Part shown: positions 1 through 64,000 of the stretch, one piece after another
Layout of the letters: each line of letters begins with the position of its first letter
Numbering within the stretch: the stretch's first letter is position 1
Assembly: GCA_963825065.1 (NCBI GenBank)
Contig: CAWGRU010000020.1
Location: 17,830-81,829 of the forward strand
Direction: 5' to 3'
DNA: 64,000 nt
From: an uncultured Gemmatimonadales bacterium
GTDB taxonomy: Bacteria > Gemmatimonadota > Gemmatimonadetes > Gemmatimonadales > GWC2-71-9
Notes under the pieces: generated by a model
Seen by the model: only the letters and a program-made list of their open reading frames with translations
Databases searched by the model: none
Told to the model about the DNA's origin: nothing
Position numbers and translations under genes: made by a program

Positions 1-9
1 CTCGGCGCC

Positions 10-1479
10 GTGCTGTGGGTGATCGGATCGGTCCTGTTTCGGGTCGCTCTCTGGATGCAGAGCGGGGGGGATCGGGCCGTCCTGGTGCCGACGGCGTCGG
101 ACGGGATCGTCGTCGGCAGCGTGGCCCTGTCGCTCAGCTTCTTCCTCTATGCCCGCCGGCCCGAGCGGGATCCACGGTTCGTTCTCGATCTGGGCCTGGT
201 CTACATGGTGCTTACCGCGCTGGGGCTCGGCCTGACCTGGCACTGGTCGCCGGTCGTCGGCGGCTGGTCGGTGGCGCCCACGATCACCTGGGTCGGTCCG
301 GTGATCCTGATGTTCGCCGCGATCGTGCCGAGCACGCCGGGGAAGATGATGGTGGCGGGACTCATCGCGGCCTCGATGAATCCCATCGGGATGCTGATCG
401 CGCGGGCGCGGGGAGTGTGGGAGTTCGGCCCCACGAGCAACGTGTTCCTGATGCACTATCCCGACTACCTGATGGTCGGGATCGCCGTGGTGATCTCCCG
501 CGTCGTGACCCGGCTGGGCGAGGAAGTCACCCGGGCGCGCGAACTGGGGAGCTATCAGCTCGGCGAGCTGCTGGGTCGCGGCGGCATGGGGGAGGTGTAC
601 CGGGCTACCCATCGGATGCTGGCCCGCCCGGCAGCGATCAAGTTGATCCGGCCCGAGATGCTGGGTGTGGCCGATGCCGGCGCCGCGCAACTGGCCGTCG
701 CCCGATTCCGGCGGGAGGCGCTGGCCGCGGCGAGCCTGCGGTCGCCCCATACGGTCGAGTTGTACGACTTCGGAGTCACGGAGGACCAGACGCTCTACTT
801 CGTGATGGAGCTGCTCGACGGGATGGACCTCGAGTCGCTGGTGCGGCGGACCGGTGCCGTTCCCGCGGCGCGCGTGATCCACATCCTGGGTCAGGTCTGC
901 GAATCGCTGGAGGAAGCACACGCGGCGGGCCTGGTCCACCGGGACATCAAGCCCGCCAACATCCACATCGGGCGACTGGGGCTGCGTCACGACTTCGTGA
1001 AGGTGCTGGACTTCGGGCTGGTCAAGTCGCTGGCCGACGAGACCACCGAGACGTCACTCGCCACCGGGGCCGGGCTCACGCCCGGGACGCCAGCCTACAT
1101 GGCCCCCGAGCTGGCGCTGGGCGAGGCGTTCGATGGGCGCGCGGATCTCTACGCACTGGGCTGTGTCGGCTACTTTCTGCTGACCGGCCGGGTCGTCTTC
1201 GAGGCGGCCAACGGCATGCAGATGATCGCGAAGCACGTCCGGGAGATTCCAGTCCCTCCATCGCAACGGACGGAAATGCCGGTACCAGCGCCACTGGAGC
1301 GGCTGCTGCTCTCCTGTCTCGCCAAGAAGCCGGAGGAGCGTCCCGCGAACGCCGCGGCGCTGGCCCGTTCGCTGGCCGCTGTCGGGGCGGAGTCCTGGAA
1401 CGAGGAGCAGGCGCGTCGCTGGTGGGATGTCCACGCCCCGCGACCGTCGAAACCATCACAAGGGGTAGCGGTGGCGTGA
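10..1479 (+). CDS. Membrane-bound Hanks-type Ser/Thr protein kinase (multi-TM N-terminus; probably 5'-truncated by window edge)
   Basis: GRGGMGEVY, AAIK, HRDIKPAN, DFG, GTPAYMAPE motifs after several hydrophobic helices; frame is open to the window start. Confidence 0.93.
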   Translation: MLWVIGSVLFRVALWMQSGGDRAVLVPTASDGIVVGSVALSLSFFLYARRPERDPRFVLDLGLVYMVLTALGLGLTWHWSPVVGGWSVAPTITWVGPVILMFAAIVPSTPGKMMVAGLIAASMNPIGMLIARARGVWEFGPTSNVFLMHYPDYLMVGIAVVISRVVTRLGEEVTRARELGSYQLGELLGRGGMGEVYRATHRMLARPAAIKLIRPEMLGVADAGAAQLAVARFRREALAAASLRSPHTVELYDFGVTEDQTLYFVMELLDGMDLESLVRRTGAVPAARVIHILGQVCESLEEAHAAGLVHRDIKPANIHIGRLGLRHDFVKVLDFGLVKSLADETTETSLATGAGLTPGTPAYMAPELALGEAFDGRADLYALGCVGYFLLTGRVVFEAANGMQMIAKHVREIPVPPSQRTEMPVPAPLERLLLSCLAKKPEERPANAAALARSLAAVGAESWNEEQARRWWDVHAPRPSKPSQGVAVA

Positions 1480-1535
1480 TGAACGTACAGATTGATCGTT
1501 GTTCCTAGGAATCCTCCGCCCGGCCGGGACAACCG

Positions 1536-3212
1536 ATGGCCACTCTACGTCGACTGCACCGCAGGACTGCCACGCCGGTTCAGGCTTCCCCGATTTCCGG
1601 GAGTTCTGGATCGGGGCAGAGCCTGCCCAGCGACGTGATCCACCAGACCTGCAAGCGGGTCTGGGTGCTCGGGCTCATCGCGACCGGCCTCTGGACACTT
1701 GCGCTGGTCGCCAACTCCATCGTCGCCCGGTTGATGGGCCACCCGGCCGTCATCGAGGAGCTGTGGCCGTACCCGGGCGTCCCCATCTCCGGCGTCGGAC
1801 TCGTCATTTCACTGGTGCTGGTCGCGGTGGCGGGTCCACTCAGCAGGCGGCCGCAGCTGCTGCTGGACTTGAGCGCCGGCTTCCTGGTCCTGACCTGCCT
1901 GCTGGTAGCGCTCCTGTCCCAGTGGGTGCCACCGCCGATCACGCCGCGGGTGTCCTGGCTCTGTGTGCTCATCCTGGCCTATCCGGCAATCGTCCCAACC
2001 TCGCCGGCACGGACCCTCTGGGTGTCGCTGCTCGCCGCGTCGACCGAGCCGGTTGCGCTGTGGGTCACCCACCTGCGGGGCGCGGTCTCCGACTACAGCG
2101 CGATGTACTACGTCTGGGCTTTCGTGCCCACCTATCTCAGTGCCATCATCGCCGTCGTGCCGTCCAGGATCATCCGCCAGCTTGGCCGCCAGGTGAGTCG
2201 GGCGCGGGAACTCGGGAGCTACCGGCTCGAGGAGGTGCTCGGGAAGGGAGGAATGGGTGAAGTCTACCGGGCCTCGCACCAGATGCTGGCGCGTCCCGCG
2301 GCGGTGAAGCTCATTCGGCCCGAGGTGCTCGACAGCAGTTCGCCCGATCACGCGCGGGTGATTCTCGAACGGTTCCGGCGGGAGGCGGAGGCCGCCGCCT
2401 CGCTCCGGTCGCCGCACACCATCAGTCTGTACGACTTCGGGGCGGCGCAGGACGGGACGTTCTTCCTGGTCATGGAGCTGCTCGACGGGCTCGATCTGCA
2501 ATCGCTCGTGGAGCGGTTCGGCCCGCAACCCGCCGACCGGACCGCCTACCTGCTGATCCAGGTGTGCCACTCGCTGGCGGAGGCCCACTGTCGAGGGCTC
2601 ATTCACCGCGACATCAAGCCTTCCAACATCTTCACCTGCCGCATGGGGCTCGCGGTCGACTTCGTGAAAGTGCTCGACTTCGGCCTGGTGAAGGCGCTTG
2701 GCGACCTGGAGCGCGATCAGCCGCTCCTCACCGCGCCGGATGCCACCGCCGGCACCCCTGCCTACATCGCGCCCGAGATGGTCCGCGGGGATTCGACGAT
2801 CGATCATCGGGTCGATATCTACGCCCTGGGATGCGTGGCGTACTGGCTGCTCACCGGCCGGCTGGTGTTCGAAGCACCCAACGCGCTCCAGATGCTGTTC
2901 CAGCACGCCCAGAAGACGCCGATTCCGCCATCGCAGCGGATCGAGCTGGAGATTCCTCCCGCCATGGATGCCCTCGTGATGGCCTGTCTGGCCAAGCGCC
3001 CCGAGGATCGCCCCGCTAGCGCAGCCGAGCTGGCTCGCCGGCTTCGCGCGATCGCGGACAACGACGGCTGGACGGAGGAACGCGCCCTGCGCTGGTGGGA
3101 GCGGCACCGGCCCGAATCGGTTCGCGCGACTCCGACCACCTGCGAACTCACGCTCACCAAGGCGATGAGCTCGGACATGCCTCTCGTTGAATCCGAAGCG
3201 GCGGCGCCGTGA
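1536..3212 (+). CDS. Membrane-bound Hanks-type Ser/Thr protein kinase, paralog of upstream gene
   Basis: GKGGMGEVY, AAVK, HRDIKPSN, DFG, GTPAYIAPE; about 6 N-terminal TM helices; shares RARELGSY linker with upstream kinase. Confidence 0.95.
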   Translation: MATLRRLHRRTATPVQASPISGSSGSGQSLPSDVIHQTCKRVWVLGLIATGLWTLALVANSIVARLMGHPAVIEELWPYPGVPISGVGLVISLVLVAVAGPLSRRPQLLLDLSAGFLVLTCLLVALLSQWVPPPITPRVSWLCVLILAYPAIVPTSPARTLWVSLLAASTEPVALWVTHLRGAVSDYSAMYYVWAFVPTYLSAIIAVVPSRIIRQLGRQVSRARELGSYRLEEVLGKGGMGEVYRASHQMLARPAAVKLIRPEVLDSSSPDHARVILERFRREAEAAASLRSPHTISLYDFGAAQDGTFFLVMELLDGLDLQSLVERFGPQPADRTAYLLIQVCHSLAEAHCRGLIHRDIKPSNIFTCRMGLAVDFVKVLDFGLVKALGDLERDQPLLTAPDATAGTPAYIAPEMVRGDSTIDHRVDIYALGCVAYWLLTGRLVFEAPNALQMLFQHAQKTPIPPSQRIELEIPPAMDALVMACLAKRPEDRPASAAELARRLRAIADNDGWTEERALRWWERHRPESVRATPTTCELTLTKAMSSDMPLVESEAAAP

Positions 3213-4636
3213 GTCGTGGCGTGACGGGACGGTTCACCATCCTCTCGACCCTGGCCCTCGCCGGGCTCGGTGCCGGAACGGCGACGGCTCAGATCGGGCG
3301 TCCCCCGGCCGATCTCAACGCCCTCAGCCGCTCGCTCGAGGCGGTCGTCCAGACAGTCGGGCCGACGGTGGTGCAGATCCGGGTCACCGCCTACGGTCCG
3401 GTGGAGGGGGGTGCTACCGGCGCCGCCGCCCTGCTCGGTACCCAGCGGAGCACCGGTTCCGGGGTCATTCTGAGCGCCGATGGCTACATCGTAACCAACG
3501 CGCACGTGGTGCAGGGCGGCCGGCGCTTCGTCGCAGTGCTGCCCCGGCCCGCGGCAGCGGATGCGCCGGGCCGCTCGGCGCTTGCGCCGGTCTCGCAGGA
3601 GGTCCCGGCCAAGCTGGTCGGCATCGACGGGGAGACCGATCTCGCCGTGCTGAAAGTCGCGCTGACCGGGCTCCCCTTCGCCACGATCGGGGACTCCGAT
3701 TCGCTACGGGCCGGCCAGGTGGTGCTCGCTTTCGGCAGTCCGTTCGGCCTGGCCAGCAGCGTGACCATGGGTGTGATCAGCGCCCTGGGCCGACAACTGA
3801 GGGAAGAAGACCGGATGGTCTACATCCAGACCGACACGCCCATCAATCCCGGCAACAGCGGGGGGCCGCTGGTCAGCGCCGACGGCGCGGTGGTCGGCAT
3901 CAACACCCTGATCTTCAGTCAGTCGGGGGGCAGCGAGGGAATCGGGTTCGCGGCGCCCGGCAACATCGTGCGCTTCGTCTATGACCAGATCAGGGCCCAG
4001 GGGCGGGTACGGCGGGGGACGATCGGGGTCTTCGCCCAGACGATCACGCCCGCGCTGGCGGAGGGACTGCACCTGCCCCGGGGGTGGGGCGTGGTCCTCG
4101 GTGACGTCTATCCCGGCGGCCCCGCCGCCAAGTCGGGGCTGCGGGTCGGCGATGTGGTCGCGGCGGTCGACGGCAAGGCGCTCGAGAACGGACGGCAGTT
4201 CGACGTGACGCTCTACCGCCGGCCGATCGGCTCGAGCGTCAGCCTCGAGGTGCTGCGCGGACCGCAGCGACTCATCGTCCGGGTCCCGGTCCTCGAACGG
4301 CAGGACGACTCCAACCGGCTCCAGGACATGGTGACGCCGGAGCAGAATCTGCTGCCGCGGCTCGGCATCCTCGGGCTGGAGCTCACTCCCGAGCTCGCCG
4401 CGGCGATTCCTGGTGTGCGCGACCCGCATGGCGTGGTGGTGGCGGGGGTCGCCGCGGATGCGTCGCTCCCCGCGGGACTCGCGCCGGGGGACATCATCTA
4501 CGGCGCGGACGGAACCCGGACGCCGACGCTGGCCGAGCTGCGGAATGCGGTCGGCCAGGTCGCCGCTGGCGGGACGACGGTGCTCCAGGTGGGACGCGGG
4601 GGACAACTGCGGTTCGTCACGGTGGTGCTCGAATGA
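3209..4636 (+). CDS. HtrA/DegP-family periplasmic serine protease with two PDZ domains
   Basis: Signal peptide; TGSGVI, VTNAHVV, TDLAVLKV, INPGNSGGPL; PDZ-like C-terminus; GTGA overlap with upstream kinase. Confidence 0.95.
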   Translation: MSRGVTGRFTILSTLALAGLGAGTATAQIGRPPADLNALSRSLEAVVQTVGPTVVQIRVTAYGPVEGGATGAAALLGTQRSTGSGVILSADGYIVTNAHVVQGGRRFVAVLPRPAAADAPGRSALAPVSQEVPAKLVGIDGETDLAVLKVALTGLPFATIGDSDSLRAGQVVLAFGSPFGLASSVTMGVISALGRQLREEDRMVYIQTDTPINPGNSGGPLVSADGAVVGINTLIFSQSGGSEGIGFAAPGNIVRFVYDQIRAQGRVRRGTIGVFAQTITPALAEGLHLPRGWGVVLGDVYPGGPAAKSGLRVGDVVAAVDGKALENGRQFDVTLYRRPIGSSVSLEVLRGPQRLIVRVPVLERQDDSNRLQDMVTPEQNLLPRLGILGLELTPELAAAIPGVRDPHGVVVAGVAADASLPAGLAPGDIIYGADGTRTPTLAELRNAVGQVAAGGTTVLQVGRGGQLRFVTVVLE

Positions 4637-6039
4637 CCGCGGCAGCAGTGGAGCGGCGAGGTCCGGTGGACCGGGCCCTCAGCATCTTCACCGAGGTGCA
4701 CGGCGGTGAGGGCACGACGGCCCTGCTGCTCGCCGGCAACGTGTTTCTGCTGCTCACCGCCTACTACATCATTAAGCCGGTGCGTGAGGCGCTGATTCTC
4801 TCGGGCGAGGGCGCCGAGGTGAAGTCGTATGTGTCTGCGGGACAGGCGCTGCTGCTGCTTGCCCTGGTGCCGGCGTACGGCGCCCTCGCCGACCGGCTGC
4901 CCCGCCGGCGGCTGCTGAACGCGGTGACCGGATTCTTCGTGGCCTGCCTGGTGGGATTCTACCTCGCCACCCGCGCCGGGCTGCCGGTCGGCGTGATCTA
5001 CTTTCTCTGGGTCGGCATCTTCAACCTGATGATTGTTGCGCAGTTCTGGTCCTTCGCCAACGACCTGTACACCAAGGACCAGGGGGAGCGCCTCTTTCCC
5101 ATCGTGGCGTTCGGCGCCTCGCTCGGCGCCGTCATGGGCAGCGCGATCACGGGGCGGCTGCTTCCGCTGCTGGGCGTACCCCAGATGCTGCTCGTGGCCG
5201 CGGCGCTCCTCGCGGTCGCGACCTTTCTCGGCAATCTGGTGGATGCGCGCGAGCGGGCCCGCTGCGAGGCGGGCATCCCGTCGCGTTTCACGACCGAGAA
5301 GCTCCCCGCGGCGACCGGAGAATACCTGATTCAAGGCGGGACGGAGAATGAGAAGCTGACTGTCTCCTTCTCCGGAACCGCCACCAGGCACGGCACCTTT
5401 CGACTGGTGTACCAGGAGCGGTACCTGCTGCTCATCGCGTTGCTCATCCTGGTACTCAACTGGGTCAACACGACGGGCGAGTACGTCCTCGGCCGCACCG
5501 TCGCCCGTGCGGCGGAGGCGGCGGTCGCTGCCGGCACTGCCGACGGCCTGTCGGTGGCGGAGTACATCGGGCGCTTCTACTCCGAGTTCTTCTTCGGGGT
5601 AAATCTCGCGGGGCTGGTACTGCAGCTCTTCGTCGTCTCCCGATTGCTCCGGTATTTCGGGGTGCGCACCGCGGTGCTGGTGCTGCCGCTGATCGCCCTG
5701 GCCGGCTACGCGGCGCTCGCCTTCCTGCCGATTCTCGCGGTGGTGCGGTGGGTGAAGACCGCCGAGAACGCCACTGACTACTCGCTGCAGAACACCGTCC
5801 GCAACGTCCTCTTCCTGCCCACCAGCCGGGAACAGAAGTACAAGGCCAAGCAGGCGATCGACTCGTTCTTCGTCCGGGCGGGTGACGTGCTGTCGGCGCT
5901 GCTCATCTACGTCGGGACCACACGCTTCGGCCTGGAGGCGACTGGATTCGCCCGGGTGAACCTCCTGCTGGCGCTCGTCTGGGTCATCCTCGCGGTGCTG
6001 GTGGGGCGCGGGTACGTGCGGAAAGCGGCCGGCCTGTGA
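4633..6039 (+). CDS. NTT/TLC (Npt1/Npt2-like) nucleotide transporter
   Basis: About 12 TM; YYIIKPVREAL, FWSFANDLY..RLFPI, TDYSLQNT..LFLP..KYKAKQAID match ATP/ADP translocase family motifs. Confidence 0.85.
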   Translation: MTAAAVERRGPVDRALSIFTEVHGGEGTTALLLAGNVFLLLTAYYIIKPVREALILSGEGAEVKSYVSAGQALLLLALVPAYGALADRLPRRRLLNAVTGFFVACLVGFYLATRAGLPVGVIYFLWVGIFNLMIVAQFWSFANDLYTKDQGERLFPIVAFGASLGAVMGSAITGRLLPLLGVPQMLLVAAALLAVATFLGNLVDARERARCEAGIPSRFTTEKLPAATGEYLIQGGTENEKLTVSFSGTATRHGTFRLVYQERYLLLIALLILVLNWVNTTGEYVLGRTVARAAEAAVAAGTADGLSVAEYIGRFYSEFFFGVNLAGLVLQLFVVSRLLRYFGVRTAVLVLPLIALAGYAALAFLPILAVVRWVKTAENATDYSLQNTVRNVLFLPTSREQKYKAKQAIDSFFVRAGDVLSALLIYVGTTRFGLEATGFARVNLLLALVWVILAVLVGRGYVRKAAGL

Positions 6040-8579
6040 GGGCCGCGCTCGCGCTGCTCCTGCTGGCGGGACCGCTCGCCGCCCAGGCCGTGCCCGCCGG
6101 ACGCGAACCCGCTCAGACCAGCGTGGTGCGGGCGCCAGGCGCGCACTACGGCGCGAGCGGGCTGCACCGCTTCGTGCTGGGCACCGACTATCGGGCGCTG
6201 TGGACCACGCCGGTCAGCGTCGAGGTGCTCGACCTGGGATCGGCGGAAGGCGGGCTCGTGCCGCTGGGACGCACCGGCGGACAGCAGTCGAAGACGCTCA
6301 AGCTGGGCAATCCCAGCGGCCAGCAGTTCTTCTTCCGCTCGATCGACAAGGACCCCACCAAGGCGCTGCCCGAAGAGCTTCGCGGTACCGTCGCGGGCTG
6401 GGTGGTCCAGGACCAGATCAGCTCGGCCAATCCGCTGGCACCGCTGGTGGTCTCGCGGCTGCTCGCGGCGACGAGCATCCTCCACAACGCGCCCCGGCTC
6501 TACGTCCTGCCTGACGATGCCCGGCTGGGCGAGTTCCGCGCCGACTTCGGCGGACTGATGGGGTTCCTCGAGGAACGGGTCGGGGGCAGCGGGCTCGCGG
6601 CCCATTGGCAGGGCGCCGTCGAGATCATCGACAGCGACACCCTGTTCGCGCGGGTGGACCGCGATGCCGACGACCGGGTGGACGCCCGGGCCTTTCTGCT
6701 GGCGCGGCTCTTCGACGTTTACATCGGTGACTGGGACCGCCACCGCGACCAGTGGCGCTGGGCCCGGATGGACGATGCGCTTCCCCGCCGCTGGCTGCCC
6801 ATCCCGATCGATCGCGACCAGGCATTCGTCCGGTTCGACGGGGTCGCGCTGTCGATCGCGCGGCAGACCCTGCCGAAGCTGGTGAAGTTCGGGGCCGGCT
6901 TTTCCGACATGGCGGGCCAGACCTGGAATGGCCGGGATCTCGACCGCCGATTCCTCTCGGACCTCGAGCGCCCGGTCTGGGATTCGGTCGGTCGCTCGCT
7001 GCAGGCGGCACTCAGCGACAGCGTCATCGCCGACGCCGTCCGCGCGCTGCCGGCGGAGCACTTTGCCCTCGCCGGGCCCCGACTGGAGGCGCGGCTCAAG
7101 CATCGGCGGGATGCCCTGATGGAAGCGGTCGACCGCTACTACCACCTGCTGTCCGCGCAGGTGGACATCCATGCGACCGACGAGGCCGACGTCGCCTCGA
7201 TTGCGCGCCGCGACGATGGCGGCGTCACGGTGGGGCTGTCCCGGACCTCGGGTGCTGGAGCGGGCCGATACTTCGAACGCCGGTTCGAACCCGGACAGAC
7301 CCGCGAGGTGCGGCTCTTCCTCGGTCGGGGTGATGACACGGCGGTAGTGCGCGGGGTGGGAGGCGGGATCACGGTGAGAATCCTGGGCGACTCGGGCGCC
7401 GATCGGCTCACCGACTCCTCGAGCGGCGGGCCGAACCGCTTCTACGACGCCGACGGCCGTGATGCGCGGACAACGGGGCGCTCCACGCCGATCGATCGGC
7501 AACGCTACGTCCCGCCTCCGAGTCCTGATCCGCATGCGATCCCCCCGCGAGACTGGGGACACCGCTGGCAGCCACTCACCTGGGCGAGCTACGGACCGGA
7601 CGTGGGGCTCTTCGTCGGCGGGGGACGCACCCTGACAACCTACGGGTTCCGGAAATACCCGTTCGCCACCCGGCACCGCTTCCGCGCCGGCATCGCCACC
7701 GGGCCGTGGACCTACCGGGTGGATTACCTCGGTGAGTTCCACCGGGAGAACTCCCGCGCGAGCCTCGTCCTGTTTGCCCGCGCATCCGGCGTCGAGGTGC
7801 TCCGCTTTCACGGCTTCGGCAACGAGACCTCGGCTGCCGGGAGTGATGCCTTCTATCGCGTGACCCAGGATCAGTTCTCCCTCGAGCTGGCGCTGCTCCT
7901 GCCGGTGGGAGGGCGGCTGACGCTGCTGGCGGGACCGACCCTGAAATACGCCTCCACCGATCGCCGGGCCGACCGTTTCCTCGCAACCGTCAATCCGTAC
8001 GGCGCGGGCAACTTCGGCGAGGTCGGGGCGCGCGCCGCGTTGCGGCTGGACACCCGCAACCGGCGGAACGCCGCGAGCCGGGGTGTGATGCTGGAGCTGG
8101 GCGGCTCGATTCACCCCGCGTGGTGGGACGTTCAGGAGACGTTCGGTGAAGCCCACGCGGAGGCGGCGGTGTACCTCAGCCCGCCTGCGCCGCTGGATCC
8201 TACCCTCGCGCTCCGCGCCGGGGGAAAGAAACTGTGGGGAGCCTATCCCTACTTCGACGCCGCCTTCATCGGCGGCCCGGCGACGATTCGCCTCGGCCGG
8301 GAGAATCGGTACGCCGGTGATGCCTCGGCCTACGGCTCCGCGGAGCTTCGCCTGGCGCTGGTGCGCGCCCGGCTGGTGCTCCCCGCCGAGCTCGGGATCT
8401 TCGGCCTGGCGGATGCCGGCCGGGTGTACTTCGCCGGAGAATCCTCGAGCAGGTGGCACACCGCCTTCGGCGGAGGGATCTGGGTCGCGTTCCTCAATCG
8501 CTCCAACACCTTCTCTGCCGCCGTCGCCGCGAGCGACGAGCGCACCCGCGTCTACCTGCAGGCCGGTTTTGCCTTCTGA
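6036..8579 (+). CDS. Outer-membrane protein: N-terminal atypical kinase-like domain plus C-terminal Omp85 (BamA/TamA)-type beta-barrel
   Basis: Signal peptide MRAALALLLLAGPLAAQ; GGQQSK, FDVYIGDWDRHRDQW, PIPIDRDQAF; amphipathic beta-strands, RLDTRN, C-terminal AGFAF. Confidence 0.75.
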   Translation: MRAALALLLLAGPLAAQAVPAGREPAQTSVVRAPGAHYGASGLHRFVLGTDYRALWTTPVSVEVLDLGSAEGGLVPLGRTGGQQSKTLKLGNPSGQQFFFRSIDKDPTKALPEELRGTVAGWVVQDQISSANPLAPLVVSRLLAATSILHNAPRLYVLPDDARLGEFRADFGGLMGFLEERVGGSGLAAHWQGAVEIIDSDTLFARVDRDADDRVDARAFLLARLFDVYIGDWDRHRDQWRWARMDDALPRRWLPIPIDRDQAFVRFDGVALSIARQTLPKLVKFGAGFSDMAGQTWNGRDLDRRFLSDLERPVWDSVGRSLQAALSDSVIADAVRALPAEHFALAGPRLEARLKHRRDALMEAVDRYYHLLSAQVDIHATDEADVASIARRDDGGVTVGLSRTSGAGAGRYFERRFEPGQTREVRLFLGRGDDTAVVRGVGGGITVRILGDSGADRLTDSSSGGPNRFYDADGRDARTTGRSTPIDRQRYVPPPSPDPHAIPPRDWGHRWQPLTWASYGPDVGLFVGGGRTLTTYGFRKYPFATRHRFRAGIATGPWTYRVDYLGEFHRENSRASLVLFARASGVEVLRFHGFGNETSAAGSDAFYRVTQDQFSLELALLLPVGGRLTLLAGPTLKYASTDRRADRFLATVNPYGAGNFGEVGARAALRLDTRNRRNAASRGVMLELGGSIHPAWWDVQETFGEAHAEAAVYLSPPAPLDPTLALRAGGKKLWGAYPYFDAAFIGGPATIRLGRENRYAGDASAYGSAELRLALVRARLVLPAELGIFGLADAGRVYFAGESSSRWHTAFGGGIWVAFLNRSNTFSAAVAASDERTRVYLQAGFAF

Positions 8580-8583
8580 GGAC

Positions 8584-10790
8584 GTGCCGGGCCGCAACTC
8601 CGATCGCACCGCCGCCATCGCCGCGACCGTCGCGAGCACCGCGATGGTCGCGTTTCAGCTTGCGGGCAAGGCGACCCGGGACGCGCTCTACCTCTCCACC
8701 TTCGGGATAGGCTCCCTCCCCCGGATGGTCATCGTGGCGGCGCTGCTCTCGGCGCTGATGACCATCGCCCTCTCGAGAGTGCTGGCCCGGCTTGGCCCGG
8801 CACGCCTGGTCCCCTGGCTCTTCGCGGCGAGCGCCGTGCTGCTCCTCGGTGAGTGGCTGCTGGCCGGGGTCGCGCGGCCGGTCGCCGCGGTGCTCTTCTA
8901 TCTCCACTTCAGCGCCCTCGGGGCTCTGGTCGTCTCCGGCTTCTGGGCGATGGTCACCGAGCGCTTCGATCCGCACACCGCGCGGGGCACGATCGGACGC
9001 ATCACCGTCGGCGCCTCGATCGGCGGGCTCGTGGGTGGACTGCTCCCCGAGCGGGTCGGGGCGGTGTTCTCGGTGACCGCGATGCTCCCCCTCCTTGCCA
9101 CGCTGCACCTGGTCTCGGCGGTGCTGGTGCTCGCGGTGCGTCCAGCGCCCCGCACCCGTGGGGAGGTCGAGCCCGGCGATCCTGACAAACCGCTCGCTGC
9201 GACGGGGATCTTCCGGACATCCTCGTATCTCCGGCAGCTTGCGTTGCTGGTCGCCCTCACCGCCCTGGCCGAGGGGCTGCTCGATTTCGTGTTCAAGGCG
9301 CGAGCGACCGCGACGGCTCCCAGCGGGGAACAGCTGCTGCGGCTCTTCGCGATGTTTTACACCGCGACGGCGCTCCTCACCATCCTGGTGCAGGCTGCCG
9401 CCTTGCGCCCCGCCCTGGCGCGGCTGGGCGTCGCGCGGAGCGCCGCGCTGCTGCCCGCAGGCGTGTCGTTAGGCGCGGTGGGCGGACTGCTCCTGCCCGG
9501 CCTGCTTCCTCTCCTCCTCGCGCGCGGCATCGAGATCGTGCTGCGCAACTCGCTGTTCCGGGAGCGTACGAGCTGCTCTTCACGCCGCTACCGCCGCCGG
9601 AGAAGCGAGCGACGAAGCTGCTGGTGGACGTCGGGGCCGCCCGCATGGGCGATGTCGCGGGCGGTGCCTTGATCCAGGTGACGCTGCTGCTGGCCGCTGC
9701 CTGGGCTGCCCCGCTGCTGCTGGCCGCCACGATCGGCGTTGCCGGCGTGGCCCTGGCGGTGGCTCGCCGGCTGCATCGCGGGTATCAGGGCGCCCTCGCG
9801 CGGAGCCTGACTCAGCGCGCCGACCAGATCTCCGGGGGGGACCTCGGAAGATCGGCCGCGTTCCTTCAAACTGTCGGGGGGTTCGACCTGAGCCAGTTCC
9901 GCCCCCTGACGACCGGCCGGCCCGCCCCGCCCGCCACCCGCCCGCCGGTGACGGAGGCCGTGCGCCCTCGGAGTGCGGAGGAGCGGAGGCTCAGCGCCTT
10001 GACGGCTGCCGATCCGGGTATCGTGCGGGAGGCGTTGCGGAGCGGTGTTCTGACGTCGCGATTGATGGAACCGGCGATCGGGCTTCTCGCCTGGGATGAC
10101 GCCGCGCCTGACGCCATCGAGGGCTTGCGTGCGGTGGCGCAGTCGGAGACCGAACGGCTGGTGCGACACCTGCTGGATCCGGAGGAGGACTTTGCCATAC
10201 GCCGGCGACTGGTGCTGGTTCTCGCCGGATGTCCCACCGCGGAGGCGTTCGAGGGACTGTTTCGTGCCCTGGAGGATCGCCGCTTCGAGGTGCGCTACCG
10301 CGCCGGTCGCGCTCTCAACCATCTGCGCGGAGCGAATTCGTCCCTCACCGTGGACCGTGAGCGGGTCCTCGCGGTGGTGCTGAACGAGGTGGCCGTGGGC
10401 CGGGGTGTCTGGGAAAGCCGGCAGCTCATCGACGCGGCGGACGACGAGTGGGCGACCACCGAGGCGGATCTCCTCCGCACCCGGGCGAGCCGCAGCCTGG
10501 AGCACGTCTTCAACCTGCTGGCCCTGATCCTCCCGCGCGAGCCGCTGCGACTGGCCTACCAGGGGTTGCACACCGGTGATCAGAATCTGCGGGGGACGGC
10601 GCTCGAGTATCTGGAGACGGTGCTGCCGAAGCGGGTGCGGCAGCAGCTCTGGCGCTTCCTGGAGCCCGGCGAGCCGCCCGCAGCAGGTTCAGGGCGCACC
10701 CCGGACCAGGCGCTGGAGCAGTTGCTGCAGTCGCGAGAGTCGATCGTGCTGGCGCTGCGCGCGCTGCACCAGAGGACGGAAGAGCCTTGA
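8584..10790 (+). CDS. NTT/TLC-like transporter fused to HEAT-like helical repeats; one frameshift near 9560
   Basis: GTG at 8584; AGKATRDALYL, FWAMVTERFD; adding one G in cgggagcg gives RNSLFRGAYELLFTPLPPPEKRATKLLVD and joins ORF 9624..10790 (ALEDRRFEVRYRAGRAL, NLRGTALEYLE). Confidence 0.78.
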
Positions 10791-10818
10791 AGCCGGGCGT
10801 GCCGAGTCGCGGGGCCGG

Positions 10819-11658
10819 CTATCGCAGCAGCTCCTCCAGCCGCACCGCCGTGTCGGTCCGGTCGTCCCGGTATTTCACGACCACCGGGGCGTAGAGCGAG
10901 ATCCCCATCGCCTGTCCCGGACCGCTCGAGACCGGACGTGAGCCGGGAACGACCACCGCTCCCGCAGGGATCTCCAGCGGCCGGTCGCCCTCTCTGCGGT
11001 AGGTGGTGTTGCGGACCAGGTCGTAGACGATGGTCCCGCCGGTGAGGATCGTCCCCGGCGCCAGCACTGCCTGCTCGCGGACGATCGTTCCCTCGTAGAC
11101 GCCGCAGTTGCCGCCGACCAGGACCCCGTCTTCGATGATGACCGGGAGCGCGCCGATCGGCTCCAGCACGCCGCCGATCTGGGCCGCGGCCGAGAGGTGC
11201 ACCCGCTTGCCGATCTGCGCACAGGAACCGACCAGCGCGTGACTGTCGACCATGGTGCCTTCGTCGACGTACGCCCCGGCGTTGATGAAGGCAGGAGGCA
11301 TGATCACGACGCCGGTGGCGACGAAGGCGCCGTCGCGGATGGAACTGCCCCCGGGGACCAGCCGCACCCCATCCAGTGGCGACAACCGCTTCAGCGGCCA
11401 GGTGTGCTTGTCGAAGAAGGGGAACGGTCCGCCCTCCGCGGCCGGCTGTACCGTCCCCAGCCTGAACCCGAGCAGGATGCCCGCCTTGACCCAGGCGTTG
11501 GCGCGCCACCGGCCCGCCGCATCCCGCTCGGCGGCGCGGACCGTCCCGGCATTCAGTCCCGCCTTGAGCCGTTCGAACGCGACCAGCGCCTCCGCCTCCT
11601 CTCCCGGCGCCACCCGCTGCGCGTAGCGCTCGATCGCGACGCGCAGGTCAGCACTCAT
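10819..11658 (-). CDS. dapD: Tetrahydrodipicolinate N-succinyltransferase
   Basis: MSADLR start; WVKAGILLGF, FFDK, GAYVDEGTMVDSHALVGSCAQIGKRVHLSAAAQIGGVLEP. Confidence 0.95.
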   Translation of the reverse strand: MSADLRVAIERYAQRVAPGEEAEALVAFERLKAGLNAGTVRAAERDAAGRWRANAWVKAGILLGFRLGTVQPAAEGGPFPFFDKHTWPLKRLSPLDGVRLVPGGSSIRDGAFVATGVVIMPPAFINAGAYVDEGTMVDSHALVGSCAQIGKRVHLSAAAQIGGVLEPIGALPVIIEDGVLVGGNCGVYEGTIVREQAVLAPGTILTGGTIVYDLVRNTTYRREGDRPLEIPAGAVVVPGSRPVSSGPGQAMGISLYAPVVVKYRDDRTDTAVRLEELLR

Positions 11659-12561
11659 CGGGCGACCGCCGCCGCCGGTTCGACACCGGCCGCCTGCAGC
11701 GCCGCGAACAACGGTGCCCGCCGCTGCTCCGAGAGCGGGACCAGCGGCAGCCGTAATACGTCGTGGATCCGCCCCATCGCGGCCAGCGCCGCCTTGACCG
11801 GCGCCGGATTGGTCTCGAGGAAGTTGGCCTCGAGCAGCGGGAGGATGGTGTAGAGGATTTCGCGCGCCTCGGCGAACTGGCCGTCGGAGGCAGTGACGCA
11901 CCATCGCGCTCATGATGCCGGGGATCTCGTTGGAGGCGACCGAGATCAGGCCGTCCCCGCCGGCGGCGATGACTGCCAGGGTCATCCAGTCCTCGCCGGA
12001 GAGCACCGCGAAGCCGTCGGGCCGGCCCAGCAGTAGATGCTGGACCTGAGCCAGGTCGCCGGAGGATTCCTTGATCCCGATGATGTTCGGGTGGCTGGCC
12101 AGCCGGAGCACCGTCTCCGGCTTCATGTTGACCGAGGTGCGGCCGGGGACGTTGTAGAGGCAGACCGGGACGCTCGCCGCATCGGCCACGGCGGTGAAGT
12201 GCCGGTAGAGGCCTTCGGGCGTGGGCCTGTTGTAGTAGGGCGTCGCGGAGAGGAGCCAGGTGACGCCGAGTGCGCTCATCCGGCGCGCCTCTTCCACCGC
12301 CTGGCGGGTGTCGTTGTGGGTGGCACCCGCCATGACGGGGACCCGCCCGGAGGCGGTCTCCACCACGGTGCGCACCACCCGTTCCCGCTCCTCCGTCGAG
12401 AGCGTCTGGGCCTCCCCGGTGCTGCCGCACGGCACCAGGAAGTTGATCCCGTCCTCGATCTGCCACTCCACGAGCTTTCGGAGCGCCCCGACGTCCACCG
12501 TTCCATCCGGCGTGAACGGCGTCACGATCGCCGTTCCGCATCCTCTCAGTGCGGTCGTCAT
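11655..12561 (-). CDS. dapA: 4-hydroxy-tetrahydrodipicolinate synthase (one frameshift near 11885)
   Basis: TAIVTPF, GSTGE, PYYNRP, LYNVPGRT, GIKESSG; C-terminus ANFLETNPAPVKAAL..LRLPLV lies in a shifted frame ending at 11655. Confidence 0.92.
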
Positions 12562-13256
12562 GGTGCCTCCCCGAAGAGCATCTGGTCGAATGTGAACACG
12601 CCTGTGCGACCCCGAATCCATTCTGCGGCCAGCAGCGCACCGGCGGCGAAGGCCTGCCGACCGCGCGCGGTGTGGCTCAGCCGGATGGTCTCATGGGTCG
12701 CGTCGTACACCACCTCGTGCGTCCCGGGCGCGAACCCGCCCCGGACACTGGAAATCGGAAAGTCGCGCTGGCCGTCGCCCTCCCGCAGGGTGGCGCGCAA
12801 CCGCAGCGCCGTGCCGGAGGGGGCGTCGAGCTTGGCCGCGTGGTGGGTCTCCACGACGAAGGCCTCGAACTCCGCCCGCCCGGCGAAGCGGGCCGCGAGA
12901 TCGCGCGCGGCGCGCAGATAGAGCTGGACGCCGATGGAAAAGTTGGGGCTGTACAGGAGGGCGCTGCGGTGGGCGGTCACGGTGCGGGCGACGTCGGGAA
13001 GCCGGTCGAGCCAGCCGGTGGTCCCGGTGATGGTTCGCATGCCCAGGGCCGCGAGGCGCAGCAGGTGGTCGGCCGCGCGGTCGGGCCGGGTGAATTCGAT
13101 CGCCACATCCGCGCCGTCGAGGCGCGCCGCGGTGATCGCCTCGCCGGCGCGATTCTCCGCGCCGCTGATCACCGTGTGGATGGCGTGACCGCGCTCCACC
13201 GCCAGTTGCGCGATGGTCCGGTTCATCCGGCCGTCTCCTACCAGGGCGATGCGCAT
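12558..13256 (-). CDS. dapB: 4-hydroxy-tetrahydrodipicolinate reductase
   Basis: MRIALVGDGRM, IEFTRP, GTTGW, PNFSIG, ETHHAAKLDAPSGTA, FAAGA. Confidence 0.95.
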   Translation of the reverse strand: MRIALVGDGRMNRTIAQLAVERGHAIHTVISGAENRAGEAITAARLDGADVAIEFTRPDRAADHLLRLAALGMRTITGTTGWLDRLPDVARTVTAHRSALLYSPNFSIGVQLYLRAARDLAARFAGRAEFEAFVVETHHAAKLDAPSGTALRLRATLREGDGQRDFPISSVRGGFAPGTHEVVYDATHETIRLSHTARGRQAFAAGALLAAEWIRGRTGVFTFDQMLFGEAP

Positions 13257-13261
13257 CGGGG

Positions 13262-14317
13262 TCACCGGGTGACGTAGCCCTGCTGCACCAGCAGCTCCGC
13301 GTTCTGGATCGCGGCGCCGGCGGCGCCCCGGATGGTATTGTGCGACAGCAGCGCCAGCCGGATGTCGAGCAGGTTGCAGGGCCGCACCCGGCCGACGGTC
13401 ACCGTCATCCCGGCGCCGCGGTCGAGGTCCAGCCGGGACTGCGGCCGGTCGTTGCGCAGGTCCACTTCGATCGGCCGCGCGGGGGTCGACGGCAGCGCGC
13501 CGACGTCGCCGGGGGCGCGGAATCCCTCGAGCGCGGCGACCGCCTCCCGCGGCGTGACCCGACGGGCGAAGCCTACCGACACCACCTCGAGGTGGCCATC
13601 GATGACCGGCACCCGGTTGGTATGCGCGCTGGTCGCGATCGGCGCAGGCGTCACCGCGGCGCCGGCGAATGCGCCCAGGATCTTCGCCGTCTCCTGCTCC
13701 ATCTTCTCTTCCTCGCCGCCGATGAACGGAATCACGTTGCCCAGCGCGTCCAGCGAGGCGACGCCCGGATAGCCGGCGCCGCTCACCGCCTGCATCGTGG
13801 CGACGAAGACCTTCTCGACGCCGAAGACGCGATGCAGCGGCGCCAGCGCCACGACCAGGCCGGCGGTCGAGCAGTTCGGGTTGGCGACGATCCCGCCGGC
13901 CCAGCCCCGTTCCCGCCGCTGTCGGGCGAGCAGGCCGAGATGCTCCGGATTCACTTCCGGGATGAGCAGCGGGACATCCGGCTCCATCCGGTGGGTCTTG
14001 GTGTTGGTCACCACCAACACACCGGCGCGGGCGAACGCCTGCTCGACCTGGCCGGCGATCTCCGCCTCGATGGCCGAGAAGGCGACCCGCCCCGGAATCG
14101 TCGGCTCGCAGCGGCCGACGGTCATCGCCGCGACCCGCTCGGGGAGCGGGGTCGATTCGCGCCAGCGCACGATGTCGCCGTAGCGCTTGCCGGCGCTCTG
14201 TTCCGACGCGGCGACCGCGGCGATCTCGAACCAGGGATGGTCGGCCAGCAGCCGGACGAACTTCTGCCCGACGGTGCCGGTGGCGCCCAGGATGGATACG
14301 GGAATCTTGGAACTCAT
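13262..14317 (-). CDS. asd: Aspartate-semialdehyde dehydrogenase
   Basis: [43 protein letters not shown]. Confidence 0.96.
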
Positions 14318-14337
14318 GCGCTCTCCGGTGTCCGTCG

Positions 14338-15360
14338 TCAGCCGTCTGATGGCTGCCGGCCATCTGCGATCAGGTCCCACGCCAGCTTCTCGTACAGCCG
14401 CACCCCCTCGAGCAGCTCCGCCTTGGCGATCCGCTCCCCGCTGGTGTGCGCCACCCGGATGGTGCCGGGCCCCAGCTGAAATCCCTGGCCCCACGCCGCG
14501 TGGAACGGCAGGTCGCTGGCATAGCTCACCACGGTGGTCTCCCATCCCGCAGGCGCGGCGGCGGTATTCTTGAAGAACGGCAGTTCGGTCGGGAAGCTGA
14601 CCGTCACGCCGGGCTGGGCACAGGCGACGATCTCCCGTTGCAGCGTCGCCGAGGGCCCGACCAGCCGGACCAGGAGCTCCGCGCGCGCCGATGGGGGGAT
14701 GACGTTCGGCGCGACGCCCCCTTCCACCCTTCCGATGTTCAGGGTGCTCGCGCCGAGCATCGGATCCGAGGGCAGCGGCAGCCGGCGGAGCCGTTCGAGC
14801 GTGTCGAGGATCGGAAGTAGCGCCGACTTCCCCTCGTCGGGATAGGCGGAGTGCGCGGCCTTGCCGGTGCACTCGAGCACCACCTTGATCGAACCCTTCT
14901 GCCCCATGCTGAGCCGGTTCTCCGTCGGCTCGCCGTTGATCAGGAACCGGCCCTTCGGCTCGAGCGCGCCGGCCACCTGGGCCCCGTCCGATCCGTTCTC
15001 CTCCCCAACCACGAACAGCAGCCCGATGCGGCGCTCGTTTCGCTCGGCGAGCCGTTCGGCGGCGGCGATCATCGCCGCGGCCAGCCCCTTGGCGTCGCAG
15101 GTGCCGCGGCCGTGCAGATGGGTCTCATCCTCCCGGAGCGGCAGGTACGGCGGGACGCAGTCCAGGTGGGTGGAGAAGACCACCTCGGGTGCCTCACGGA
15201 AGGCGTAGAGATTGTCCCGGCCCGGCGTGACCGGCTGGCGGATCGTCCGGTAACCGAGGCCGCGGAGCAGGCTGGTGAGCAGCTCCACCGCCGGGCCTTC
15301 GTGGCCGGTCGGCGTGTCCAGGGCGACCAGCTCCTTCGTGAGTGCGATCGGGTCGAGCAC
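14338..15360 (-). CDS. M20 (ArgE/DapE-family) metallo-amidohydrolase, probable DapE role
   Basis: GTG start [12 protein letters not shown]; [26 protein letters not shown]; first structural gene of dap operon. Confidence 0.85.
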
Positions 15361-15373
15361 GCAAGCTCCGCAG

Positions 15374-15410
15374 AAAAAAAAGAAGCCCCACCGGAAATTC
15401 GCGGCGGGGC
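15374..15410 (-). terminator. Intrinsic terminator in the dap operon leader (attenuator terminator)
   Basis: Minus strand GCCCCGCCG-cgaatttc-CGGTGGGGC stem followed by TTC and a long T run, immediately upstream of the M20 gene. Confidence 0.88.
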
Positions 15411-15436
15411 GTTCGAGTCCAGTCAGGGCAATATCG

Positions 15437-15523
15437 TCAGACTGGCCGTCGCTCACCGCGCGCGGTCATGGGCTTCTTGGTGCGCTTCGTAGTGCCCATC
15501 GCGGGCGGGAGAGCCAGTCGCAT
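15437..15523 (-). CDS. Putative attenuator leader peptide MRLALPPAMGTTKRTKKPMTARGERRPV
   Basis: 28-aa ORF with M/T/K cluster (MGTTKRTKKPMT); TAGCTT -10-like box 6 nt upstream of ATG; ends just before the terminator. Confidence 0.75.
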   Translation of the reverse strand: MRLALPPAMGTTKRTKKPMTARGERRPV

Positions 15524-15885
15524 GGACCTAAGCTATGAACAGAGCGCACCGGGGACAAGTGGCCCCCGTGCTCGCGGTGCCGCGAGACGCCACCCAGCTT
15601 CCGGCGGCATTCGCCACTTCACCCCGATCATGGGATCCCGCCCCGCTCCCGGACCATCGCCGCCCGCGTGCTCGGCGGACTGTTGCACGCCGGCCACCTC
15701 CGCGCCCAGGATCCGGTCCATTCGGCCAGCGGAAGCGGTACCCTGCTCACCGGCTACGGCGTCGCCCGGCAGGAGATCGGCCGGGCTGAGGCAAACCTGT
15801 ACGGCAATGGCGGAATCGATCTCCGGCAGCCGGTCCGGCTTGCCTTCCGAGCGGTCGCAGCGCCCGTGCTGGTGCCGCCCGTCCA

Positions 15886-17202
15886 CTACGCCGCCTCCGC
15901 AGCGCGGGCCTCCCGCTGGCCCTGCTCCACATCCACGAAGTGGAGCAGGGCGCCGCCCACCACGAAGAAGGCCACGATCGCCAGGATCGCCACTCGGCTC
16001 GAGCCGGTCACGCCGATCACCCTGGCAAAGATCCACGGGCCGAAGATCCCCGCGAACTTCTCCACGACCGCGAAGAAGCCGAAGAACTCCGCCGAGCGCG
16101 CCTGGGGATCATGCTGGCGAACAGCGACCGGGAGAGCGCCTGGGTGCCGCCCTGCACCACGCCCACCAGCAGCGCCAGTATCAGGAAGTGGGTCGCGTTG
16201 GTCATGAAGTAGCCGAGCACGCTGATGCCCGCGTAGACGACGAGGCCGACGAAGATCGGCGCGCTTGGCGCCGATGCGGCTGGCGAAGGAGCCGAACAGG
16301 AAGGCGAACGGGATCCCGACGAACTGCACGATCATGATCGACGCGATCAGCGCACCGGGCCGATGCCGATCTCGGTGCCGTAGATCGTCGCCATCCGGAT
16401 GATGGTGCCGATGCCGTCGTTGTAGATCAGGAAGGCGATGAGCATCAGGACGGCCTGCCGGAACTCGCCCAGCCGCCTGAAGGTGGACCGCCGAGCTCGC
16501 GGAAGGCGGCGCCCACGTCGATGCGGCCGTCGCCCGTGGCAGCCGGCTCGCGGACGTCGCGGAACAGCGGAATCGAGAAGACCATCCACCAGATCGCGAC
16601 CGACAGGAACGCCAGCCGCGTCGGCAGGGTCGCCTGCGCAGGCGTCAGGTCGGGGCCCGACGGCAGTCCGAACCAGGCCGGCTTCTGGATCCAGGCGAGG
16701 TTCAGCGCGAGCAGCAGCCCGCCGCCGACGTACCCCAGGGCGTAGCCCGCGGTCGAGACCCGGTCCATCTCCTCCGGCGCCGCGATGTGGGGCAAGAAGC
16801 GAGTCGTAGACAGACGAAGCTCGCGTTCACCGCGATGTTCGCGACGACGAACAGACCGGCGGCGAGCACCCAGTCGCCCCGCTCGATGAAGAACATCAGG
16901 CCGACCGCGACCACCCCGATGATCAGGGAGAGTCCCAGCAGCCGCTTCTTCACCCCGGCCCGGTCGGCGATGGCCCCGAGGATCGGCGAGAGGACCGCGA
17001 TGATGACGAGCCCGATCGTCGTGGCGTCGGCGAGCCGCTTGGTGGCGAGCGCCGGGGCGAGGTCCGCCGCGGCGACCTTGGCGAAGTAGATCGGGAAGAC
17101 GGCGGTGACGATGGTGGTGACCATCGCGGAGTTCGCCCAGTCGTACATCGCCCAGGCACGCAGCTCCCGGCGGTGCAGGCCCAGTCGCTCGAGGATCGTC
17201 AT
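15886..17202 (-). CDS. MFS transporter, UMF1/Atg22-like; several frameshifts
   Basis: [47 protein letters not shown] found across shifting frames; ATGA overlap with oxidase gene. Confidence 0.8.
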
Positions 17203-19082
17203 CGCACGCTCATCGGGATGGAGAGAGTCCAGGGTGTGTCGGCATACGGTGCCGAGATGTCGAGCCGCCAGTCGTCCTGCCCCGCCGGCGCAAAGAGGAA
17301 GTCGGCGGTCTCTCCCGGCCCGGTCAACAGCGTCGCCATCCGCACCGTGGCCTGCGGCGGCGGCAGGGTGGCGCCATCCTTGGCCACGGCCCGCCAGGTC
17401 GTCAGGGCCGAGCCGCGGAATAGCTGAAACAGGATCCGGTGATCGGGGTCGATGTTGATGAGCCGCAGGCGATGGACGCGACCTGGCCGCAGCACCATCG
17501 GTGCCGGAATCGCCTTGCCGTTCACCAGCGAGCGCACCGAATCCACCCCCGTCACCGGACCGTTCCCGCCGACGATCACCAGGTGATCGGTCGCCGGGTC
17601 GATCCGGGTTCCCGGTTCCACGACCAGCATCGGGCCGTAGAGTCCGCGCGTCATCTGCTCCACTTCATCGAGGTGGGTGTGGTAGATGAATGTCCCCGCG
17701 CGAGGCGGAGTGAACCGCGCGGTGAACGAATCGCCGGGTTGAATCGCCGGCGCGAGGGCGGGATTGATGCCGCTCCAGCCGGGCACGCCATCGGGGTAGC
17801 TGGTGAGTTCCATGCCGTGCCAATGCACCGCGGTTGGCTCCTGCAGCCGGTTCACCACCGTGATCGCGACCGGCTCGCCACGCTCGAGGATCAGGGGCAC
17901 GCCGGGGATGGCGATGGAATCGGGCGCGGGCTCCCGGTTGTCAGTCTGCAGGACGTAGCCGTAGCCGGGGCCATCCCGTACCCGATGCGGGGCCGATTGG
18001 GCCAGCAGTCGGAGCCGCCGCTCCGGGCGGGCCGGGACCGCGACGGGGTCGGGCCCGGTCGCCTCGATCCCCAGGACCAGCCCGGCCATCCGGTGGTGGG
18101 CGCTCATCGCGCCCCGGTCCATGGATACCAGCGGCGAGGCGTGCGCGGCGAAGTGGCAGTGAAAGATCCAGTTCCCCGCGTGGGCCGGCGCCCAGTGCAT
18201 CGCCATCGTGGCACCGGGAAGCAGCAGGTCGGTCACCACCAGCGGCTGCATCTCGGGGGCAAAGGCGGTGTCCCTGGTTCCGTCACCCCGGCTCTCGACG
18301 GCGTAGAAGACGCCGTGCAGGTGCATCGGGTGCGAGCTGCTGCTCGGGTTCACCCAGCGCCAGTGGACGGTGTCACCCACCGGCAGCCGGAATCGCTCGG
18401 TGTGCGGCCAGGCCAGTCCGTTGATCGTCATCACCTCGCCGGTGTCGGGATCGGTGACTGCAGGCGTCGGCGCCAAATGGCTCCAGATGCCCAGCACGAA
18501 GACCCGATCGACCGGCGGGGTCCCGCTGCTGTCGACGATCAGGGCGCCGCTCAGCTGGCTGTCGAGCCACTCCCGCTCCTCGATCCCGCGATGCGTGGTG
18601 CTGCCCCAGTAGTAGTAGGTCCCGGGCGCCCCTGCCGTGAACCGCAGCTCCCGGCGCGATCCGGGCCGGAGCTGGAGCGTGTCGGCCGCCGAGCCGGGGC
18701 GAGTGTGGAGGCCGTACAGGATGAGGGTCGAGTCGGGAAGGGTATTGCGAATCGTGAGGTGGAGTTCGGTTCCCTCGGGAACCCGGATCATCGGCCCGGG
18801 CACCGTGGCCGGCTGCCCGGCCTGGGCAAACACATGCACCGGGAGCGCCGGGCCATCCTTCCCTTCGGGAGACCACCGCGCGGCACGCAGCTCCAGATCG
18901 AGGCGGAGCACGCCGTCGGCCAGCTGCCCCGCGGGACGGCGGTTGTCGTTAGGTAGTGCGACTTCCCGCGGGCCCGGCGCTCCACAGGCCAGGAGGAGCG
19001 TCAATCCGATGGGGCAGGCGACTCTGCCTCCGGGTGCACGCCTGGAAGGGACGGGGTTGGAGCGGAGGGGGCGCTCGAGCAT
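17199..19082 (-). CDS. Multicopper oxidase (possible lipoprotein; start uncertain)
   Basis: [32 protein letters not shown]; LLLAC near N-terminus. Confidence 0.9.
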
Positions 19083-19121
19083 CGCCAATGATGGCCCCAA
19101 CCGCGGAGGGCCGCCAGCCTG

Positions 19122-20045
19122 CTACGGGAAGGGCCTGGGCTTGAGAATGGAGAAGGTCACGGCGGTGGCGAGGATCGCCAGGATGACCACCAGCGACAGC
19201 GTGGTGGAGATGTGGACCCACGCGCCGAGCACCATCTTGAGTCCGACGAAGAGCAGGATGAGGGCGACACCGGGCTTGAGGTAGTGGAAGCGGTCCATCG
19301 CGCCGGCGAGGATGAAATAGAGCGCCCGGAGGCCGAGGATGGCGAACAGATTGGACGAATAGACGACGAAGGGATCGCGGGTCACCGCGAAGACGGCGGG
19401 GATGCTGTCGATCGCGAAGACCAGGTCGCTCCACTCGACCACCAGCAGGACCAGGAGGAGCGGGGTGGCCATCCAGCCCCGCGCGATAGGCTTGACGAAG
19501 AAGTGGGAGCCTTCGTAGGCCGGCGTGACCGGCAGGATCCGTCGGGCCAGTCGCACCAGCGGATTGTGTTCGGGCTCGATGCGCTCGTCGCCGTTGCGGA
19601 ACATGCGAAGGCCGGTGATCAGCAGGATCCCGCCGAACACGTACACGATCCAGGTGAACCGGGTCAGCAGCAATGCCCCTGCGCCGATCATGACGCCGCG
19701 CATGAGGATCGCGCCGAAGATGCCCCATTTGAGCACCCGGGGCTGCAGCGCCGCGGGAACGGCGAAGTACTGGAAGACCATCAGGAAGACGAACAGGTTG
19801 TCGACGCTGAGCGACAGCTCGATCAGGTACCCGGCGTAATACTCCAGCGCCGTCTGGTGGCCCACCTCCCACCAGAGGAATCCGCCGAAGAGCAGCGCCA
19901 CGGCGACGATCCCGGCGCTCCAGCCCAGCGCCTCCCGGTGGCTGAGGACGTGGGCCCGGCGGTTCAGCACGCCGAGATCGAGGACGAGCAGCGTCCCGAC
20001 CACGGCGGCAAAGACCACCCAGATCGTCGGTCCGTGAGTCGACAC
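19122..20045 (-). CDS. TerC/Alx-family metal homeostasis membrane protein
   Basis: YLIELSLSVDNLFVF, QPRVLKWGIFGA, DLVFAIDSIPA, SNLFAILGLRALYF. Confidence 0.95.
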   Translation of the reverse strand: MSTHGPTIWVVFAAVVGTLLVLDLGVLNRRAHVLSHREALGWSAGIVAVALLFGGFLWWEVGHQTALEYYAGYLIELSLSVDNLFVFLMVFQYFAVPAALQPRVLKWGIFGAILMRGVMIGAGALLLTRFTWIVYVFGGILLITGLRMFRNGDERIEPEHNPLVRLARRILPVTPAYEGSHFFVKPIARGWMATPLLLVLLVVEWSDLVFAIDSIPAVFAVTRDPFVVYSSNLFAILGLRALYFILAGAMDRFHYLKPGVALILLFVGLKMVLGAWVHISTTLSLVVILAILATAVTFSILKPRPFP

Positions 20046-20879
20046 TCAGCGCGCCATGGCCTGGAGGCGCGCCACCCGCTCCTCGATCGGCGGGTGGGTG
20101 CTGAACCAGCTCATCATCCCTCCTCCCATCGCCGCGAGCGGGTTGACCTGCGCCAGGGGCGCGACCGCGGGAGCGACGTTCATGGGAATCTGGTGTGCCA
20201 TCGCCTCCAGCCGGGTGAGCGCCCGAGCCAGCGGCAGCGGCTGGCCGAGGATTTCGGCGCCGACCCGGTCCGCCTCGTACTCGCGCTGCCGCGAGATGGC
20301 GAACTGGATCAGCATCGCGGCGATGGGCGCGAGCAGCATCATCGCCAGGTCGGCGAGAGGGTGGCGGCCCTCGTCGTCCCGGGCCCCGCCCGTCAGCATG
20401 AGCAGCCACGGCAGATTGCCGATCATGGCGGCCATGCCCGCCGCGATGGTGGTCGTGAGCATGTCCCGGTTCTTGACATGGGCCAGCTCGTGCGCGATCA
20501 CCCCCGCAAGCTCCTCCTGCGGCATGCTGCGCAGGATGCCGGTCGTCACCGCGATGACCGCCTTTGCCGGGCTGCGGCCGGTGGCAAAGGCGTTGGGCTG
20601 CTCGTGCGGGGCGATCGCCACGACGGGCATGGGCAGGCCGGCGCGCTGACGCAGCCGGTCCACCAGGCGGTACAGCTCGGGGGCCTGCGCCTCCGTCACC
20701 ACCTCGGCGCCGTACATCTTCAGGACCAGGCGATCCGAGAAGAAATACATGGCGAAGTTCATCCCCAGACCCAGCACCGAGCCGAGGATGAGGCCGCTGG
20801 TGCCGCCCAGCATCTGGCCCACCGCCATGAGCAGCGCGATGAGGCCGGCCATGAGTACTGCAGTCTTCAGGTTGTTCAT
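20046..20879 (-). CDS. htpX: Zinc metalloprotease HtpX
   Basis: MNNLKTAVLM, QPNAFATGR, HELAH, ISRQREYEAD, FSTHPPIEERV. Confidence 0.94.
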   Translation of the reverse strand: MNNLKTAVLMAGLIALLMAVGQMLGGTSGLILGSVLGLGMNFAMYFFSDRLVLKMYGAEVVTEAQAPELYRLVDRLRQRAGLPMPVVAIAPHEQPNAFATGRSPAKAVIAVTTGILRSMPQEELAGVIAHELAHVKNRDMLTTTIAAGMAAMIGNLPWLLMLTGGARDDEGRHPLADLAMMLLAPIAAMLIQFAISRQREYEADRVGAEILGQPLPLARALTRLEAMAHQIPMNVAPAVAPLAQVNPLAAMGGGMMSWFSTHPPIEERVARLQAMAR

Positions 20880-20955
20880 TGTCGCCTCCAAAATAGCAAC
20901 GAGACCCTCACTGTTGGGCGAGGCGCCGATGCGAACATCGGCACCGCCACGTCCA

Positions 20956-21079
20956 GTGAAGGTCTCGCTGTGTAAATGGGTTCTGGTCCCATCAACCCGG
21001 CCGCACCGTGCCGGGGATCTTCCCGACAGTCCTGACGATGGGCCGTCCGCCATCCGGCGGATGAGCTACTCCCCTTCGC
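20956..21079 (-). ncRNA. yybP-ykoY (Mn2+-sensing) riboswitch
   Basis: Minus strand GAAGGGGAGTAGC ... CATCGTCA ... GTTGATG ... GCGAGACCTTC; TACACT -10 box at 21086-21091; upstream of a TerC gene; downstream CAGTGAGGGTCTCGT can pair with the 3' aptamer strand. Confidence 0.82.
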
Positions 21080-21149
21080 GGATCAAGTGTAAATGGCGAG
21101 GGCGGGCCGGTCAACGGCGCTCGGGTCCGTGAAGCCGGTCGATCGGAGC

Positions 21150-22289
21150 TCAGACGCCGGGCACCGCGGCGGTGATCATCCGGACGGCGAGGCCGCCGTT
21201 CCTGGTGTGCAGCGGCGGGCCGAACCGGAGCCCGGTAGCGCGCTCGAGCGGCGCCTCCGGCAGGAGCAGCGTCACCCGCCATCCCGCCAGGCGCTCCCGC
21301 GCAACGCTCCCCAGTCGGGCGAACAGGTCGCGCAGTTCGCGGCCCTCGCTGACTCGCACTCCGTACGGCGGATTCGAGACCAGGCTGCCGACGCCGGCCG
21401 GCGCCTCGAACGATGAAATCGCCTCCCGTCGCCAGCCGATGTCCGCCGAGACGCCGGCCCGCTCCGCGTTGGCGACCGCGGCTTCGATGGCGCCGGCATC
21501 GCGGTCAGCGCCGACGATGGGCGCGGGGGCGTGCGGCAGGATCGCCGCCCTGGCCGCGGCCAGCAGCGCGCGCCAGTGCGCCGGATCGGCCCCGCGCCAA
21601 TGGAGGAAGGCGAAGTCCCGGGTGAGACCCGGCGGGATCCGCCGGGCCAAAAGTGCCGCTTCGATCGGGATCGTGCCGGAGCCGCAGAACGGGTCCGCCA
21701 GCGGGGTCGCCGGGTCCCACCCGCTTGCGAGGATCAGACCCGCGGCCAGCGTCTCCCGGAGTGGCGCCTTGGCCGTTGCTAGGCGGTACCCGCGGCGGTG
21801 CAGCAGCGCGCCCGAGCTGTCGAGGCTGATGGTGCACTCATCGCGAAAGAGCCGGACCACGACGAGCTGCGCGTCGGCCTCGTCCGGCTCGTCGGGATCC
21901 GCCGCGACGGCTGTCTCGGCGGGGGTGCCGCCGGAGGCAGTGACGATCCGTTCCCCGACGGCCTTCTGATGGTAGAGACGGGACTTCTTGCAGGTGGCAC
22001 GGACACGCAGGGCGGTCCCGGCAGGCAGCCAGGCCCGCCACGGGAGGTCGCCGGCCTTCCGTTCGAGTTCACCGAGCGCTCGTGCCTGGAACGAGCCGAG
22101 CCGGACCAGCACCCGGCTCGCGGTGCGGAGCCAGAGATTGGCGCGCGCGACATCCTCCAGCGTTCCCTCGAACGCGACGCCGCCCGGCTCGGTGTCCGTC
22201 GGGGTCAGGCCGAGGCCGGTCAGTTCGCCCGCGGTGAGGGACTCGAGGCCGGGGGCGGTGACGGCGTACAGATCGAGCCTGGCGGTCAC
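21150..22289 (-). CDS. THUMP-domain RNA methyltransferase (RlmL-like)
   Basis: LWLRTASRVL, LHRRGYR, APLRETLAA, DPFCGSGTIPIEAA, NPPYG. Confidence 0.9.
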   Translation of the reverse strand: MTARLDLYAVTAPGLESLTAGELTGLGLTPTDTEPGGVAFEGTLEDVARANLWLRTASRVLVRLGSFQARALGELERKAGDLPWRAWLPAGTALRVRATCKKSRLYHQKAVGERIVTASGGTPAETAVAADPDEPDEADAQLVVVRLFRDECTISLDSSGALLHRRGYRLATAKAPLRETLAAGLILASGWDPATPLADPFCGSGTIPIEAALLARRIPPGLTRDFAFLHWRGADPAHWRALLAAARAAILPHAPAPIVGADRDAGAIEAAVANAERAGVSADIGWRREAISSFEAPAGVGSLVSNPPYGVRVSEGRELRDLFARLGSVARERLAGWRVTLLLPEAPLERATGLRFGPPLHTRNGGLAVRMITAAVPGV

Positions 22290-23326
22290 ATCCCCTCCGG
22301 CCCGAAGTCCAGCAGGCCGGAGAAATACGGGAGCACCTGCTCGACGAGTCGTCGCCTGACGCCTCCCGAATGATCTCCGGGGTAGGTCTCGTACCGGTGC
22401 CGTACCCGGAGGCGGGTGAGCAGGCTGTCGAGCTCCGCCACCCCGGGGGCGTAGCCGTCGCGAGTGCCGACATCGAAGGCCACGCCCTTCAGCCGCACCA
22501 GTCCCTCGCGGTAGCGGGGCGCCATGTCGAGCAGCATCCAGGCGCGCCATCGCTCGATGACCGCACTGTCGGTGACGATGCCTTCGGCCGCGCGGGCGAA
22601 TGGCAGATCGGCGAAGAACGGGGGTCGGGTGGAATCCGGGCTCCACGCCGCCGCGTAGCCGAGGCAGACCTGGAGCCAGAAGCCGATGGAGTCGGCCTGC
22701 GCGCGCCCGACCAGCCCCAGCAGGGTGTCGGCCTCGGCGCGGGCGAGCCGCTCGCAGGGGAGCCTGGCGTTCGGGCTCATGGCGTACACTCCACTGAACC
22801 CGCCGGGGTAGCGCATCGCGATGCGCAGCGCCGCCGCGGCGCCCATCGAATGGCCGGCGACGCCCCGGCTCGCACCGCGGCGCATGGTACGGTAGCGCTG
22901 GTCCACGGCGCGGACCACGTCGCGCACCAGGTAGGTCTCCCAGTCACCGGTGGTGGCCGAGTTCGCGAACACGCTGCCGTGCAGCGCGTTGGCGCCGTCG
23001 GGCATCACCACGATGAATTCCTTCACCGCCTGGGCCACGATCAGGCTGTCCATCGCCTGGGCGAGCGAAAGGCCCTGGTAGGTGCCGTTGGTCCAGGAAT
23101 CCGGGCTGCCGCCGAAGCCGTGCAACAGGTACAGCACCGGGTACCGGCGGGTGACGTCCTGAGCGTAGCTCGGCGGGAGGTAGACGAGGATCCGGCGGAC
23201 CGGGCGGTCGCCGAGTCGGTTGCCCTCGAGCGCGGCGGAGCGTACCGAGTCGGTGACGACCCGTCCCTGGCCGGCGAGCGGCGCCGCGCTTGCGAGCAGC
23301 AGGGCGACGGCGAGGCGCAGGATCAG
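22286..23326 (-). CDS. Secreted alpha/beta-hydrolase (esterase family); probable CTG start
   Basis: VYLPPSY, YPVLYLLHG, GHSMG, GDH; signal peptide ILRLAVALLLASAAPLAGQ in frame upstream of the ORF-track start. Confidence 0.82.
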   Translation of the reverse strand: MILRLAVALLLASAAPLAGQGRVVTDSVRSAALEGNRLGDRPVRRILVYLPPSYAQDVTRRYPVLYLLHGFGGSPDSWTNGTYQGLSLAQAMDSLIVAQAVKEFIVVMPDGANALHGSVFANSATTGDWETYLVRDVVRAVDQRYRTMRRGASRGVAGHSMGAAAALRIAMRYPGGFSGVYAMSPNARLPCERLARAEADTLLGLVGRAQADSIGFWLQVCLGYAAAWSPDSTRPPFFADLPFARAAEGIVTDSAVIERWRAWMLLDMAPRYREGLVRLKGVAFDVGTRDGYAPGVAELDSLLTRLRVRHRYETYPGDHSGGVRRRLVEQVLPYFSGLLDFGPEGM

Positions 23327-24579
23327 AAGGGCGGCTCCATGACGTGGGCCGGGTCATCGAGCACGATCGCCTGGGCGGTGCTGCCGGCCGGCGTCTCGAA
23401 TTGGCCCTCGGGGATGATCAGCAGCGCGTTCGCCTTCACCATCGACGTCAGGATGCCCGATCCCTGGGGCCCGGTCAGCCTCGCCTCCGGCAGTCCTTCT
23501 CCGGGCGTGACCACCGCGCGGAGGAAGTGCTGCAGCTTCGGCCCGAGCCGGATCGGTTCGGCGACCCGGACCGGGATGGCGCGGCGGAAGGGCAGGCGCC
23601 GGCCCGCCAGCCTCCGGATGGCCGGGCGGACGAAGAGCTCGAAGGTGACCATCGTGCTCACCGGATTTCCCGGGAGCCCGATCCACGGCACGCTGCCCAG
23701 CAACCCGAACCCGACCGGAGCGCCCGGGCGCATCCGGATCTTCCAGAACCTGATGTCGGCGCCGAGTTCCTCGAGGACGCTGCGTACGTGGTCGTGTTCC
23801 CCGACGCTGATGCCGGCGGTGGTCACCAGGAGATCGCACTCCAGCGCGCGGGTGAAATGCTCGCGGAGGCTCTGCGGGGTGTCCCTGGCTATGCCCAGGT
23901 TCACCGGCTCGCCGCCGGCGCGGCGCACCAGGGCGACGAGAGTATGCGTGTTGGAGCTTGCGATCTTCCGGCCGCTGAGGATCTGGTCCGGCTGATCGAT
24001 GTCGACGATCTCGTCGCCGCTGCCCAGGATGGCGATGCGCGGCCGCCGGTAGATCAGCGGGTGCGCCACCGCGACGGATGCCAGCACGCCGAGCTCCGCG
24101 GGACCGAGCTCGGCGCCGGCCTCGAGGACCAGCGCGCCGCGGCGGATATCCTCACCGACCCGGCGGATGTTCACGCCGATGTCGCGGTCCTTCACGATCG
24201 CGACGGTCGCTGCCCCGCCGTCGGTATCCTCCTGCCGGATCACGCTGTCGGCGCCCTCGGGGAGGGGCGCGCCCGTGAAGATGCGGGCACAGCTCCCTGC
24301 CTCGATGCGGCGGGTGGGAAAGGCGCCGGCCGGGATGTGCTCGATCACGGTGAGGCGGACGGGGGCGGACTCCGAGGCGCCGCGCACGTCGTCCCCGCGG
24401 GCGGCGTAGCCATCCATCGCGGAGTTGGTCCAGGCGGGGATGTCGAGCGGGCTGGTGATCGTTTCGGCGAGCACGCCATCGAGCGCGTCGTCCAGCGGTA
24501 CCCGGAGTGCTGGCTGGCGACGGATGTGCGCCAGGATCTGCAGCGCCGCGTCGCGGGGGAGGAGAGGCGGGCCGGTCAG
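23323..24579 (-). CDS. moeA: Molybdopterin molybdotransferase
   Basis: SAMDGYA, RIFTGAPLPEGADSV, GSGDEI, GLPGNPVS, QGSG; start placed at CTG overlapping the mobB stop (uncertain). Confidence 0.93.
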   Translation of the reverse strand: MTGPPLLPRDAALQILAHIRRQPALRVPLDDALDGVLAETITSPLDIPAWTNSAMDGYAARGDDVRGASESAPVRLTVIEHIPAGAFPTRRIEAGSCARIFTGAPLPEGADSVIRQEDTDGGAATVAIVKDRDIGVNIRRVGEDIRRGALVLEAGAELGPAELGVLASVAVAHPLIYRRPRIAILGSGDEIVDIDQPDQILSGRKIASSNTHTLVALVRRAGGEPVNLGIARDTPQSLREHFTRALECDLLVTTAGISVGEHDHVRSVLEELGADIRFWKIRMRPGAPVGFGLLGSVPWIGLPGNPVSTMVTFELFVRPAIRRLAGRRLPFRRAIPVRVAEPIRLGPKLQHFLRAVVTPGEGLPEARLTGPQGSGILTSMVKANALLIIPEGQFETPAGSTAQAIVLDDPAHVMEPPF

Positions 24580-25103
24580 AGGATCTTCGCCTTCTCCCAG
24601 CCCAGGTTGGCGAGGAGCTGCATCCACATCGTATCGCGGAACCGGAGGACGGGGCAGGGCGCCTCGAAGCGGTCGTCGTCGGTCACGATCGCGATCCACT
24701 CCTCCGCGTTGGGGGCCGTGGGGACGAAGATGGGGGCGCCGCCGACCTCCCGGCGGAAGACTTCGATCTTGGGCAGCGGCGCCGACTTGAATCCCTCGAC
24801 CAGCACGATGTCGGCGTCACCGAGGTACTGGCGGGCGAGAGTGAGTGGATCGGTGTCGTCCTTGCGCCGTTCGAAGGAGATCCGGAGCTCCGGTGAGACC
24901 AGCAGGGTCCGCTCGACCTTGCCCTCGTGGAAGTGGCGGTGGCTGTCGGTGCCCGGCCGATCGACCTCGGCGGGGTGGCTGGCGTGCTTGATCGTCATCA
25001 CCCGGCGGCCCTTGCGCGCATACTCGGCCGCCAGCGCGACCAGCAACGTGGTCTTGCCCGCGTGCTTTCTGCCGATCACTGAGAGGATTCGAGTCTCCGC
25101 CAC
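24576..25103 (-). CDS. mobB: Molybdopterin-guanine dinucleotide biosynthesis protein B
   Basis: GRKHAGKTTL, IKH, DRPGTDS, DIVLVEGFK..PKIEV. Confidence 0.93.
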   Translation of the reverse strand: MAETRILSVIGRKHAGKTTLLVALAAEYARKGRRVMTIKHASHPAEVDRPGTDSHRHFHEGKVERTLLVSPELRISFERRKDDTDPLTLARQYLGDADIVLVEGFKSAPLPKIEVFRREVGGAPIFVPTAPNAEEWIAIVTDDDRFEAPCPVLRFRDTMWMQLLANLGWEKAKIL

Positions 25104-25732
25104 AGGCTGTCGGCCTCCGCCAGGTCATCCGCCGTGTTCACATTGAAGAAGAGCGCGGCCGGGTCGCCGAGGGCCCGCACCTGCGTGGTGGAGAGGATAC
25201 CGACTTTAATCCGATCATGGAAGCCGACGGCCCGAAGGTCCCCCGCGGCGAGGGAGGCGGCGATGGCGGGACCGCAGGCGGGCCCGTAGGCGGCGCAGAG
25301 GGGCTCCACGCCTCGCGGGCCGGCACTCTCGGGGAGGCAGGCGTCGGCGTCCGCCAGTCCGGCGGCCAGGGCGCGGATGACCGCGGCCGTGACAAAGGGC
25401 ATGTCCCAGGCGACCACCACGACGGGGGCGGGCGCCGCGAGCACTGCGGAGTAGATCCCGCCCAGTGATCCCATGCCCGGCTGGGTGTCCGTCACGATCC
25501 GGAGGTCGGGTCGCCAGGTCGGGGCCTCGGGGGCATTGGCGATCAGCAGTGGCAGGGCGCCGAGTCCTTCCCTGAAGGCGTCGACCAGCCGGTCGAGGAT
25601 CCGCACCCCGCCGACCCGTTCGAGTCCCTTGGGCTGGCCGCCGAAGCGGCGGGCCAGTCCGCCGGCCATGATGGCGCCCCGGACCGGCGGGGAACCGGCG
25701 GGGGACGGCGGGTCGGCGGATCCGGCGATCAG
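25076..25732 (-). CDS. mobA: Molybdenum cofactor guanylyltransferase (start uncertain)
   Basis: GAIMAGGLARRFGG.PK, GSLGGI, AWDMPF, EPLCAAY, FFNVNT. Confidence 0.9.
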   Translation of the reverse strand: MIAGSADPPSPAGSPPVRGAIMAGGLARRFGGQPKGLERVGGVRILDRLVDAFREGLGALPLLIANAPEAPTWRPDLRIVTDTQPGMGSLGGIYSAVLAAPAPVVVVAWDMPFVTAAVIRALAAGLADADACLPESAGPRGVEPLCAAYGPACGPAIAASLAAGDLRAVGFHDRIKVGILSTTQVRALGDPAALFFNVNTADDLAEADSLWRRLESSQ

Positions 25733-26517
25733 TACCGCCTCCCGCGCTTCCGTTCCAGTACCACGTCGAAGCCGAGGGTGAAGCTCAGCACATGTTTTCC
25801 GGCGCTGCTCCGCTGGGGCGTGAGTGCCGTAGTCGTGGAGGGTCCGGTGACGACCGGCAGCCGGACCCAGTTGTCGCGCACCTCGAACCGGAGCTGGTAG
25901 CCCCGGCCGATCACCGCGACGACCCCGCCGCCGAACGAGGCGTACGGCCGGACGGTCGTCGCATTCTGGTCGTCGTAGACGCGCACATCCGCGAGGCCAT
26001 TGCTGGTCCGGACCCGGCCCACGGTCTCGATGAAGCTCTGCGGCGATACCACGAAGCCGACGTTGCCGCGAATGTAGGGGTGGACCGGCTGGTGGCTCGC
26101 GACCCGGTACACCACGCCAACGGAGAGCGACGTGGAGGTCGCGACCCGGGAGGAGCCGTCGATCGAGTTGCAGAGGGCGCTGTTCGCCGAGTCCTGCAGC
26201 GTGCCGATCACGGTGCAGCGATCCCGGGTGCCCAGGCCCAGCAGCTGGGCCTCGACGTTGAACCCCAGGTGGTCGCCGCGGAAATAGGTCCCGGAGAATA
26301 CGACGTTCAAGCTGTTGCGGAGGGCGCGGCCGATGCTGATCGTGTCCAGGAGGCCGGCGGGGAAACTGACTGGCTGATTGACGGCCCACAGCGTGCCGCC
26401 ACCATTGGTCTGGCCCAGGCCGACGGTGAAGATCAGCCGGGCCTGGTCCGCCGTCGCCTGGCCATGCAGGGTGGCGGGGAAGGCGAGGAGCAGGGTTACC
26501 AGGAGTAGGCGGCGCAT
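25729..26517 (-). CDS. Putative outer-membrane beta-barrel protein
   Basis: Signal peptide MRRLLLVTLLLAFPATLHGQ; amphipathic strands HPYIRGNVGF, LRFEVRD. Confidence 0.6.
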   Translation of the reverse strand: MRRLLLVTLLLAFPATLHGQATADQARLIFTVGLGQTNGGGTLWAVNQPVSFPAGLLDTISIGRALRNSLNVVFSGTYFRGDHLGFNVEAQLLGLGTRDRCTVIGTLQDSANSALCNSIDGSSRVATSTSLSVGVVYRVASHQPVHPYIRGNVGFVVSPQSFIETVGRVRTSNGLADVRVYDDQNATTVRPYASFGGGVVAVIGRGYQLRFEVRDNWVRLPVVTGPSTTTALTPQRSSAGKHVLSFTLGFDVVLERKRGRRY

Positions 26518-26936
26518 CAATCGCTCGTGAGCCACGGGTGGTCGACCATCAGGCAACGATCCATGATGACGGGAATCCCCGCCGATTCGAGCCGGGCGCG
26601 CACCCCGTCGTGCACCACCCCGACCTGCATCCATACCAGCTTCGGCCGGATCGCGAGCAGGTCATCCAGCAGCGACGGTACGGCCTCGGAGCGCCGGAAG
26701 ATGTCGACGATATCGATCGGGGAGACCGCCGCGGCGGCACTCCGCAGATCGGGATACGACGGTTCCCCCAGAATGGTGGCCCCGCCGGGGCGCACCGGGA
26801 CGATGCGATAGCCCGCGCGCTGCAGGTAGGCCGCGACGGCATGACTGGGGCGCTCCGGTCTGGGCGAGAGGCCCACGACCGCAATCGTGCGGCTCTCACG
26901 CAGCAATGGCCCCAGCGTGGCGCGCTCGTCGTGCAT
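26517..26936 (-). CDS. CoA-binding protein (YccU-like)
   Basis: TIAVVGLSPRPERPS, DIVDIFRRSE, VWMQVG, MDRC. Confidence 0.9.
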   Translation of the reverse strand: MHDERATLGPLLRESRTIAVVGLSPRPERPSHAVAAYLQRAGYRIVPVRPGGATILGEPSYPDLRSAAAAVSPIDIVDIFRRSEAVPSLLDDLLAIRPKLVWMQVGVVHDGVRARLESAGIPVIMDRCLMVDHPWLTSD

Positions 26937-27043
26937 GGGGCACCGCGGGTTGGTGATGGACCGATGATGCGATGACCGTCCCGGACGCTGGCCGGGAACG
27001 TGGAGACGGTGGCCCGCGCGGGGCGAGCACATCGCCGCCCGCG

Positions 27044-27469
27044 TCAGGCCGGGGAATCGGGGCCGGTGCACTCCGCGTACAGCGTCGGATCCTCAGCCAC
27101 CCGGACCCGCTCCAGCCGCACTCCGGCGGGAATCCGATCAACGATGCGCCGGAACAGGTAGAGGGCGAGCGCCTCGCAGGTCGGGATCTGCGCGGTATCG
27201 GCAAAGGCGGGGATCTGCCGGTTCAGGTCCCGGCCTTCGAGCGGTGCCCGCACCTCGGCTTCGAGAATACGATCCAGCTCGGCCAGATCGACGATCATCC
27301 CGGAACGCGGGTCGACCGGTCCGCTGACGGTGACCGCGCAGCGGTAGTCGTGGGCGTGGGATTCCGTCAGCGCGCCGAAGGCCGCCCGGTTCCGTTCCGC
27401 CGACCACTCTGGCATCCACAGGTGATGTTCCGCGCGGAACTGTACCACCCGGGTCAGGCTGGTCGGCAT
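27044..27469 (-). CDS. 6-pyruvoyl-tetrahydropterin synthase / QueD-family protein
   Basis: FRAEHHL, HAHDY, GPVDPRSGMIVDL, PTCEALA, RVAED. Confidence 0.85.
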   Translation of the reverse strand: MPTSLTRVVQFRAEHHLWMPEWSAERNRAAFGALTESHAHDYRCAVTVSGPVDPRSGMIVDLAELDRILEAEVRAPLEGRDLNRQIPAFADTAQIPTCEALALYLFRRIVDRIPAGVRLERVRVAEDPTLYAECTGPDSPA

Positions 27470-27473
27470 GGGC

Positions 27474-28190
27474 TCAGAACGAGTAGCTCAGTCCGCCGCG
27501 AAGCTCGCGCGCACCGCTCCACTCCTCCCGCTTGTTGCCCGGCAGGACGGAGTTGGGGTGGTTCGGGTCTCCGGAGGGCTGGGCGGCGGGGTCGGAGATG
27601 TAGGAGAGGGGGTACTTGAGCTTCCAGAAGAGCTGGCGCGCCTCCAGGCGGAGTTGCAGCGCATTGCTGATGACGACTCGGAGCCCGCCGCCGGCGGCGA
27701 AGTACAGCTTGCCGCCGAACTTGTATCCGCTCGAGTCCTTCACCCCGGCGGGCAGCCCGGAGCCATCCGCATAGCCGGCTGCGCCCCCGATGAACGGGGC
27801 GAGGCGGTGCCAGCTCTTGCGCCCGGTGATGTTGAGCTGCAATCCGAGTTCGACCATTGTGAGGCTTTGCTTGACCGGCCCGTCCACCCGGTTGCTGACG
27901 CTGTCCGCCGCACTCACCACCAGGCGTTCCAGCTCCGCCCGCGCGACGGTGAGCCCGATCTGCAGTGGCGCGCCGAGCCGTGCGTCGAATCGCACTCCGT
28001 AGGACTGCCCGTGATGGGGACCGACCCCGATCGAGCCGCCGTTCCCGCCGACATCCCCCACCAGCAGCGTGACGGTCCGGCCGCGGGGGATGTCGCGGTA
28101 GGGCGACGCATTCGGTGCGTGCCCGACCTGGGCCGCCAGCGGCGCGGCAAGGACAAGCAGGATGACTGTGCTGGTGAGGAGTCGAGGCAT
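27474..28190 (-). CDS. Putative outer-membrane beta-barrel protein
   Basis: Signal peptide MPRLLTSTVILLVLAAPLAAQ; LAPFIGGAAG, LRLEAR, C-terminal GLSYSF. Confidence 0.65.
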   Translation of the reverse strand: MPRLLTSTVILLVLAAPLAAQVGHAPNASPYRDIPRGRTVTLLVGDVGGNGGSIGVGPHHGQSYGVRFDARLGAPLQIGLTVARAELERLVVSAADSVSNRVDGPVKQSLTMVELGLQLNITGRKSWHRLAPFIGGAAGYADGSGLPAGVKDSSGYKFGGKLYFAAGGGLRVVISNALQLRLEARQLFWKLKYPLSYISDPAAQPSGDPNHPNSVLPGNKREEWSGARELRGGLSYSF

Positions 28191-28216
28191 GCGGGAATAG
28201 TAAGGGAGGAGGGGGG

Positions 28217-28271
28217 GAGTTCCGAGTTCCGAGTCCTGCCGCCCCGCACTCGGCATTCGGCACTCGGCACT
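28217..28271. repeat. Short heptamer tandem repeats in inverted arrangement
   Basis: (GAGTTCC)x2-3 followed by (GCACTCG/GCATTCG)x3; CCGAGT and ACTCGG arms are complementary. Confidence 0.6.
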
Positions 28272-29823
28272 ACACCAGCCGCAGGTCCCGGCCGGTCATC
28301 TCCGGCGGTGGTTCGATGCCGAGGAGATGGAGGACCGTGGGGCCGACATCACACAGGGCGCCGCCGCCGCGCAGCCCCGCCGTGCCGGCGCGCACCGTGA
28401 CCAGCGGCACCGGATTGGTGGTGTGCGCGGTATGCGCGCCGCCCGTCGCCGGGTCGATCATCTGCTCGCAGTTGCCATGGTCCGCCGTCACCAGGACCGT
28501 CGCGCCCGCGGCCTCGGCGGCGGTGAGGACCCGCCCGAGACAGTGGTCCACTGTCTCCACCGCGCGGATCACCGCCGGCAGCACCCCGGTATGCCCCACC
28601 ATGTCGGCATTGGCGAAGTTGCAGAGCATGAAGTCGTGCGCCTTGCGCCCGATGGCCTGCACCAGGACGTCGGTGATGCCCGCCGCGCTCATTTCCGGCG
28701 CCAGGTCGTAGGTTGCCACCTTCTGCGACGGTACCAGCGAGCGTTCCTCTCCCTTGTACGGCGGCTCGTACCCTCCGTTGAAGAAGTAGGTCACGTGCGG
28801 ATACTTCTCGGTCTCGGCCGTGCGCAACTGGGTGCGGCCGTGGCTCGCCAGCACTTCGGCGACGATCCTGGCCATGGTGAACGGCGGAAAGGCCTGCGGG
28901 ATCGGGAAGGTGCGGTCGTACTGGGTCATCGTGACCATCGACAGCCGCGGGCGGCCCGACACGTCGAACCCGTCGAATCCCTCGATCATCAGCGCCCGGA
29001 CGATCTGTCGCATCCGGTCGCTGCGATAGTTGAAGCAGAAGACCCCGTCCCCCTCGCGGAGCAACGCCACCGGGGCCCCGTCCCGCTGCAGCACGATCGG
29101 CTTGACGAACTCGTCGGTCTCGCCGCGGCCCAGCGCCGCCTGCACCGCCGTCGTGGCGTCCTCGGCCGGCACGCCGATGCCGCGGACCATCGCGTCGTAG
29201 GCGATCCGGGTGCGCTCCCAGCGGCGGTCGCGATCCATCCCGAAATAGCGACCCACCAGGGAGGCGATCGCCGCCTTGCCCGGGGCGACCCGCGCGATCT
29301 CCCCTGCCAGCTGCTGGACCACCTGCGCTCCGATGGCCGGCAGCGTGTCGCGGCCGTCGAGGAAGCCGTGGATGGCGATGCGGGGGGCCTGGTAGCGCAC
29401 GCCCAGCTCGATGCAGGCAAGCAGGTGCTGGTCGATCGCGTGCACGCCGCCAGGGCCGAGCAGCCCGATCAGGTGAAGCGTCCCGCCGCTCTGTTTCAGG
29501 CCGGCGCAGAGCTGCTTCAGCGGCTCGAGCTGGAAGAACTCTCCGCTCTTAATGCTCTGGGAAATGCGCACCAGATCCTGCGGCACCACCCGGCCCGCGC
29601 CGAGGTTCAGGTGGCCGACTTCGGAGTTGCCCATCTGGAATTCCGGCAGTCCGACGGCGAGACCGCTGGCGGCGAGCAAGGTACGCGGATGACTCGCCCA
29701 GAGCCCGTGCCAGACGGGGGTCTGCGCCAGCTCAATAGCGTTGCCCTCCCGGCCTTCCCGGTAGCCCCACCCGTCCAGTACGAGCAGAACCACCGGGCCC
29801 GCCGGTCCGCGCGTGTTTGACAT
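28270..29823 (-). CDS. gpmI: 2,3-bisphosphoglycerate-independent phosphoglycerate mutase
   Basis: LDGWG, QMGNSEVGH, DGRD, GRYFGMDRD, AETEKYPHVTYFFNGG, DMVGHTG, TADHGN. Confidence 0.97.
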   Translation of the reverse strand: MSNTRGPAGPVVLLVLDGWGYREGREGNAIELAQTPVWHGLWASHPRTLLAASGLAVGLPEFQMGNSEVGHLNLGAGRVVPQDLVRISQSIKSGEFFQLEPLKQLCAGLKQSGGTLHLIGLLGPGGVHAIDQHLLACIELGVRYQAPRIAIHGFLDGRDTLPAIGAQVVQQLAGEIARVAPGKAAIASLVGRYFGMDRDRRWERTRIAYDAMVRGIGVPAEDATTAVQAALGRGETDEFVKPIVLQRDGAPVALLREGDGVFCFNYRSDRMRQIVRALMIEGFDGFDVSGRPRLSMVTMTQYDRTFPIPQAFPPFTMARIVAEVLASHGRTQLRTAETEKYPHVTYFFNGGYEPPYKGEERSLVPSQKVATYDLAPEMSAAGITDVLVQAIGRKAHDFMLCNFANADMVGHTGVLPAVIRAVETVDHCLGRVLTAAEAAGATVLVTADHGNCEQMIDPATGGAHTAHTTNPVPLVTVRAGTAGLRGGGALCDVGPTVLHLLGIEPPPEMTGRDLRLV

Positions 29824-29852
29824 GACTCTCCGGCGTTTCTACAATCGAGGAC

Positions 29853-30848
29853 GTGCGTTACGCGCCGCAATCTAGTCCGCCCCTGTGCCGCCTACCAGCC
29901 TTGGTGGCCTGCACGATCGTGCTCCTCACGACATCACTCGCGGGGCAGTCGACCGTGAGGCTTGCCCAGGAACTCCGCTTCGTGAAGGCCCCGGGCGGCG
30001 CCACGCTCGGCACCTTGCAGCCTGGCGCTGAAGTCGTGCCTGGCCGGACGAGCCGCGCTGTCACCGAGGTGAGTGTCGAGGGCTGGATCCCCTCCGCTTC
30101 GCTCGGTCCCCTCAAGCGTGATGGCTTCGATGTCGCCGTGACCAAACGGCCGGCCGAGATGCTGCGGCTCCTGCCCGACGGCCAGATCGTGGCGCGGGTC
30201 TTGGTGAATGTCGGCTTCAGCCGGGTCGAGACTCGCGGGGACTGGACCCGGGTGAAGCGGACCGCCTGGGTGGATCGCAGGGCGCTGGAGGCCGCGCCTG
30301 CCGCCGCGCCGGCCACGGGTCAGCCGGTGGGCGGGCCCGATCAGGTAGAGGTCACCCGCAGATCGCCCCTGGCCGTCGCGCCCGGCGGGGCCGCTGTGGG
30401 CACGATCGACTCCGGGGCCGGGGCGCGCGTGCTGGCGCGTTCCGGCGGGTGGAGCCGGGTGCAGCTCGATGCCTGGCTGCCGGACAGCGCGCTCCGCTCC
30501 ACCGATCACAGCGTGCTGGTGGGCGTCAGCCAGGCCGAGGTGCGTGCCAATCCGGCGAAGTATGTGGGCCAAGTGGTGGAGTGGCGGGTGCAATTCGTCG
30601 CGATCCAGAAGGCCGACGAACTCCGTCCTGAGATTCCCGAGGGAATGTCCTACCTGCTCACCCGCGGTCCGCTGCCGGAGCCGGGGTTCGTCTACATCAT
30701 CGTTCCCGCGGCGCGGGTCGCCCAGTTCCAGTCGGTACCCGCGCTGCGCGAGCTCACGGTCCGGGGGAAGATTCGCTCGGCAACTACCAAGTACCTGCCC
30801 ACCCCGGTGCTGGAACTCGTGGACGTGGTGGCTGGCATGGGCAACTAG
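29853..30848 (+). CDS. Secreted protein with repeated SH3b-like domains and C-terminal OB-fold-like region
   Basis: Signal peptide; repeats ending EGWIP, WTRVKRTAWV, WSRVQLDAWLP; NPAKYVGQVVEW. Confidence 0.55.
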   Translation: MRYAPQSSPPLCRLPALVACTIVLLTTSLAGQSTVRLAQELRFVKAPGGATLGTLQPGAEVVPGRTSRAVTEVSVEGWIPSASLGPLKRDGFDVAVTKRPAEMLRLLPDGQIVARVLVNVGFSRVETRGDWTRVKRTAWVDRRALEAAPAAAPATGQPVGGPDQVEVTRRSPLAVAPGGAAVGTIDSGAGARVLARSGGWSRVQLDAWLPDSALRSTDHSVLVGVSQAEVRANPAKYVGQVVEWRVQFVAIQKADELRPEIPEGMSYLLTRGPLPEPGFVYIIVPAARVAQFQSVPALRELTVRGKIRSATTKYLPTPVLELVDVVAGMGN

Positions 30849-30899
30849 CCCGCGGGCGCCGAGGTAACCTTTTCCCGTACCGGGCCGTAGATTTTCCCC

Positions 30900-31295
30900 A
30901 TGAATGATCTCCTCAAGCAGCGCATCCTCCGCCGGCTCGAGAGCCTGCCGGACGAGCGCGCATACCAGATCCTCGACTACGTCGAGTTCCTCGAGAGCAA
31001 GTACGCCGAACGGGCTGCTCCCACCGGATTCCTGGCAAAGATCACGGAAACCGTCGAAGACACGATGCGCGCGGCCAAGTTGCCGGTGCAGGCGATCAGC
31101 GGGACCGTGGGCGTGATGGACAGTGCCAGCCGTCTCATGAAGGGGCTCGCCGCGGCGGGACAGGCGGTGGTCGATGAGGCGGTGAAGGCGGCGAACCCCG
31201 GCCGCGAGCCGTCGGGCATCGCTCCGCAGGACTCCGAATCGACGCCGCAGATCCCTCCCGCTTCCCCACCGACGCCGCTGAAGGCCGACGGCTGA
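30900..31295 (+). CDS. Hypothetical protein with DUF2281-like N-terminus
   Basis: LESLPDERAYQILDYVEFLESKY helix pair; -10 box directly upstream. Confidence 0.6.
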   Translation: MNDLLKQRILRRLESLPDERAYQILDYVEFLESKYAERAAPTGFLAKITETVEDTMRAAKLPVQAISGTVGVMDSASRLMKGLAAAGQAVVDEAVKAANPGREPSGIAPQDSESTPQIPPASPPTPLKADG

Positions 31296-31308
31296 AGGCT
31301 CAGCCCTG

Positions 31309-32763
31309 ATGGCGGAATCGAGGCCCACTCCCGCGACGGAGTTCGTGCGGGGGATCGGCCCCGTTGCGGCGATCTCCATGGTCGTCGGCACGATGATCGG
31401 GTCGGGCATATTCATCGTCTCCGCCGACATCGGCCGCCAGGTGAACGACTGGGGTCCAGGCGCGCTGCTGCTCATCTGGCTGGTCACCGGCGTGATGACG
31501 GTCGTCGGGGCGCTGGCCTACGCTGAGCTCGCCGCGATGATGCCCACCGCGGGCGGACAGTACGTGTTCCTTCGCGAGGGGCTGTCGCCGCTCGTCGGCT
31601 TCCTGTTCGGCTGGACCCTGTTCACCGTCATCCAGACCGGCACGATGGCCGCCGTCGCAGTGGCCTTCGGCAAGTTTCTCGGCGTGCTGGTGCCAGGGAT
31701 CACGCCGGATGTCTTCCTGTCGCTGGGGCACCTGCCGATGCCCGGTGGCCCCATCGAGCTGGGGGCCTCCTACCAGCGCATCGTTGCGGTCGGAGTCGTG
31801 GCCCTGCTCACCGGGCTCAACGTGCGCGGCGTGCGGCTCGGCGCCAGCGTGCAGAGCGTCTTCGCGGTGGCCAAGGTCGGTGCGCTGCTGGTGCTGGTCC
31901 TGTTCGGGCTTGTCCTCGCGCCGCCGGCGGCCGCGGTCGCGGGACAGAGCTTCTGGGGCACCGCGAGCTGGAGCCTGGCGGTGATCCCGGTGCTCGGTGC
32001 CGCGATGGTGGGGTCGCTGTTCTCGGCCGATGCCTGGAACAACGTGACCTTCGCGGCGGCGGAGGTGCGCGACCCGAAGCGGAACCTGCCGCTCGCACTC
32101 GGGCTGGGCACGGCCACGGTCTCGATCCTGTACCTGCTCGCGAACCTCGCCTACCTCCGCGTACTGCCGTTCGCCGGTGACCCCAACGGCGCCGATGCGC
32201 TTGCCCGGGGGCTGCAGCACGCCGCGCAGGACCGGGTCGGCGTGGCTGCCGCCGAGGTGATGTTCGGGGCGGTGGGTGGACTGCTGATGGCTCTCGCCAT
32301 CATGCTCTCCACCTTCGGCTGCGTGAATGGCCTGGTGCTCGCCGGCCCCCGGGTCTATTACGCGATGGCGGGCGACGGCCTCTTCTTCCGGCGCGCCGGG
32401 GAACTCCACCCGCGCTTCAAGACGCCCGCGTTCGGGCTGGTGGCGCAGGCGCTGTGGGCGATGCTGCTCTGCCTGAGCGGCAGCTACGGCAATCTCCTCA
32501 CCTACGTGATCTTCGCTTCGCTCCTCTTCTACTTCTTCACCGTGCTGGCGCTGTTCCGGTTGCGCCGCACCCAACCCGACCTGCCGCGCCCGGTGAAGGC
32601 CTTCGGATATCCGGTCCTGCCGCTCCTGTACATGATCGCGGTGCTGTATCTGCTCCTGGTGCTGCTGATCGATCCGGTGCAGCGCCAGTACTCCGCCTTC
32701 GGGCTGCTCATCGTGGCCCTCGGCGTGCCGGTGTATTTCCTCTGGCGGAATCGCCCCGCCTGA
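31309..32763 (+). CDS. APC-family amino acid permease
   Basis: GTMIGSGIF, YAELAAMMPTAGGQYVFL, GPRVYYAMAGDG. Confidence 0.93.
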   Translation: MAESRPTPATEFVRGIGPVAAISMVVGTMIGSGIFIVSADIGRQVNDWGPGALLLIWLVTGVMTVVGALAYAELAAMMPTAGGQYVFLREGLSPLVGFLFGWTLFTVIQTGTMAAVAVAFGKFLGVLVPGITPDVFLSLGHLPMPGGPIELGASYQRIVAVGVVALLTGLNVRGVRLGASVQSVFAVAKVGALLVLVLFGLVLAPPAAAVAGQSFWGTASWSLAVIPVLGAAMVGSLFSADAWNNVTFAAAEVRDPKRNLPLALGLGTATVSILYLLANLAYLRVLPFAGDPNGADALARGLQHAAQDRVGVAAAEVMFGAVGGLLMALAIMLSTFGCVNGLVLAGPRVYYAMAGDGLFFRRAGELHPRFKTPAFGLVAQALWAMLLCLSGSYGNLLTYVIFASLLFYFFTVLALFRLRRTQPDLPRPVKAFGYPVLPLLYMIAVLYLLLVLLIDPVQRQYSAFGLLIVALGVPVYFLWRNRPA

Positions 32764-32780
32764 GGCGGGGAACGGGGTGA

Positions 32781-34310
<1,530 letters not shown>

Positions 34311-34408
34311 GCGTCAGCGGCAGCTCCTCCGCCCTCGGCCGGGCCGACGGCGGTTCGCCAACGGCCACCAGCGGCCGGGTGGTGTCCCCTCAGCCCGTCC
34401 GGGTTCCC

Positions 34409-35863
34409 ATGGATCTCTTCCGTCGCAAGAGCGTCACCGATCTGCAGCTCGAGGCCGAGACCGACCACAGCCTGAAACGGGTGCTGGGCCCGTGGAACCT
34501 CACCCTGCTGGGGATCGGGGCCATCATCGGCACTGGAATCTTCGTGCTGACCGGCACGGTGGCAGCGCAAAACGCCGGACCGGCGGTGGTATTGTCCTTC
34601 GTGCTGGCGGGCGTCGCGTCGATCTTCGCCGCGCTGTGTTACGCCGAATTCGCCTCCCTCGTGCCGATGGCCGGCAGCGCCTACACCTACGGCTACGCCA
34701 CCCTGGGTGAGTTCATCGCCTGGATCATCGGCTGGGACCTGGTCCTGGAATACGCGCTCGGAGCGGTCACCGTCGCGATCGGCTGGTCGGGATACGTGGT
34801 GTCCTTCCTCAAAGACATCGGGATCGTGGTGCCGGCAGCGTTCAGTGCGGCGCATGGGACGGTGGTGACCCTGGCCGATGGCACGACGACCACGGCAATC
34901 TTCAACCTGCCCGCCGTGCTGATCATCGCGATCGTGACGGCGCTGCTGGTCGTCGGCATCAAGGAATCGGCGAATGTCAACAACGTGATCGTCTTCATCA
35001 AGGTCGCGGTGGTGCTCATCTTCATCGTCGGCGCGGCCCACGCCGTGGTGCCCGCCAACTGGCATCCCTTCATACCACCGCAGACCATCGGCGCCGATGG
35101 CCTTCCGGTCCGGGGGGCCTTCGGCTGGGACGGCATCGTGGCCGGCGCGGGCGTGGTGTTCTTCGCCTACATCGGGTTCGATGCGGTGAGCACCGCGGCG
35201 CAGGAGGCGAAGAATCCGCAGCGGGACATGCCGATCGGCATCATCGGGTCGCTGCTCGTCTGCACCCTGCTCTACATCCTGGTGTCCGGCATCGCCACCG
35301 GCGTGATGAGTTATTCCGAGCTGAACGTGCCCGACCCGATTGCCGTGGTGGCCGACCGGGCAGGCCTCGGCTGGATCTCGACTTTCATCAAGCTCGGCGC
35401 CATCGCCGGGCTCTCGTCGGTGATCCTGGTCATGCTGCTTGGCCAATCCCGGGTCTTCTATACGATGGCGAAGGACGGACTGCTCCCGCAGTTCGTCAAC
35501 AACGTGCACCCGAAGTTCCAGACTCCGTGGATCACCTCGATCGTCACCGGCCTCGCCGTCGCGATACCGGCCGGGTGGTTCACCGTGCGTGAGGCCGGCA
35601 GCCTGGTCTCAATCGGGACTCTGCTTGCGTTCATCATCGTCTCCGCGGGGGTCGTCGTCCTGCGGGTGCGCGAGCCGGGCCTGAAGCGCCCCTTCCGCGC
35701 CCCGGCGGTCTGGTTCACCGCCGCCGCCGGGGCCGCGTCGGCCCTGTATCTCATGGCCCATCTCCCGTGGCGTACCTGGGAGCGGCTGCTGATCTGGCTG
35801 GCGATCGGTCTCGTCCTGTACTTCACCTACGGTTACAAGCACAGCCGCCTGGGCCGCCGTTAG
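34409..35863 (+). CDS. APC/CAT-family amino acid permease
   Basis: [29 protein letters not shown]. Confidence 0.94.
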   Translation: MDLFRRKSVTDLQLEAETDHSLKRVLGPWNLTLLGIGAIIGTGIFVLTGTVAAQNAGPAVVLSFVLAGVASIFAALCYAEFASLVPMAGSAYTYGYATLGEFIAWIIGWDLVLEYALGAVTVAIGWSGYVVSFLKDIGIVVPAAFSAAHGTVVTLADGTTTTAIFNLPAVLIIAIVTALLVVGIKESANVNNVIVFIKVAVVLIFIVGAAHAVVPANWHPFIPPQTIGADGLPVRGAFGWDGIVAGAGVVFFAYIGFDAVSTAAQEAKNPQRDMPIGIIGSLLVCTLLYILVSGIATGVMSYSELNVPDPIAVVADRAGLGWISTFIKLGAIAGLSSVILVMLLGQSRVFYTMAKDGLLPQFVNNVHPKFQTPWITSIVTGLAVAIPAGWFTVREAGSLVSIGTLLAFIIVSAGVVVLRVREPGLKRPFRAPAVWFTAAAGAASALYLMAHLPWRTWERLLIWLAIGLVLYFTYGYKHSRLGRR

Positions 35864-35902
35864 GCGCCGGCGGTCATCGCCCCTTCCCTCGAGGAGCCCT
35901 GC

Positions 35903-37444
<1,542 letters not shown>

Positions 37445-37607
37445 GCGCCCATCCGCCGACGACGCCCCGGCGCGTCGCAAGGGACCTCTCCAGGGAGCAT
37501 TCTGAAGGGGTCCCTTGGTCGTCGGGTGCCACCGGGACCGGTGCCCGAGGCGGGTTTTCGACGATCCGTCTACCATCCCCTTCCCCGGGGTCTTACCTTC
37601 CCCGCCC

Positions 37608-38627
37608 ATGACCGTACTCCCGCCGGATCGTCTGGCCGCCGCCCGCGAATTCGCATCCACATTCAAGCCCGGGCAGCGGTTGTGCATCACCACCCATGTG
37701 AATCCCGATGGCGACGGCCTCGGGAGCGAGGTCGGACTGGTTCACCTGCTCAAGGCGCAGGGCATCCATGCCGTGGTCACCAACCCCTCGCCGACTCCGG
37801 AGCGATATCACTTCCTGTTCCGCGATCTGCCCGGCGTGGACCGGTCGCACGAGGCGGTGAAGGAGCTGCGGAAGGCGGACCAGATCGTGGTGCTCGACAT
37901 CGCAGAAGTCGGCCGCCTCGGGATGCTGAGCCAGACGGTGCTCGAGCGCGGTGTGCCGGTGGCGTGTGTCGACCACCACGTGAGCCAGGGCCACCTCCCC
38001 GGCGGCGCGCGGTACGTCGACTCCGAGGCCTCGGCGACCGGGGAGCTGATCTATCAGATCGCCGTGGCGAACGGCTGGCCCCTGGTGCCGCTCGCGGCGC
38101 GCGCGCTCTACGTCGCGATCCTGACCGACACCGGCGGTTTCCGGTTCAGCAACACCAAGCCGGCGGTGCTGCGCACCGCGGCCGCGCTGCTGGAGACCGG
38201 ACTCGATCCGGAGCAGATCTACCTCGACGTCTATGCCTCCTCCCCGGAGGGCCGGGCGCGGCTGCTCGCGGAAACGCTGCAGACCCTGGTGGTCGAGGCC
38301 GACCATGGCCTGGCCTGGGTCACAGTGCCGCCCGGGGCGCTGGAGCGCCTGGGAGCCACCGCCGACGACCTCGACGGCATCGTGGAGGTGCCGCGCAGCA
38401 TCAGCGGCATCCGGATGGCGCTGCTCTTCCGGGAGATCGCGGCCGGGCGGGTGAAGGTGTCGCTCCGCTCGGTGGGGACCGTGGACGTGGCGGAGTTCGC
38501 CCGGCCCTTCGGCGGCGGGGGGCACACCAAGGCCTCGGGACTCTCCATGGAGGGGTCCCTGGCCGAGGTGCAGGCCTCGGTCCTGGGGGCGGCACGGGAG
38601 TATCTTTCGAGCAACGGCAGTCCATAA
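37608..38627 (+). CDS. nrnA: DHH/DHHA1 oligoribonuclease / PAP phosphatase
   Basis: HVNPDGDGLGS, VDHH, TDTGGF, SLRS, GGGH. Confidence 0.9.
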   Translation: MTVLPPDRLAAAREFASTFKPGQRLCITTHVNPDGDGLGSEVGLVHLLKAQGIHAVVTNPSPTPERYHFLFRDLPGVDRSHEAVKELRKADQIVVLDIAEVGRLGMLSQTVLERGVPVACVDHHVSQGHLPGGARYVDSEASATGELIYQIAVANGWPLVPLAARALYVAILTDTGGFRFSNTKPAVLRTAAALLETGLDPEQIYLDVYASSPEGRARLLAETLQTLVVEADHGLAWVTVPPGALERLGATADDLDGIVEVPRSISGIRMALLFREIAAGRVKVSLRSVGTVDVAEFARPFGGGGHTKASGLSMEGSLAEVQASVLGAAREYLSSNGSP

Positions 38628-38649
38628 CGCGGAACAGGAAGTGGCTGGC

Positions 38650-38898
38650 ATGTCCGAACCATCAGAGCCTGAAGTCCTCCAGCGAATTGAACGAACCCTC
38701 GATTCGCTCCGTCCCTATATCGCATCGCACAGGGGCAGCGTGGAAGTCGTGGACTTCGACGACGCCCAGGGCGTCCTGCTGCTCCGTCTCGGCGGCACCT
38801 GTCACGGCTGCTCCGCGTCCACCATCACGCTCAAGCAGGGGATTGAGACCCGGCTCCGGGCCCTGGTCCCCGAAGTGAAGCAGGTCGAATCCGTCTGA
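38650..38898 (+). CDS. NifU/Nfu-family Fe-S carrier
   Basis: LRPYIASHRGSVE, GTCHGC, TLKQGIE. Confidence 0.9.
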   Translation: MSEPSEPEVLQRIERTLDSLRPYIASHRGSVEVVDFDDAQGVLLLRLGGTCHGCSASTITLKQGIETRLRALVPEVKQVESV

Positions 38899-40031
38899 TG
38901 ACCGATACCCTCGCTGCCAGCGTCGCCGCCGCCCTCGCCCGCATCCGCAATCCGCGCCTCGAGAACGATCTCCTCTCCGCAGGCATGGTGCGGGATCTCG
39001 CCGTCACCGAGGACGGCAAGGTGTCGTTCACCTTCCTGCTCGGCCGGGAGGACCCGGCCACCCTGGTGCGCGAGGCTCGCGCCGCGATTCGCGCCATCCC
39101 CGGGGTGAACCCGCAGGAGCTCCGCATCAGCGTCGTGGATCCGGGCGGCCCCGCGAAGAGCACGCATGCGCCACCGGGTCAGCCGGCGCCGGGGCAGACC
39201 CACGGGCAGGCCGGGTTGGTGACGCCGCCGCCGCAGCCGTCCGACTATCCCAGTCTCGGTCGGATCATCGCGGTGTCGTCGGGCAAGGGCGGCGTGGGCA
39301 AGTCGACGGTCACCACCAATCTGGCGGTGGCGCTGGCGCAGAAGGGGCTCCGTGTCGGGCTGATGGATGGCGACATCTACGGCCCGAACATCCCGCGGAT
39401 GTTCGGCATCTTCGAGAAGCCGCCGGTCGTGCAGGGAAAGATCCAGCCCCTCACTGCCTGGGGCGTCAAGCTCATGTCGCTCGGCTTCCTGGTCGACCGC
39501 GACGCCGCGGCGATCTGGCGCGGGCCGATCATCATGAAGATCGTGCAGCAGTTTCTGCGCGACGTGCAGTGGGGCGAGCTCGACTACTTCCTGGTGGACC
39601 TCCCCCCCGGCACCGGCGATGCCCAGCTCTCGCTGGTCCAGTCCTGCCAGGTCGCGACCTCGATCATCGTGACCACACCGCAGGAGGTCGCCGTGGGTGA
39701 CGCGCTGCGCGGGGCCAAGATGTTCGAGAAGGTCGGGGTTCCGGTGGCGGGCATCGTGGAGAACATGAGCGCCTACACCGATCCCGGGACCGGTCTCAAG
39801 CTCGAGATGTTCGGCGCGGGAGGCGGCCAGCGGCTCGCGGACGAGCTGAAGGTCCCGCTGCTCGGCAGCGTGCCGCTGCAGCCCGGGCTCGCCGATCTGG
39901 CCGATCGGGGCAAACCGATCGTCGCAGCCGATCCCGCAAGCCCGGCGGCCCGGGTGCTGCTCGCGATTGCCGACGCGCTGATTCAGGAGGCCGGGACCGA
40001 CTCGGTGGCCCTGCCCATCATGCGCGGGTGA
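38898..40031 (+). CDS. mrp: Mrp/ApbC/NBP35 Fe-S cluster carrier ATPase
   Basis: SGKGGVGKST, DGDIYGPN, IWRGP, DLPPGTGDAQL, VENMS. Confidence 0.94.
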   Translation: MTDTLAASVAAALARIRNPRLENDLLSAGMVRDLAVTEDGKVSFTFLLGREDPATLVREARAAIRAIPGVNPQELRISVVDPGGPAKSTHAPPGQPAPGQTHGQAGLVTPPPQPSDYPSLGRIIAVSSGKGGVGKSTVTTNLAVALAQKGLRVGLMDGDIYGPNIPRMFGIFEKPPVVQGKIQPLTAWGVKLMSLGFLVDRDAAAIWRGPIIMKIVQQFLRDVQWGELDYFLVDLPPGTGDAQLSLVQSCQVATSIIVTTPQEVAVGDALRGAKMFEKVGVPVAGIVENMSAYTDPGTGLKLEMFGAGGGQRLADELKVPLLGSVPLQPGLADLADRGKPIVAADPASPAARVLLAIADALIQEAGTDSVALPIMRG

Positions 40032-41386
40032 CGATGTCCGGTGGTCACGGTGGTGCGCCGGCTGTGCGCCCCGCCGGCCTCACCACCGGGGCGCTCCTCC
40101 CGACGGTTCTGCGGCTCGCGCTGCCCGCCGTCGGCACTACGCTCCTGCAGGTCCTCTTCAACATCACCGACACCTTCTGGGTGGGCCGAACCCTCGGTCC
40201 GGCCGCGCTCGCCGGCGTCTCGTCGGCGGGCTACTCCCTGTGGATCATCATCACGACCGGCGAACTGCTCGGCGCTGGCCTCACCGCGGTAGCCGCCCGC
40301 CGCCACGGCGAAGGCCGGCACGATCTCGCCATGCGCGCCGCGGGCACCGCGCTGACCATGGCCGCCATCCTCGGCCTGCTGGTAGCCCTGCTGGGGCTGA
40401 GCGGCCTGAATCCCCTCTTCCACCTGATGGCGCTCCCCGCCGACGCCGACCGCGAAGCCCGGCGCTTTCTGATCGTGCAGTGCGTGGGCTCGGGCCTGAT
40501 CTACGGGTACTTCGTGATCGAGGCCGCCTTCCGCAGCGCCGGCGACACCCGCACGCCTTTCGTCCTCCTCGCGGGCTCGGTGCTGCTCAACCTGGTGCTC
40601 GACCCGCTCATGATCGTGGGGATCGGTCCCTTCCCGCGATGGGCGTCTACGGCGCCGCGCTCGCGACGGTGCTCACCCGCGGCTTCGGATTCGCTGGCCG
40701 GGCTGATCCTGCTGGGGCGCCGGGGCCATCTGCGCCCCGCTTTCGATGCGCGCGCGGCGTGGTCCATCATCCGGATCGGCACGCCGGTGATGCTCGCCGG
40801 GTCGCTGTTCAGCGTGTCGTACATCCTCCTCGTCCCGATCGTCGGACGGTTCGGCACGCCGGCGCTGGCCGCCCTGGGGGTTGGGCACAAGATCGAAGGG
40901 GTCAGTTACATGATCGCGGTTGGCTTCGGGCTGGCGGCAAGCGCGTTGGTCGGCCAGAACCTGGGCGCCCGCAACCCGGCACGGGCGCGAGCCGCGGGCC
41001 GGCTGACCGCGCTGCTCGCGGCGGTGCCGGTGAGCCTGCTCGGTGTGGTGTTCGCTCTCTGGCCCGACCGGCTCGCCGCGATCTTCACCCGGGACGAGGC
41101 GACGGCCGGTGCCGCGGCCCTCTACCTGCTCGCCTTTGCCGTGGCCCAACCCTTCATCGCCTTCGAGGAGGCGCTGTTCGGCGGCCTCTCCGGCGCCGGC
41201 TACACCGTGTGGCCGATGCTCTGGGTGGTGACCCTGTCGCTGGTCCGCATCCCGCTCGCCCTCTGGGCGTCGGGATGGGCCGGGCTCGCCGGGGTGTGGC
41301 TGGTGCTGGCGGTGACCGCGGTGGGACGCGGGTCGGCGATGCTGATGCTCTGGCGCTGGGGACGCTGGGAGTCCGGGAAGTCGTAG
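40028..41386 (+). CDS. MATE-family efflux transporter (compensating indel pair near 40637-40697)
   Basis: GDTRTPF, NLVLDPL, GQNLGA; the conserved MGVYGAALAT motif sits in a shifted frame. Confidence 0.88.
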   Translation: MTMSGGHGGAPAVRPAGLTTGALLPTVLRLALPAVGTTLLQVLFNITDTFWVGRTLGPAALAGVSSAGYSLWIIITTGELLGAGLTAVAARRHGEGRHDLAMRAAGTALTMAAILGLLVALLGLSGLNPLFHLMALPADADREARRFLIVQCVGSGLIYGYFVIEAAFRSAGDTRTPFVLLAGSVLLNLVLDPLMIVGIGPFPRWASTAPRSRRCSPAASDSLAGLILLGRRGHLRPAFDARAAWSIIRIGTPVMLAGSLFSVSYILLVPIVGRFGTPALAALGVGHKIEGVSYMIAVGFGLAASALVGQNLGARNPARARAAGRLTALLAAVPVSLLGVVFALWPDRLAAIFTRDEATAGAAALYLLAFAVAQPFIAFEEALFGGLSGAGYTVWPMLWVVTLSLVRIPLALWASGWAGLAGVWLVLAVTAVGRGSAMLMLWRWGRWESGKS

Positions 41387-41400
41387 CCGTTTCCAGGCGT

Positions 41401-43239
41401 TCAGCGCTCCTCGGCGGCATCGATCCGTTCGGAGAGGCGGCGCAGCCGGTCGAGATCGTCGGTGAGATTTCCCGCGGTCGCCAGACGAGCCCGTACCCGG
41501 AGCAGGTCCAGGCGCAGACTCTCCAGCGCATTGAGCGTGGTGGCGAGTCGCTCGGTCGTCGCCCGCCTGGTCTCGGCGATCTCCGCGGCGACCCGCCGGT
41601 GTTCCGAGGTGCCGGTGCCCACCTCCGCGGCCGTCGCGTCGAGACGGTCGAGCTGTGCCCGCAGCCCCGCGGCATCGCGTTCGAGGCGCGCCAGCAGTTC
41701 CTCCGCGCCGCCGAGCTGCCGGCGCTCTCCGTCAGGCAGCGCGAGCAGGAGTTCGCGCACCGAACCCGCCAGCAGCAACTCGGTGTGCTGCTCTGCGAGG
41801 ATCGGGCGCGCTTCCTGACGAGGCAGCTTCCAGCGCAGCACCTTGAAGAGCCAGCCCGCCTTCGCCTTCAGGAAGAAGCGGCTGAGCTGGCCCAGCCGCC
41901 CCTCGCGCGGGGCCTCGAGCGCCTGACCGAACCAGCGGCCCAGCGCGATCGGCAGCGCAAGACTCGCCAGCTCGACGAGCAGGCCCGCCGGAAAGGTGCT
42001 GCCATCCTGCACCCACTGCTTGGGCCCCAGCCAGAGGAGCGCGAGGGCAGCGACCCCGCCGAAATACAACGCCGCACGCCGCCTCAGCCATCCGCGCTCC
42101 CGTGCTCCGGAGGGCTGTTCGCGCGCCTCGCGTTCGGCCGCGGCGGTCAGGTCCGCGGCGGACCAGCCCTCGCGTATGGCTTCCCGGATCAGCTGACTCG
42201 CATGCACCCCGCGAATCGCCAGCAGACTCACCAGCAATGCGGTAAGGGCAAAGGTGTAGTTGAGTCCGAAACCGAGGAAGTCCCGGGTCAGGCTCTGGGT
42301 GAGGATCGCGAGGCCGGCGAGGGTACCGAATCCCACCAGGTCGACCCCGAAGCTGGACACCTCGCGGTTGATGAGCTGCAGGGTACGCGGGACTGGCGCG
42401 ACCATTCCCCCCTCGGCGATCGCCTCCGCCAGCGCCTCGCCGCTCGCAAAACGCTCTGCCGGTGACTTGGCGAGGCAGCGATCCACCGCCACCGCGAGAG
42501 GGTGGGGGAGACCGGGGCGGAGGGTGGAGACTGGTGGTGCCGCCGCGGTCAGGTGCTGCGCCAGCAGCTGCCCGGCGGTGTCGCCCTCGAAGGGATAGCG
42601 GCCGGTCAGCGCGAAAAACGCCGTGACGCCCAGCGAGTAGAGGTCGCTCCGGCCGTCGAGCGGCTCCCCGGCCGCCTGTTCGGGGCTCATCAGCCGAGGG
42701 GTGCCCAGGACGTCGCCGCGCGGGGTGTCGATCACCACCTCCGCCAGCCGTGCGATGCCGAAGTCCGCCACCATCGCGCGGCCGCTGCCCCGCTCGAGCA
42801 GGATATTCTCCGGCTTCACATCGCGATGGATCACCCCATGCTGGTGGGCGTAGGCCAGCGCCCACGCCACCTCCTGCATCAGCCGGGTGACCATGCCGGG
42901 CGGCAGCGGCCCCTCGTTGCGCACCCTGGCCGCCAGGGTCTCGCCGGGCACGTAGCCCATGACGAAGCACACCAGCTCGCCGTGTTCCTCGACGGCGTGG
43001 ATCGGCACGACATGGGGGTGAGCGAGGCGGGCCGCGGTGCGGGCTTCCTGGAGGAAGCGGGCCCGGAGCGCGGGGATGCCGGCGAGGTGGGGGAGGAGCA
43101 ACTTGATGGCGACGGGGCGGTCGAGCGCCAGATCGCGCGCCAGCACCACCACGCCCATCCCCCCGCGGCCGAGCTCCCGCTCCAGCAGGTAGCGGCCACG
43201 GAGGGCGGCTTGCAGGGACTCGAATGTAGTATTCACCAT
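41401..43239 (-). CDS. Ser/Thr protein kinase with central TM helices and C-terminal coiled coil
   Basis: GRGGMG, VAIK, HRDVKPEN, DFG, SPEQ; start is ATG 43239 or GTG 43236. Confidence 0.92.
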   Translation of the reverse strand: MVNTTFESLQAALRGRYLLERELGRGGMGVVVLARDLALDRPVAIKLLLPHLAGIPALRARFLQEARTAARLAHPHVVPIHAVEEHGELVCFVMGYVPGETLAARVRNEGPLPPGMVTRLMQEVAWALAYAHQHGVIHRDVKPENILLERGSGRAMVADFGIARLAEVVIDTPRGDVLGTPRLMSPEQAAGEPLDGRSDLYSLGVTAFFALTGRYPFEGDTAGQLLAQHLTAAAPPVSTLRPGLPHPLAVAVDRCLAKSPAERFASGEALAEAIAEGGMVAPVPRTLQLINREVSSFGVDLVGFGTLAGLAILTQSLTRDFLGFGLNYTFALTALLVSLLAIRGVHASQLIREAIREGWSAADLTAAAEREAREQPSGARERGWLRRRAALYFGGVAALALLWLGPKQWVQDGSTFPAGLLVELASLALPIALGRWFGQALEAPREGRLGQLSRFFLKAKAGWLFKVLRWKLPRQEARPILAEQHTELLLAGSVRELLLALPDGERRQLGGAEELLARLERDAAGLRAQLDRLDATAAEVGTGTSEHRRVAAEIAETRRATTERLATTLNALESLRLDLLRVRARLATAGNLTDDLDRLRRLSERIDAAEER

Positions 43240-43996
43240 GGCCATCATAACGCTCCTGACCGACTACGGCACGACCGACTCCTACGTCGGGGAGATGAAG
43301 GGGATTCTGCTCACCCTGGCTCCCGGCGCCACGCTGGTCGACCTGACCCACGAGATCGCCCCCGGGGACGTGGCGGCGGCCTCCTATGTGCTTGGCCGCG
43401 CCTGGAGCCACTTCCCCGCCGGGACGGTCCACCTGGCCGTGGTGGACTCGGGGGTCGGCACGCTCCGGTCGGCGCTCGCGTTCCGGACTCGCGACCACTA
43501 TTTCGTCGGACCCGACAGCGGGCTCTTCACGGCGCTGCTCCGCGCGGCGGAGATCGAGGCGGTGAGCCTGCCGACGCCGGTCAGCGCATCACCCACCTTC
43601 CACGGGCGCGACCTGTTCGCCCCCGCCGCGGCGGCGCTGGCCCGGGGTGAACCGCTCGCCTCGCTCGGGGAGCGGTTCGCGGGGATCCCGCGCCGGATGA
43701 GCGGCGCGGCCCCGCACTACGAGGGCAAGGTGGTCGTGGGCGAGGTGATCTACGTCGATCGGTTCGGCAATCTGGTCACCAACCTCACCACGGACTTCGT
43801 GCCTCCCTACGCCGTCCTCGAGGCGGAATCGCTGTCCATCGGCCCGCTCCGCTCGACCTTCGGAGACGTGCCCCCCGGCAGCCTCGTGGCCTATGTCGGC
43901 TCCGGCGGACAGGTGGAGATCGCGGTCCGCGATGGCTCCGCGGCGCGCCGGCTGGGGCTGGGGGTGGGGGGCAGGGTGCGCGCGCGGCTGGGGTAA
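43238..43996 (+). CDS. SAM hydroxide adenosyltransferase / chlorinase-fluorinase family (DUF62)
   Basis: ITLLTDYG, DLTHEI, VHLAVVD, TFHGRDLFAPAAA, YVDRFGN. Confidence 0.92.
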   Translation: MAIITLLTDYGTTDSYVGEMKGILLTLAPGATLVDLTHEIAPGDVAAASYVLGRAWSHFPAGTVHLAVVDSGVGTLRSALAFRTRDHYFVGPDSGLFTALLRAAEIEAVSLPTPVSASPTFHGRDLFAPAAAALARGEPLASLGERFAGIPRRMSGAAPHYEGKVVVGEVIYVDRFGNLVTNLTTDFVPPYAVLEAESLSIGPLRSTFGDVPPGSLVAYVGSGGQVEIAVRDGSAARRLGLGVGGRVRARLG

Positions 43997-44018
43997 GGGG
44001 GAGTTGCCGCTCCGTCCC

Positions 44019-44100
44019 ACCGACATCCGGAGGGAGGAAGGCCAACGAGGGATCCCTCAACCGCCCTGAGGGATCCCTCGCTCCCTGCGCTGGGGATGAC
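44019..44100. repeat. Intergenic palindromic element (REP/RPE-like)
   Basis: GACATCC ... GGATGAC ends; the palindrome GAGGGATCCCTC occurs twice; lies between convergent genes. Confidence 0.55.
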
Positions 44101-44114
44101 GAACCGCGCCGCGC

Positions 44115-45701
44115 TCAGATCGGGGGTGGGGTCCGGTCGCGCGGGGGGCGTTTCGCCGCCGGCACGCCGAACTGCGGTGTCGCCCAGAGGTATTCGTCGG
44201 TCAGCGCCTCGGCCGGCAGCAGGCGGCCGGCGAAGTGTTCCTTGAATCCCGCGCGCGACAGCAGGGCGGCGCCGAAGCCGACGGTCGCGAGCAGCCAGCT
44301 CACCAGGACCGCGGTGGCGAAGATGAGTGTGCCGGCGACGGGCACCCAGTCGAACACCACCCACGCCAGCCACAACGCCATGATGCCGCCAAGGCCGACG
44401 GTCACGTACCGGTAGCTGTTGGCGGAGGTCATCGTGCGACCGAGGGCGAGCTGGCGACGGGTCAGGGTCTCGCCCATCGCGTGCGCGATCGCCAGGAATC
44501 CGCCCAGGACCGCCACCACCAGCAGCAGCGCGAAGACGATCACCGCGAACGGCACCAGCAGTATCCCTGCGACGCTCAGCACCAGCCCGACCACCAGCAT
44601 CCCGAACGTGGGCAGGATCAGCACCTGGCCGAGCAGGCCGACGAGCAGCGACCGGCTGAAGGAGTGCAGCACGGTGTCGCTCACAACTTCGAGCGGTGGC
44701 CTGGCGAAGAGCACCAGCCCGGTGCCGACCAGCATCAGCGTGATGAAGACGCCCACCACACCGGCGCCGTTTCGGGCAAGGCGCTGCCAGGCGGGCAGCG
44801 CCTCTTCGGCGGACTCGCGACTCGAGCCGCCGCCGACATGGCGCGGGGCGTCGAGAGTGCGGATCGTCCCCTGAATATCGCCGCCGAGGTCGCGGACCTG
44901 GCCCGCGACCGCGAGCACGTCGCCGGTCACCACCGCACCGGGGTGGACCACCACGTTGCCCTCGACCGTGGCCAGGTTGCCTTCGATTGTCCCGAACACA
45001 TCGGCGTCACCCCGAACCACGAGCAGCGCACCGCGCAGGTGCTCGCTCGACCCAACGCTGAAGTTGCCGGCGTGGGCCTCTCCACCCGGTACCGTGATGC
45101 GAAGCGCGGACCCCCGCAGTTCGGCCGCACCGCGGAGCATTGGCGCCAGCCGGGCGGGATTGCTCAGGTCGCTGAGGTCGATGGTGAGTCCTCCTGGCGG
45201 CGCCGCTTCCACCGCCTGGGGAACGGCCAGGGCACCTCGTGGCGCGCTGAGCGAGGAGGCCTTGCTGCGCAGCAGTTCGGCGTAGGCCTCTTCCTCGCGG
45301 GAGAGACCGTCGGGATGCCAGTTGTGGAGGGCGGTCAGTGCACCTGGGGTGTCGGTGCGGGAGAGATTCAGCATCAACTCGTGCCAGGCGGTCTCGAGGG
45401 CACCACCCTGCGGATAGTGTCCCACGAGGCGACCATCCAGCCGCAGCTCCCCACTCTCCAGCGACAGCACCAGCGCGCCACCGTCCGAATAGTCGAACGT
45501 CAGGGCGCCGACGCCGCTGGCGAGGGTGACGACGTGATCCCGGACCACCCGGCTGGGGTCGCTCTGCAGAAACTGGCTGAGGAATTCGACGCGGCTCTTC
45601 CACGCCGGCTCGGCGCCGTCGGTGCACTCCGCCGCGAGGGCCGGCGCTGAGGCGATGAGGGCGAGAAGCGGGAGCAGCCAGGCCGACTTAGGGCAGCGCA
45701 C
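44115..45701 (-). CDS. Membrane protein with signal peptide, bactofilin-like beta-helix and C-terminal TM bundle
   Basis: GDADVFGTIEGNLATVEGNVVVHPGAVVTGDVLAVAG; several C-terminal TM helices; directly downstream of anti-sigma. Confidence 0.7.
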   Translation of the reverse strand: MRCPKSAWLLPLLALIASAPALAAECTDGAEPAWKSRVEFLSQFLQSDPSRVVRDHVVTLASGVGALTFDYSDGGALVLSLESGELRLDGRLVGHYPQGGALETAWHELMLNLSRTDTPGALTALHNWHPDGLSREEEAYAELLRSKASSLSAPRGALAVPQAVEAAPPGGLTIDLSDLSNPARLAPMLRGAAELRGSALRITVPGGEAHAGNFSVGSSEHLRGALLVVRGDADVFGTIEGNLATVEGNVVVHPGAVVTGDVLAVAGQVRDLGGDIQGTIRTLDAPRHVGGGSSRESAEEALPAWQRLARNGAGVVGVFITLMLVGTGLVLFARPPLEVVSDTVLHSFSRSLLVGLLGQVLILPTFGMLVVGLVLSVAGILLVPFAVIVFALLLVVAVLGGFLAIAHAMGETLTRRQLALGRTMTSANSYRYVTVGLGGIMALWLAWVVFDWVPVAGTLIFATAVLVSWLLATVGFGAALLSRAGFKEHFAGRLLPAEALTDEYLWATPQFGVPAAKRPPRDRTPPPI

Positions 45702-46500
45702 GGGCGACCTGCGAACGGGGCAACGACAGCAGGCGGCGGAGTGCCACGACTCCGACTGCGTAGAGCCCGGCGGTCAATCCCGCGAGCGCAACGATGCGAC
45801 CGGTCGTCAAGGACGCGCGGACCGGCTGATACCACGACTGTTGCTGGAGGAAGCTGGACGCCTGGCCGACGCCCTCCCAGAACCACTGTTGGCCGTGTGC
45901 CATGAGCCAACTGCCGGCGCCGGTGATCATCTCCTGATTCCCGGCCGCCCAGGCGGCGCTCGCAGCGACCGAACCCCCAAGCAGCACGGCGACACCGGCC
46001 GCGATGCCCACGCCCACTGGATTGGCGAACACCCGACCCCGCCACAGACGCCACGCATCGGCGATCGAGGCGACTGGCGCGTCTACCCGGACCATCACCC
46101 GGTCGGCGAAGCCCGGTCGTGGATCGAAGAGCGGCAGGGCCTCCAGTCGCATCACCAGCACCCGCTCCTGGTCGGCGAGGGTCTGGCAGGCGGGGCAGTC
46201 GCGCAGATGCGCCTCGCGTGCCACCGGCAGGGTGCCACTCACCCAATCCTCGAGATCATCCGCCGACAGGTGTATTGGCACCGGGGCGTGATTGACCCGG
46301 GCCATCACCCGATCGGCGAACGACTGGCTCGGCGCTGCCTTCGGGAGGCGGGCAAGCTGCTGAACGATCTCACGGGTCTCTTCCGCTGCGGTCCGGCACA
46401 GCTCGCACGTTTCGAGATGGTACGTTCGGGCCGTGGGGAGACGGCCGTCCAGCCAGAGATCGAGCTCTTCAGGGACGAGGTGCAGGGGCTCATCAATCAT
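45688..46500 (-). CDS. Anti-sigma factor with two zinc-finger (ZAS) repeats and TM helices
   Basis: HLETCELC and HLRDCPAC, each followed by FADRVM. Confidence 0.82.
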   Translation of the reverse strand: MIDEPLHLVPEELDLWLDGRLPTARTYHLETCELCRTAAEETREIVQQLARLPKAAPSQSFADRVMARVNHAPVPIHLSADDLEDWVSGTLPVAREAHLRDCPACQTLADQERVLVMRLEALPLFDPRPGFADRVMVRVDAPVASIADAWRLWRGRVFANPVGVGIAAGVAVLLGGSVAASAAWAAGNQEMITGAGSWLMAHGQQWFWEGVGQASSFLQQQSWYQPVRASLTTGRIVALAGLTAGLYAVGVVALRRLLSLPRSQVARALP

Positions 46501-46535
46501 ACGGCGGCTCTTACGGTCCCCTCGAAAGCGAGGTT

Positions 46536-47138
46536 TCAGTCGCGCAGATGGGTCAACATGTCGCGCAGTTCATGACGCGCACGGTGGATGTAGGTCTTCA
46601 CGGTTCCGAGCGGGAGATCGAGCAACTGGGCAATCTCCTCGTAGGCGAGCCCCTCGACGTGCCGCAGCATGATGCACGAACGGTACTCCGGCCGCAGTTG
46701 CCCGATGGCGCGTTCGATCGCCGTACCGAGTTCCCGGGCCTCGAGCTCGGCCAGGGGAGTTTCGCTCTTGTCGCCCACCTGCAGGGCCGTGGCCTCGATA
46801 TCGTCGGCGCTGGTGGCGTTCGGCGCGCCGTCGATCGAGAGGGTATTCACCTCGCGCTTGCGGAGGTGATCGATCGCGGCGTTGTTTGCGATCTTGAAGA
46901 TCCAGCTTGAAAACTTGTACTCCGGCCGGTAGCTGGCGATCGCGTTCAGTGCCTTGATGAAGGTCTCCTGAGAAAGATCCTCGGCCAGCTGGCGGTCGCG
47001 CACCATCCGCAGGACAAGCGAAAAGACCGGCCGTTCATACCGGCGAATGAGTTCGCGGTACGCGGCCTCCTTGCCCTCGACGGCGAGGGCAACGATTTCC
47101 TGGTCGGTTGCGGATACCAGATCCACCCGCTCAGCCAT
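46536..47138 (-). CDS. ECF RNA polymerase sigma factor (SigW/RpoE-like)
   Basis: AEDLSQETF, FSSWIFKIANN, YEEIAQLLDLPLGTVKTYIHRAR. Confidence 0.95.
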   Translation of the reverse strand: MAERVDLVSATDQEIVALAVEGKEAAYRELIRRYERPVFSLVLRMVRDRQLAEDLSQETFIKALNAIASYRPEYKFSSWIFKIANNAAIDHLRKREVNTLSIDGAPNATSADDIEATALQVGDKSETPLAELEARELGTAIERAIGQLRPEYRSCIMLRHVEGLAYEEIAQLLDLPLGTVKTYIHRARHELRDMLTHLRD

Positions 47139-47191
47139 GGGAGAGTTCCCGGCTTGCCTCGCCGCCGTCGAGAGCACTACATTGCGCGCCT

Positions 47192-47923
47192 ATGTTAGCC
47201 ACGGATAGGAAGTTAGCGCTCTCCAGCGGCCGGGAGAAGCGGTCGTACGTCCGGGCAATGTTCACGGCCATCGCCCCCCGGTACGATCTCCTCAATCACC
47301 TGTTGAGCCTGAACGTCGACCGGCGCTGGCGCCGGCAGGCGGTGGCCCGGCTCAATTGGGAACGTAAACCTGCGGGGCGCTATCTGGATCTCTGCTCCGG
47401 TACCCTCGACCTGGCCGCCATGCTGGGGGCCCAGCCCGGCTTCGCCGGCACCGTCGTTGGCGCCGACTTCGTTCTGCCCATGCTCGCGCTCGGCCAGGGC
47501 AAGTCGACGAAGGTCCGCCCGGTCAACGCCGATGCACTGGAGCTGCCGTTCCCCGACGCGACCTTCGACGGGGCGACGGTCGGATTCGGGGTCCGGAACC
47601 TGGCCGACCTGGATGCGGGGCTGATCGAAGCGGCGCGGGTGCTCAGGCCCGGTTCGCGCTTCGTGATCCTCGAGCTGACCACCCCGCGGCGGCAGCCGAT
47701 GCGGGGGGCCTATTTCCTCTACTTCCAGCACCTGCTGCCGTTGATTGGGCGCCTGGTGTCGCGGCACGGCGATGCCTACGACTACCTGCCGGAATCGGTC
47801 CTGAGCTTCCCCCAGCCTGACACCCTGGCGGCGCGGATGCGGGAACACGGCTTCCGGGATGTGGGGTATACGCTGCTGTTCGGCGGGATCTGCGCGATTC
47901 ACGTCGGGACCAGGGCCTCATGA
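47192..47923 (+). CDS. ubiE: Demethylmenaquinone methyltransferase (UbiE/MenG)
   Basis: IAPRYDLLNHLLS, LDLCSGT, DALELPF, FGVRN, YDYLPES. Confidence 0.93.
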   Translation: MLATDRKLALSSGREKRSYVRAMFTAIAPRYDLLNHLLSLNVDRRWRRQAVARLNWERKPAGRYLDLCSGTLDLAAMLGAQPGFAGTVVGADFVLPMLALGQGKSTKVRPVNADALELPFPDATFDGATVGFGVRNLADLDAGLIEAARVLRPGSRFVILELTTPRRQPMRGAYFLYFQHLLPLIGRLVSRHGDAYDYLPESVLSFPQPDTLAARMREHGFRDVGYTLLFGGICAIHVGTRAS

Positions 47924-49416
47924 CGCTCGATACCCTCCAGGAATTCATCGCCGCCATCGACAGGATGGGCGAGCTGGTCCGTATCCGGGAGCCGGTCAGC
48001 ACCCGGCTCGAGATCGCCGAGATCGCCGACCGGTGCATGAAGAGCCCCGGCGGCGGGCCGGCGCTGCTCTTCGAGCGGCCGCTGCTGGACGGCGGGCGGC
48101 CCAGCGAGTTCCCGGTGGCGATCAACCTCTTCGGCTCGATGAGGCGGATGTGCCTCGCCCTGGGGGTGGACAACCTGGACGAAGTCGGCGGACGGATCAG
48201 CGAGCTGCTCAACCTCAAGGTGCCCGAGGGCCTCCTGGGCAAGCTCTCGATGCTGCCCAAGCTCGCGGAGGTCGCGAAGTTCCCGCCCCGGATCCGGGGC
48301 GGCCGGCCGAGCTGCCAGGAGGTGGTGTGGCAGGGGGAGCAGATCGACCTCGACCGCATTCCGTTCCTCACGACCTGGCCCAAGGACGGCGGGCGCTACA
48401 TCACCCTGCCGATGGTGATCACCGAGGACCCGAAGACGGGGGTCCGCAATGTGGGGATGTACCGGGTGCAGGTGCAGGGCAAGAACATCCTGGCCATGCA
48501 CTGGCAGCGCCACAAGGTGGGCGCCGCGCACTGGCGCGAGCTGGCGGAGCGGGGCCAGAAGATGCCGGTGGTGATCGCGATCGGCGCCGATCCCGCCAGC
48601 ATCTACTCCGGTTCGGCGCCGCTGCCGCCCACCATCGACGAGTTCATCTTCGCGGGCTTCCTCCGCAAGTCGCCGGTCGAGCTGGCGCGCGCGCTCACCT
48701 GCGATCTCGAAGTCCCGGCGGAGGCGGAATTCGTCATCGAGGGTTACATCGATCCGGCGGAGCCGCTGGTGGTGGAGGGGCCATTCGGCGACCACACCGG
48801 CTTCTACTCGCTCGCGGACGACTATCCGCGGGTGCACGTCACCGCGGTCACGATGCGGAAGCAGCCGGTCTACGCCGCCACGCTGGTGGGCCGGCCGCCG
48901 ATGGAGGACTACTACCTGGGCCATGCCACGGAGCGGATCTTCCTGCCGCTCCTCCGGCTCACCGTGCCGGAGATCGTCGACTACCACATGCCGGCCTGCG
49001 GCATCTTCCACAACCTGATCTTCGTCTCCATCGACAAGCAGTATCCCGGCCAGGCCTACAAGGTGATGAACGCGCTGTGGGGCGCCGGGCTGATGTCGCT
49101 CGCCAAGGTGATCGTGGTGGTGGACAAGCATGTCAACGTGCGCGACCCGGACGAGGCGTGGTGGATCGCGCTCAACAACATCGATCCCGAGCGCGACGTG
49201 CGGTTCACCAAGGGACCGGTGGACGTGCTCGATCACTCCAGCCAGCATTTCACCTTCGGCAGCAAGATGGGCATCGACGGGACCCGCAAGTGGAAGGATG
49301 AGGGCTTCGCCCGCGAGTGGCCCGAGCTGATCGTGATGGACGACGCCACGCGGGCGCGGGTGGACGCGCTCTGGCCCAGCCTCGGCATCGCGCTCAAGGT
49401 CCGAGGCGAGCCGTGA
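47920..49416 (+). CDS. UbiD-family decarboxylase (menaquinone/futalosine pathway, MqnL-like)
   Basis: RNVGMYR, EGPFGDHTGFY, GRPPMED, VLDH, GSKMGID. Confidence 0.92.
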   Translation: MTLDTLQEFIAAIDRMGELVRIREPVSTRLEIAEIADRCMKSPGGGPALLFERPLLDGGRPSEFPVAINLFGSMRRMCLALGVDNLDEVGGRISELLNLKVPEGLLGKLSMLPKLAEVAKFPPRIRGGRPSCQEVVWQGEQIDLDRIPFLTTWPKDGGRYITLPMVITEDPKTGVRNVGMYRVQVQGKNILAMHWQRHKVGAAHWRELAERGQKMPVVIAIGADPASIYSGSAPLPPTIDEFIFAGFLRKSPVELARALTCDLEVPAEAEFVIEGYIDPAEPLVVEGPFGDHTGFYSLADDYPRVHVTAVTMRKQPVYAATLVGRPPMEDYYLGHATERIFLPLLRLTVPEIVDYHMPACGIFHNLIFVSIDKQYPGQAYKVMNALWGAGLMSLAKVIVVVDKHVNVRDPDEAWWIALNNIDPERDVRFTKGPVDVLDHSSQHFTFGSKMGIDGTRKWKDEGFAREWPELIVMDDATRARVDALWPSLGIALKVRGEP

Positions 49417-50324
49417 GGCCCGGGGCCGCGCCGCGCGAAGGCCAGACCCTCACGGGCGAGTCGCTGCTCGTGCGCTATGTCAACTTCGTCAAGCTGGCGC
49501 ACACCCTCTTCGCGCTGCCGTTCGCGCTGCTGGGAGTGCTGGCCGGCGCATCGCGGGCCGGAGTGACCTGGCGGACGGTGGGTCTGGTGGTCGTCGCCTT
49601 CAGCGCGGCGCGCTGGGTCGCGATGGGATTCAACCGGATCGTGGACCGCGAGTTCGATGCTCGGAACCCGCGCACCCGGAACCGCGAGCTGCCCCGGGGC
49701 GCGCTCTCGCTCACCCAGGCCTGGGTCTCGGTGGTGGTGGCGGGCAGCCTGTTTCTCACCGCGGCGGGCCTGCTCAATCGGCTCTGTCTGTACCTCAGTC
49801 CGGTCGCGCTGGGCTGGATCATGCTGTACAGCCTACGCAAGCGCTTCACCTGGTGGCCGCACCTCTGGCTCGGGCTGTCGCTCGCGATCGCGCCGGTGGG
49901 CGGCTAGCTGGCGGTGACGGGACGGTGGAGCGAGCCCTGGTGGGTGCTCGTCGCGATCACCGTCGCGGTGGCCACCTGGGTGGCGGGCTTCGACATCTTC
50001 TACGCGCTGCCCGACGACTGGTTCGACCGGAGTGAAGGGCTGCGGAGTGCGGTGGTGCGGCTGGGCGAGCGGCGCAGCATCCTCGCCGCCAAGCTGCTCC
50101 ATGGGCTCACCATCCCGGCGCTCTGCGTGTTCGGCTGGGGCGCGGGCTTCGGGGCCTGGTACTTCGGCGGGGTGATTGCGGCGGCCGGGATCCTCGCCTA
50201 CGAGCACCAGCTGGTGAAACCGGGTGATCTCTCGAAGCTCGATGCGGCCTTCTTCACGATGAATGGCGTGATGAGCGTGACGGTGTTCGCCTTTGCGCTC
50301 GTGGATCGATTGCTGCGCCGGTAG
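49413..50324 (+). CDS. UbiA-like prenyltransferase (MqnP-like) with in-frame TAG at 49905-49907
   Basis: HTLFALPFA, FNRIVDREFDARNPRT, WVAGFDIFYAL; both ORF halves are in the same frame. Confidence 0.85.
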
Positions 50325-50378
50325 GGGCGGGCGGCTCCACCTGCCTCACGAAAACGACACCCGATGACGGAGGGCCGA

Positions 50379-50527
50379 ATGAGCAAGCGACCGAAGGAGA
50401 ACCTGACCCGCAGCGAGGCCGCGGGAAGCCGCGTCCGGAGAAGGGTGCCGTGCAGCCGAAGGTGCCGCCGCCGCCGCCGGAGCGGCAGCCGGCCCGGACG
50501 CCCACCGCCAATCGGCGCGGACGCTGA
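50379..50527 (+). CDS. Possible small basic Pro/Arg-rich protein (needs one frameshift)
   Basis: GGAGG then ATG 50379 MSKRPKE; shifted frame reads KPRPEKGAVQPKVPPPPPERQPARTPTANRRGR with stop 2 nt before ubiX. Confidence 0.3.
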
Positions 50528-50529
50528 CC

Positions 50530-51109
<580 letters not shown>

Positions 51110-51172
51110 GGAGGGAGGAGGCTCCGCCCCCGCCTCCGCCCACGCCTCCTCTCCACGCGCGAATCCCCCGAC

Positions 51173-51654
51173 ATGCGGCTCGGAATCATCGCCGACACCC
51201 ATGGCCTGCTCCGCCCCGAGGTCTTCGACGTCTTCGCCGAGGTGGATCACATCCTTCACGCCGGCGACATCGGATCGTTGGAGCTGCTGACCGAACTGGA
51301 GGCGATCGCGCCGGTCACGGCCGTGTATGGCAACTGCGACGATTTCGACGTTCGCGCCAGGGTTCCGGCCGTGGGCGCAGGCGGATCGACGGGCTCGACT
51401 TCGTGCTGACGCACGGCGACCAGTTCGGTCGCCGAATCCCGAGAAGTTCCACGCCGCCTATCCCGACGCCGACGTGATGATCTATGGCCATACCCACCGG
51501 CCGCTGCTGACTACGATCGACCTGATCGTGACGGTGATGAACCCGGGGAGCGCCGGACGGCGGCGCTTCGACATCTCCCGCCTCCGTCGGCATCATGGAG
51601 CTCGAGGCCGGCCTGCCGCCTCGCGCGCGGCTGGTCCCGCTGACCGACCTGTAG
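51173..51654 (+). CDS. YfcE/MJ0936-type metallophosphoesterase (several frameshifts)
   Basis: IADTHG, HAGD, GNCD, THG, GHTH, NPGS spread over shifting frames. Confidence 0.8.
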
Positions 51655-51656
51655 CG

Positions 51657-52289
51657 ATGCTGGCTCTGCTCTGCGCGGTCGCGCTCGATACCGTTCGCCT
51701 GGCCCCCGCGGCGCGTCCGCCGGACTTCGACGGGAGGGCAGGCGTCGAGGAGTATGGCGCGCCCAGCATGGAGATCGCCCGTCCCGGCGGGGTGATCCGG
51801 CTCTGGCTCCGGCGGGACTCCGCCTTCGTCTACCTCGCCGCGGCGCTCCCCGACAGCTCGTTCTACTGGGGTGACGACCTGGTGATCAGTCTCGATGTCC
51901 GGGGCGACCGCGACCCGGCTCCCGGCCACTATGACTTCCAGTGGTACTTCCGGCGGGTGCTCGACAGCAGCGTGGTCTATCGTGGTGAAGGCGGCCACTG
52001 GCGCGCGCCTCAGGACGATCCCGACTGGCGGCTCGGTGCGGCGCGGGAGGGGGGCGGCTGGGAAGTGCGTTCGAAGAGTGACAGCGCAGGCTGGTCGATC
52101 GAGGTCCGTTTCGATCCGGAATACTTCGCTCCGCCTCCCGGGCGATTGCCGGGCCTCGCGGTGCGGGTGTACAACGACGACCCGCAGGGCTGGTACGTCT
52201 GGCCGCACCCGACCGACCTGCGGCAACCCACCGAGCTCGAGCGTCGGCCCGATCGCTGGGCGGTGGTCGACCTCAGCGGAGGATCGTGA
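51657..52289 (+). CDS. Hypothetical secreted protein (DOMON/CBM9-like)
   Basis: Short hydrophobic N-terminus; PDFDG...EY, FVYLAA, DDLVISLD, WSIEVRF pattern. Confidence 0.5.
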   Translation: MLALLCAVALDTVRLAPAARPPDFDGRAGVEEYGAPSMEIARPGGVIRLWLRRDSAFVYLAAALPDSSFYWGDDLVISLDVRGDRDPAPGHYDFQWYFRRVLDSSVVYRGEGGHWRAPQDDPDWRLGAAREGGGWEVRSKSDSAGWSIEVRFDPEYFAPPPGRLPGLAVRVYNDDPQGWYVWPHPTDLRQPTELERRPDRWAVVDLSGGS

Positions 52290-54441
52290 TCGCCCGGGCG
52301 GTGCTGGCGGTGGCACCGTCGCTCGCGGTGACCTCGATCTCGAGCTGGTAGTTCCCCGGGGGCAGCGCCGCCAGCGAGAGGGTGCGTGACGTGCGGGTGA
52401 CCGTGCCGCTCGCAGTTCCTGCTTCCGCGACCGTCAGCACGGTGCGCCGGCCCCGACGGACCAACAGCCGGGCCCGGTATGGATCGCCAGCCGCGAGGCC
52501 GTAGATCTCGTGGTACAGGGTGAGGGTGTCGGTGCGGGTCCAGGCGCGCCGGGCGGTGAAATAGGCGGTGTCGCCTTCGGCCCGGGGCCAGGGGGCGCCG
52601 TGACCCTGGGCGCTCAGCACGAGGTCGCTGACGGCGAAGCGCTGGCCGGAGAAGTCACCGACGTCGACCGAGTCGGTGGGAAGCACCGAGCCGATGGAGT
52701 CGCCTACCGATATGGCGGCGCGGAAGTGCCACCGCCCGCTGGTGATCGGCAGCGCGAGCCGCCCGTACGCTTCGGGCGTGCCATGTTCGGAGCGATCCAC
52801 GCGGGCCACCACCTGGGTGTCCACCCACGCCACGCTGTGTCCCCCGGCATCCTCGACGGTGAGCCGGAGCCGGATCGGCAGCCTGAGCCGCGCCTCCGGG
52901 GGGATCACGCTGTCGTCGAGAGCCACCGGTACCCGCCAGGCGAAGTGCAGCAGGGTTTTCCCGGCGATGCTGCCGATGGCAAACCCCTGGGTCTCGGCGC
53001 CGAGGGCGCGCGGGAAGCGCAGCTCCCAGCCGTCGGTGCTGATCGCCCAGGTCACGCTGGAATACACCGCCCTCCGCTCGTCGTGCAGCGCCCGCTGCTG
53101 CTTGTACCCTCCCCACATCTGCAGCTTGCAGTAGGCCTCGAACATCGTGCAGCGGTCACGGAGCAGCACCGGCAGTGCGCTCTCGTCGTTGACGCTGCCC
53201 ACCCCGCCGATGGCCATCACGCTCGGGACCAGCCGGTAGTCGTGGAGGTCGCCCCCGACATTGGCGGCGAAATGGAGCAGCAGGTCGCGGTCGGCGCCGC
53301 GGTAGAACCAGGTCTGGTTGGGCTGCAGGCTGAAGGCGCTGGTGGAGGCCAGTTGGTCCGGGGTGCCGTAGCGCACGTAGACGAGACCCCGGTCGTCGAA
53401 GCGGGTGCTCCCGCTTCGGAACATGTCACTGTCGCTGTGGTACCGCCGGTTCACCTCGAGGCCGAAATGCTGTTCCGCGTAGGTGATCCGCCGAAAGTGC
53501 TCGCCGAGTCGCGCGCCGTCGGCGCGCAGCGACTGGCGGTCCCGGTCGGTCCAGAAACGACGCAGGTAGGTCTCCCGCGCGCTGCCTGACAGTCGGTCGA
53601 AGGTGGCGAGCGTGGAATCATCGGCGATGAGCGCGAGGTCTTCCCGATAGGCGGCCACGGTCGCGGCATCGTCGGCGGAGGCCCCGGCATAGTAGACGGA
53701 ATCGGCGGACTCGCCGGCGCTGAAGGCGCTCCAGGCCAGTTCGCGCAGCCCCAGACCCCGGGTGCCCCCGTTGTCGAGGTAGGCCCGGAACGCGGCCACC
53801 GCGCCGCGCGGATCTCCCACCAGCCGTTCGGTCCGGCCCAGCGCGTAGAGCAACCCGGTGTCCCTCACTCCGGCTCGGGCGGCGCGGCGGAGCGCGGGCA
53901 GGACGACCCCGGCCATCCTCGCGGTGTCCCGGAGGACGACCGCGTCGGCCTGCAGCAGGCACAGCACCTCGACGTTGAGCGAGTCGAGATCGCTCGCCTT
54001 CCGGAACGCGTCGAGGGCACCCTCCAGGGAACCGAAGCCGACCCGCTTGCCGAGATTCAGCGGATCGGCGGCCTGGCGTGCGCCCTCCGCCTGCAGCGCC
54101 AGTCCGCGGCCCAGCCAGGCGAGGCTCCACTCGGGTTGCAGCGCTGCGGCACGGGAGAAGTCACCCGCCGCACGGACGTACTGCGGCCCGTCGCCGAGCC
54201 CCGCCAGCCGCAGCCTGACAAACCCGCGATGCAGCCGGCGCAGCGCCTCCGCGCCCGGGGTGGCGGCACCGCTGCGCAGGCGGCGCTCGAGATTCATGAG
54301 TGTGGTGGTGTCGCTGCTCTGCTCCAGCTCGAGGCGGAATCGCTCGACGTCGGCGCGCGCGTCGGGGGCCTGGGCCCGGGCCCCCGTGGCGAGCAGGACG
54401 AGGCAGAGCGCCACCCCACCCGGCCGGGTCACGTCACCCAC
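52273..54441 (-). CDS. GWxTD-domain protein with N-terminal TPR-like region (start uncertain)
   Basis: RETYLRRFW, EHFRRITYAEQHF, DDRGLVYVRYGTP, SDLVL, YHEIYGL, GNYQLEIEV. Confidence 0.75.
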   Translation of the reverse strand: MGDVTRPGGVALCLVLLATGARAQAPDARADVERFRLELEQSSDTTTLMNLERRLRSGAATPGAEALRRLHRGFVRLRLAGLGDGPQYVRAAGDFSRAAALQPEWSLAWLGRGLALQAEGARQAADPLNLGKRVGFGSLEGALDAFRKASDLDSLNVEVLCLLQADAVVLRDTARMAGVVLPALRRAARAGVRDTGLLYALGRTERLVGDPRGAVAAFRAYLDNGGTRGLGLRELAWSAFSAGESADSVYYAGASADDAATVAAYREDLALIADDSTLATFDRLSGSARETYLRRFWTDRDRQSLRADGARLGEHFRRITYAEQHFGLEVNRRYHSDSDMFRSGSTRFDDRGLVYVRYGTPDQLASTSAFSLQPNQTWFYRGADRDLLLHFAANVGGDLHDYRLVPSVMAIGGVGSVNDESALPVLLRDRCTMFEAYCKLQMWGGYKQQRALHDERRAVYSSVTWAISTDGWELRFPRALGAETQGFAIGSIAGKTLLHFAWRVPVALDDSVIPPEARLRLPIRLRLTVEDAGGHSVAWVDTQVVARVDRSEHGTPEAYGRLALPITSGRWHFRAAISVGDSIGSVLPTDSVDVGDFSGQRFAVSDLVLSAQGHGAPWPRAEGDTAYFTARRAWTRTDTLTLYHEIYGLAAGDPYRARLLVRRGRRTVLTVAEAGTASGTVTRTSRTLSLAALPPGNYQLEIEVTASDGATASTARAITILR

Positions 54442-55523
54442 GCCTCGAGGCGGCTGGTCCGGCGGAAGGCATCGGGGTGACGGCGGAACCAGGCCATGAT
54501 GAGCAGGATCTCGTCAAGATGCTGGAACGGAAGCGGTCCGGGCGCCGGCGCCGGCTTCGCCAGCTCCTCGGCGACGACGGCCTTGAAGGCCTCGCGCTCG
54601 ATCGGCGTCCCGGGCCACGGGTAGCTCGCGCGGACGATTCCCTGCCGGATGAGGTAGGCTCGGTCGTCCCCGAACGTCCCCGGATCGCGGTAGACGAACG
54701 TCAGGGCCGAGACTGCGGCGCGGGCCCGGCTGGTCGCCGCGAGCAGCCATTCGAGCTGCTCGAACCGTTCCCGCCACTTCGCGGCCCGCTCGAATTCCGC
54801 CGCCTCCGCAGCCGATTGCATCTCCCGCACGACGCGGTCGACCGGCTGGATGGTCCGTCCCTCCAGAAAGGCGATCGCGGTGTCCGCTCGGCGGTGGTAC
54901 TCCTGCTCGGTCACCAGCGCGGCGCAGGGCCCGGCGCAGAAGCCGAACTCGTGGCGCATGCACGCGGCCCGGAGTGCCGGCGTGAACAGGTCCATCTGTC
55001 CGGCGAAGACGATGGGCATCGTGGGAGCGCAGTCCCGCAGGCCGAGCAGATCGTTGAGGGCGCGCACCCCTTCGTTGACCCGGCGTGGGACGGCGAAGGG
55101 TCCGTACCAGCGCTGGTCCTCCCGCCCGGTGGCGCCGCCGGTGGCGAGCCGCGGCGCGGGGCCGCCGGCCATCTTGATGAACAGGGTGCGGCGGGCGCGG
55201 TTCATGTGGTGATTGAACGCGGGGCGGTACCGGGCGATCTGCCGCAGCTCCGTCAGGTGGGCGGCGAACTCGCTGGGGACGTAGTCCCAGGTGATGTCCG
55301 CCGCGGCGTGAAGGATCCGGGCTGCCTTGTCCTCGGGGAAGCTGGCACGGAAATACGAGAGCAGTCGCTGCTTCACCCGTTTCGCCTTGCCCACGTAGAT
55401 CACCCGGCCCAGCGGATCGATCATCCGATAGACGCCGGGCCGCGCCTCGGCCACGCGCCGCACCCGGTCGCGCAGGGCGGCGAGATCGGCGGTGGGGAGG
55501 GAGAGACGCAGGGCTGCGGTCAT
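54429..55523 (-). CDS. UvrC-like GIY-YIG nuclease with UVR domain
   Basis: PGVYRM..IYVGKAK...RL.SYF, YGPF, Cys cluster, MQSAAEAAEFERAAKWR. Confidence 0.85.
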   Translation of the reverse strand: MTAALRLSLPTADLAALRDRVRRVAEARPGVYRMIDPLGRVIYVGKAKRVKQRLLSYFRASFPEDKAARILHAAADITWDYVPSEFAAHLTELRQIARYRPAFNHHMNRARRTLFIKMAGGPAPRLATGGATGREDQRWYGPFAVPRRVNEGVRALNDLLGLRDCAPTMPIVFAGQMDLFTPALRAACMRHEFGFCAGPCAALVTEQEYHRRADTAIAFLEGRTIQPVDRVVREMQSAAEAAEFERAAKWRERFEQLEWLLAATSRARAAVSALTFVYRDPGTFGDDRAYLIRQGIVRASYPWPGTPIEREAFKAVVAEELAKPAPAPGPLPFQHLDEILLIMAWFRRHPDAFRRTSRLEAWVT

Positions 55524-55562
55524 GGGATAACGGTACGCTCAAACCAGTCCGGGGTACAGCGC

Positions 55563-56387
55563 TCAGCGCTGGCAGCGATGGCAGAACACCGTGATCCGGG
55601 CATCGATCTCGTGAGTCCCGGTCAGCGTCGTGCCGCACCGGCGACAGGGCTCCCCCTGCCGGTCGTAGACCATCAGCTCGAGCTGGAAGTTGCCCGGTTG
55701 CCCGGTGCCGGTGCGGTAGTCGCGGAGGGTGGTGCCCTCCGATTCGATCGCCGCGTGCAGGATCCGGCGGGTCCCCCCGTACAACCGCGCGTAACTCTCG
55801 GGACTCACCTTGTTGGCGGGTTTGGACGGATCGATTCCCGCGAAGAACAGCGCCTCGTTGGCGTAGATGTTTCCGACCCCGACGATCCGGCGCTGGTCCA
55901 TCAGGACCTTCTTGATGGCCGCCCTCGAGGACCGGAGTCCGGCCGTGAACCCCTCCACCGTAAGGGCCGGGTCGAGCGGCTCGGGTCCGAGGGCGCGGTC
56001 ATAGCGTTCCCAGCCCGTTGCATCGAGGAGAAGCAGCGTGCCGATCCGGCGGATGTCGCGGAACACGAACTCCACTCCGCTGTCGAGCCGGGCACGAAGC
56101 ACGGCGTACTTCGCCTCGCTGTCAGTCAGGGGCCGGTCGTACACCAGCAGGTTCCCGGTCATCCCCGGCTGGAGCACGAACCGGAGCGAGCCGAGGTGGA
56201 TCACGCCGTGCTTGGCGCGTCGGGTCACGTCGGTGACGGTCGCGCCGATGAGGGCGCGAAGCAGGCGTGGTCGGGTGACTCCCCGCAGGATATCGGTGTG
56301 CGAAAGCGTCGCTTCCACGAACCGCCGTCCCAGCAGGGCGGGCCGGACGCCACGGACCATCGTCTCGACTTCGGGGAGTTCTGGCAT
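55563..56387 (-). CDS. mutM: Formamidopyrimidine-DNA glycosylase
   Basis: MPELPEVET, GMTG, LGPEPL, GVGNIYANE, zinc finger CRRC..CHRCQ. Confidence 0.96.
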   Translation of the reverse strand: MPELPEVETMVRGVRPALLGRRFVEATLSHTDILRGVTRPRLLRALIGATVTDVTRRAKHGVIHLGSLRFVLQPGMTGNLLVYDRPLTDSEAKYAVLRARLDSGVEFVFRDIRRIGTLLLLDATGWERYDRALGPEPLDPALTVEGFTAGLRSSRAAIKKVLMDQRRIVGVGNIYANEALFFAGIDPSKPANKVSPESYARLYGGTRRILHAAIESEGTTLRDYRTGTGQPGNFQLELMVYDRQGEPCRRCGTTLTGTHEIDARITVFCHRCQR

Positions 56388-56468
56388 CGTCAGCGCAGAG
56401 AGGGCGCCCGGCACGAGCGCCCCTGCATGATGCCACGGCGGGCCGCCCTGCGGCAGGTGTGTCGGCCG

Positions 56469-56654
56469 CTACGCCAGGGGGCGGGCTATCCCCAGTTTCT
56501 TCATGCGGGCCTCGAGGGTGGTCGGTTTGAGTCCCAGTGCCTCTGCCGCGCCGCCGGCGGCACTCACCTTCCACCGGGTCCGCTCGAGCGTGGTGACCGG
56601 CGTCGGCTGACGCATCGACGCCACCGCCAACGGCCGTTCAGTGCTCGTCAACAT
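56469..56654 (-). pseudogene. Orphan Fis-type HTH resembling the C-terminus of an FhlA/NtrC-type activator
   Basis: LERTRWKVSAAGGAAEALGLKPTTLEARMKKLGI with no AAA+ domain upstream. Confidence 0.65.
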
Positions 56655-56719
56655 GATGGACCGTCGATCCGACGCCCGGCTCATCCAGCCCGAGACCTCT
56701 GCCGAGCCCTGAGCACTCT

Positions 56720-57352
56720 TCACGCCACTAGCGCCGTCTCCTGCGCGAAGAACTCGCTGAAATCCTCCTCGTCCCGCGACGCACTCCGCACGATTCCGCG
56801 CTCCTCCGCCAGCGACCACAGCTGCTGCATCAGCAGCTTTCGCCCGCGATGCAGCCGGGAGCGGACGGTCCCGATCGGACAGCCGACCGTCTCCGCGATC
56901 TCGTGATAGGACAGATCCTCCACGAAGTACAGCGTCGCGACCACCCGGTAGTCCTCGGGCAGACTGGCCAGCGCGTCGGCGATCTCGGCCGTATCGAGTT
57001 GGGTGATGAACTCCGCATCCGGCAGTGGATCGCTCCGGTCGCGGGTGATGTGCTCCGGGATCATCGCCTCTCCGAAGTCGGGTTCGTCGAGGGAGACTCC
57101 CTGGGGCGAGCGCTTCCTGCGCCGGAATTCGGTCAGGCAGACGTTGGTGACGATCCGGAGGAACCAGGCCCGGAAGTTGGTGCCCTCCTCGAAGCCGCCG
57201 AAGGCGCGCCAGGCCTGCAGCGCAGCCTGCTGCACGGCATCTTCGGCGTCCGCCGCGTTCCGGGTCAGGCTCAGGGCGGCACGTGAGGCCACCGGCAGCA
57301 CCGGGGCGATCAGCGCTTCGAACGTCATCTGGTCAGCGGTCATCGGAATCAT
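56720..57352 (-). CDS. ECF RNA polymerase sigma factor
   Basis: DAEDAVQ, GTNFRAWFLRI, SYHEIAETVGCPIGTVRSRLHRGR. Confidence 0.93.
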   Translation of the reverse strand: MIPMTADQMTFEALIAPVLPVASRAALSLTRNAADAEDAVQQAALQAWRAFGGFEEGTNFRAWFLRIVTNVCLTEFRRRKRSPQGVSLDEPDFGEAMIPEHITRDRSDPLPDAEFITQLDTAEIADALASLPEDYRVVATLYFVEDLSYHEIAETVGCPIGTVRSRLHRGRKLLMQQLWSLAEERGIVRSASRDEEDFSEFFAQETALVA

Positions 57353-57429
57353 CTGGCCCGTCCTTGCCGTGGAGTTGATCGCCTCAGGCGTTCCGCCGCT
57401 CATCCTCCGCGGCCTCGGCCACTCACTAT

Positions 57430-57445
57430 GGCAGGGCAGATGCCA
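57430..57445 (-). promoter_or_regulatory. Candidate sigma54 (-24/-12) promoter
   Basis: Minus strand TGGCATCTGCCCTGCC = GG-N10-GC, about 80 nt upstream of the ECF gene. Confidence 0.5.
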
Positions 57446-57539
57446 TCCGGCATGCCGCCGGCAGGCGCGCGTGCTACTCCTTGCATGGCAATGGCTTATG
57501 GCGCTGCGGCAGGGGTGGACAGGGGGCAGGTAACGCAAC

Positions 57540-57584
57540 CGCGCTCCCAATACTTCGTGAGAGTCACGAAATACCGGGAGCGCG
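57540..57584. terminator. Long hairpin downstream of cupredoxin gene (terminator or operator)
   Basis: CGCGCTCCC..TTCGTGA-gag-TCACGAA..GGGAGCGCG. Confidence 0.5.
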
Positions 57585-57602
57585 GATTGGGACTGCGGGC
57601 TG

Positions 57603-57995
57603 CTACGGGTTCACGACTACCGTCCCCACCATGGTCGGGTGGATGGCGCAGTGATACCCGAATGTGCCGGCAGTCGTGAAGACGATGCTCGCGGTATCGC
57701 CAGACGCGAGGTTGGCGGTCGTGAAGGCCGGGACGGCCGCGGTGTCGGTGACGGTATGCGCCGGGGACACGTTGTCGTCGTTCCGCCAGGTGACCTTCAC
57801 TGACGCGCCGCCATTCAGCGCGACGGTAAAGGTGTCGGGTGAGTAGGCGGTAAAGGTCTTGCCGGCTGCGCTCGGAGTGACGATCACGTTTGCGGCGGGC
57901 TTGGGATTGTTATTCGATGTGGAATCGCTGCAGGCGGCGACGATCGCGGCGCCGGCGAGTGGCAGCGTGAGGTAGCGGGGGAAGTGATCCGACAT
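57603..57995 (-). CDS. Cupredoxin (plastocyanin-like) lipoprotein
   Basis: Lipobox IVAAC; AHTV and YHCAIHPTM type-1 copper ligands. Confidence 0.88.
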   Translation of the reverse strand: MSDHFPRYLTLPLAGAAIVAACSDSTSNNNPKPAANVIVTPSAAGKTFTAYSPDTFTVALNGGASVKVTWRNDDNVSPAHTVTDTAAVPAFTTANLASGDTASIVFTTAGTFGYHCAIHPTMVGTVVVNP

Positions 57996-58081
57996 GTGAG
58001 GGTCCTCCGGGTGGCATCGTGCAGACGAACAGGATGGAGAGCCAACATCCACGTCCGGCGGCGTTCCGCCTAGGACCTGCG

Positions 58082-59365
58082 TCACACGCCGAGGGTCTGT
58101 CGCACCGCCTCTCGCCAGCCGATGTCGCGGCGATAGATCTTGCCGTCGTATTGAATCGCGGCCGATGCCTCACGACTCCTCGCCTGAGCCAATCCAAAGG
58201 TTGGTGCCACCGCAGTGACGGTGAGAACCCGTCCGCCGCTCGCGCGCAGGACGCCACGATCATCGCGCGTCGTGCCGGCATGGAACACCGTCACTCCTTC
58301 AGGCAGGGTCGGGGGGATGGTGATCGCAGCGCCCTTCTCGGGGCTGTCGGGATATCCCTTCGCGGCGAGGACGGTGGTGACGGCGTTTCCCCTGGATACA
58401 GCCAGTCGTGATGGCGCCTCGCCCCGCGCGACTCGCCAGAGACAGTCGGTCAGCCCCGACTCGACCAGCGGTAGCACCACCTGGGCCTCGGGGTCGCCGA
58501 GACGGCAGTTGAACTCGACCACCTTGATGGTGTCATCGGGACCGATCATCAGACCGGCGTAGAGCACGCCGTTGTACGGCGCTCCCTGACGTGCCAGCTC
58601 GGCGAGCATCGGCTCGAGCACCTCGCGTCTGGCCCGCGCGAGGAGTCCCGGTGTCGCGATCGCGACCGGGCTGTAGGCTCCCATGCCGCCGGTGTTGGGG
58701 CCGGTGTCTCCCTCGCCCAGCCGCTTGTGGTCCTGCGCTGCCGGGAGCAGCTCGATCTCCGAGCCGTTGGTGATCGCCAGCAGCGAGAGCTCCTCTCCAG
58801 GCATGAAGTCCTCGATGACGATCACCTTGCCCGCGTCGCCGAACACTCCCTCTCCGAGCATCGCCGTGACCGCCTCACGCGCCTCGGCGCGGGTGGCGCA
58901 GACGATGGCGCCCTTGCCCGCGGCCAGCCCGGAGGCTTTCACCACCAGCGGCTCGGCGTGTCGCGCCACGTATGCGAGGGCCTCCCCGAGGTCGGTCAGG
59001 GTGCGGCTGGCGGCCGTGGCGATGCCCGCCCGTTCCATCACTGACTTGGAAAACGCCTTGGAGGCTTCCACCTCGGCGGCGGCCCGCCCCGGCCCGAAGA
59101 CGCATCTCCCCTCGGCGCGGAGCCGGTCGGCCAGCCCCAGCGCGAGCGGAGCTTCCGGCCCCACGATGGTCAGGTCCGTGCCGTAGGCATCGGCCGCATC
59201 AGCGAGGCGATCGATGTCGGTGGCGGCGATGGGGAGGTTGGTGCCGAGGTCGGCGGTACCAGGATTTCCGGGAGCACAGTAGAGGGTTGCCCCGGAATCT
59301 TCGCGGCGGAGGGCCCAGCAGATCGCATGTTCGCGCCCGCCGCCGCCGACGACCAGAATCCTCAC
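58082..59365 (-). CDS. purD: Phosphoribosylamine-glycine ligase
   Basis: GGGGREHA, APGNPG, VGPEAPL, GLAAGKG, QDHKR, GPNTGGMG, EFNCRLGDPE. Confidence 0.98.
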   Translation of the reverse strand: MRILVVGGGGREHAICWALRREDSGATLYCAPGNPGTADLGTNLPIAATDIDRLADAADAYGTDLTIVGPEAPLALGLADRLRAEGRCVFGPGRAAAEVEASKAFSKSVMERAGIATAASRTLTDLGEALAYVARHAEPLVVKASGLAAGKGAIVCATRAEAREAVTAMLGEGVFGDAGKVIVIEDFMPGEELSLLAITNGSEIELLPAAQDHKRLGEGDTGPNTGGMGAYSPVAIATPGLLARARREVLEPMLAELARQGAPYNGVLYAGLMIGPDDTIKVVEFNCRLGDPEAQVVLPLVESGLTDCLWRVARGEAPSRLAVSRGNAVTTVLAAKGYPDSPEKGAAITIPPTLPEGVTVFHAGTTRDDRGVLRASGGRVLTVTAVAPTFGLAQARSREASAAIQYDGKIYRRDIGWREAVRQTLGV

Positions 59366-60372
59366 GTCTGTTGTGCCTTCCTGAACGCGTCGCGCGCGCG
59401 GTCGGCGGCCTTCTTGGCGGCATCCACCACCTGCCCGAAGGTTTCCTTCGCCTCCTTGGCATAGTGATCGCGCGCGGCGGCGAGGTCTTCACCCAGGGGC
59501 CGTTCCTGGGTCTCGGGCCCGCGACGCTGGTACTCTCCCCGCATGATGCGGTCGTAGTCCCCGCCAGCCATCCACTTCTGCAGCTCCGCGGCCCGCACCG
59601 TGTGCATCGGGTGGGTCAGCGTCAGGGTGGAGAGGGCCTTGTAGAGAATGTCCATTCCCTCGTTGCTGGTGGCGTACTCGTGGGCCTGGGCCATGAAGGA
59701 GTCGAGGTCGAGCTGGCCATCCTGATACCCGGGCCGGACGCCCCCGGCCATCCGCATGAAGAGGCGTTGTGAGGCGATCGGGTCCTGGCTGCCCAACAAC
59801 CCGGCACGGTCGCTCGAGAGTTCCGACTTCCGTGACCACTCCAGAAAGGCCAGCCGAATCGGCAGGAGGGCGATGCCCGCGAGAAAGGGGAGCGCGGAAG
59901 CGCTCACCAGGAAAAGGATTGCGGCGATGGTCCGGTAGAAGGCGTGCCCGCTGATGACATGTCCCATCTCGTGGGCGATGAGCACCCGGATTTCATCGTC
60001 GTCCAAGAGTTCGAGTGCCGCGGAGTGCAGGACGATGAATGGTGTGTCCACCCCGTAGGCGCCCGCATTGAAGACCGGGGTCTGCGAGACGTAGAGCTCC
60101 GGCACGGTTGGCCAGTCGAAGGTCGTGCAGACCTCGACATGGGTGGTCCAGAGCTTGGGGAATTGGGTCGGTCCGACCCGAACGGCGTTGGCCTGAAACA
60201 GGAGCCGGATGCCCCGTTCACCCCCGAGGAATCCCAGAATCTTGCGGGTGACCTCCTCGAAGCCGGGTACGGAGCGCAGGGTCTGTAGAGCCGCCCGGTC
60301 TGCAGGATGCTCCCAGGAAATCGCGGCGATCTCGGGAAGGGTGCGCCGGGGGCGCGGAGCAGGAATGTTCAT
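59362..60372 (-). CDS. M48-family zinc metallopeptidase
   Basis: WEHPADRAAL, HEMGH, ELSSDRAG, THP. Confidence 0.9.
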   Translation of the reverse strand: MNIPAPRPRRTLPEIAAISWEHPADRAALQTLRSVPGFEEVTRKILGFLGGERGIRLLFQANAVRVGPTQFPKLWTTHVEVCTTFDWPTVPELYVSQTPVFNAGAYGVDTPFIVLHSAALELLDDDEIRVLIAHEMGHVISGHAFYRTIAAILFLVSASALPFLAGIALLPIRLAFLEWSRKSELSSDRAGLLGSQDPIASQRLFMRMAGGVRPGYQDGQLDLDSFMAQAHEYATSNEGMDILYKALSTLTLTHPMHTVRAAELQKWMAGGDYDRIMRGEYQRRGPETQERPLGEDLAAARDHYAKEAKETFGQVVDAAKKAADRARDAFRKAQQT

Positions 60373-60441
60373 TGGCGACTCGCAGGTAGGGACAGAGGCT
60401 GTACGCCCGACCCCGGGGATGGTTTCATGATGAGACGGCTG

Positions 60442-61605
60442 CTACGCCAGAGCCTGCTCGAGGTCGGCCAGCAGGTCGGTGACCTCCTCGACGCCACAGG
60501 ACAGGCGGACGAGACTGTCGGTCAGGCCCATGGCCTGCCGGAGCGCGAGGGGGACGGCGGCGTGGGTCATGCTCGCCGGGTGCCCGATGAGACTCTCCAC
60601 TCCGCCCAGGGATTCCGCCAGCGCAAAGACCTGGGTGCCTTCGACGACCCGACGCGCGAACCCGGCGTCGCCCAGCTCAATCGAAATCATGCCACCGAAG
60701 CCGCGCATCTGCCGCTTGGCCAGGGCGTGCTGCGGGTGATCGGCTAGCCCGGGGTAGTAGACTCGCTGGACCCGGGGATGCTTTGTCAGCCAGGCCGCGA
60801 CTTCCCGGCCGGTAGTATCGTGCTGGCGCATCCGCAGCGGCAGGGTCTTGAGTCCGCGCAGGCAGAGCCAGCAGTCCATGGGACCGGGAACACCGCCGGC
60901 AGCGTTCTGCAGGAAGCCCAGCCGCTCGGCGAGGTCCTCGCGGGCGGTCACCAGCATCCCGCCGACCATGTCGCTGTGGCCGTTGAGGTACTTCGTGGTG
61001 GAATGAAGTACGATGTCCGCGCCGAGTCCCAGCGGCTGCTGGAAGTACGGCGTGGCGAAGGTGTTGTCCACCACGAGGAGCAGCCCGTGCGCCTGGGTGA
61101 TGTCGCCGATCGCCGCGAGGTCGGCGAGGAACATCATCGGGTTGGTCGGCGTCTCGCAGTACACCATCCGGGTCGCCGGGGTGAGCGCCGCCGCGACCCG
61201 CTCCGGGTCGCGCATGTCCACGAAGGTGAACTGCAGGCCGAGCCGCTCGTAGACCCGGGCCATCAGCCGGTGCGATCCGCCGTAGACATTGTCCCCGCAG
61301 ACCACGTGATCGCCGCTGGAGAGCAGCTTGAGCACCGTGTCCAGTGCGGCGAGGCCGGAGCCGAAGGCGAAGCCGTACTGGCCGCCCTCGAGGCTCGCCA
61401 CGCAGCGCTCCAGCGCCTCCCTGGTGGGGTTCTGAGTGCGGGCGTACTCGTAGCCCTTGTGCCGGCCGAGCCCCTCCTGCACGTAGGTGGAGGTCTGGTA
61501 GATCGGCGTCATCACGGCGCCCGACATCGGGTCGGGTGCCTGGCCGGCGTGCACGGCGCGGGTGGCGAAGCCGTGGGCGGAATCGGTGTCCCGGATCTTG
61601 GTCAT
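60442..61605 (-). CDS. Cystathionine gamma-synthase/lyase (Cys/Met PLP enzyme, MetB-like)
   Basis: YARTQNPTR, ETPTNP, DNTFATP, HSTTKYLNGHSD, AESLGGVESL. Confidence 0.94.
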   Translation of the reverse strand: MTKIRDTDSAHGFATRAVHAGQAPDPMSGAVMTPIYQTSTYVQEGLGRHKGYEYARTQNPTREALERCVASLEGGQYGFAFGSGLAALDTVLKLLSSGDHVVCGDNVYGGSHRLMARVYERLGLQFTFVDMRDPERVAAALTPATRMVYCETPTNPMMFLADLAAIGDITQAHGLLLVVDNTFATPYFQQPLGLGADIVLHSTTKYLNGHSDMVGGMLVTAREDLAERLGFLQNAAGGVPGPMDCWLCLRGLKTLPLRMRQHDTTGREVAAWLTKHPRVQRVYYPGLADHPQHALAKRQMRGFGGMISIELGDAGFARRVVEGTQVFALAESLGGVESLIGHPASMTHAAVPLALRQAMGLTDSLVRLSCGVEEVTDLLADLEQALA

Positions 61606-61892
61606 GCAGGGGGGGATAGGGTCGGCGTGAACGCTACCCGGTGGCGCTCGGCACCACAAGCCGAGCGCGCCGCGGGACGGGCCGGGCCGCGCTGATGCTG
61701 CTCGAAGCCATCCCCAAACGGCTCGAACCGATCGGTACTTCCACTGTCCGTCTGACGCGGAGCGGAGTGTAGCACACGCCCCTCACTTTCACGCTGTCTC
61801 GGCGGGTCCATCCCTCACTTGTCGAGCAGTGCCCCGCCGATCCGGGTGACCCCGGTCACCGCCCCGAATTCAGGCCTCCCCCAGACTCCGGT

Positions 61893-63002
61893 GTGGCTAC
61901 ACCATCCTCCGCCCGTCGCCGTGACACCGCGGCGACCTCTGGCGCATCCCAGCGCGATTTCCCAGTGCCATCCGCCGGTGGCCCCGCGCTCTGCCTCCTC
62001 GTGGACGACGATCCCGACCTTCGCCGCGCGATGGCCCACGTCCTCGAGGGGATGGGGCTCTCCTGCATCGAGGCCGGATCGGGCGCGGAGGCGCTGACGA
62101 TTCTCGAGCAGACCGGCGAGGTGCCGCTGCTGGTCTCGGACGTCTCGATGCCCGGGCTCGACGGGCTCGGCCTCCTGCGCGAAGCGCGGCGCCGCTACCC
62201 GGACATGGCGGTGGTCATGCTCTCCGGTGTGCGCGAGGCCGAGACCGCCGTGGATTGCCTTCTCGCCGGGGCTCTCGACTACATCACCAAGCCGGCGCTT
62301 CTCGCCGAGATCCGCTCCCGGGTTCAGCGCGCGCTCGAGAAGCGCGATCTGATGCTCCAGAACCGCTTCTACCAGCAGAACCTCGAGCGGCTGGTGGACC
62401 AGCAGGCGACTCGGCTCAAGGAGCTCTTCCTGGAGGGGGTGCAGACCCTGGTGCATGCGCTGGACGCCAAGGATCCCTACACCCGGGGGCACTCCACCCG
62501 GGTCAGTCACTATGCCGAACGCATCGCGCACCGCATGGGCTTTTCCGGCCAGGCGCTCGAGGATATCCGGCTGGGTGCGGAGCTGCACGACATCGGAAAG
62601 ATCGGCACCCGGGAGGCGGTCCTGAGGAAACCGGGGCCCCTCACCCAGGATGAGTTCACCCACATCACCGAGCACACCGTGCTCGGCGAGCGCATCCTGG
62701 CCCCGCTCGCGCGGGCCAACCCGGTCGTGCTTTCGATCGTCCGCTCGCACCACGAGCGGGTGGACGGTGCCGGGTTCCCGGACCACCTGGACGGGAACCG
62801 GATTCCCTGGGCGGCGCGGATCGTCGCGGTTGCGGATGCGTTCGATGCCATGACGACCGACCGCTCCTATCGAACCTCGCTCACCCCGTCGGGTGCCCTG
62901 AATGAACTGAGCGCCTGCTCCGGCTCCCACTTCGATGCCGAAGTGGTCGAAGCCTTCCGCAACGAGTTCCCCGACCCCGATACGCTGCTCCTGGGACGGT
63001 AA
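61893..63002 (+). CDS. Response regulator with HD-GYP phosphodiesterase domain (start uncertain)
   Basis: REC (LLVDDD, DVSMPG, KP); KDPYTRGHS, LHDIGK, HHERVDGAGFP, VADAFDAMT. Confidence 0.93.
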   Translation: MATPSSARRRDTAATSGASQRDFPVPSAGGPALCLLVDDDPDLRRAMAHVLEGMGLSCIEAGSGAEALTILEQTGEVPLLVSDVSMPGLDGLGLLREARRRYPDMAVVMLSGVREAETAVDCLLAGALDYITKPALLAEIRSRVQRALEKRDLMLQNRFYQQNLERLVDQQATRLKELFLEGVQTLVHALDAKDPYTRGHSTRVSHYAERIAHRMGFSGQALEDIRLGAELHDIGKIGTREAVLRKPGPLTQDEFTHITEHTVLGERILAPLARANPVVLSIVRSHHERVDGAGFPDHLDGNRIPWAARIVAVADAFDAMTTDRSYRTSLTPSGALNELSACSGSHFDAEVVEAFRNEFPDPDTLLLGR

Positions 63003-63047
63003 CCGGGCGCATTCCCGACTTCCCGTTGCTCCGCTAGCTTTCGCCGC

Positions 63048-64000
63048 ATGTCAGATACCCTGATGGTCAGCGTCTCCGGAATGCGCGGAATCGTGGGGAA
63101 GGATCTCACCCCCGAACTCGTGGCCCGGCACGCGGCCGCCCTCGGCGCGTGGGCCCGTGCGAACGGCAAGCCGGTGGTGGTGCTTGGACGCGACGCGCGC
63201 ACCAGCGGACCGATGTTCAACCGCGCCGCCACGGCGGGATTGATGTCGGTCGGGGTGGATGTGATCGACGTCGGCGTCGCCCCGACCCCCACGGTACAGC
63301 TGGCGGTGGAGCATCACCACGCCGGCGCGGGGCTGATTCTCACGGCGAGTCACAATCCGATCGAGTGGAACGCACTCAAGTTCGTCGGGCCCGACGGGAT
63401 CTTTCTCGATGGCGCCGACGGCGCCCGGGTGCGCGCCCTGGCCGAGGCCGGGCCGCCCCGCACCGGGTGGGAGGGTGTCGGTACGGTGCGGGAGGATCAC
63501 GACGCGATCGAACGGCATCTCGCCCAGGTACTGGCGCTACCCATGATCGACGTCGCGCGCATCCGCGCCAGCCGGTTCACCGTGGCGCTCGACTGCGTCC
63601 GGGGAGCGGGAGGGACCACGATTCCGCAACTGCTGGAGCGGCTCGGCTGCACCGTGCGCGCCATCAATCTCGAGACCGATGGCCGCTTCCCGCGGGCCCC
63701 GGAGCCGATCCCGGAGAATCTCGGTGACCTCTCCCGTCTGGTGCGCGAGAGCGGCGCCGCGATCGGGTTCGCGGTCGATCCCGATGTGGACCGGCTGGCA
63801 GTCGTGGACGAGACCGGCTCGCCCATCGGTGAGGACTACACCCTCGCCCTCGCCGTCCGGGCGATGCTGGGCCCGGTGGGGGCGGGGCGCCCACAGGCCC
63901 CGCGGAGCCCGGCACCGGTCGTCGTCGCGAATCTCTCCACCAGCCTCGTGGTCGAGGATGCGGCGCGGCTCGGTGGAGCCCGTTTCGTCCGGGCACCCGT
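63048..64000 (+). CDS. Phosphohexomutase (GlmM/PMM family), truncated by window end; absent from ORF track
   Basis: MSDTLMVSVSGMRG, GRDART, TPT, TASHNP..WNALK, DPDVDRL. Confidence 0.92.
   Translation, partial: MSDTLMVSVSGMRGIVGKDLTPELVARHAAALGAWARANGKPVVVLGRDARTSGPMFNRAATAGLMSVGVDVIDVGVAPTPTVQLAVEHHHAGAGLILTASHNPIEWNALKFVGPDGIFLDGADGARVRALAEAGPPRTGWEGVGTVREDHDAIERHLAQVLALPMIDVARIRASRFTVALDCVRGAGGTTIPQLLERLGCTVRAINLETDGRFPRAPEPIPENLGDLSRLVRESGAAIGFAVDPDVDRLAVVDETGSPIGEDYTLALAVRAMLGPVGAGRPQAPRSPAPVVVANLSTSLVVEDAARLGGARFVRAP

What the first reader, a model, noticed from the sequence alone, without database searches (positions are those of the whole stretch)
10..10790. Candidate envelope-phosphorylation system: two NTT nucleotide transporters flanking a secreted kinase-Omp85 fusion, with HtrA and two membrane Ser/Thr kinases
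Seen: six co-oriented genes, the last five coupled by 4-nt overlaps or a 4-nt gap (kinase2/HtrA, HtrA/NTT, NTT/OMP, OMP/NTT-HEAT). Established: NTT/TLC carriers exchange ATP/ADP in Rickettsia, Chlamydia and plastids; their role in free-living bacteria is poorly defined, and the periplasm is generally regarded as ATP-poor. This genome has purD, guaB and gpmI, so energy parasitism is an unlikely purpose. Inference: the transporters export ATP and recover ADP to fuel the exported kinase domain, while HtrA and the Hanks kinases regulate or mature the system.
Basis: partly seen in the sequence, partly recalled or inferred. Interest (0 to 1): 0.87.

Follow-up and report, generated by a model that had tools for sequence, protein, structure and literature searches.

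The report
Outer-membrane kinase flanked by nucleotide carriers
A soil bacterium carries a conserved gene cluster in which two relatives of ATP/ADP carriers flank an undescribed outer-membrane protein with a kinase-like domain, which hints that some bacteria may supply phosphorylation chemistry to the space between their two membranes.

Summary
The gene layout is real: membrane Hanks kinases, HtrA, a divergent NTT/TLC carrier, an 847-aa exported protein, then an NTT-HEAT carrier, joined by 4-nt overlaps or a 4-nt gap. Two caveats apply. NTT-HEAT is frameshifted near 9560-9566 in this assembly, and STK1 is cut by the window edge.

The central protein models confidently (pLDDT 90.8). It has a kinase-like domain closest to CotH, PI4KII-alpha and CtkA/HipA (VIA Z 15.0-13.2), a beta-sandwich, and a 16-strand Omp85 barrel. 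Its putative catalytic motifs are invariant in 52 homologues. It has no Pfam family, yet 1,788 cluster representatives match at E<=1e-30.

NTT linkage is conserved in the window's clade and recurs in rearranged order elsewhere. It holds in only 23 of 100 family loci. Another 35 carry PPK1 or DUF4956 instead, and none carry both.

Transport substrate, transport direction, kinase activity and target remain untested. Best-explanation confidence is 0.4 and interest is 0.72.

The parts
1..1479 (+). STK1: Hanks-type Ser/Thr kinase with an N-terminal multi-pass membrane region. Its 5' end is probably cut by the window edge.
   Evidence: Pkinase E 1.3e-43 at residues 182-451. Motifs HRDIKPAN, DFG and APE are visible in the translation. 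At least 4 hydrophobic segments precede the kinase domain. The frame is open at position 1, and the alignment to STK2 starts upstream of the window.
1536..3212 (+). STK2: a second membrane Hanks-type Ser/Thr kinase.
   Evidence: Pkinase E 3.4e-42 at residues 229-495. At least 4 hydrophobic segments lie in residues 42-208. Orthologues sit beside the NTT genes and/or P5 in 14 of 23 NTT-type loci.
3209..4636 (+). HtrA/DegP-type periplasmic serine protease (trypsin-like domain plus two PDZ domains).
   Evidence: Trypsin_2 E 1.4e-32 and PDZ_2 with 2 stretches. TIGR02037 scores 336.7 bits, below its cut-off of 416.2. The N-terminus looks like a signal peptide (judged by eye). Present in only 6 of 100 P5 loci.
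4633..6039 (+). NTT1: a divergent NTT/TLC-type MFS carrier.
   Evidence: TLC 42.5 bits against a cut-off of 21, but only C-terminal profile positions 406-484 align well. Its only PDB sequence relatives are the NTT ADP/ATP carriers 9j3n and 9j3j. At least 10 hydrophobic segments. JGI names its homologues 'AAA family ATP:ADP antiporter' and NCBI names them 'MFS transporter'.
6036..8579 (+). P5: an 847-aa exported protein with a kinase-like domain, a beta-sandwich and an Omp85 barrel.
   Evidence: No Pfam family. AF2 model pLDDT 90.8 and pTM 0.88. 1,788 cluster representatives match at E<=1e-30.
6036..6089 (+). P5 signal peptide (residues 1-18, ending AQA).
   Evidence: Hydrophobic segment at residues 1-19. 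The cleavage site is judged by eye from the translation.
6117..7154 (+). P5 atypical kinase-like domain (residues about 28-373).
   Evidence: Domain model pLDDT 93.9. VIA-align: CotH 5jda Z 15.0, PI4KII-alpha 4pla Z 14.6, CtkA 3akj Z 13.2, HipA Z 11.5. The top 13 Foldseek hits at E<=1e-3 are all PI4KII-alpha, CtkA or HipA.
6726..6755 (+). Putative catalytic loop GDWDRHRDQW (residues 231-240).
   Evidence: D232, D234 and R235 are invariant, and H236, Q239 and W240 are at least 90% conserved in 52 homologues. The motif follows helix 217-230 and precedes a beta-hairpin, the position of a kinase catalytic loop. That assignment is an inference.
6810..6827 (+). Putative metal-binding motif DRDQAF (residues 259-264), in the position of a kinase DFG motif.
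   Evidence: D261 is invariant, and D259, R260, A263 and F264 are at least 90% conserved. It lies directly after strand 251-257.
7158..7478 (+). P5 all-beta linker domain (residues 375-481). It is not a POTRA domain.
   Evidence: About ten short strands in the AF2 model. No POTRA match in the Pfam or NCBIfam scans.
7560..8570 (+). P5 Omp85-type beta-barrel with 16 strands (residues 509-845).
   Evidence: 16 long strands in the model. Foldseek hits to BamA, TamA and Sam50 barrels at E 4.5e-11 and weaker. NF047779 Omp85_fam E 3.5e-19. The family profile hits BamA and a POTRA-domain protein in the PDB.
8584..9563 (+). NTT2-HEAT, N-terminal carrier part (frame 1).
   Evidence: At least 7 hydrophobic segments. 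MFS_1 21.1 bits, below its cut-off. The intact orthologue L022:11839-14061 scores TLC 23.4 bits against a cut-off of 21 and hits NTT structure 9j3j at E 8.8e-6.
9560..9566 (+). Frame break inside NTT2-HEAT, apparently a 1-nt deletion.
   Evidence: The reading frames differ on either side. Orthologues are in frame with one codon at this place. No read cover was available to test it. dapA is also frameshifted in this window.
9564..10790 (+). NTT2-HEAT, last transmembrane helices plus the C-terminal HEAT-repeat domain (frame 3).
   Evidence: 2 hydrophobic segments, then a soluble domain. HEAT_2 E 2.8e-5 at 24.8 bits, below its cut-off of 27.7. PDB hits to alphaRep HEAT-like proteins.

Best explanation
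This is a conserved Gemmatimonadales envelope operon built around an undescribed class of outer-membrane protein.

**What P5 is.** P5 is exported by a signal peptide and anchored in the outer membrane by a 16-strand Omp85 barrel. Its N-terminal part is an atypical protein-kinase-like domain closest to CotH, PI4KII-alpha and CtkA/HipA. That domain most probably stays on the periplasmic side, as shown for the patatin domain of the Omp85 protein PlpD. This placement is an inference.

**Proposed mechanism.** The two flanking NTT/TLC-type carriers sit in the inner membrane and, running as exchangers, deliver cytoplasmic nucleoside triphosphate to the periplasm and take back the diphosphate. The tethered kinase domain can then phosphorylate an envelope target, either an inner-leaflet outer-membrane lipid or an envelope protein. 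The substrate is unknown.

**Accessory genes.** The membrane Hanks kinases, and the cytoplasmic HEAT domain of the second carrier, would gate this supply. HtrA is a clade-specific accessory.

**Related branches.** In other branches of the P5 family the same place is taken by polyphosphate genes (PPK1, DUF4956, once PPK2) and by exported phosphoesterases. The common theme is the supply and removal of phosphoryl groups at the envelope.

**Shown versus inferred.** Gene layout, folds, invariant motifs and gene linkage are shown. Topology, transported substrate and direction, kinase activity and target are inferred.
For: **Layout and translational coupling.**

**Kinase fold.**
- CotH Z 15.0 over 255 aligned residues.
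- PI4KII-alpha Z 14.6.
- CtkA Z 13.2.
- All 13 Foldseek hits at E<=1e-3 are kinases of the PI4KII, CtkA or HipA type.

**Conserved residues.** R101, K105, D232, D234, R235 and D261 are invariant, and G81, G82, H236 and Q239 are nearly invariant, in 52 homologues of 35-58% identity.

**Barrel.** BamA and TamA hits at E about 1e-10.

**Carriers.**
- TLC scores above the Pfam cut-off.
- NTT structures are their only PDB sequence relatives.

**Linkage.**
- NTT1-P5-NTT2HEAT is seen in 12 of the 20 relatives' loci laid out (14 of 20 carry at least one NTT gene by the HMM labels).
- 14 of 17 NTT1 orthologue places in the genus abut P5.
- 17 of 17 genus genomes with NTT1 have P5.
- NTT-linked P5 genes sit in three places of the family tree with different gene orders: the main clade, L039+L063, and L111+L118. 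This needs 5 label changes against a shuffled mean of 20.

**Donor-supply theme.**
- Of 100 loci, 23 have NTT, 35 have PPK1 or DUF4956, and 0 have both.
- L111 reads P5-PPK2-NTT1-STK-PAP2.

**Exported phosphoesterase partners.**
- A signal-peptide or lipoprotein Metallophos gene lies directly upstream of P5 in 25 of 100 loci.
- It is fused to P5 in 3 more.

**Published parallels.**
- CotH genes lie with a polyphosphate polymerase and DUF4956 in Gram-positive pel loci (bioRxiv 10.1101/768473, passages read).
- The enzyme domain of PlpD is periplasmic (PMC11116518, passages read).
Against: - No transport or kinase assay exists for any of these proteins.
- The TLC matches are weak and partial, 23-61 bits covering about 80-100 of 491 profile positions. 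A six-frame family search of the genome gave only 16 bits. Nucleotide specificity is therefore unproven.
- 77 of 100 P5 loci lack an NTT neighbour.
- In G016 and G008 the STK-STK-NTT1-NTT2HEAT genes lie without P5, which sits elsewhere.
- The NTT-HEAT gene is broken in this assembly.
- ATP released into the periplasm could leak through porins, and the kinase is tethered to the other membrane (established knowledge, not tested here).
- PPK1 is cytoplasmic, so the polyphosphate context does not by itself put a donor in the periplasm.
- Q239 stands where PI3/PI4-kinases have Asn (recalled motif), so the chemistry may differ.
- The related genomes compared are kin, so the counts overstate independence.
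Confidence: 0.4

Rival explanations
1. Scavenging and import. P5 and its exported phosphoesterase partners process external or periplasmic phosphorylated compounds such as nucleotides, polyphosphate or phytate-like esters. The NTT-like carriers then import the products. The module would serve phosphate or nucleotide acquisition rather than envelope phosphorylation.
For: - All characterised NTTs import nucleotides or cofactors (PMC5381601, passages read).
- P5 neighbours include Metallophos, phytase-like/SdiA-regulated propellers, PAP2, His_Phos_1 and HD proteins.
- Many of these carry signal peptides or lipoboxes.
Against: - A kinase fold with invariant catalytic-type residues is not needed for hydrolysis or uptake.
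- No phosphate-starvation genes of the Pho/Pst type were among the conserved neighbours found by the clustering.
- The genome is free-living in size, 4.35 Mb, and has its own PPK1.
Confidence: 0.2
2. Signalling-centred module with a donor other than ATP. The Hanks kinases and NTT-HEAT carriers form a cytoplasmic-membrane signalling or transport unit of their own. P5 is an outer-membrane lipid-homeostasis enzyme or pseudokinase that uses a non-nucleotide donor (polyphosphate or a lipid pyrophosphate) or none. Its adjacency to the NTT genes would reflect co-regulation only.
For: - STK-STK-NTT1-NTT2HEAT occurs without P5 in L122 and L123, while P5 keeps STK and HtrA in L023 and L024.
- STK, cyclase and histidine-kinase genes also accompany polyphosphate-type loci.
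- PlpD shows that an Omp85-tethered enzyme can act on outer-membrane lipids without ATP.
- PAP2 lipid-phosphatase-type genes lie in 9 of 100 loci.
Against: - The Gly-rich loop, Lys and both Asp motifs of a nucleotide-dependent kinase are conserved.
- NTT and PPK1/DUF4956 are mutually exclusive next to P5, 0 of 100 loci with both. That pattern fits interchangeable suppliers better than mere co-regulation.
- All 17 genus genomes with NTT1 keep P5.
Confidence: 0.2
3. Inherited synteny without functional coupling. The gene order is simply retained from a common ancestor of one Gemmatimonadales genus.
For: Most NTT-linked loci come from one genus or from close MAGs. Proteins are 55-79% identical and the gene order is the same.
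Against: - The genes have 4-nt overlaps.
- Flanking genes differ between genomes, for example chromate transporters in L022 and dapA/dapD here.
- Linkage survives rearrangement: L039/L063 read NTT2HEAT-P5-STK-NTT1.
- It recurs in MAGs labelled Acidobacteria (L111) and Granulosicoccus (L118).
Confidence: 0.1

Closest known systems
PlpD / patatin-Omp85 proteins ('type Vd')
   Same: An enzyme domain lies N-terminal to a 16-strand Omp85 barrel in one polypeptide. PlpD's enzyme domain was shown to stay in the periplasm and to affect membrane lipids (PMC11116518, passages read). P5 has the same barrel fold.
   Different: P5 carries a kinase-like domain rather than a patatin lipase. It has an all-beta linker and no detectable POTRA domain. 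Its topology has not been tested.
CotH atypical kinases (B. cereus CotH, 5jda/5jd9)
   Same: CotH is the best structural match to the P5 domain: Z 15.0, 255 residues aligned, rmsd 4.1. CotH genes in Gram-positive pel loci sit with a polyphosphate polymerase and DUF4956. P5 genes sit with PPK1 and DUF4956.
   Different: P5 has no Pfam CotH match and only 13% identity to CotH. Its catalytic loop reads DRHxxQ, closer to the PI3/PI4-kinase pattern (recalled). P5 is fused to an outer-membrane barrel.
PI4KII-alpha, HipA and H. pylori CtkA (PI3/4-kinase-like branch of the kinase superfamily)
   Same: These are the top Foldseek hits at E 1.4e-4 to 8.4e-4 and give VIA Z 14.6, 11.5 and 13.2. They share a DRH-type catalytic loop (recalled motif).
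   Different: Sequence identity is only 9-16%. Gln stands in place of the loop Asn. Those proteins are cytoplasmic or secreted soluble proteins, not outer-membrane fusions.
NTT/TLC nucleotide transporters and NTT-HEAT fusions (Major, Embley & Williams 2017)
   Same: The window's carriers score above the Pfam TLC cut-off, and NTT structures are their only solved relatives. NTT-HEAT fusions are known to be widespread, monophyletic, present in free-living bacteria and functionally uncharacterised (PMC5381601, passages read).
   Different: The matches cover only part of the profile. No transport data exist. Linkage to an outer-membrane kinase-like protein is not mentioned in the passages read.
HtrA/DegP and Hanks-type Ser/Thr kinases
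   Same: Domain content is standard.
   Different: The kinases have their multi-pass membrane region N-terminal to the kinase domain. They occur in tandem, three copies in this genome.

Membership tests
NTT/TLC nucleotide transporters (Pfam PF03219) | Sequence match to the family model above the curated cut-off | tested here: met
   NTT1 scores 42.5 bits against a cut-off of 21. The NTT2-HEAT orthologue in L022 scores 23.4 bits. L111 scores 61.1 bits and L118 scores 28.6 bits. Coverage is partial, and NCBIfam TIGR00769 gives 35.4 bits against a cut-off of 387.
NTT/TLC nucleotide transporters (Pfam PF03219) | Polytopic MFS-like carrier with about 12 transmembrane helices | tested here: met
   A simple hydropathy scan finds at least 10 hydrophobic segments in NTT1 and 7+2 in NTT2. 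Weak MFS_1 matches support this.
NTT/TLC nucleotide transporters (Pfam PF03219) | Transport of ATP/ADP or other nucleotides; conserved substrate-binding residues | not tested
The paper describing NTT structures 9j3j and 9j3n was not found in the library, so the binding residues could not be mapped.
NTT-HEAT fusion clade (Major et al. 2017) | NTT domain followed by a C-terminal HEAT-repeat domain in one protein | tested here: inconclusive
   Orthologues are single ORFs of about 730-740 aa with TLC and HEAT_2 hits. In the window the frame is broken at about 9560-9566. HEAT_2 scores 24.8-26.6 bits, just below the cut-off of 27.7. Placement inside the published clade was not tested by a tree.
Omp85 superfamily | C-terminal 16-stranded beta-barrel of the BamA/TamA type | tested here: met
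   The AF2 model has 16 long strands in residues 509-845. Foldseek hits BamA, TamA and Sam50 at E 4.5e-11 and weaker. NF047779 E 3.5e-19, below the curated cut-off. The family profile hits BamA in the PDB.
Omp85 superfamily | [quoted passage not shown] | tested here: not met
   No POTRA family was found in the Pfam or NCBIfam scans. Residues 375-481 are all-beta in the model, unlike the beta-alpha-alpha-beta-beta POTRA pattern (the POTRA pattern is recalled). 'noNterm' Omp85 proteins without POTRA are known.
Protein-kinase-like superfamily, CotH / PI4KII / HipA-CtkA branch | Bilobal kinase fold | tested here: met
   The domain model has pLDDT 93.9. VIA Z is 15.0, 14.6 and 13.2 to CotH, PI4KII-alpha and CtkA, and 41 chains score Z>=8, almost all kinases. 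Foldseek agrees.
Protein-kinase-like superfamily, CotH / PI4KII / HipA-CtkA branch | Conserved ATP-binding Lys, catalytic-loop Asp and metal-binding Asp | tested here: inconclusive
   K105 (and R101), D234 in DRH, and D261 in DRD are invariant in 52 sequences and lie at the expected secondary-structure positions.
CotH family (Pfam PF08757) | Sequence match to the family model | tested here: not met
   No Pfam family at E<=0.01. The Atlas feature search gave CotH and HipA clusters only at 0.79, below its trust level.
HtrA/DegP (Do family serine endopeptidases) | Trypsin-like protease domain plus PDZ domain(s); catalytic His/Asp/Ser | tested here: met
   Trypsin_2 E 1.4e-32 and PDZ_2 with 2 stretches. 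TIGR02037 E 2.1e-100, below the equivalog-style cut-off. The GNSGGP serine motif is visible in the translation.
Hanks-type Ser/Thr protein kinases | Pkinase domain with HRD and DFG motifs | tested here: met
   Pkinase E 1.3e-43 and 3.4e-42. HRDIKP and DFG are seen in both translations.

The most novel reading that the evidence does not exclude
A widespread, so far unnamed class of outer-membrane-anchored periplasmic kinases (kinase-Omp85). It is found in MAGs labelled Gemmatimonadota, Ignavibacteria, Bacteroidota, Calditrichaceae, Rhodothermales and others. Dedicated inner-membrane systems would supply it with phosphoryl donors. In one branch these are NTT-type ATP/ADP exchangers running in export mode, which would be the first physiological role for NTTs in free-living bacteria. 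In others they are a polyphosphate synthase and channel set (PPK1 or VTC with DUF4956). This would be an energised phosphorylation system in a compartment held to lack ATP.
Probability: 0.25. Interest if true: 0.9.

Novelty: new variant of a known kind. Interest (0 to 1): 0.72.

Why it matters
- The periplasm is generally described as lacking ATP (for example in PMC11116518), and no role is established for NTT carriers in free-living bacteria (PMC5381601).
- A conserved operon that puts two NTT-like carriers around an outer-membrane-tethered kinase fold makes both questions directly testable with a few proteins.
- P5 defines a large family with no Pfam model: 1,788 cluster representatives at E<=1e-30.
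- It would be a second kind of enzyme-Omp85 fusion beside PlpD.
- Its steady association with polyphosphate and phosphoesterase genes points to unexplored phosphate chemistry at the bacterial envelope.

Tried and rejected
- **Sequence searches for P5 in solved structures.** phmmer gave 0 hits. The family profile hit only BamA-type barrels. The kinase assignment therefore rests on predicted structure.
- **Whole-model Foldseek.** It returned only barrels, so the N-domain was folded alone.
- **Intrinsic terminators and promoters.** 5 terminator-like sites against 3.3 expected, and 0 promoters. Uninformative.
- **Checking the NTT2-HEAT frameshift in public data.** No run held half of the sampled words; the best share was 0.15, and no RNA holder was listed. 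The four runs laid gave no cover between 9523 and 9664. The frameshift remains unresolved.
- **Is the unknown 705-aa ORF next to VTC/DUF4956 on contig C12 a second P5-like kinase?** No. hhalign probability was 0.3.
- **Metallophos partner in the own genome.** Not found with the L045 query. The genome is 90% complete.
- **Literature searches.** The P5 architecture was searched. No listed paper describes a kinase-Omp85 protein. Heinz & Lithgow 2014 has 0 occurrences of 'kinase', 'phosphatase' or 'metallophos' in its main text. The paper on the NTT structures was not found. Supplements were not consulted.
- **Residue-level superposition on CotH or PI4KII-alpha.** Not possible, since model coordinates are not exposed.

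Full report
**Observation**

The window has about 70% G+C. It is G000:C20:17830-81829 of a 4.35-Mb, 21-contig genome estimated 90% complete. Related contigs carry Gemmatimonadales labels.

On the + strand lie the following genes:
- STK1, from position 1 or 10 to 1479
- STK2, 1536-3212
- HtrA, 3209-4636
- NTT1, 4633-6039
- P5, 6036-8579
- NTT2-HEAT, from 8584

The last five are joined by three 4-nt overlaps and one 4-nt gap.
- Pkinase at E 1.3e-43 and 3.4e-42.
- Trypsin_2 plus two PDZ stretches in HtrA.
- TLC at 42.5 bits (cut-off 21) for NTT1.
- An Omp85-family match at E 3.5e-19 at the C-terminus of P5.
- A sub-threshold HEAT_2 match.

Two corrections are needed.
- NTT2-HEAT is not one ORF here. 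Frame 1 ends at 9672, and the protein continues in frame 3 from about 9564. Orthologues are single ORFs of about 730-740 aa.
- STK1 is cut by the window edge, and a third membrane Ser/Thr kinase precedes it.

dapA at about 11885 is also frameshifted, so assembly indels are the likely cause. Public contigs did not cover the NTT2 site.

**What P5 is**

P5 has no Pfam family and no sequence relative in the PDB. It nevertheless belongs to a very large family. 4,264 cluster representatives match at E<=1e-3 and 1,788 at E<=1e-30, and most of the best 150 are full-length at about 850 aa.

An AF2 model built from 52 homologues is confident, with pLDDT 90.8 and pTM 0.88. It shows:
- a signal-peptide-like N-terminus
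- an alpha/beta domain (residues 28-373)
- an all-beta domain (375-481)
- a barrel of 16 long strands (509-845)

Foldseek matches the barrel to BamA, TamA and Sam50 at E down to 4.5e-11.

The N-domain folded alone has pLDDT 93.9. It matches atypical kinases:
- By Foldseek, all 13 hits at E<=1e-3 are PI4KII-alpha, CtkA or HipA, and CotH follows at 1.3e-3.
- By VIA-align against 48,161 chains, CotH gives Z 15.0, PI4KII-alpha 14.6 and 13.8, CtkA 13.2, ATM 11.8 and HipA 11.5. Below these are MavQ, Fam20 and Rio/Bud32 kinases.

R101, K105, D227, D232, D234, R235 and D261 are invariant in the 52 sequences. G81, G82, H236, Q239, D259 and R260 are nearly so.

In the model, GDWDRHRDQW follows a long helix and precedes a beta-hairpin, and DRDQAF follows that hairpin. 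This is the order catalytic loop, hairpin, metal-binding Asp of protein kinases (my inference; the PI3/4-kinase DRHxxN pattern is recalled).

No POTRA domain was detected.

**Where the kinase domain sits**

This could not be tested. The closest architectural analogue is PlpD, a patatin domain followed by POTRA and an Omp85 barrel. Its enzyme domain was long assumed to be secreted. Protease, disulfide and lipidomic experiments showed that it stays in the periplasm (PMC11116518, passages read). By analogy, a periplasm-facing kinase domain tethered under the outer membrane is the most likely arrangement.

**The carriers**

NTT1 and the intact NTT2-HEAT orthologue score above the Pfam TLC cut-off, but over only part of the profile. 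Their only solved sequence relatives are the NTT ADP/ATP carriers 9j3n and 9j3j, at E 2.9e-4 and 8.8e-6.

JGI names NTT1 homologues 'AAA family ATP:ADP antiporter', and NCBI names them 'MFS transporter'. NTT-HEAT fusions are known, monophyletic, common in free-living bacteria and uncharacterised (PMC5381601, passages read).

Substrate and direction of transport remain open.

**Linkage**

Within the genus, P5 is found in 21 of 24 genomes and NTT1 in 17 of 24.
- All 17 genomes with NTT1 have P5.
- Of the 7 without NTT1, 4 have P5 (other locus types or fragmentary assemblies) and 3 have neither.
- 14 of 17 NTT1 orthologue places abut P5, one lies at a contig end, and two do not (G016:C5 and G008:C304).
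- Those two carry STK-STK-NTT1-NTT2HEAT without P5, while in G016 P5 lies elsewhere with HtrA and an STK.

Flanking genes differ between genomes.

Outside the genus, 80 loci were fetched with the family motif. NTT neighbours appear in L042-46 and L081, which have a Metallophos gene inserted between NTT1 and P5. They also appear in:
- L063, in the order NTT2HEAT-P5-STK-NTT1
- L111, labelled Acidobacteria
- L118, labelled Granulosicoccus, with divergent orientation

On a FastTree of 102 P5 sequences the NTT-linked genes fall in three places. The label needs 5 changes against a shuffled mean of 20, and 0 of 500 shuffles were as low. MAG labels may be wrong, and kin are not independent.

**The wider family changes the picture**

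I clustered ORFs of 100 P5 loci and labelled them with profiles and Pfam.

| Neighbour content | All 100 loci | 57 loci with >=3 kb on both sides |
|---|---|---|
| NTT | 23 | 11 |
| PPK1 and/or DUF4956 | 35 | 22 |
| Both NTT and PPK1/DUF4956 | 0 | 0 |
| Other phosphoester genes only | 16 | 9 |
| None of these | 26 (about ten on short contigs) | 15 |

Recurrent partners are:
- PPK1, sometimes with an N-terminal CYTH domain.
- DUF4956.
- A signal-peptide or lipoprotein calcineurin-like phosphoesterase directly upstream of P5 in 25 loci and fused to its N-terminus in 3 more (L072, L116, L120; 28 of 100 loci in all).
- A lipoprotein SdiA-regulated/phytase-like propeller, in about 23-27 loci.
- HD-PycTM, in 12 loci.
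- PAP2, in 9 loci.
- His_Phos_1, in 6 loci.
- Hanks kinases with TPR, cyclases and a hybrid histidine kinase.

L111 reads P5-PPK2-NTT1-STK-PAP2. This places a polyphosphate-dependent nucleotide kinase between the outer-membrane kinase and the carrier.

The window's own genome has PPK1 and a VTC-DUF4956 pair elsewhere. In Gram-positive pel loci, CotH genes are likewise accompanied by a polyphosphate polymerase and DUF4956 (bioRxiv 10.1101/768473, passages read).

**Interpretation**

The consistent theme around P5 is making, moving and removing phosphoryl groups at the envelope. NTT carriers and polyphosphate genes act as mutually exclusive companions. It does not prove it.

The main counter-points are:
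- the weak TLC membership
- the lack of any assay
- the 77 loci without NTT
- the split arrangement in two genomes
- the cytoplasmic location of PPK1
- the leakiness of the periplasm to ATP

The kinase target is unknown. An inner-leaflet outer-membrane lipid is favoured by the PI4KII-like fold, the PlpD analogy and the PAP2 neighbours. An envelope protein is favoured by the CotH and CtkA similarity and by HtrA. I cannot separate the two.

**Comparison and novelty**

Each part belongs to a known superfamily: Omp85, protein-kinase-like, NTT/TLC, HtrA and Hanks kinases. The kinase-Omp85 architecture and its linkage to NTT or polyphosphate genes were not found in the papers retrieved. They are also absent from the Omp85 survey of Heinz & Lithgow 2014 (0 occurrences of 'kinase'). 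Supplements could not be read.

I file it as a new variant of known kinds. The system-level reading, a fuelled periplasmic phosphorylation system, would be categorically new if shown.

**Verdict**

- Confidence in the donor-supply mechanism is 0.4.
- Interest is 0.72.

Noticed in passing
window ~11880-11890, minus strand (ORF 10819-12621): dapA is frameshifted. The DapA reading ends at '...SAMVRHCL', and its C-terminus continues in another frame. The listed 600-aa ORF runs on into a DapD-like part. A break in a housekeeping gene suggests indel errors in the assembly.
   Followed up: partly
G000:C20 ~15953-17713 (L124:9954-11714), just upstream of the window: A third membrane Hanks-type Ser/Thr kinase lies in tandem with STK1 and STK2. 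Further upstream are an acyltransferase_3, a reprolysin-like metallopeptidase and a GGDEF protein.
   Followed up: partly
G000:C12 (L127:3-4743, minus strand): A VTC-domain protein and a DUF4956 protein sit side by side, followed by a TPR protein and an unknown ORF of at least 705 aa with no Pfam family. This resembles the CotH-VTC-DUF4956 sets of Gram-positives, but the unknown ORF is not P5-like.
   Followed up: partly
L072:5881-9654, L116:5726-9466, L120:219-3824: Natural fusions of a calcineurin-like phosphoesterase to the N-terminus of the kinase-Omp85 protein, 1,201-1,257 aa, in MAGs labelled Bacteroidetes, Rhodothermales and Adhaeribacter.
   Followed up: partly
L111:1233-8848: The gene order is P5, PPK2, NTT1-like carrier, membrane Ser/Thr kinase, PAP2, in a MAG labelled Acidobacteria.
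   Followed up: partly
L058, L072, L087, L099, L100, L109, L112, L113: Tandem paralogues of the kinase-Omp85 gene occur in one locus, often separated by the propeller and Metallophos genes.
   Followed up: no
ESM Atlas clusters: Stand-alone proteins of about 360-430 aa resemble the P5 kinase-like domain (feature scores 0.94-0.96). All are 'hypothetical protein' with no common Pfam family, mostly from Bacteroidota and Gemmatimonadota.
   Followed up: no
G026, G028, G032, G034, G036, G038, G040: Distant NTT-like matches at 23-34% identity lie in ORFs of about 650-1,126 aa in a sister family, including genomes where P5 was not found. These may be other NTT-HEAT(-cNBD) types.
   Followed up: no

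Follow-up and report, generated by a model that had tools for sequence, protein, structure and literature searches.

Multivalent leader-peptide attenuation is well known from the thrL leader of Escherichia coli (Rfam Thr_leader, RF00506) and from the leader of ilvGMEDA in the same species. For lysC, asd-linked and dap genes, the usual RNA control in Firmicutes and Gammaproteobacteria is the lysine riboswitch (L-box, RF00168), and asd of E. coli is known physiologically to be under multivalent control by lysine, threonine and methionine. The lysine cluster of Thermus thermophilus (AAA pathway) is reportedly controlled by leader-peptide attenuation (Tsubouchi et al., J Biol Chem 2005).

Leaderless leaders also have a precedent: in Sinorhizobium meliloti, the mRNA of the trpL attenuator starts with the AUG of the leader peptide (PMC10117765). 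The same paper describes SEP5, a translated small ORF in a 5′ UTR with six Thr and three Lys codons, whose downstream gene the authors tie to the Thr/Lys pathway and which they consider a possible leader peptide, with conservation limited to Sinorhizobium (PMC10117765). For Actinobacteria, one study is reported to have found no conserved RNA element preceding lysine or threonine operons (PMC1262725). Our literature search turned up no description of a Lys/Thr/Met leader before asd or dap genes, no report of an asd leader-peptide attenuator and none of leader-peptide attenuation in Gemmatimonadetes.

Here we analyze a 64,000-nt stretch of DNA from an uncultured Gemmatimonadales bacterium (hereafter, the window, to which all positions refer) and an element read on its minus strand upstream of a dapE-like/asd/dap operon. 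A preliminary description of this DNA had interpreted the element as a ribosome-mediated attenuator reading Lys, Thr and Met. We document its anatomy, its conservation, its in-frame ORF, its codon bias and the complementarity of its segments. Comparison across relatives (conserved ORF, codon bias, alternative pairings) lends support to the multi-amino-acid reading, and the element is probably, as judged from sequence, a classical ribosome-mediated transcription attenuator of the operon.

Results

The leader and the operon that it precedes

On the minus strand, the leader ATG is preceded at a distance of 6 nt by a -10-like box, TAGCTT (TANNNT; 15530..15535), and 17 nt upstream of this box stands a -35-like hexamer, TTGTCC (15553..15558); the CTTGT motif of the -35 region is kept in relatives. 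A simple sigma-70 scan recognized no promoter at the leader, because its rule demands a closer match than TTGTCC/TAGCTT. The leader ORF, MRLALPPAMGTTKRTKKPMTARGERRPV, comprises 28 codons and TGA (15437..15523, minus strand; ATG 15523-15521, TGA 15439-15437), and 9 of the 12 codons of its segment MGTTKRTKKPMT encode Met, Thr or Lys. Three parts can be distinguished within it. Codons 2-10 make up region 1 (15494..15519), the 5′ arm of a long leader hairpin (the anti-antiterminator), which was delimited by minimum free energy (MFE) structures and by comparison of cognate and permuted duplexes. Codons 11-20 form the control block TTKRTKKPMT (15464..15493), delimited by MFE structures and K/T/M enrichment, and region 2 (15440..15473), delimited by folding and duplex tests, is the 3′ arm of the 1:2 hairpin.

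Region 2 also holds the antiterminator's 5′ strands: CGCGGTG (15460-15454), GCG (in the 15453-15451 region) and CCAGTC (15445-15440). Beyond the stop codon, still on the minus strand, follow GACTGG (15419..15424), the 3′ strand of the apical antiterminator helix and partner of the ORF-end CCAGTC; an intrinsic terminator hairpin, GCCCCGCCG/CGGTGGGGC (15385..15410; 9 pairs, 8 of them G-C, with a loop of 8); and a T run, TTCTTTTTTTT (15374..15384), the terminator tail reading TTCTTTTTTT. The terminator 5′ arm and the start of its loop provide the remaining 3′ strand of the antiterminator, CGCCGCG at 15406-15400, which is complementary to CGCGGTG through six Watson-Crick pairs and one G-U pair. 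The preliminary description had pointed to the TAGCTT box, the K/T/M-rich ORF and the terminator with its T run on this strand, all of which are there at the coordinates that it gave; the CGCGGTG/CGCCGCG complementarity that it proposed likewise exists, and the alternative pairings are conserved in relatives. It had also proposed a separate CCAGTC/GACTGG hairpin; both sequences are present, but they are better taken as the apical part of the antiterminator.

The region 14800-16400 holds one terminator-like site, against 0.6 expected in shuffles. The 185-nt leader folds at -74.3 kcal/mol (z -2.64), a value equalled by 1 of 200 dinucleotide shuffles. The arrangement exceeds what chance would give, as judged from its conservation in relatives and from its rarity in the genome. 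A frame-agnostic scan of the whole genome (4.35 Mb) for TTG/TANNNT/ATG small ORFs followed by a terminator returned only three places: the asd-dap leader, MRNTERLGFFFFFTSPGGALPSGAGKP before the prephenate dehydratase gene (pheA), and an L/V/I-rich ORF before gltB. As a separate observation, CUGAC/CUGA-like repeats occur in two to three copies between the leader stop codon and the terminator (15411-15439, minus strand). They are present in all three attenuator-like leaders of the window's genome, G000 (those in the window, on C19 and on C3), and in some copies they place UGA in all three frames.

The first structural gene, on the minus strand like the rest of the operon, encodes an M20 ArgE/DapE-family deacylase (14338..15360). 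Its best NCBIfam score, 116.6 bits, is below every curated or equivalog cut-off, and we call it DapE-like by context. A GGAG (15369-15366) precedes its GTG start at 15360-15358 (together 15358..15369), and orthologues align from residue 1-3. It is followed by asd, for aspartate-semialdehyde dehydrogenase (13262..14317; 461.2 bits, cut-off 232), dapB (12558..13256; 113 bits, just below the cut-off of 122), dapA (11660..12561; 262 bits, cut-off 206, scored from the first 237 residues only because the gene is frame-shifted in the assembly near its last quarter) and dapD (10819..11658; 293.3 bits, cut-off 204). The leader thus stands upstream of an asd-dap operon, as had been proposed, with the amendment that the first gene after it is DapE-like, not asd.

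From the T run to the GTG of the DapE-like gene it is only 13 nt. A promoter of its own would not fit there, and transcription of the operon must therefore come from the one at the leader. A mechanical ORF list starts this gene at GTG 15456, across the terminator (14338-15456); orthologue alignments support the start at GTG 15360. We note as a caution for annotators that longest-ORF gene callers would swallow the terminator together with half of the leader ORF and so hide the element.

Two frame disruptions were seen nearby. The frame of dapA changes in its last quarter (11650-12000, minus strand), its proper C-terminus, ...ILYTILPLLEANFLETNPAPVKAAL..., lying in another frame, and an MFS-like transporter gene upstream of the leader (15886-17202, minus strand) is broken up between three frames by no fewer than five shifts. 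The assembly looks indel-prone, or else these two genes are decaying.

Occurrence in related genomes

The preliminary description had suggested a search of related genomes for a K/T/M-rich upstream ORF with a terminator, and this search yielded 38 distinct copies from at least nine genera of one Gemmatimonadales family, all before dapE-asd or before asd itself. We examined 30 loci, each the best DapE-like match in one of 30 genomes. Among the 22 loci of the window's genus, the leader ORF and terminator lie directly upstream of the DapE-like gene in 19 and directly upstream of asd, downstream of dapE, in two (L020, L021). The leader is absent from the one remaining locus (L004, in genome G008, which is 95% complete); a model scan of that genome returned a Phe leader only, and its DapE-like gene is without the asd-dap leader. 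None of the eight DapE-like loci of two other families has the leader ORF and terminator.

A wider search with a 21-letter degenerate pattern of the ORF end, applied to one genome each of 185,579 species, found 32 places. Seventeen are in Gemmatimonadota MAGs, every one of them in a dapE/asd leader context, and none of the remaining 15, in other phyla, comes with a small ORF and terminator. We also built two covariance models, R1 on the first 24 distinct copies and R2 on 38. Matches to R1 occurred in 31 of 151 family genomes, 16 of which carry copies of full length, each comprising a leader ORF and followed by dapE-like or asd (genera g1, g13, g18, g25, g33, g43, g58 and g61); eight further loci were read and rejected as terminators or unrelated sequences, six others being partial matches. 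With R2, 36 of 151 genomes drawn from the phylum gave a match, among them seven more genomes with true copies (g1, g33, g48, g58), while the five matches outside the family that were read (L101, L104, L107, L108, L111; besides these, there were weak matches in G215, G242 and G269) were rejected as terminators behind unrelated ORFs. Among the genomes searched, the element was found only in one family. In g58, as in two genomes of g1, asd is the gene immediately after the leader. A copy from g33, L098, is very short. In five genomes (G088, G091, G063, G078, G042), an aspartokinase gene follows asd in the same direction, an order judged from spacing.

Alternative pairings and in silico switching

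In the MFE structure of the window's leader, a long, imperfect hairpin joins codons 2-10 (15519-15494) to codons 18-28 (15473-15440), and its 20-nt loop (ACU ACG AAG CGC ACC AAG AA) spans codons 11-17. This 1:2 hairpin with control codons in its loop is an element that the preliminary description had missed. When folded alone, the stretch that runs from region 2 through the terminator loop adopts one and the same three-part antiterminator in all 24 leaders of the first set. In its first part, (G)CGCGG(C/U/G)G pairs with CGCCGCG(C), which belongs to the 5′ arm and loop of the terminator; in the second, GCG pairs with a CGC adjacent to that arm on its 5′ side; and the third joins the last ORF codons to the GACUG(G) motif. 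In 21 of the 24, this fold is stabler than the isolated terminator hairpin (-29.6 versus -21.9 kcal/mol in the window), part of it being compatible with a simultaneous terminator.

Because region 1 cannot be aligned between genera, we compared RNAduplex energies of cognate and permuted partners across 24 representatives. The 1:2 duplex has -24.6 kcal/mol for cognate and -22.6 kcal/mol for permuted partners, and 9 of 10000 permutations equal the cognate arrangement; this comparison used 23 representatives, as the ORF of L072 is too short for a region 1. For the 2:3 duplex, the values are -18.1 and -16.9 kcal/mol, with 6 of 10000 as good, and for the terminator arms no permutation in 10000 is as good as the cognate arrangement. 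Two negative-control duplexes gave 8855 and 4694 of 10000; a third, region 1 against the spacer, gave 107 of 10000, so that kinship or length effects exist at the 1% level.

The alignments add a second line of evidence. The terminator is present in 38 of 38 aligned copies, with 95% of cells paired and five pairs changed on both sides, as counted on an alignment fitted to the terminator helix. Scored on a model-made alignment not fitted to it, the antiterminator helix has 82.8% of 407 cells paired, compared with 31-57% when one strand is slid by 1-3 columns. In four of its pairs both partners have changed, and values as high as those observed came up in 4-5 of 500 shuffles; its five central pairs are almost invariant and hence uninformative. 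We regard the covariation of the antiterminator as moderate, not strong. Such shuffle counts are within reach of structureless related sequences. The apical helix CCAGUC/GACUGG shows no covariation (9841 of 10000 permutations as good); its GACTGG motif is conserved within the genus, and 67% of the helix is paired in the alignment.

We then scanned stalled ribosomes in silico, with one 29-nt ribosome mask (A-15 to A+13) on the full transcript and equilibrium folding. In most of the 24 representatives, the terminator keeps P of about 0.8-1.0 at every ribosome position, and only L001, L018, L022, L011 and L037 switch. In the window's leader (L001), the antiterminator wins only with the ribosome on codons 2-12. 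A ribosome on K13-K17 does not have this effect, as it leaves region 1 with a free 5′ half that can pair with region 2 again. In transcripts ending before the terminator 3′ arm, the 5′ arm stays paired with the ORF until the A site reaches about codon -11/-10 and is then released, which makes the K/T/M block the last stall site that still permits the antiterminator. Folding of the alternative structures, as the preliminary description had envisaged, supports the 1:2, 2:3 and terminator pairings, with the switch itself mostly absent at equilibrium. As equilibrium folding fails to reproduce it, the switch would be kinetic, as in textbook attenuators, and may depend on another ribosome queued behind the first, at the leaderless 5′ end.

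Putative control codons

Codons were counted in a span from -20 to -10 relative to the stop; these 11 codons directly precede the antiterminator strand. Across the 38 leaders, this span contains 74 Lys, 95 Thr and 39 Met among 414 codons, compared with 1, 58 and 3 among 580 elsewhere in the ORFs. In the 24 cluster representatives, the counts within the span are K 49, T 58 and M 26, together 133 of 260 (51%), versus 38 of 372 (10%) outside it; the backgrounds in 869 high-GC3 ORFs of the genome are 2.6%, 5.6% and 1.9% (together about 10.2%). Binomial p-values for the enrichment of K, T and M are 3e-27, 2e-19 and 1e-11, all of them overstated because kin are not independent.

The composition of the block differs between genera. 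The window's genus has TKRTKKPMT, g25 KTITATLT or QTITTTLT, g58 TKRTGTTSTTFMTKGGMTM and TTATMRKTTTTTAM, g48 PKPMKCDGIKK and g13 SKTTKCMCMKT. The exception is g18, where two genomes have MPICAARNTCH (no Lys and one Thr; L070) and another has MKCCTGKISS. Each control codon occurs just 2-4 times, and the three kinds are interspersed instead of forming a run. The blend is Lys-rich, Thr-rich or Met-containing according to genus, and the position of the block is constant, a combination that fits codon sensing of aspartate-family end products. The leader would then sense all three amino acids. Like the small number of control codons and the K/T-poor leaders of g18, two other residues in the block weigh against this reading. 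Arg is the commonest residue at -15, mid-block (19 of 38 leaders), and Cys is enriched (12 of 260, versus 0.65% in the proteome), often beside Met or Lys codons; the leaders with a control-block Cys are L017, L066, L016, L067, L068, L073, L074, L075, L079, L080, L096 and L097.

We think it rather unlikely that the attenuator is effectively monovalent, with only lysine (or only threonine) limitation mattering in a given genus and the other codons being passengers. Lysine is the most position-specific of the three, with 74 of 75 Lys codons falling within the span and K at -16 in 17 and at -12 in 18 of the 38 leaders, and four of the five operon genes are specific to DAP/lysine. Tuning of single genera to one amino acid is also conceivable, given a Thr/Ile-rich g25 block with 0-1 Lys and a Lys/Met-rich g48 block without Thr. 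However, K, T and M are all enriched in the window's own genus, and where dapE is elsewhere, the leader goes with asd, the shared enzyme.

Start and reading frame of the leader ORF

The start of the ORF was defined blind to frame, by the pattern TTGnnn-N16-19-TANNNT-N5-8-ATG, which provides a start in 19 of the 24 representatives. In all 19, the ATG so defined opens a frame that runs into the conserved stop, over 10 distinct ORF lengths from 69 to 108 nt; in the five without such a promoter (g61, g18, g33, L010), an ATG follows a -10-like box by 10-27 nt. Among the 24 distinct leaders, the gap from TANNNT to ATG is 6 nt in 17, 7 in two, 8 in three and 10 in one, and one leader is additionally listed with a 4-nt gap. 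With the -10 box 6 nt before the ATG, the transcript would begin at or next to the A of the ATG, i.e., it would be leaderless. Leaderless mRNAs seem common in the order, as seven of eight DapE-like genes of other families (L023-L030; f2, f3) have TANNNT 6-7 nt before their own ATG.

The frame evidence bears on a different kind of switch, run by a metabolite-binding RNA or an RNA-binding protein with the ORF incidental. Nucleotide conservation of the 3′ half of the ORF, including an invariant CGG at -3 and a rare CGA at -4 across the genus, is what such a switch would predict, and the CUGAC-like repeats shared by the three attenuators of the genome could be read in the same way. An incidental ORF is nonetheless hard to reconcile with 19 of 19 leaders in frame over 10 lengths, or with an amino-acid-type bias that persists while the order and nucleotides of the block differ between genera. 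No Rfam match rises above sub-threshold noise at E up to 10: the scan of 14000-17000 gave five sub-threshold matches, all of them to families other than leaders; no curated Rfam leader, Thr_leader (RF00506) included, matched at the gathering score; and the lysine riboswitch (RF00168) was found neither in this region nor in any of 41 genomes of the order, with a control detected in 4 of 14. We consider such a switch improbable.

We find it very improbable that the leader is a nascent-peptide arrest sensor, in which a small molecule would make the ribosome stall on the C-terminus RGERRP(V/A), at the ORF end, and so favor termination. Ligand-dependent arrest peptides such as TnaC and SpeFL are known, and G at -6 and R at -3 are each found in 35 of 38 leaders, but the same positions are antiterminator strands conserved by codon rather than by residue, and other genera end in RGAPRSA, GEGRLV or RGANDTD with the pairing retained. 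Hardly credible, too, is a free-standing small-protein gene with its own terminator and a separate operon promoter, which the 60-110 nt between terminator and start codon in some relatives (L002, L048) would accommodate, but which is at odds with the gap of just 13 nt in the window and with an element that invariably precedes dapE-asd or asd.

Other leaders in the genome and its relatives

Outside the window, a leaderless Phe leader, MRNTERLGFFFFFTSPGG... (FFFFF), with a terminator stands before the prephenate dehydratase gene (G000:C19:330969), which shows a device of this type at work for a further pathway of the organism. It recurs in at least 12 further genomes, with variants FGFFF or WFYF in relatives, and is conserved across genera (loci L117-L120, L122, L124, L125, L127, L128, L130, L131, L102 and L110). 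With R1/R2 it scores 28-36 bits, because its terminator module is similar to the one in the asd-dap leader. Before gltB, a small ORF of leaderless type, MQPVAQFDLALVLITVAALPPGSGPEC, is followed by a terminator (G000:C3, ATG at plus-strand 246632; L123), and an L/V/I-rich ORF in a g18 genome, MHMQRLVLAVCRLAINTV..., resembles it; the gltB leader is a possible branched-chain-codon attenuator.

In one genome of g58 (G088; L129/L133), a second aspartokinase gene has a leaderless leader of its own, MTPLSAVAHRIAALTSALKAGAKKRGPKCGPCGGHSA, with four Lys near its end and a terminator that ends right at the start codon. This is the only such case among the 30 aspartokinase loci examined, and inspection of the region upstream of the G000 aspartokinase gene revealed no leader. 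A relaxed genome scan for amino-acid-rich small ORFs before terminators produced 33 rows, mostly noise; a T/K/I-rich small ORF on C18 was rejected because it lies inside a gene on the opposite strand.

Discussion

In the classical attenuator that we favor, transcription would start at or beside the A of the leader ATG, and region 1 (codons 2-10) and region 2 (codons 18-28) would form a long hairpin with T-T-K-R-T-K-K in its loop. As long as region 2 is held in this 1:2 hairpin, the terminator (3:4) would form and the operon stay silent; a ribosome that reaches the stop codon would cover region 2, with termination as the likely result again. When charged tRNA-Lys, tRNA-Thr or tRNA-Met is scarce, the ribosome would stall in the K/T/M block and keep region 1 off region 2. 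The freed GCGCGG(U/C)G...GCG...CCAGUC could then pair with GACUGG...CGC...CGCCGCG as the terminator 5′ arm emerges, and with this antiterminator in place RNA polymerase would read into dapE-like, asd, dapB, dapA and dapD. Translation, stalling, the order of folding, the leaderless start and which of the three amino acids are relevant are points that we infer from the arrangement and its conservation.

A more elaborate version is worth stating, although we hold it only tentatively and would sooner bet against it. It would have a family-wide leaderless asd attenuator act as a "codon dial", with Lys-rich (g1/g48), Thr-rich (g25/g58) and Met/Cys forms, a Lys-rich copy at the second aspartokinase in one genome, and a disome reaching from the leaderless 5′ end to the stall site, in which a second ribosome on the 5′-terminal 30 nt masks region 1. 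The second ribosome is needed in this version because the control codons sit in the loop and not in region 1.

The element, if it works as proposed, would offer a concrete mechanism for the control of asd, the shared step, and of the DAP branch in a little-studied phylum without lysine riboswitches, and would give the physiologically known, multivalent control of asd by Lys, Thr and Met a molecular basis. It is also a candidate new RNA family, as R1 and R2 find it specifically within one family, and the shifts in codons from genus to genus make a natural series for the evolution of attenuator specificity.

How does this leader compare with the described systems? The lysine riboswitch also ends in a terminator, but it is a ligand-binding RNA without an ORF. 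The nearest published precedent is the suggestion for S. meliloti SEP5, which shares Thr and Lys codons with the asd-dap leader, as trpL of the same species shares its leaderless start. SEP5 differs in belonging to the Alphaproteobacteria, and it is not known to have a terminator/antiterminator or Met codons. Also near is the Thermus lysine leader, which reportedly likewise has Lys codons in a leader peptide that controls lysine biosynthesis genes; unlike the asd-dap leader, it reportedly serves the aminoadipate pathway, in another phylum, and responds to lysine only. With thrL and ilvGMEDA, the asd-dap leader has in common a short ORF with codons for several end products of a branched pathway, a set of 1:2, 2:3 and 3:4 hairpins, and an intrinsic terminator before the first structural gene. 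It has no sequence or covariance-model similarity to them, and its codons are Lys/Thr/Met, for the control of asd and DAP genes, rather than Thr/Ile (thrL) or Ile/Leu/Val (ilvGMEDA). In place of their long runs, it has few, mixed codons behind a leaderless-type promoter, and these lie outside region 1, in the loop between regions 1 and 2, whereas the control codons of thrL and ilvGMEDA are inside region 1. The proposed mechanism is thus the known one of classical multivalent attenuation, and what would be new is its use for asd and dap genes.
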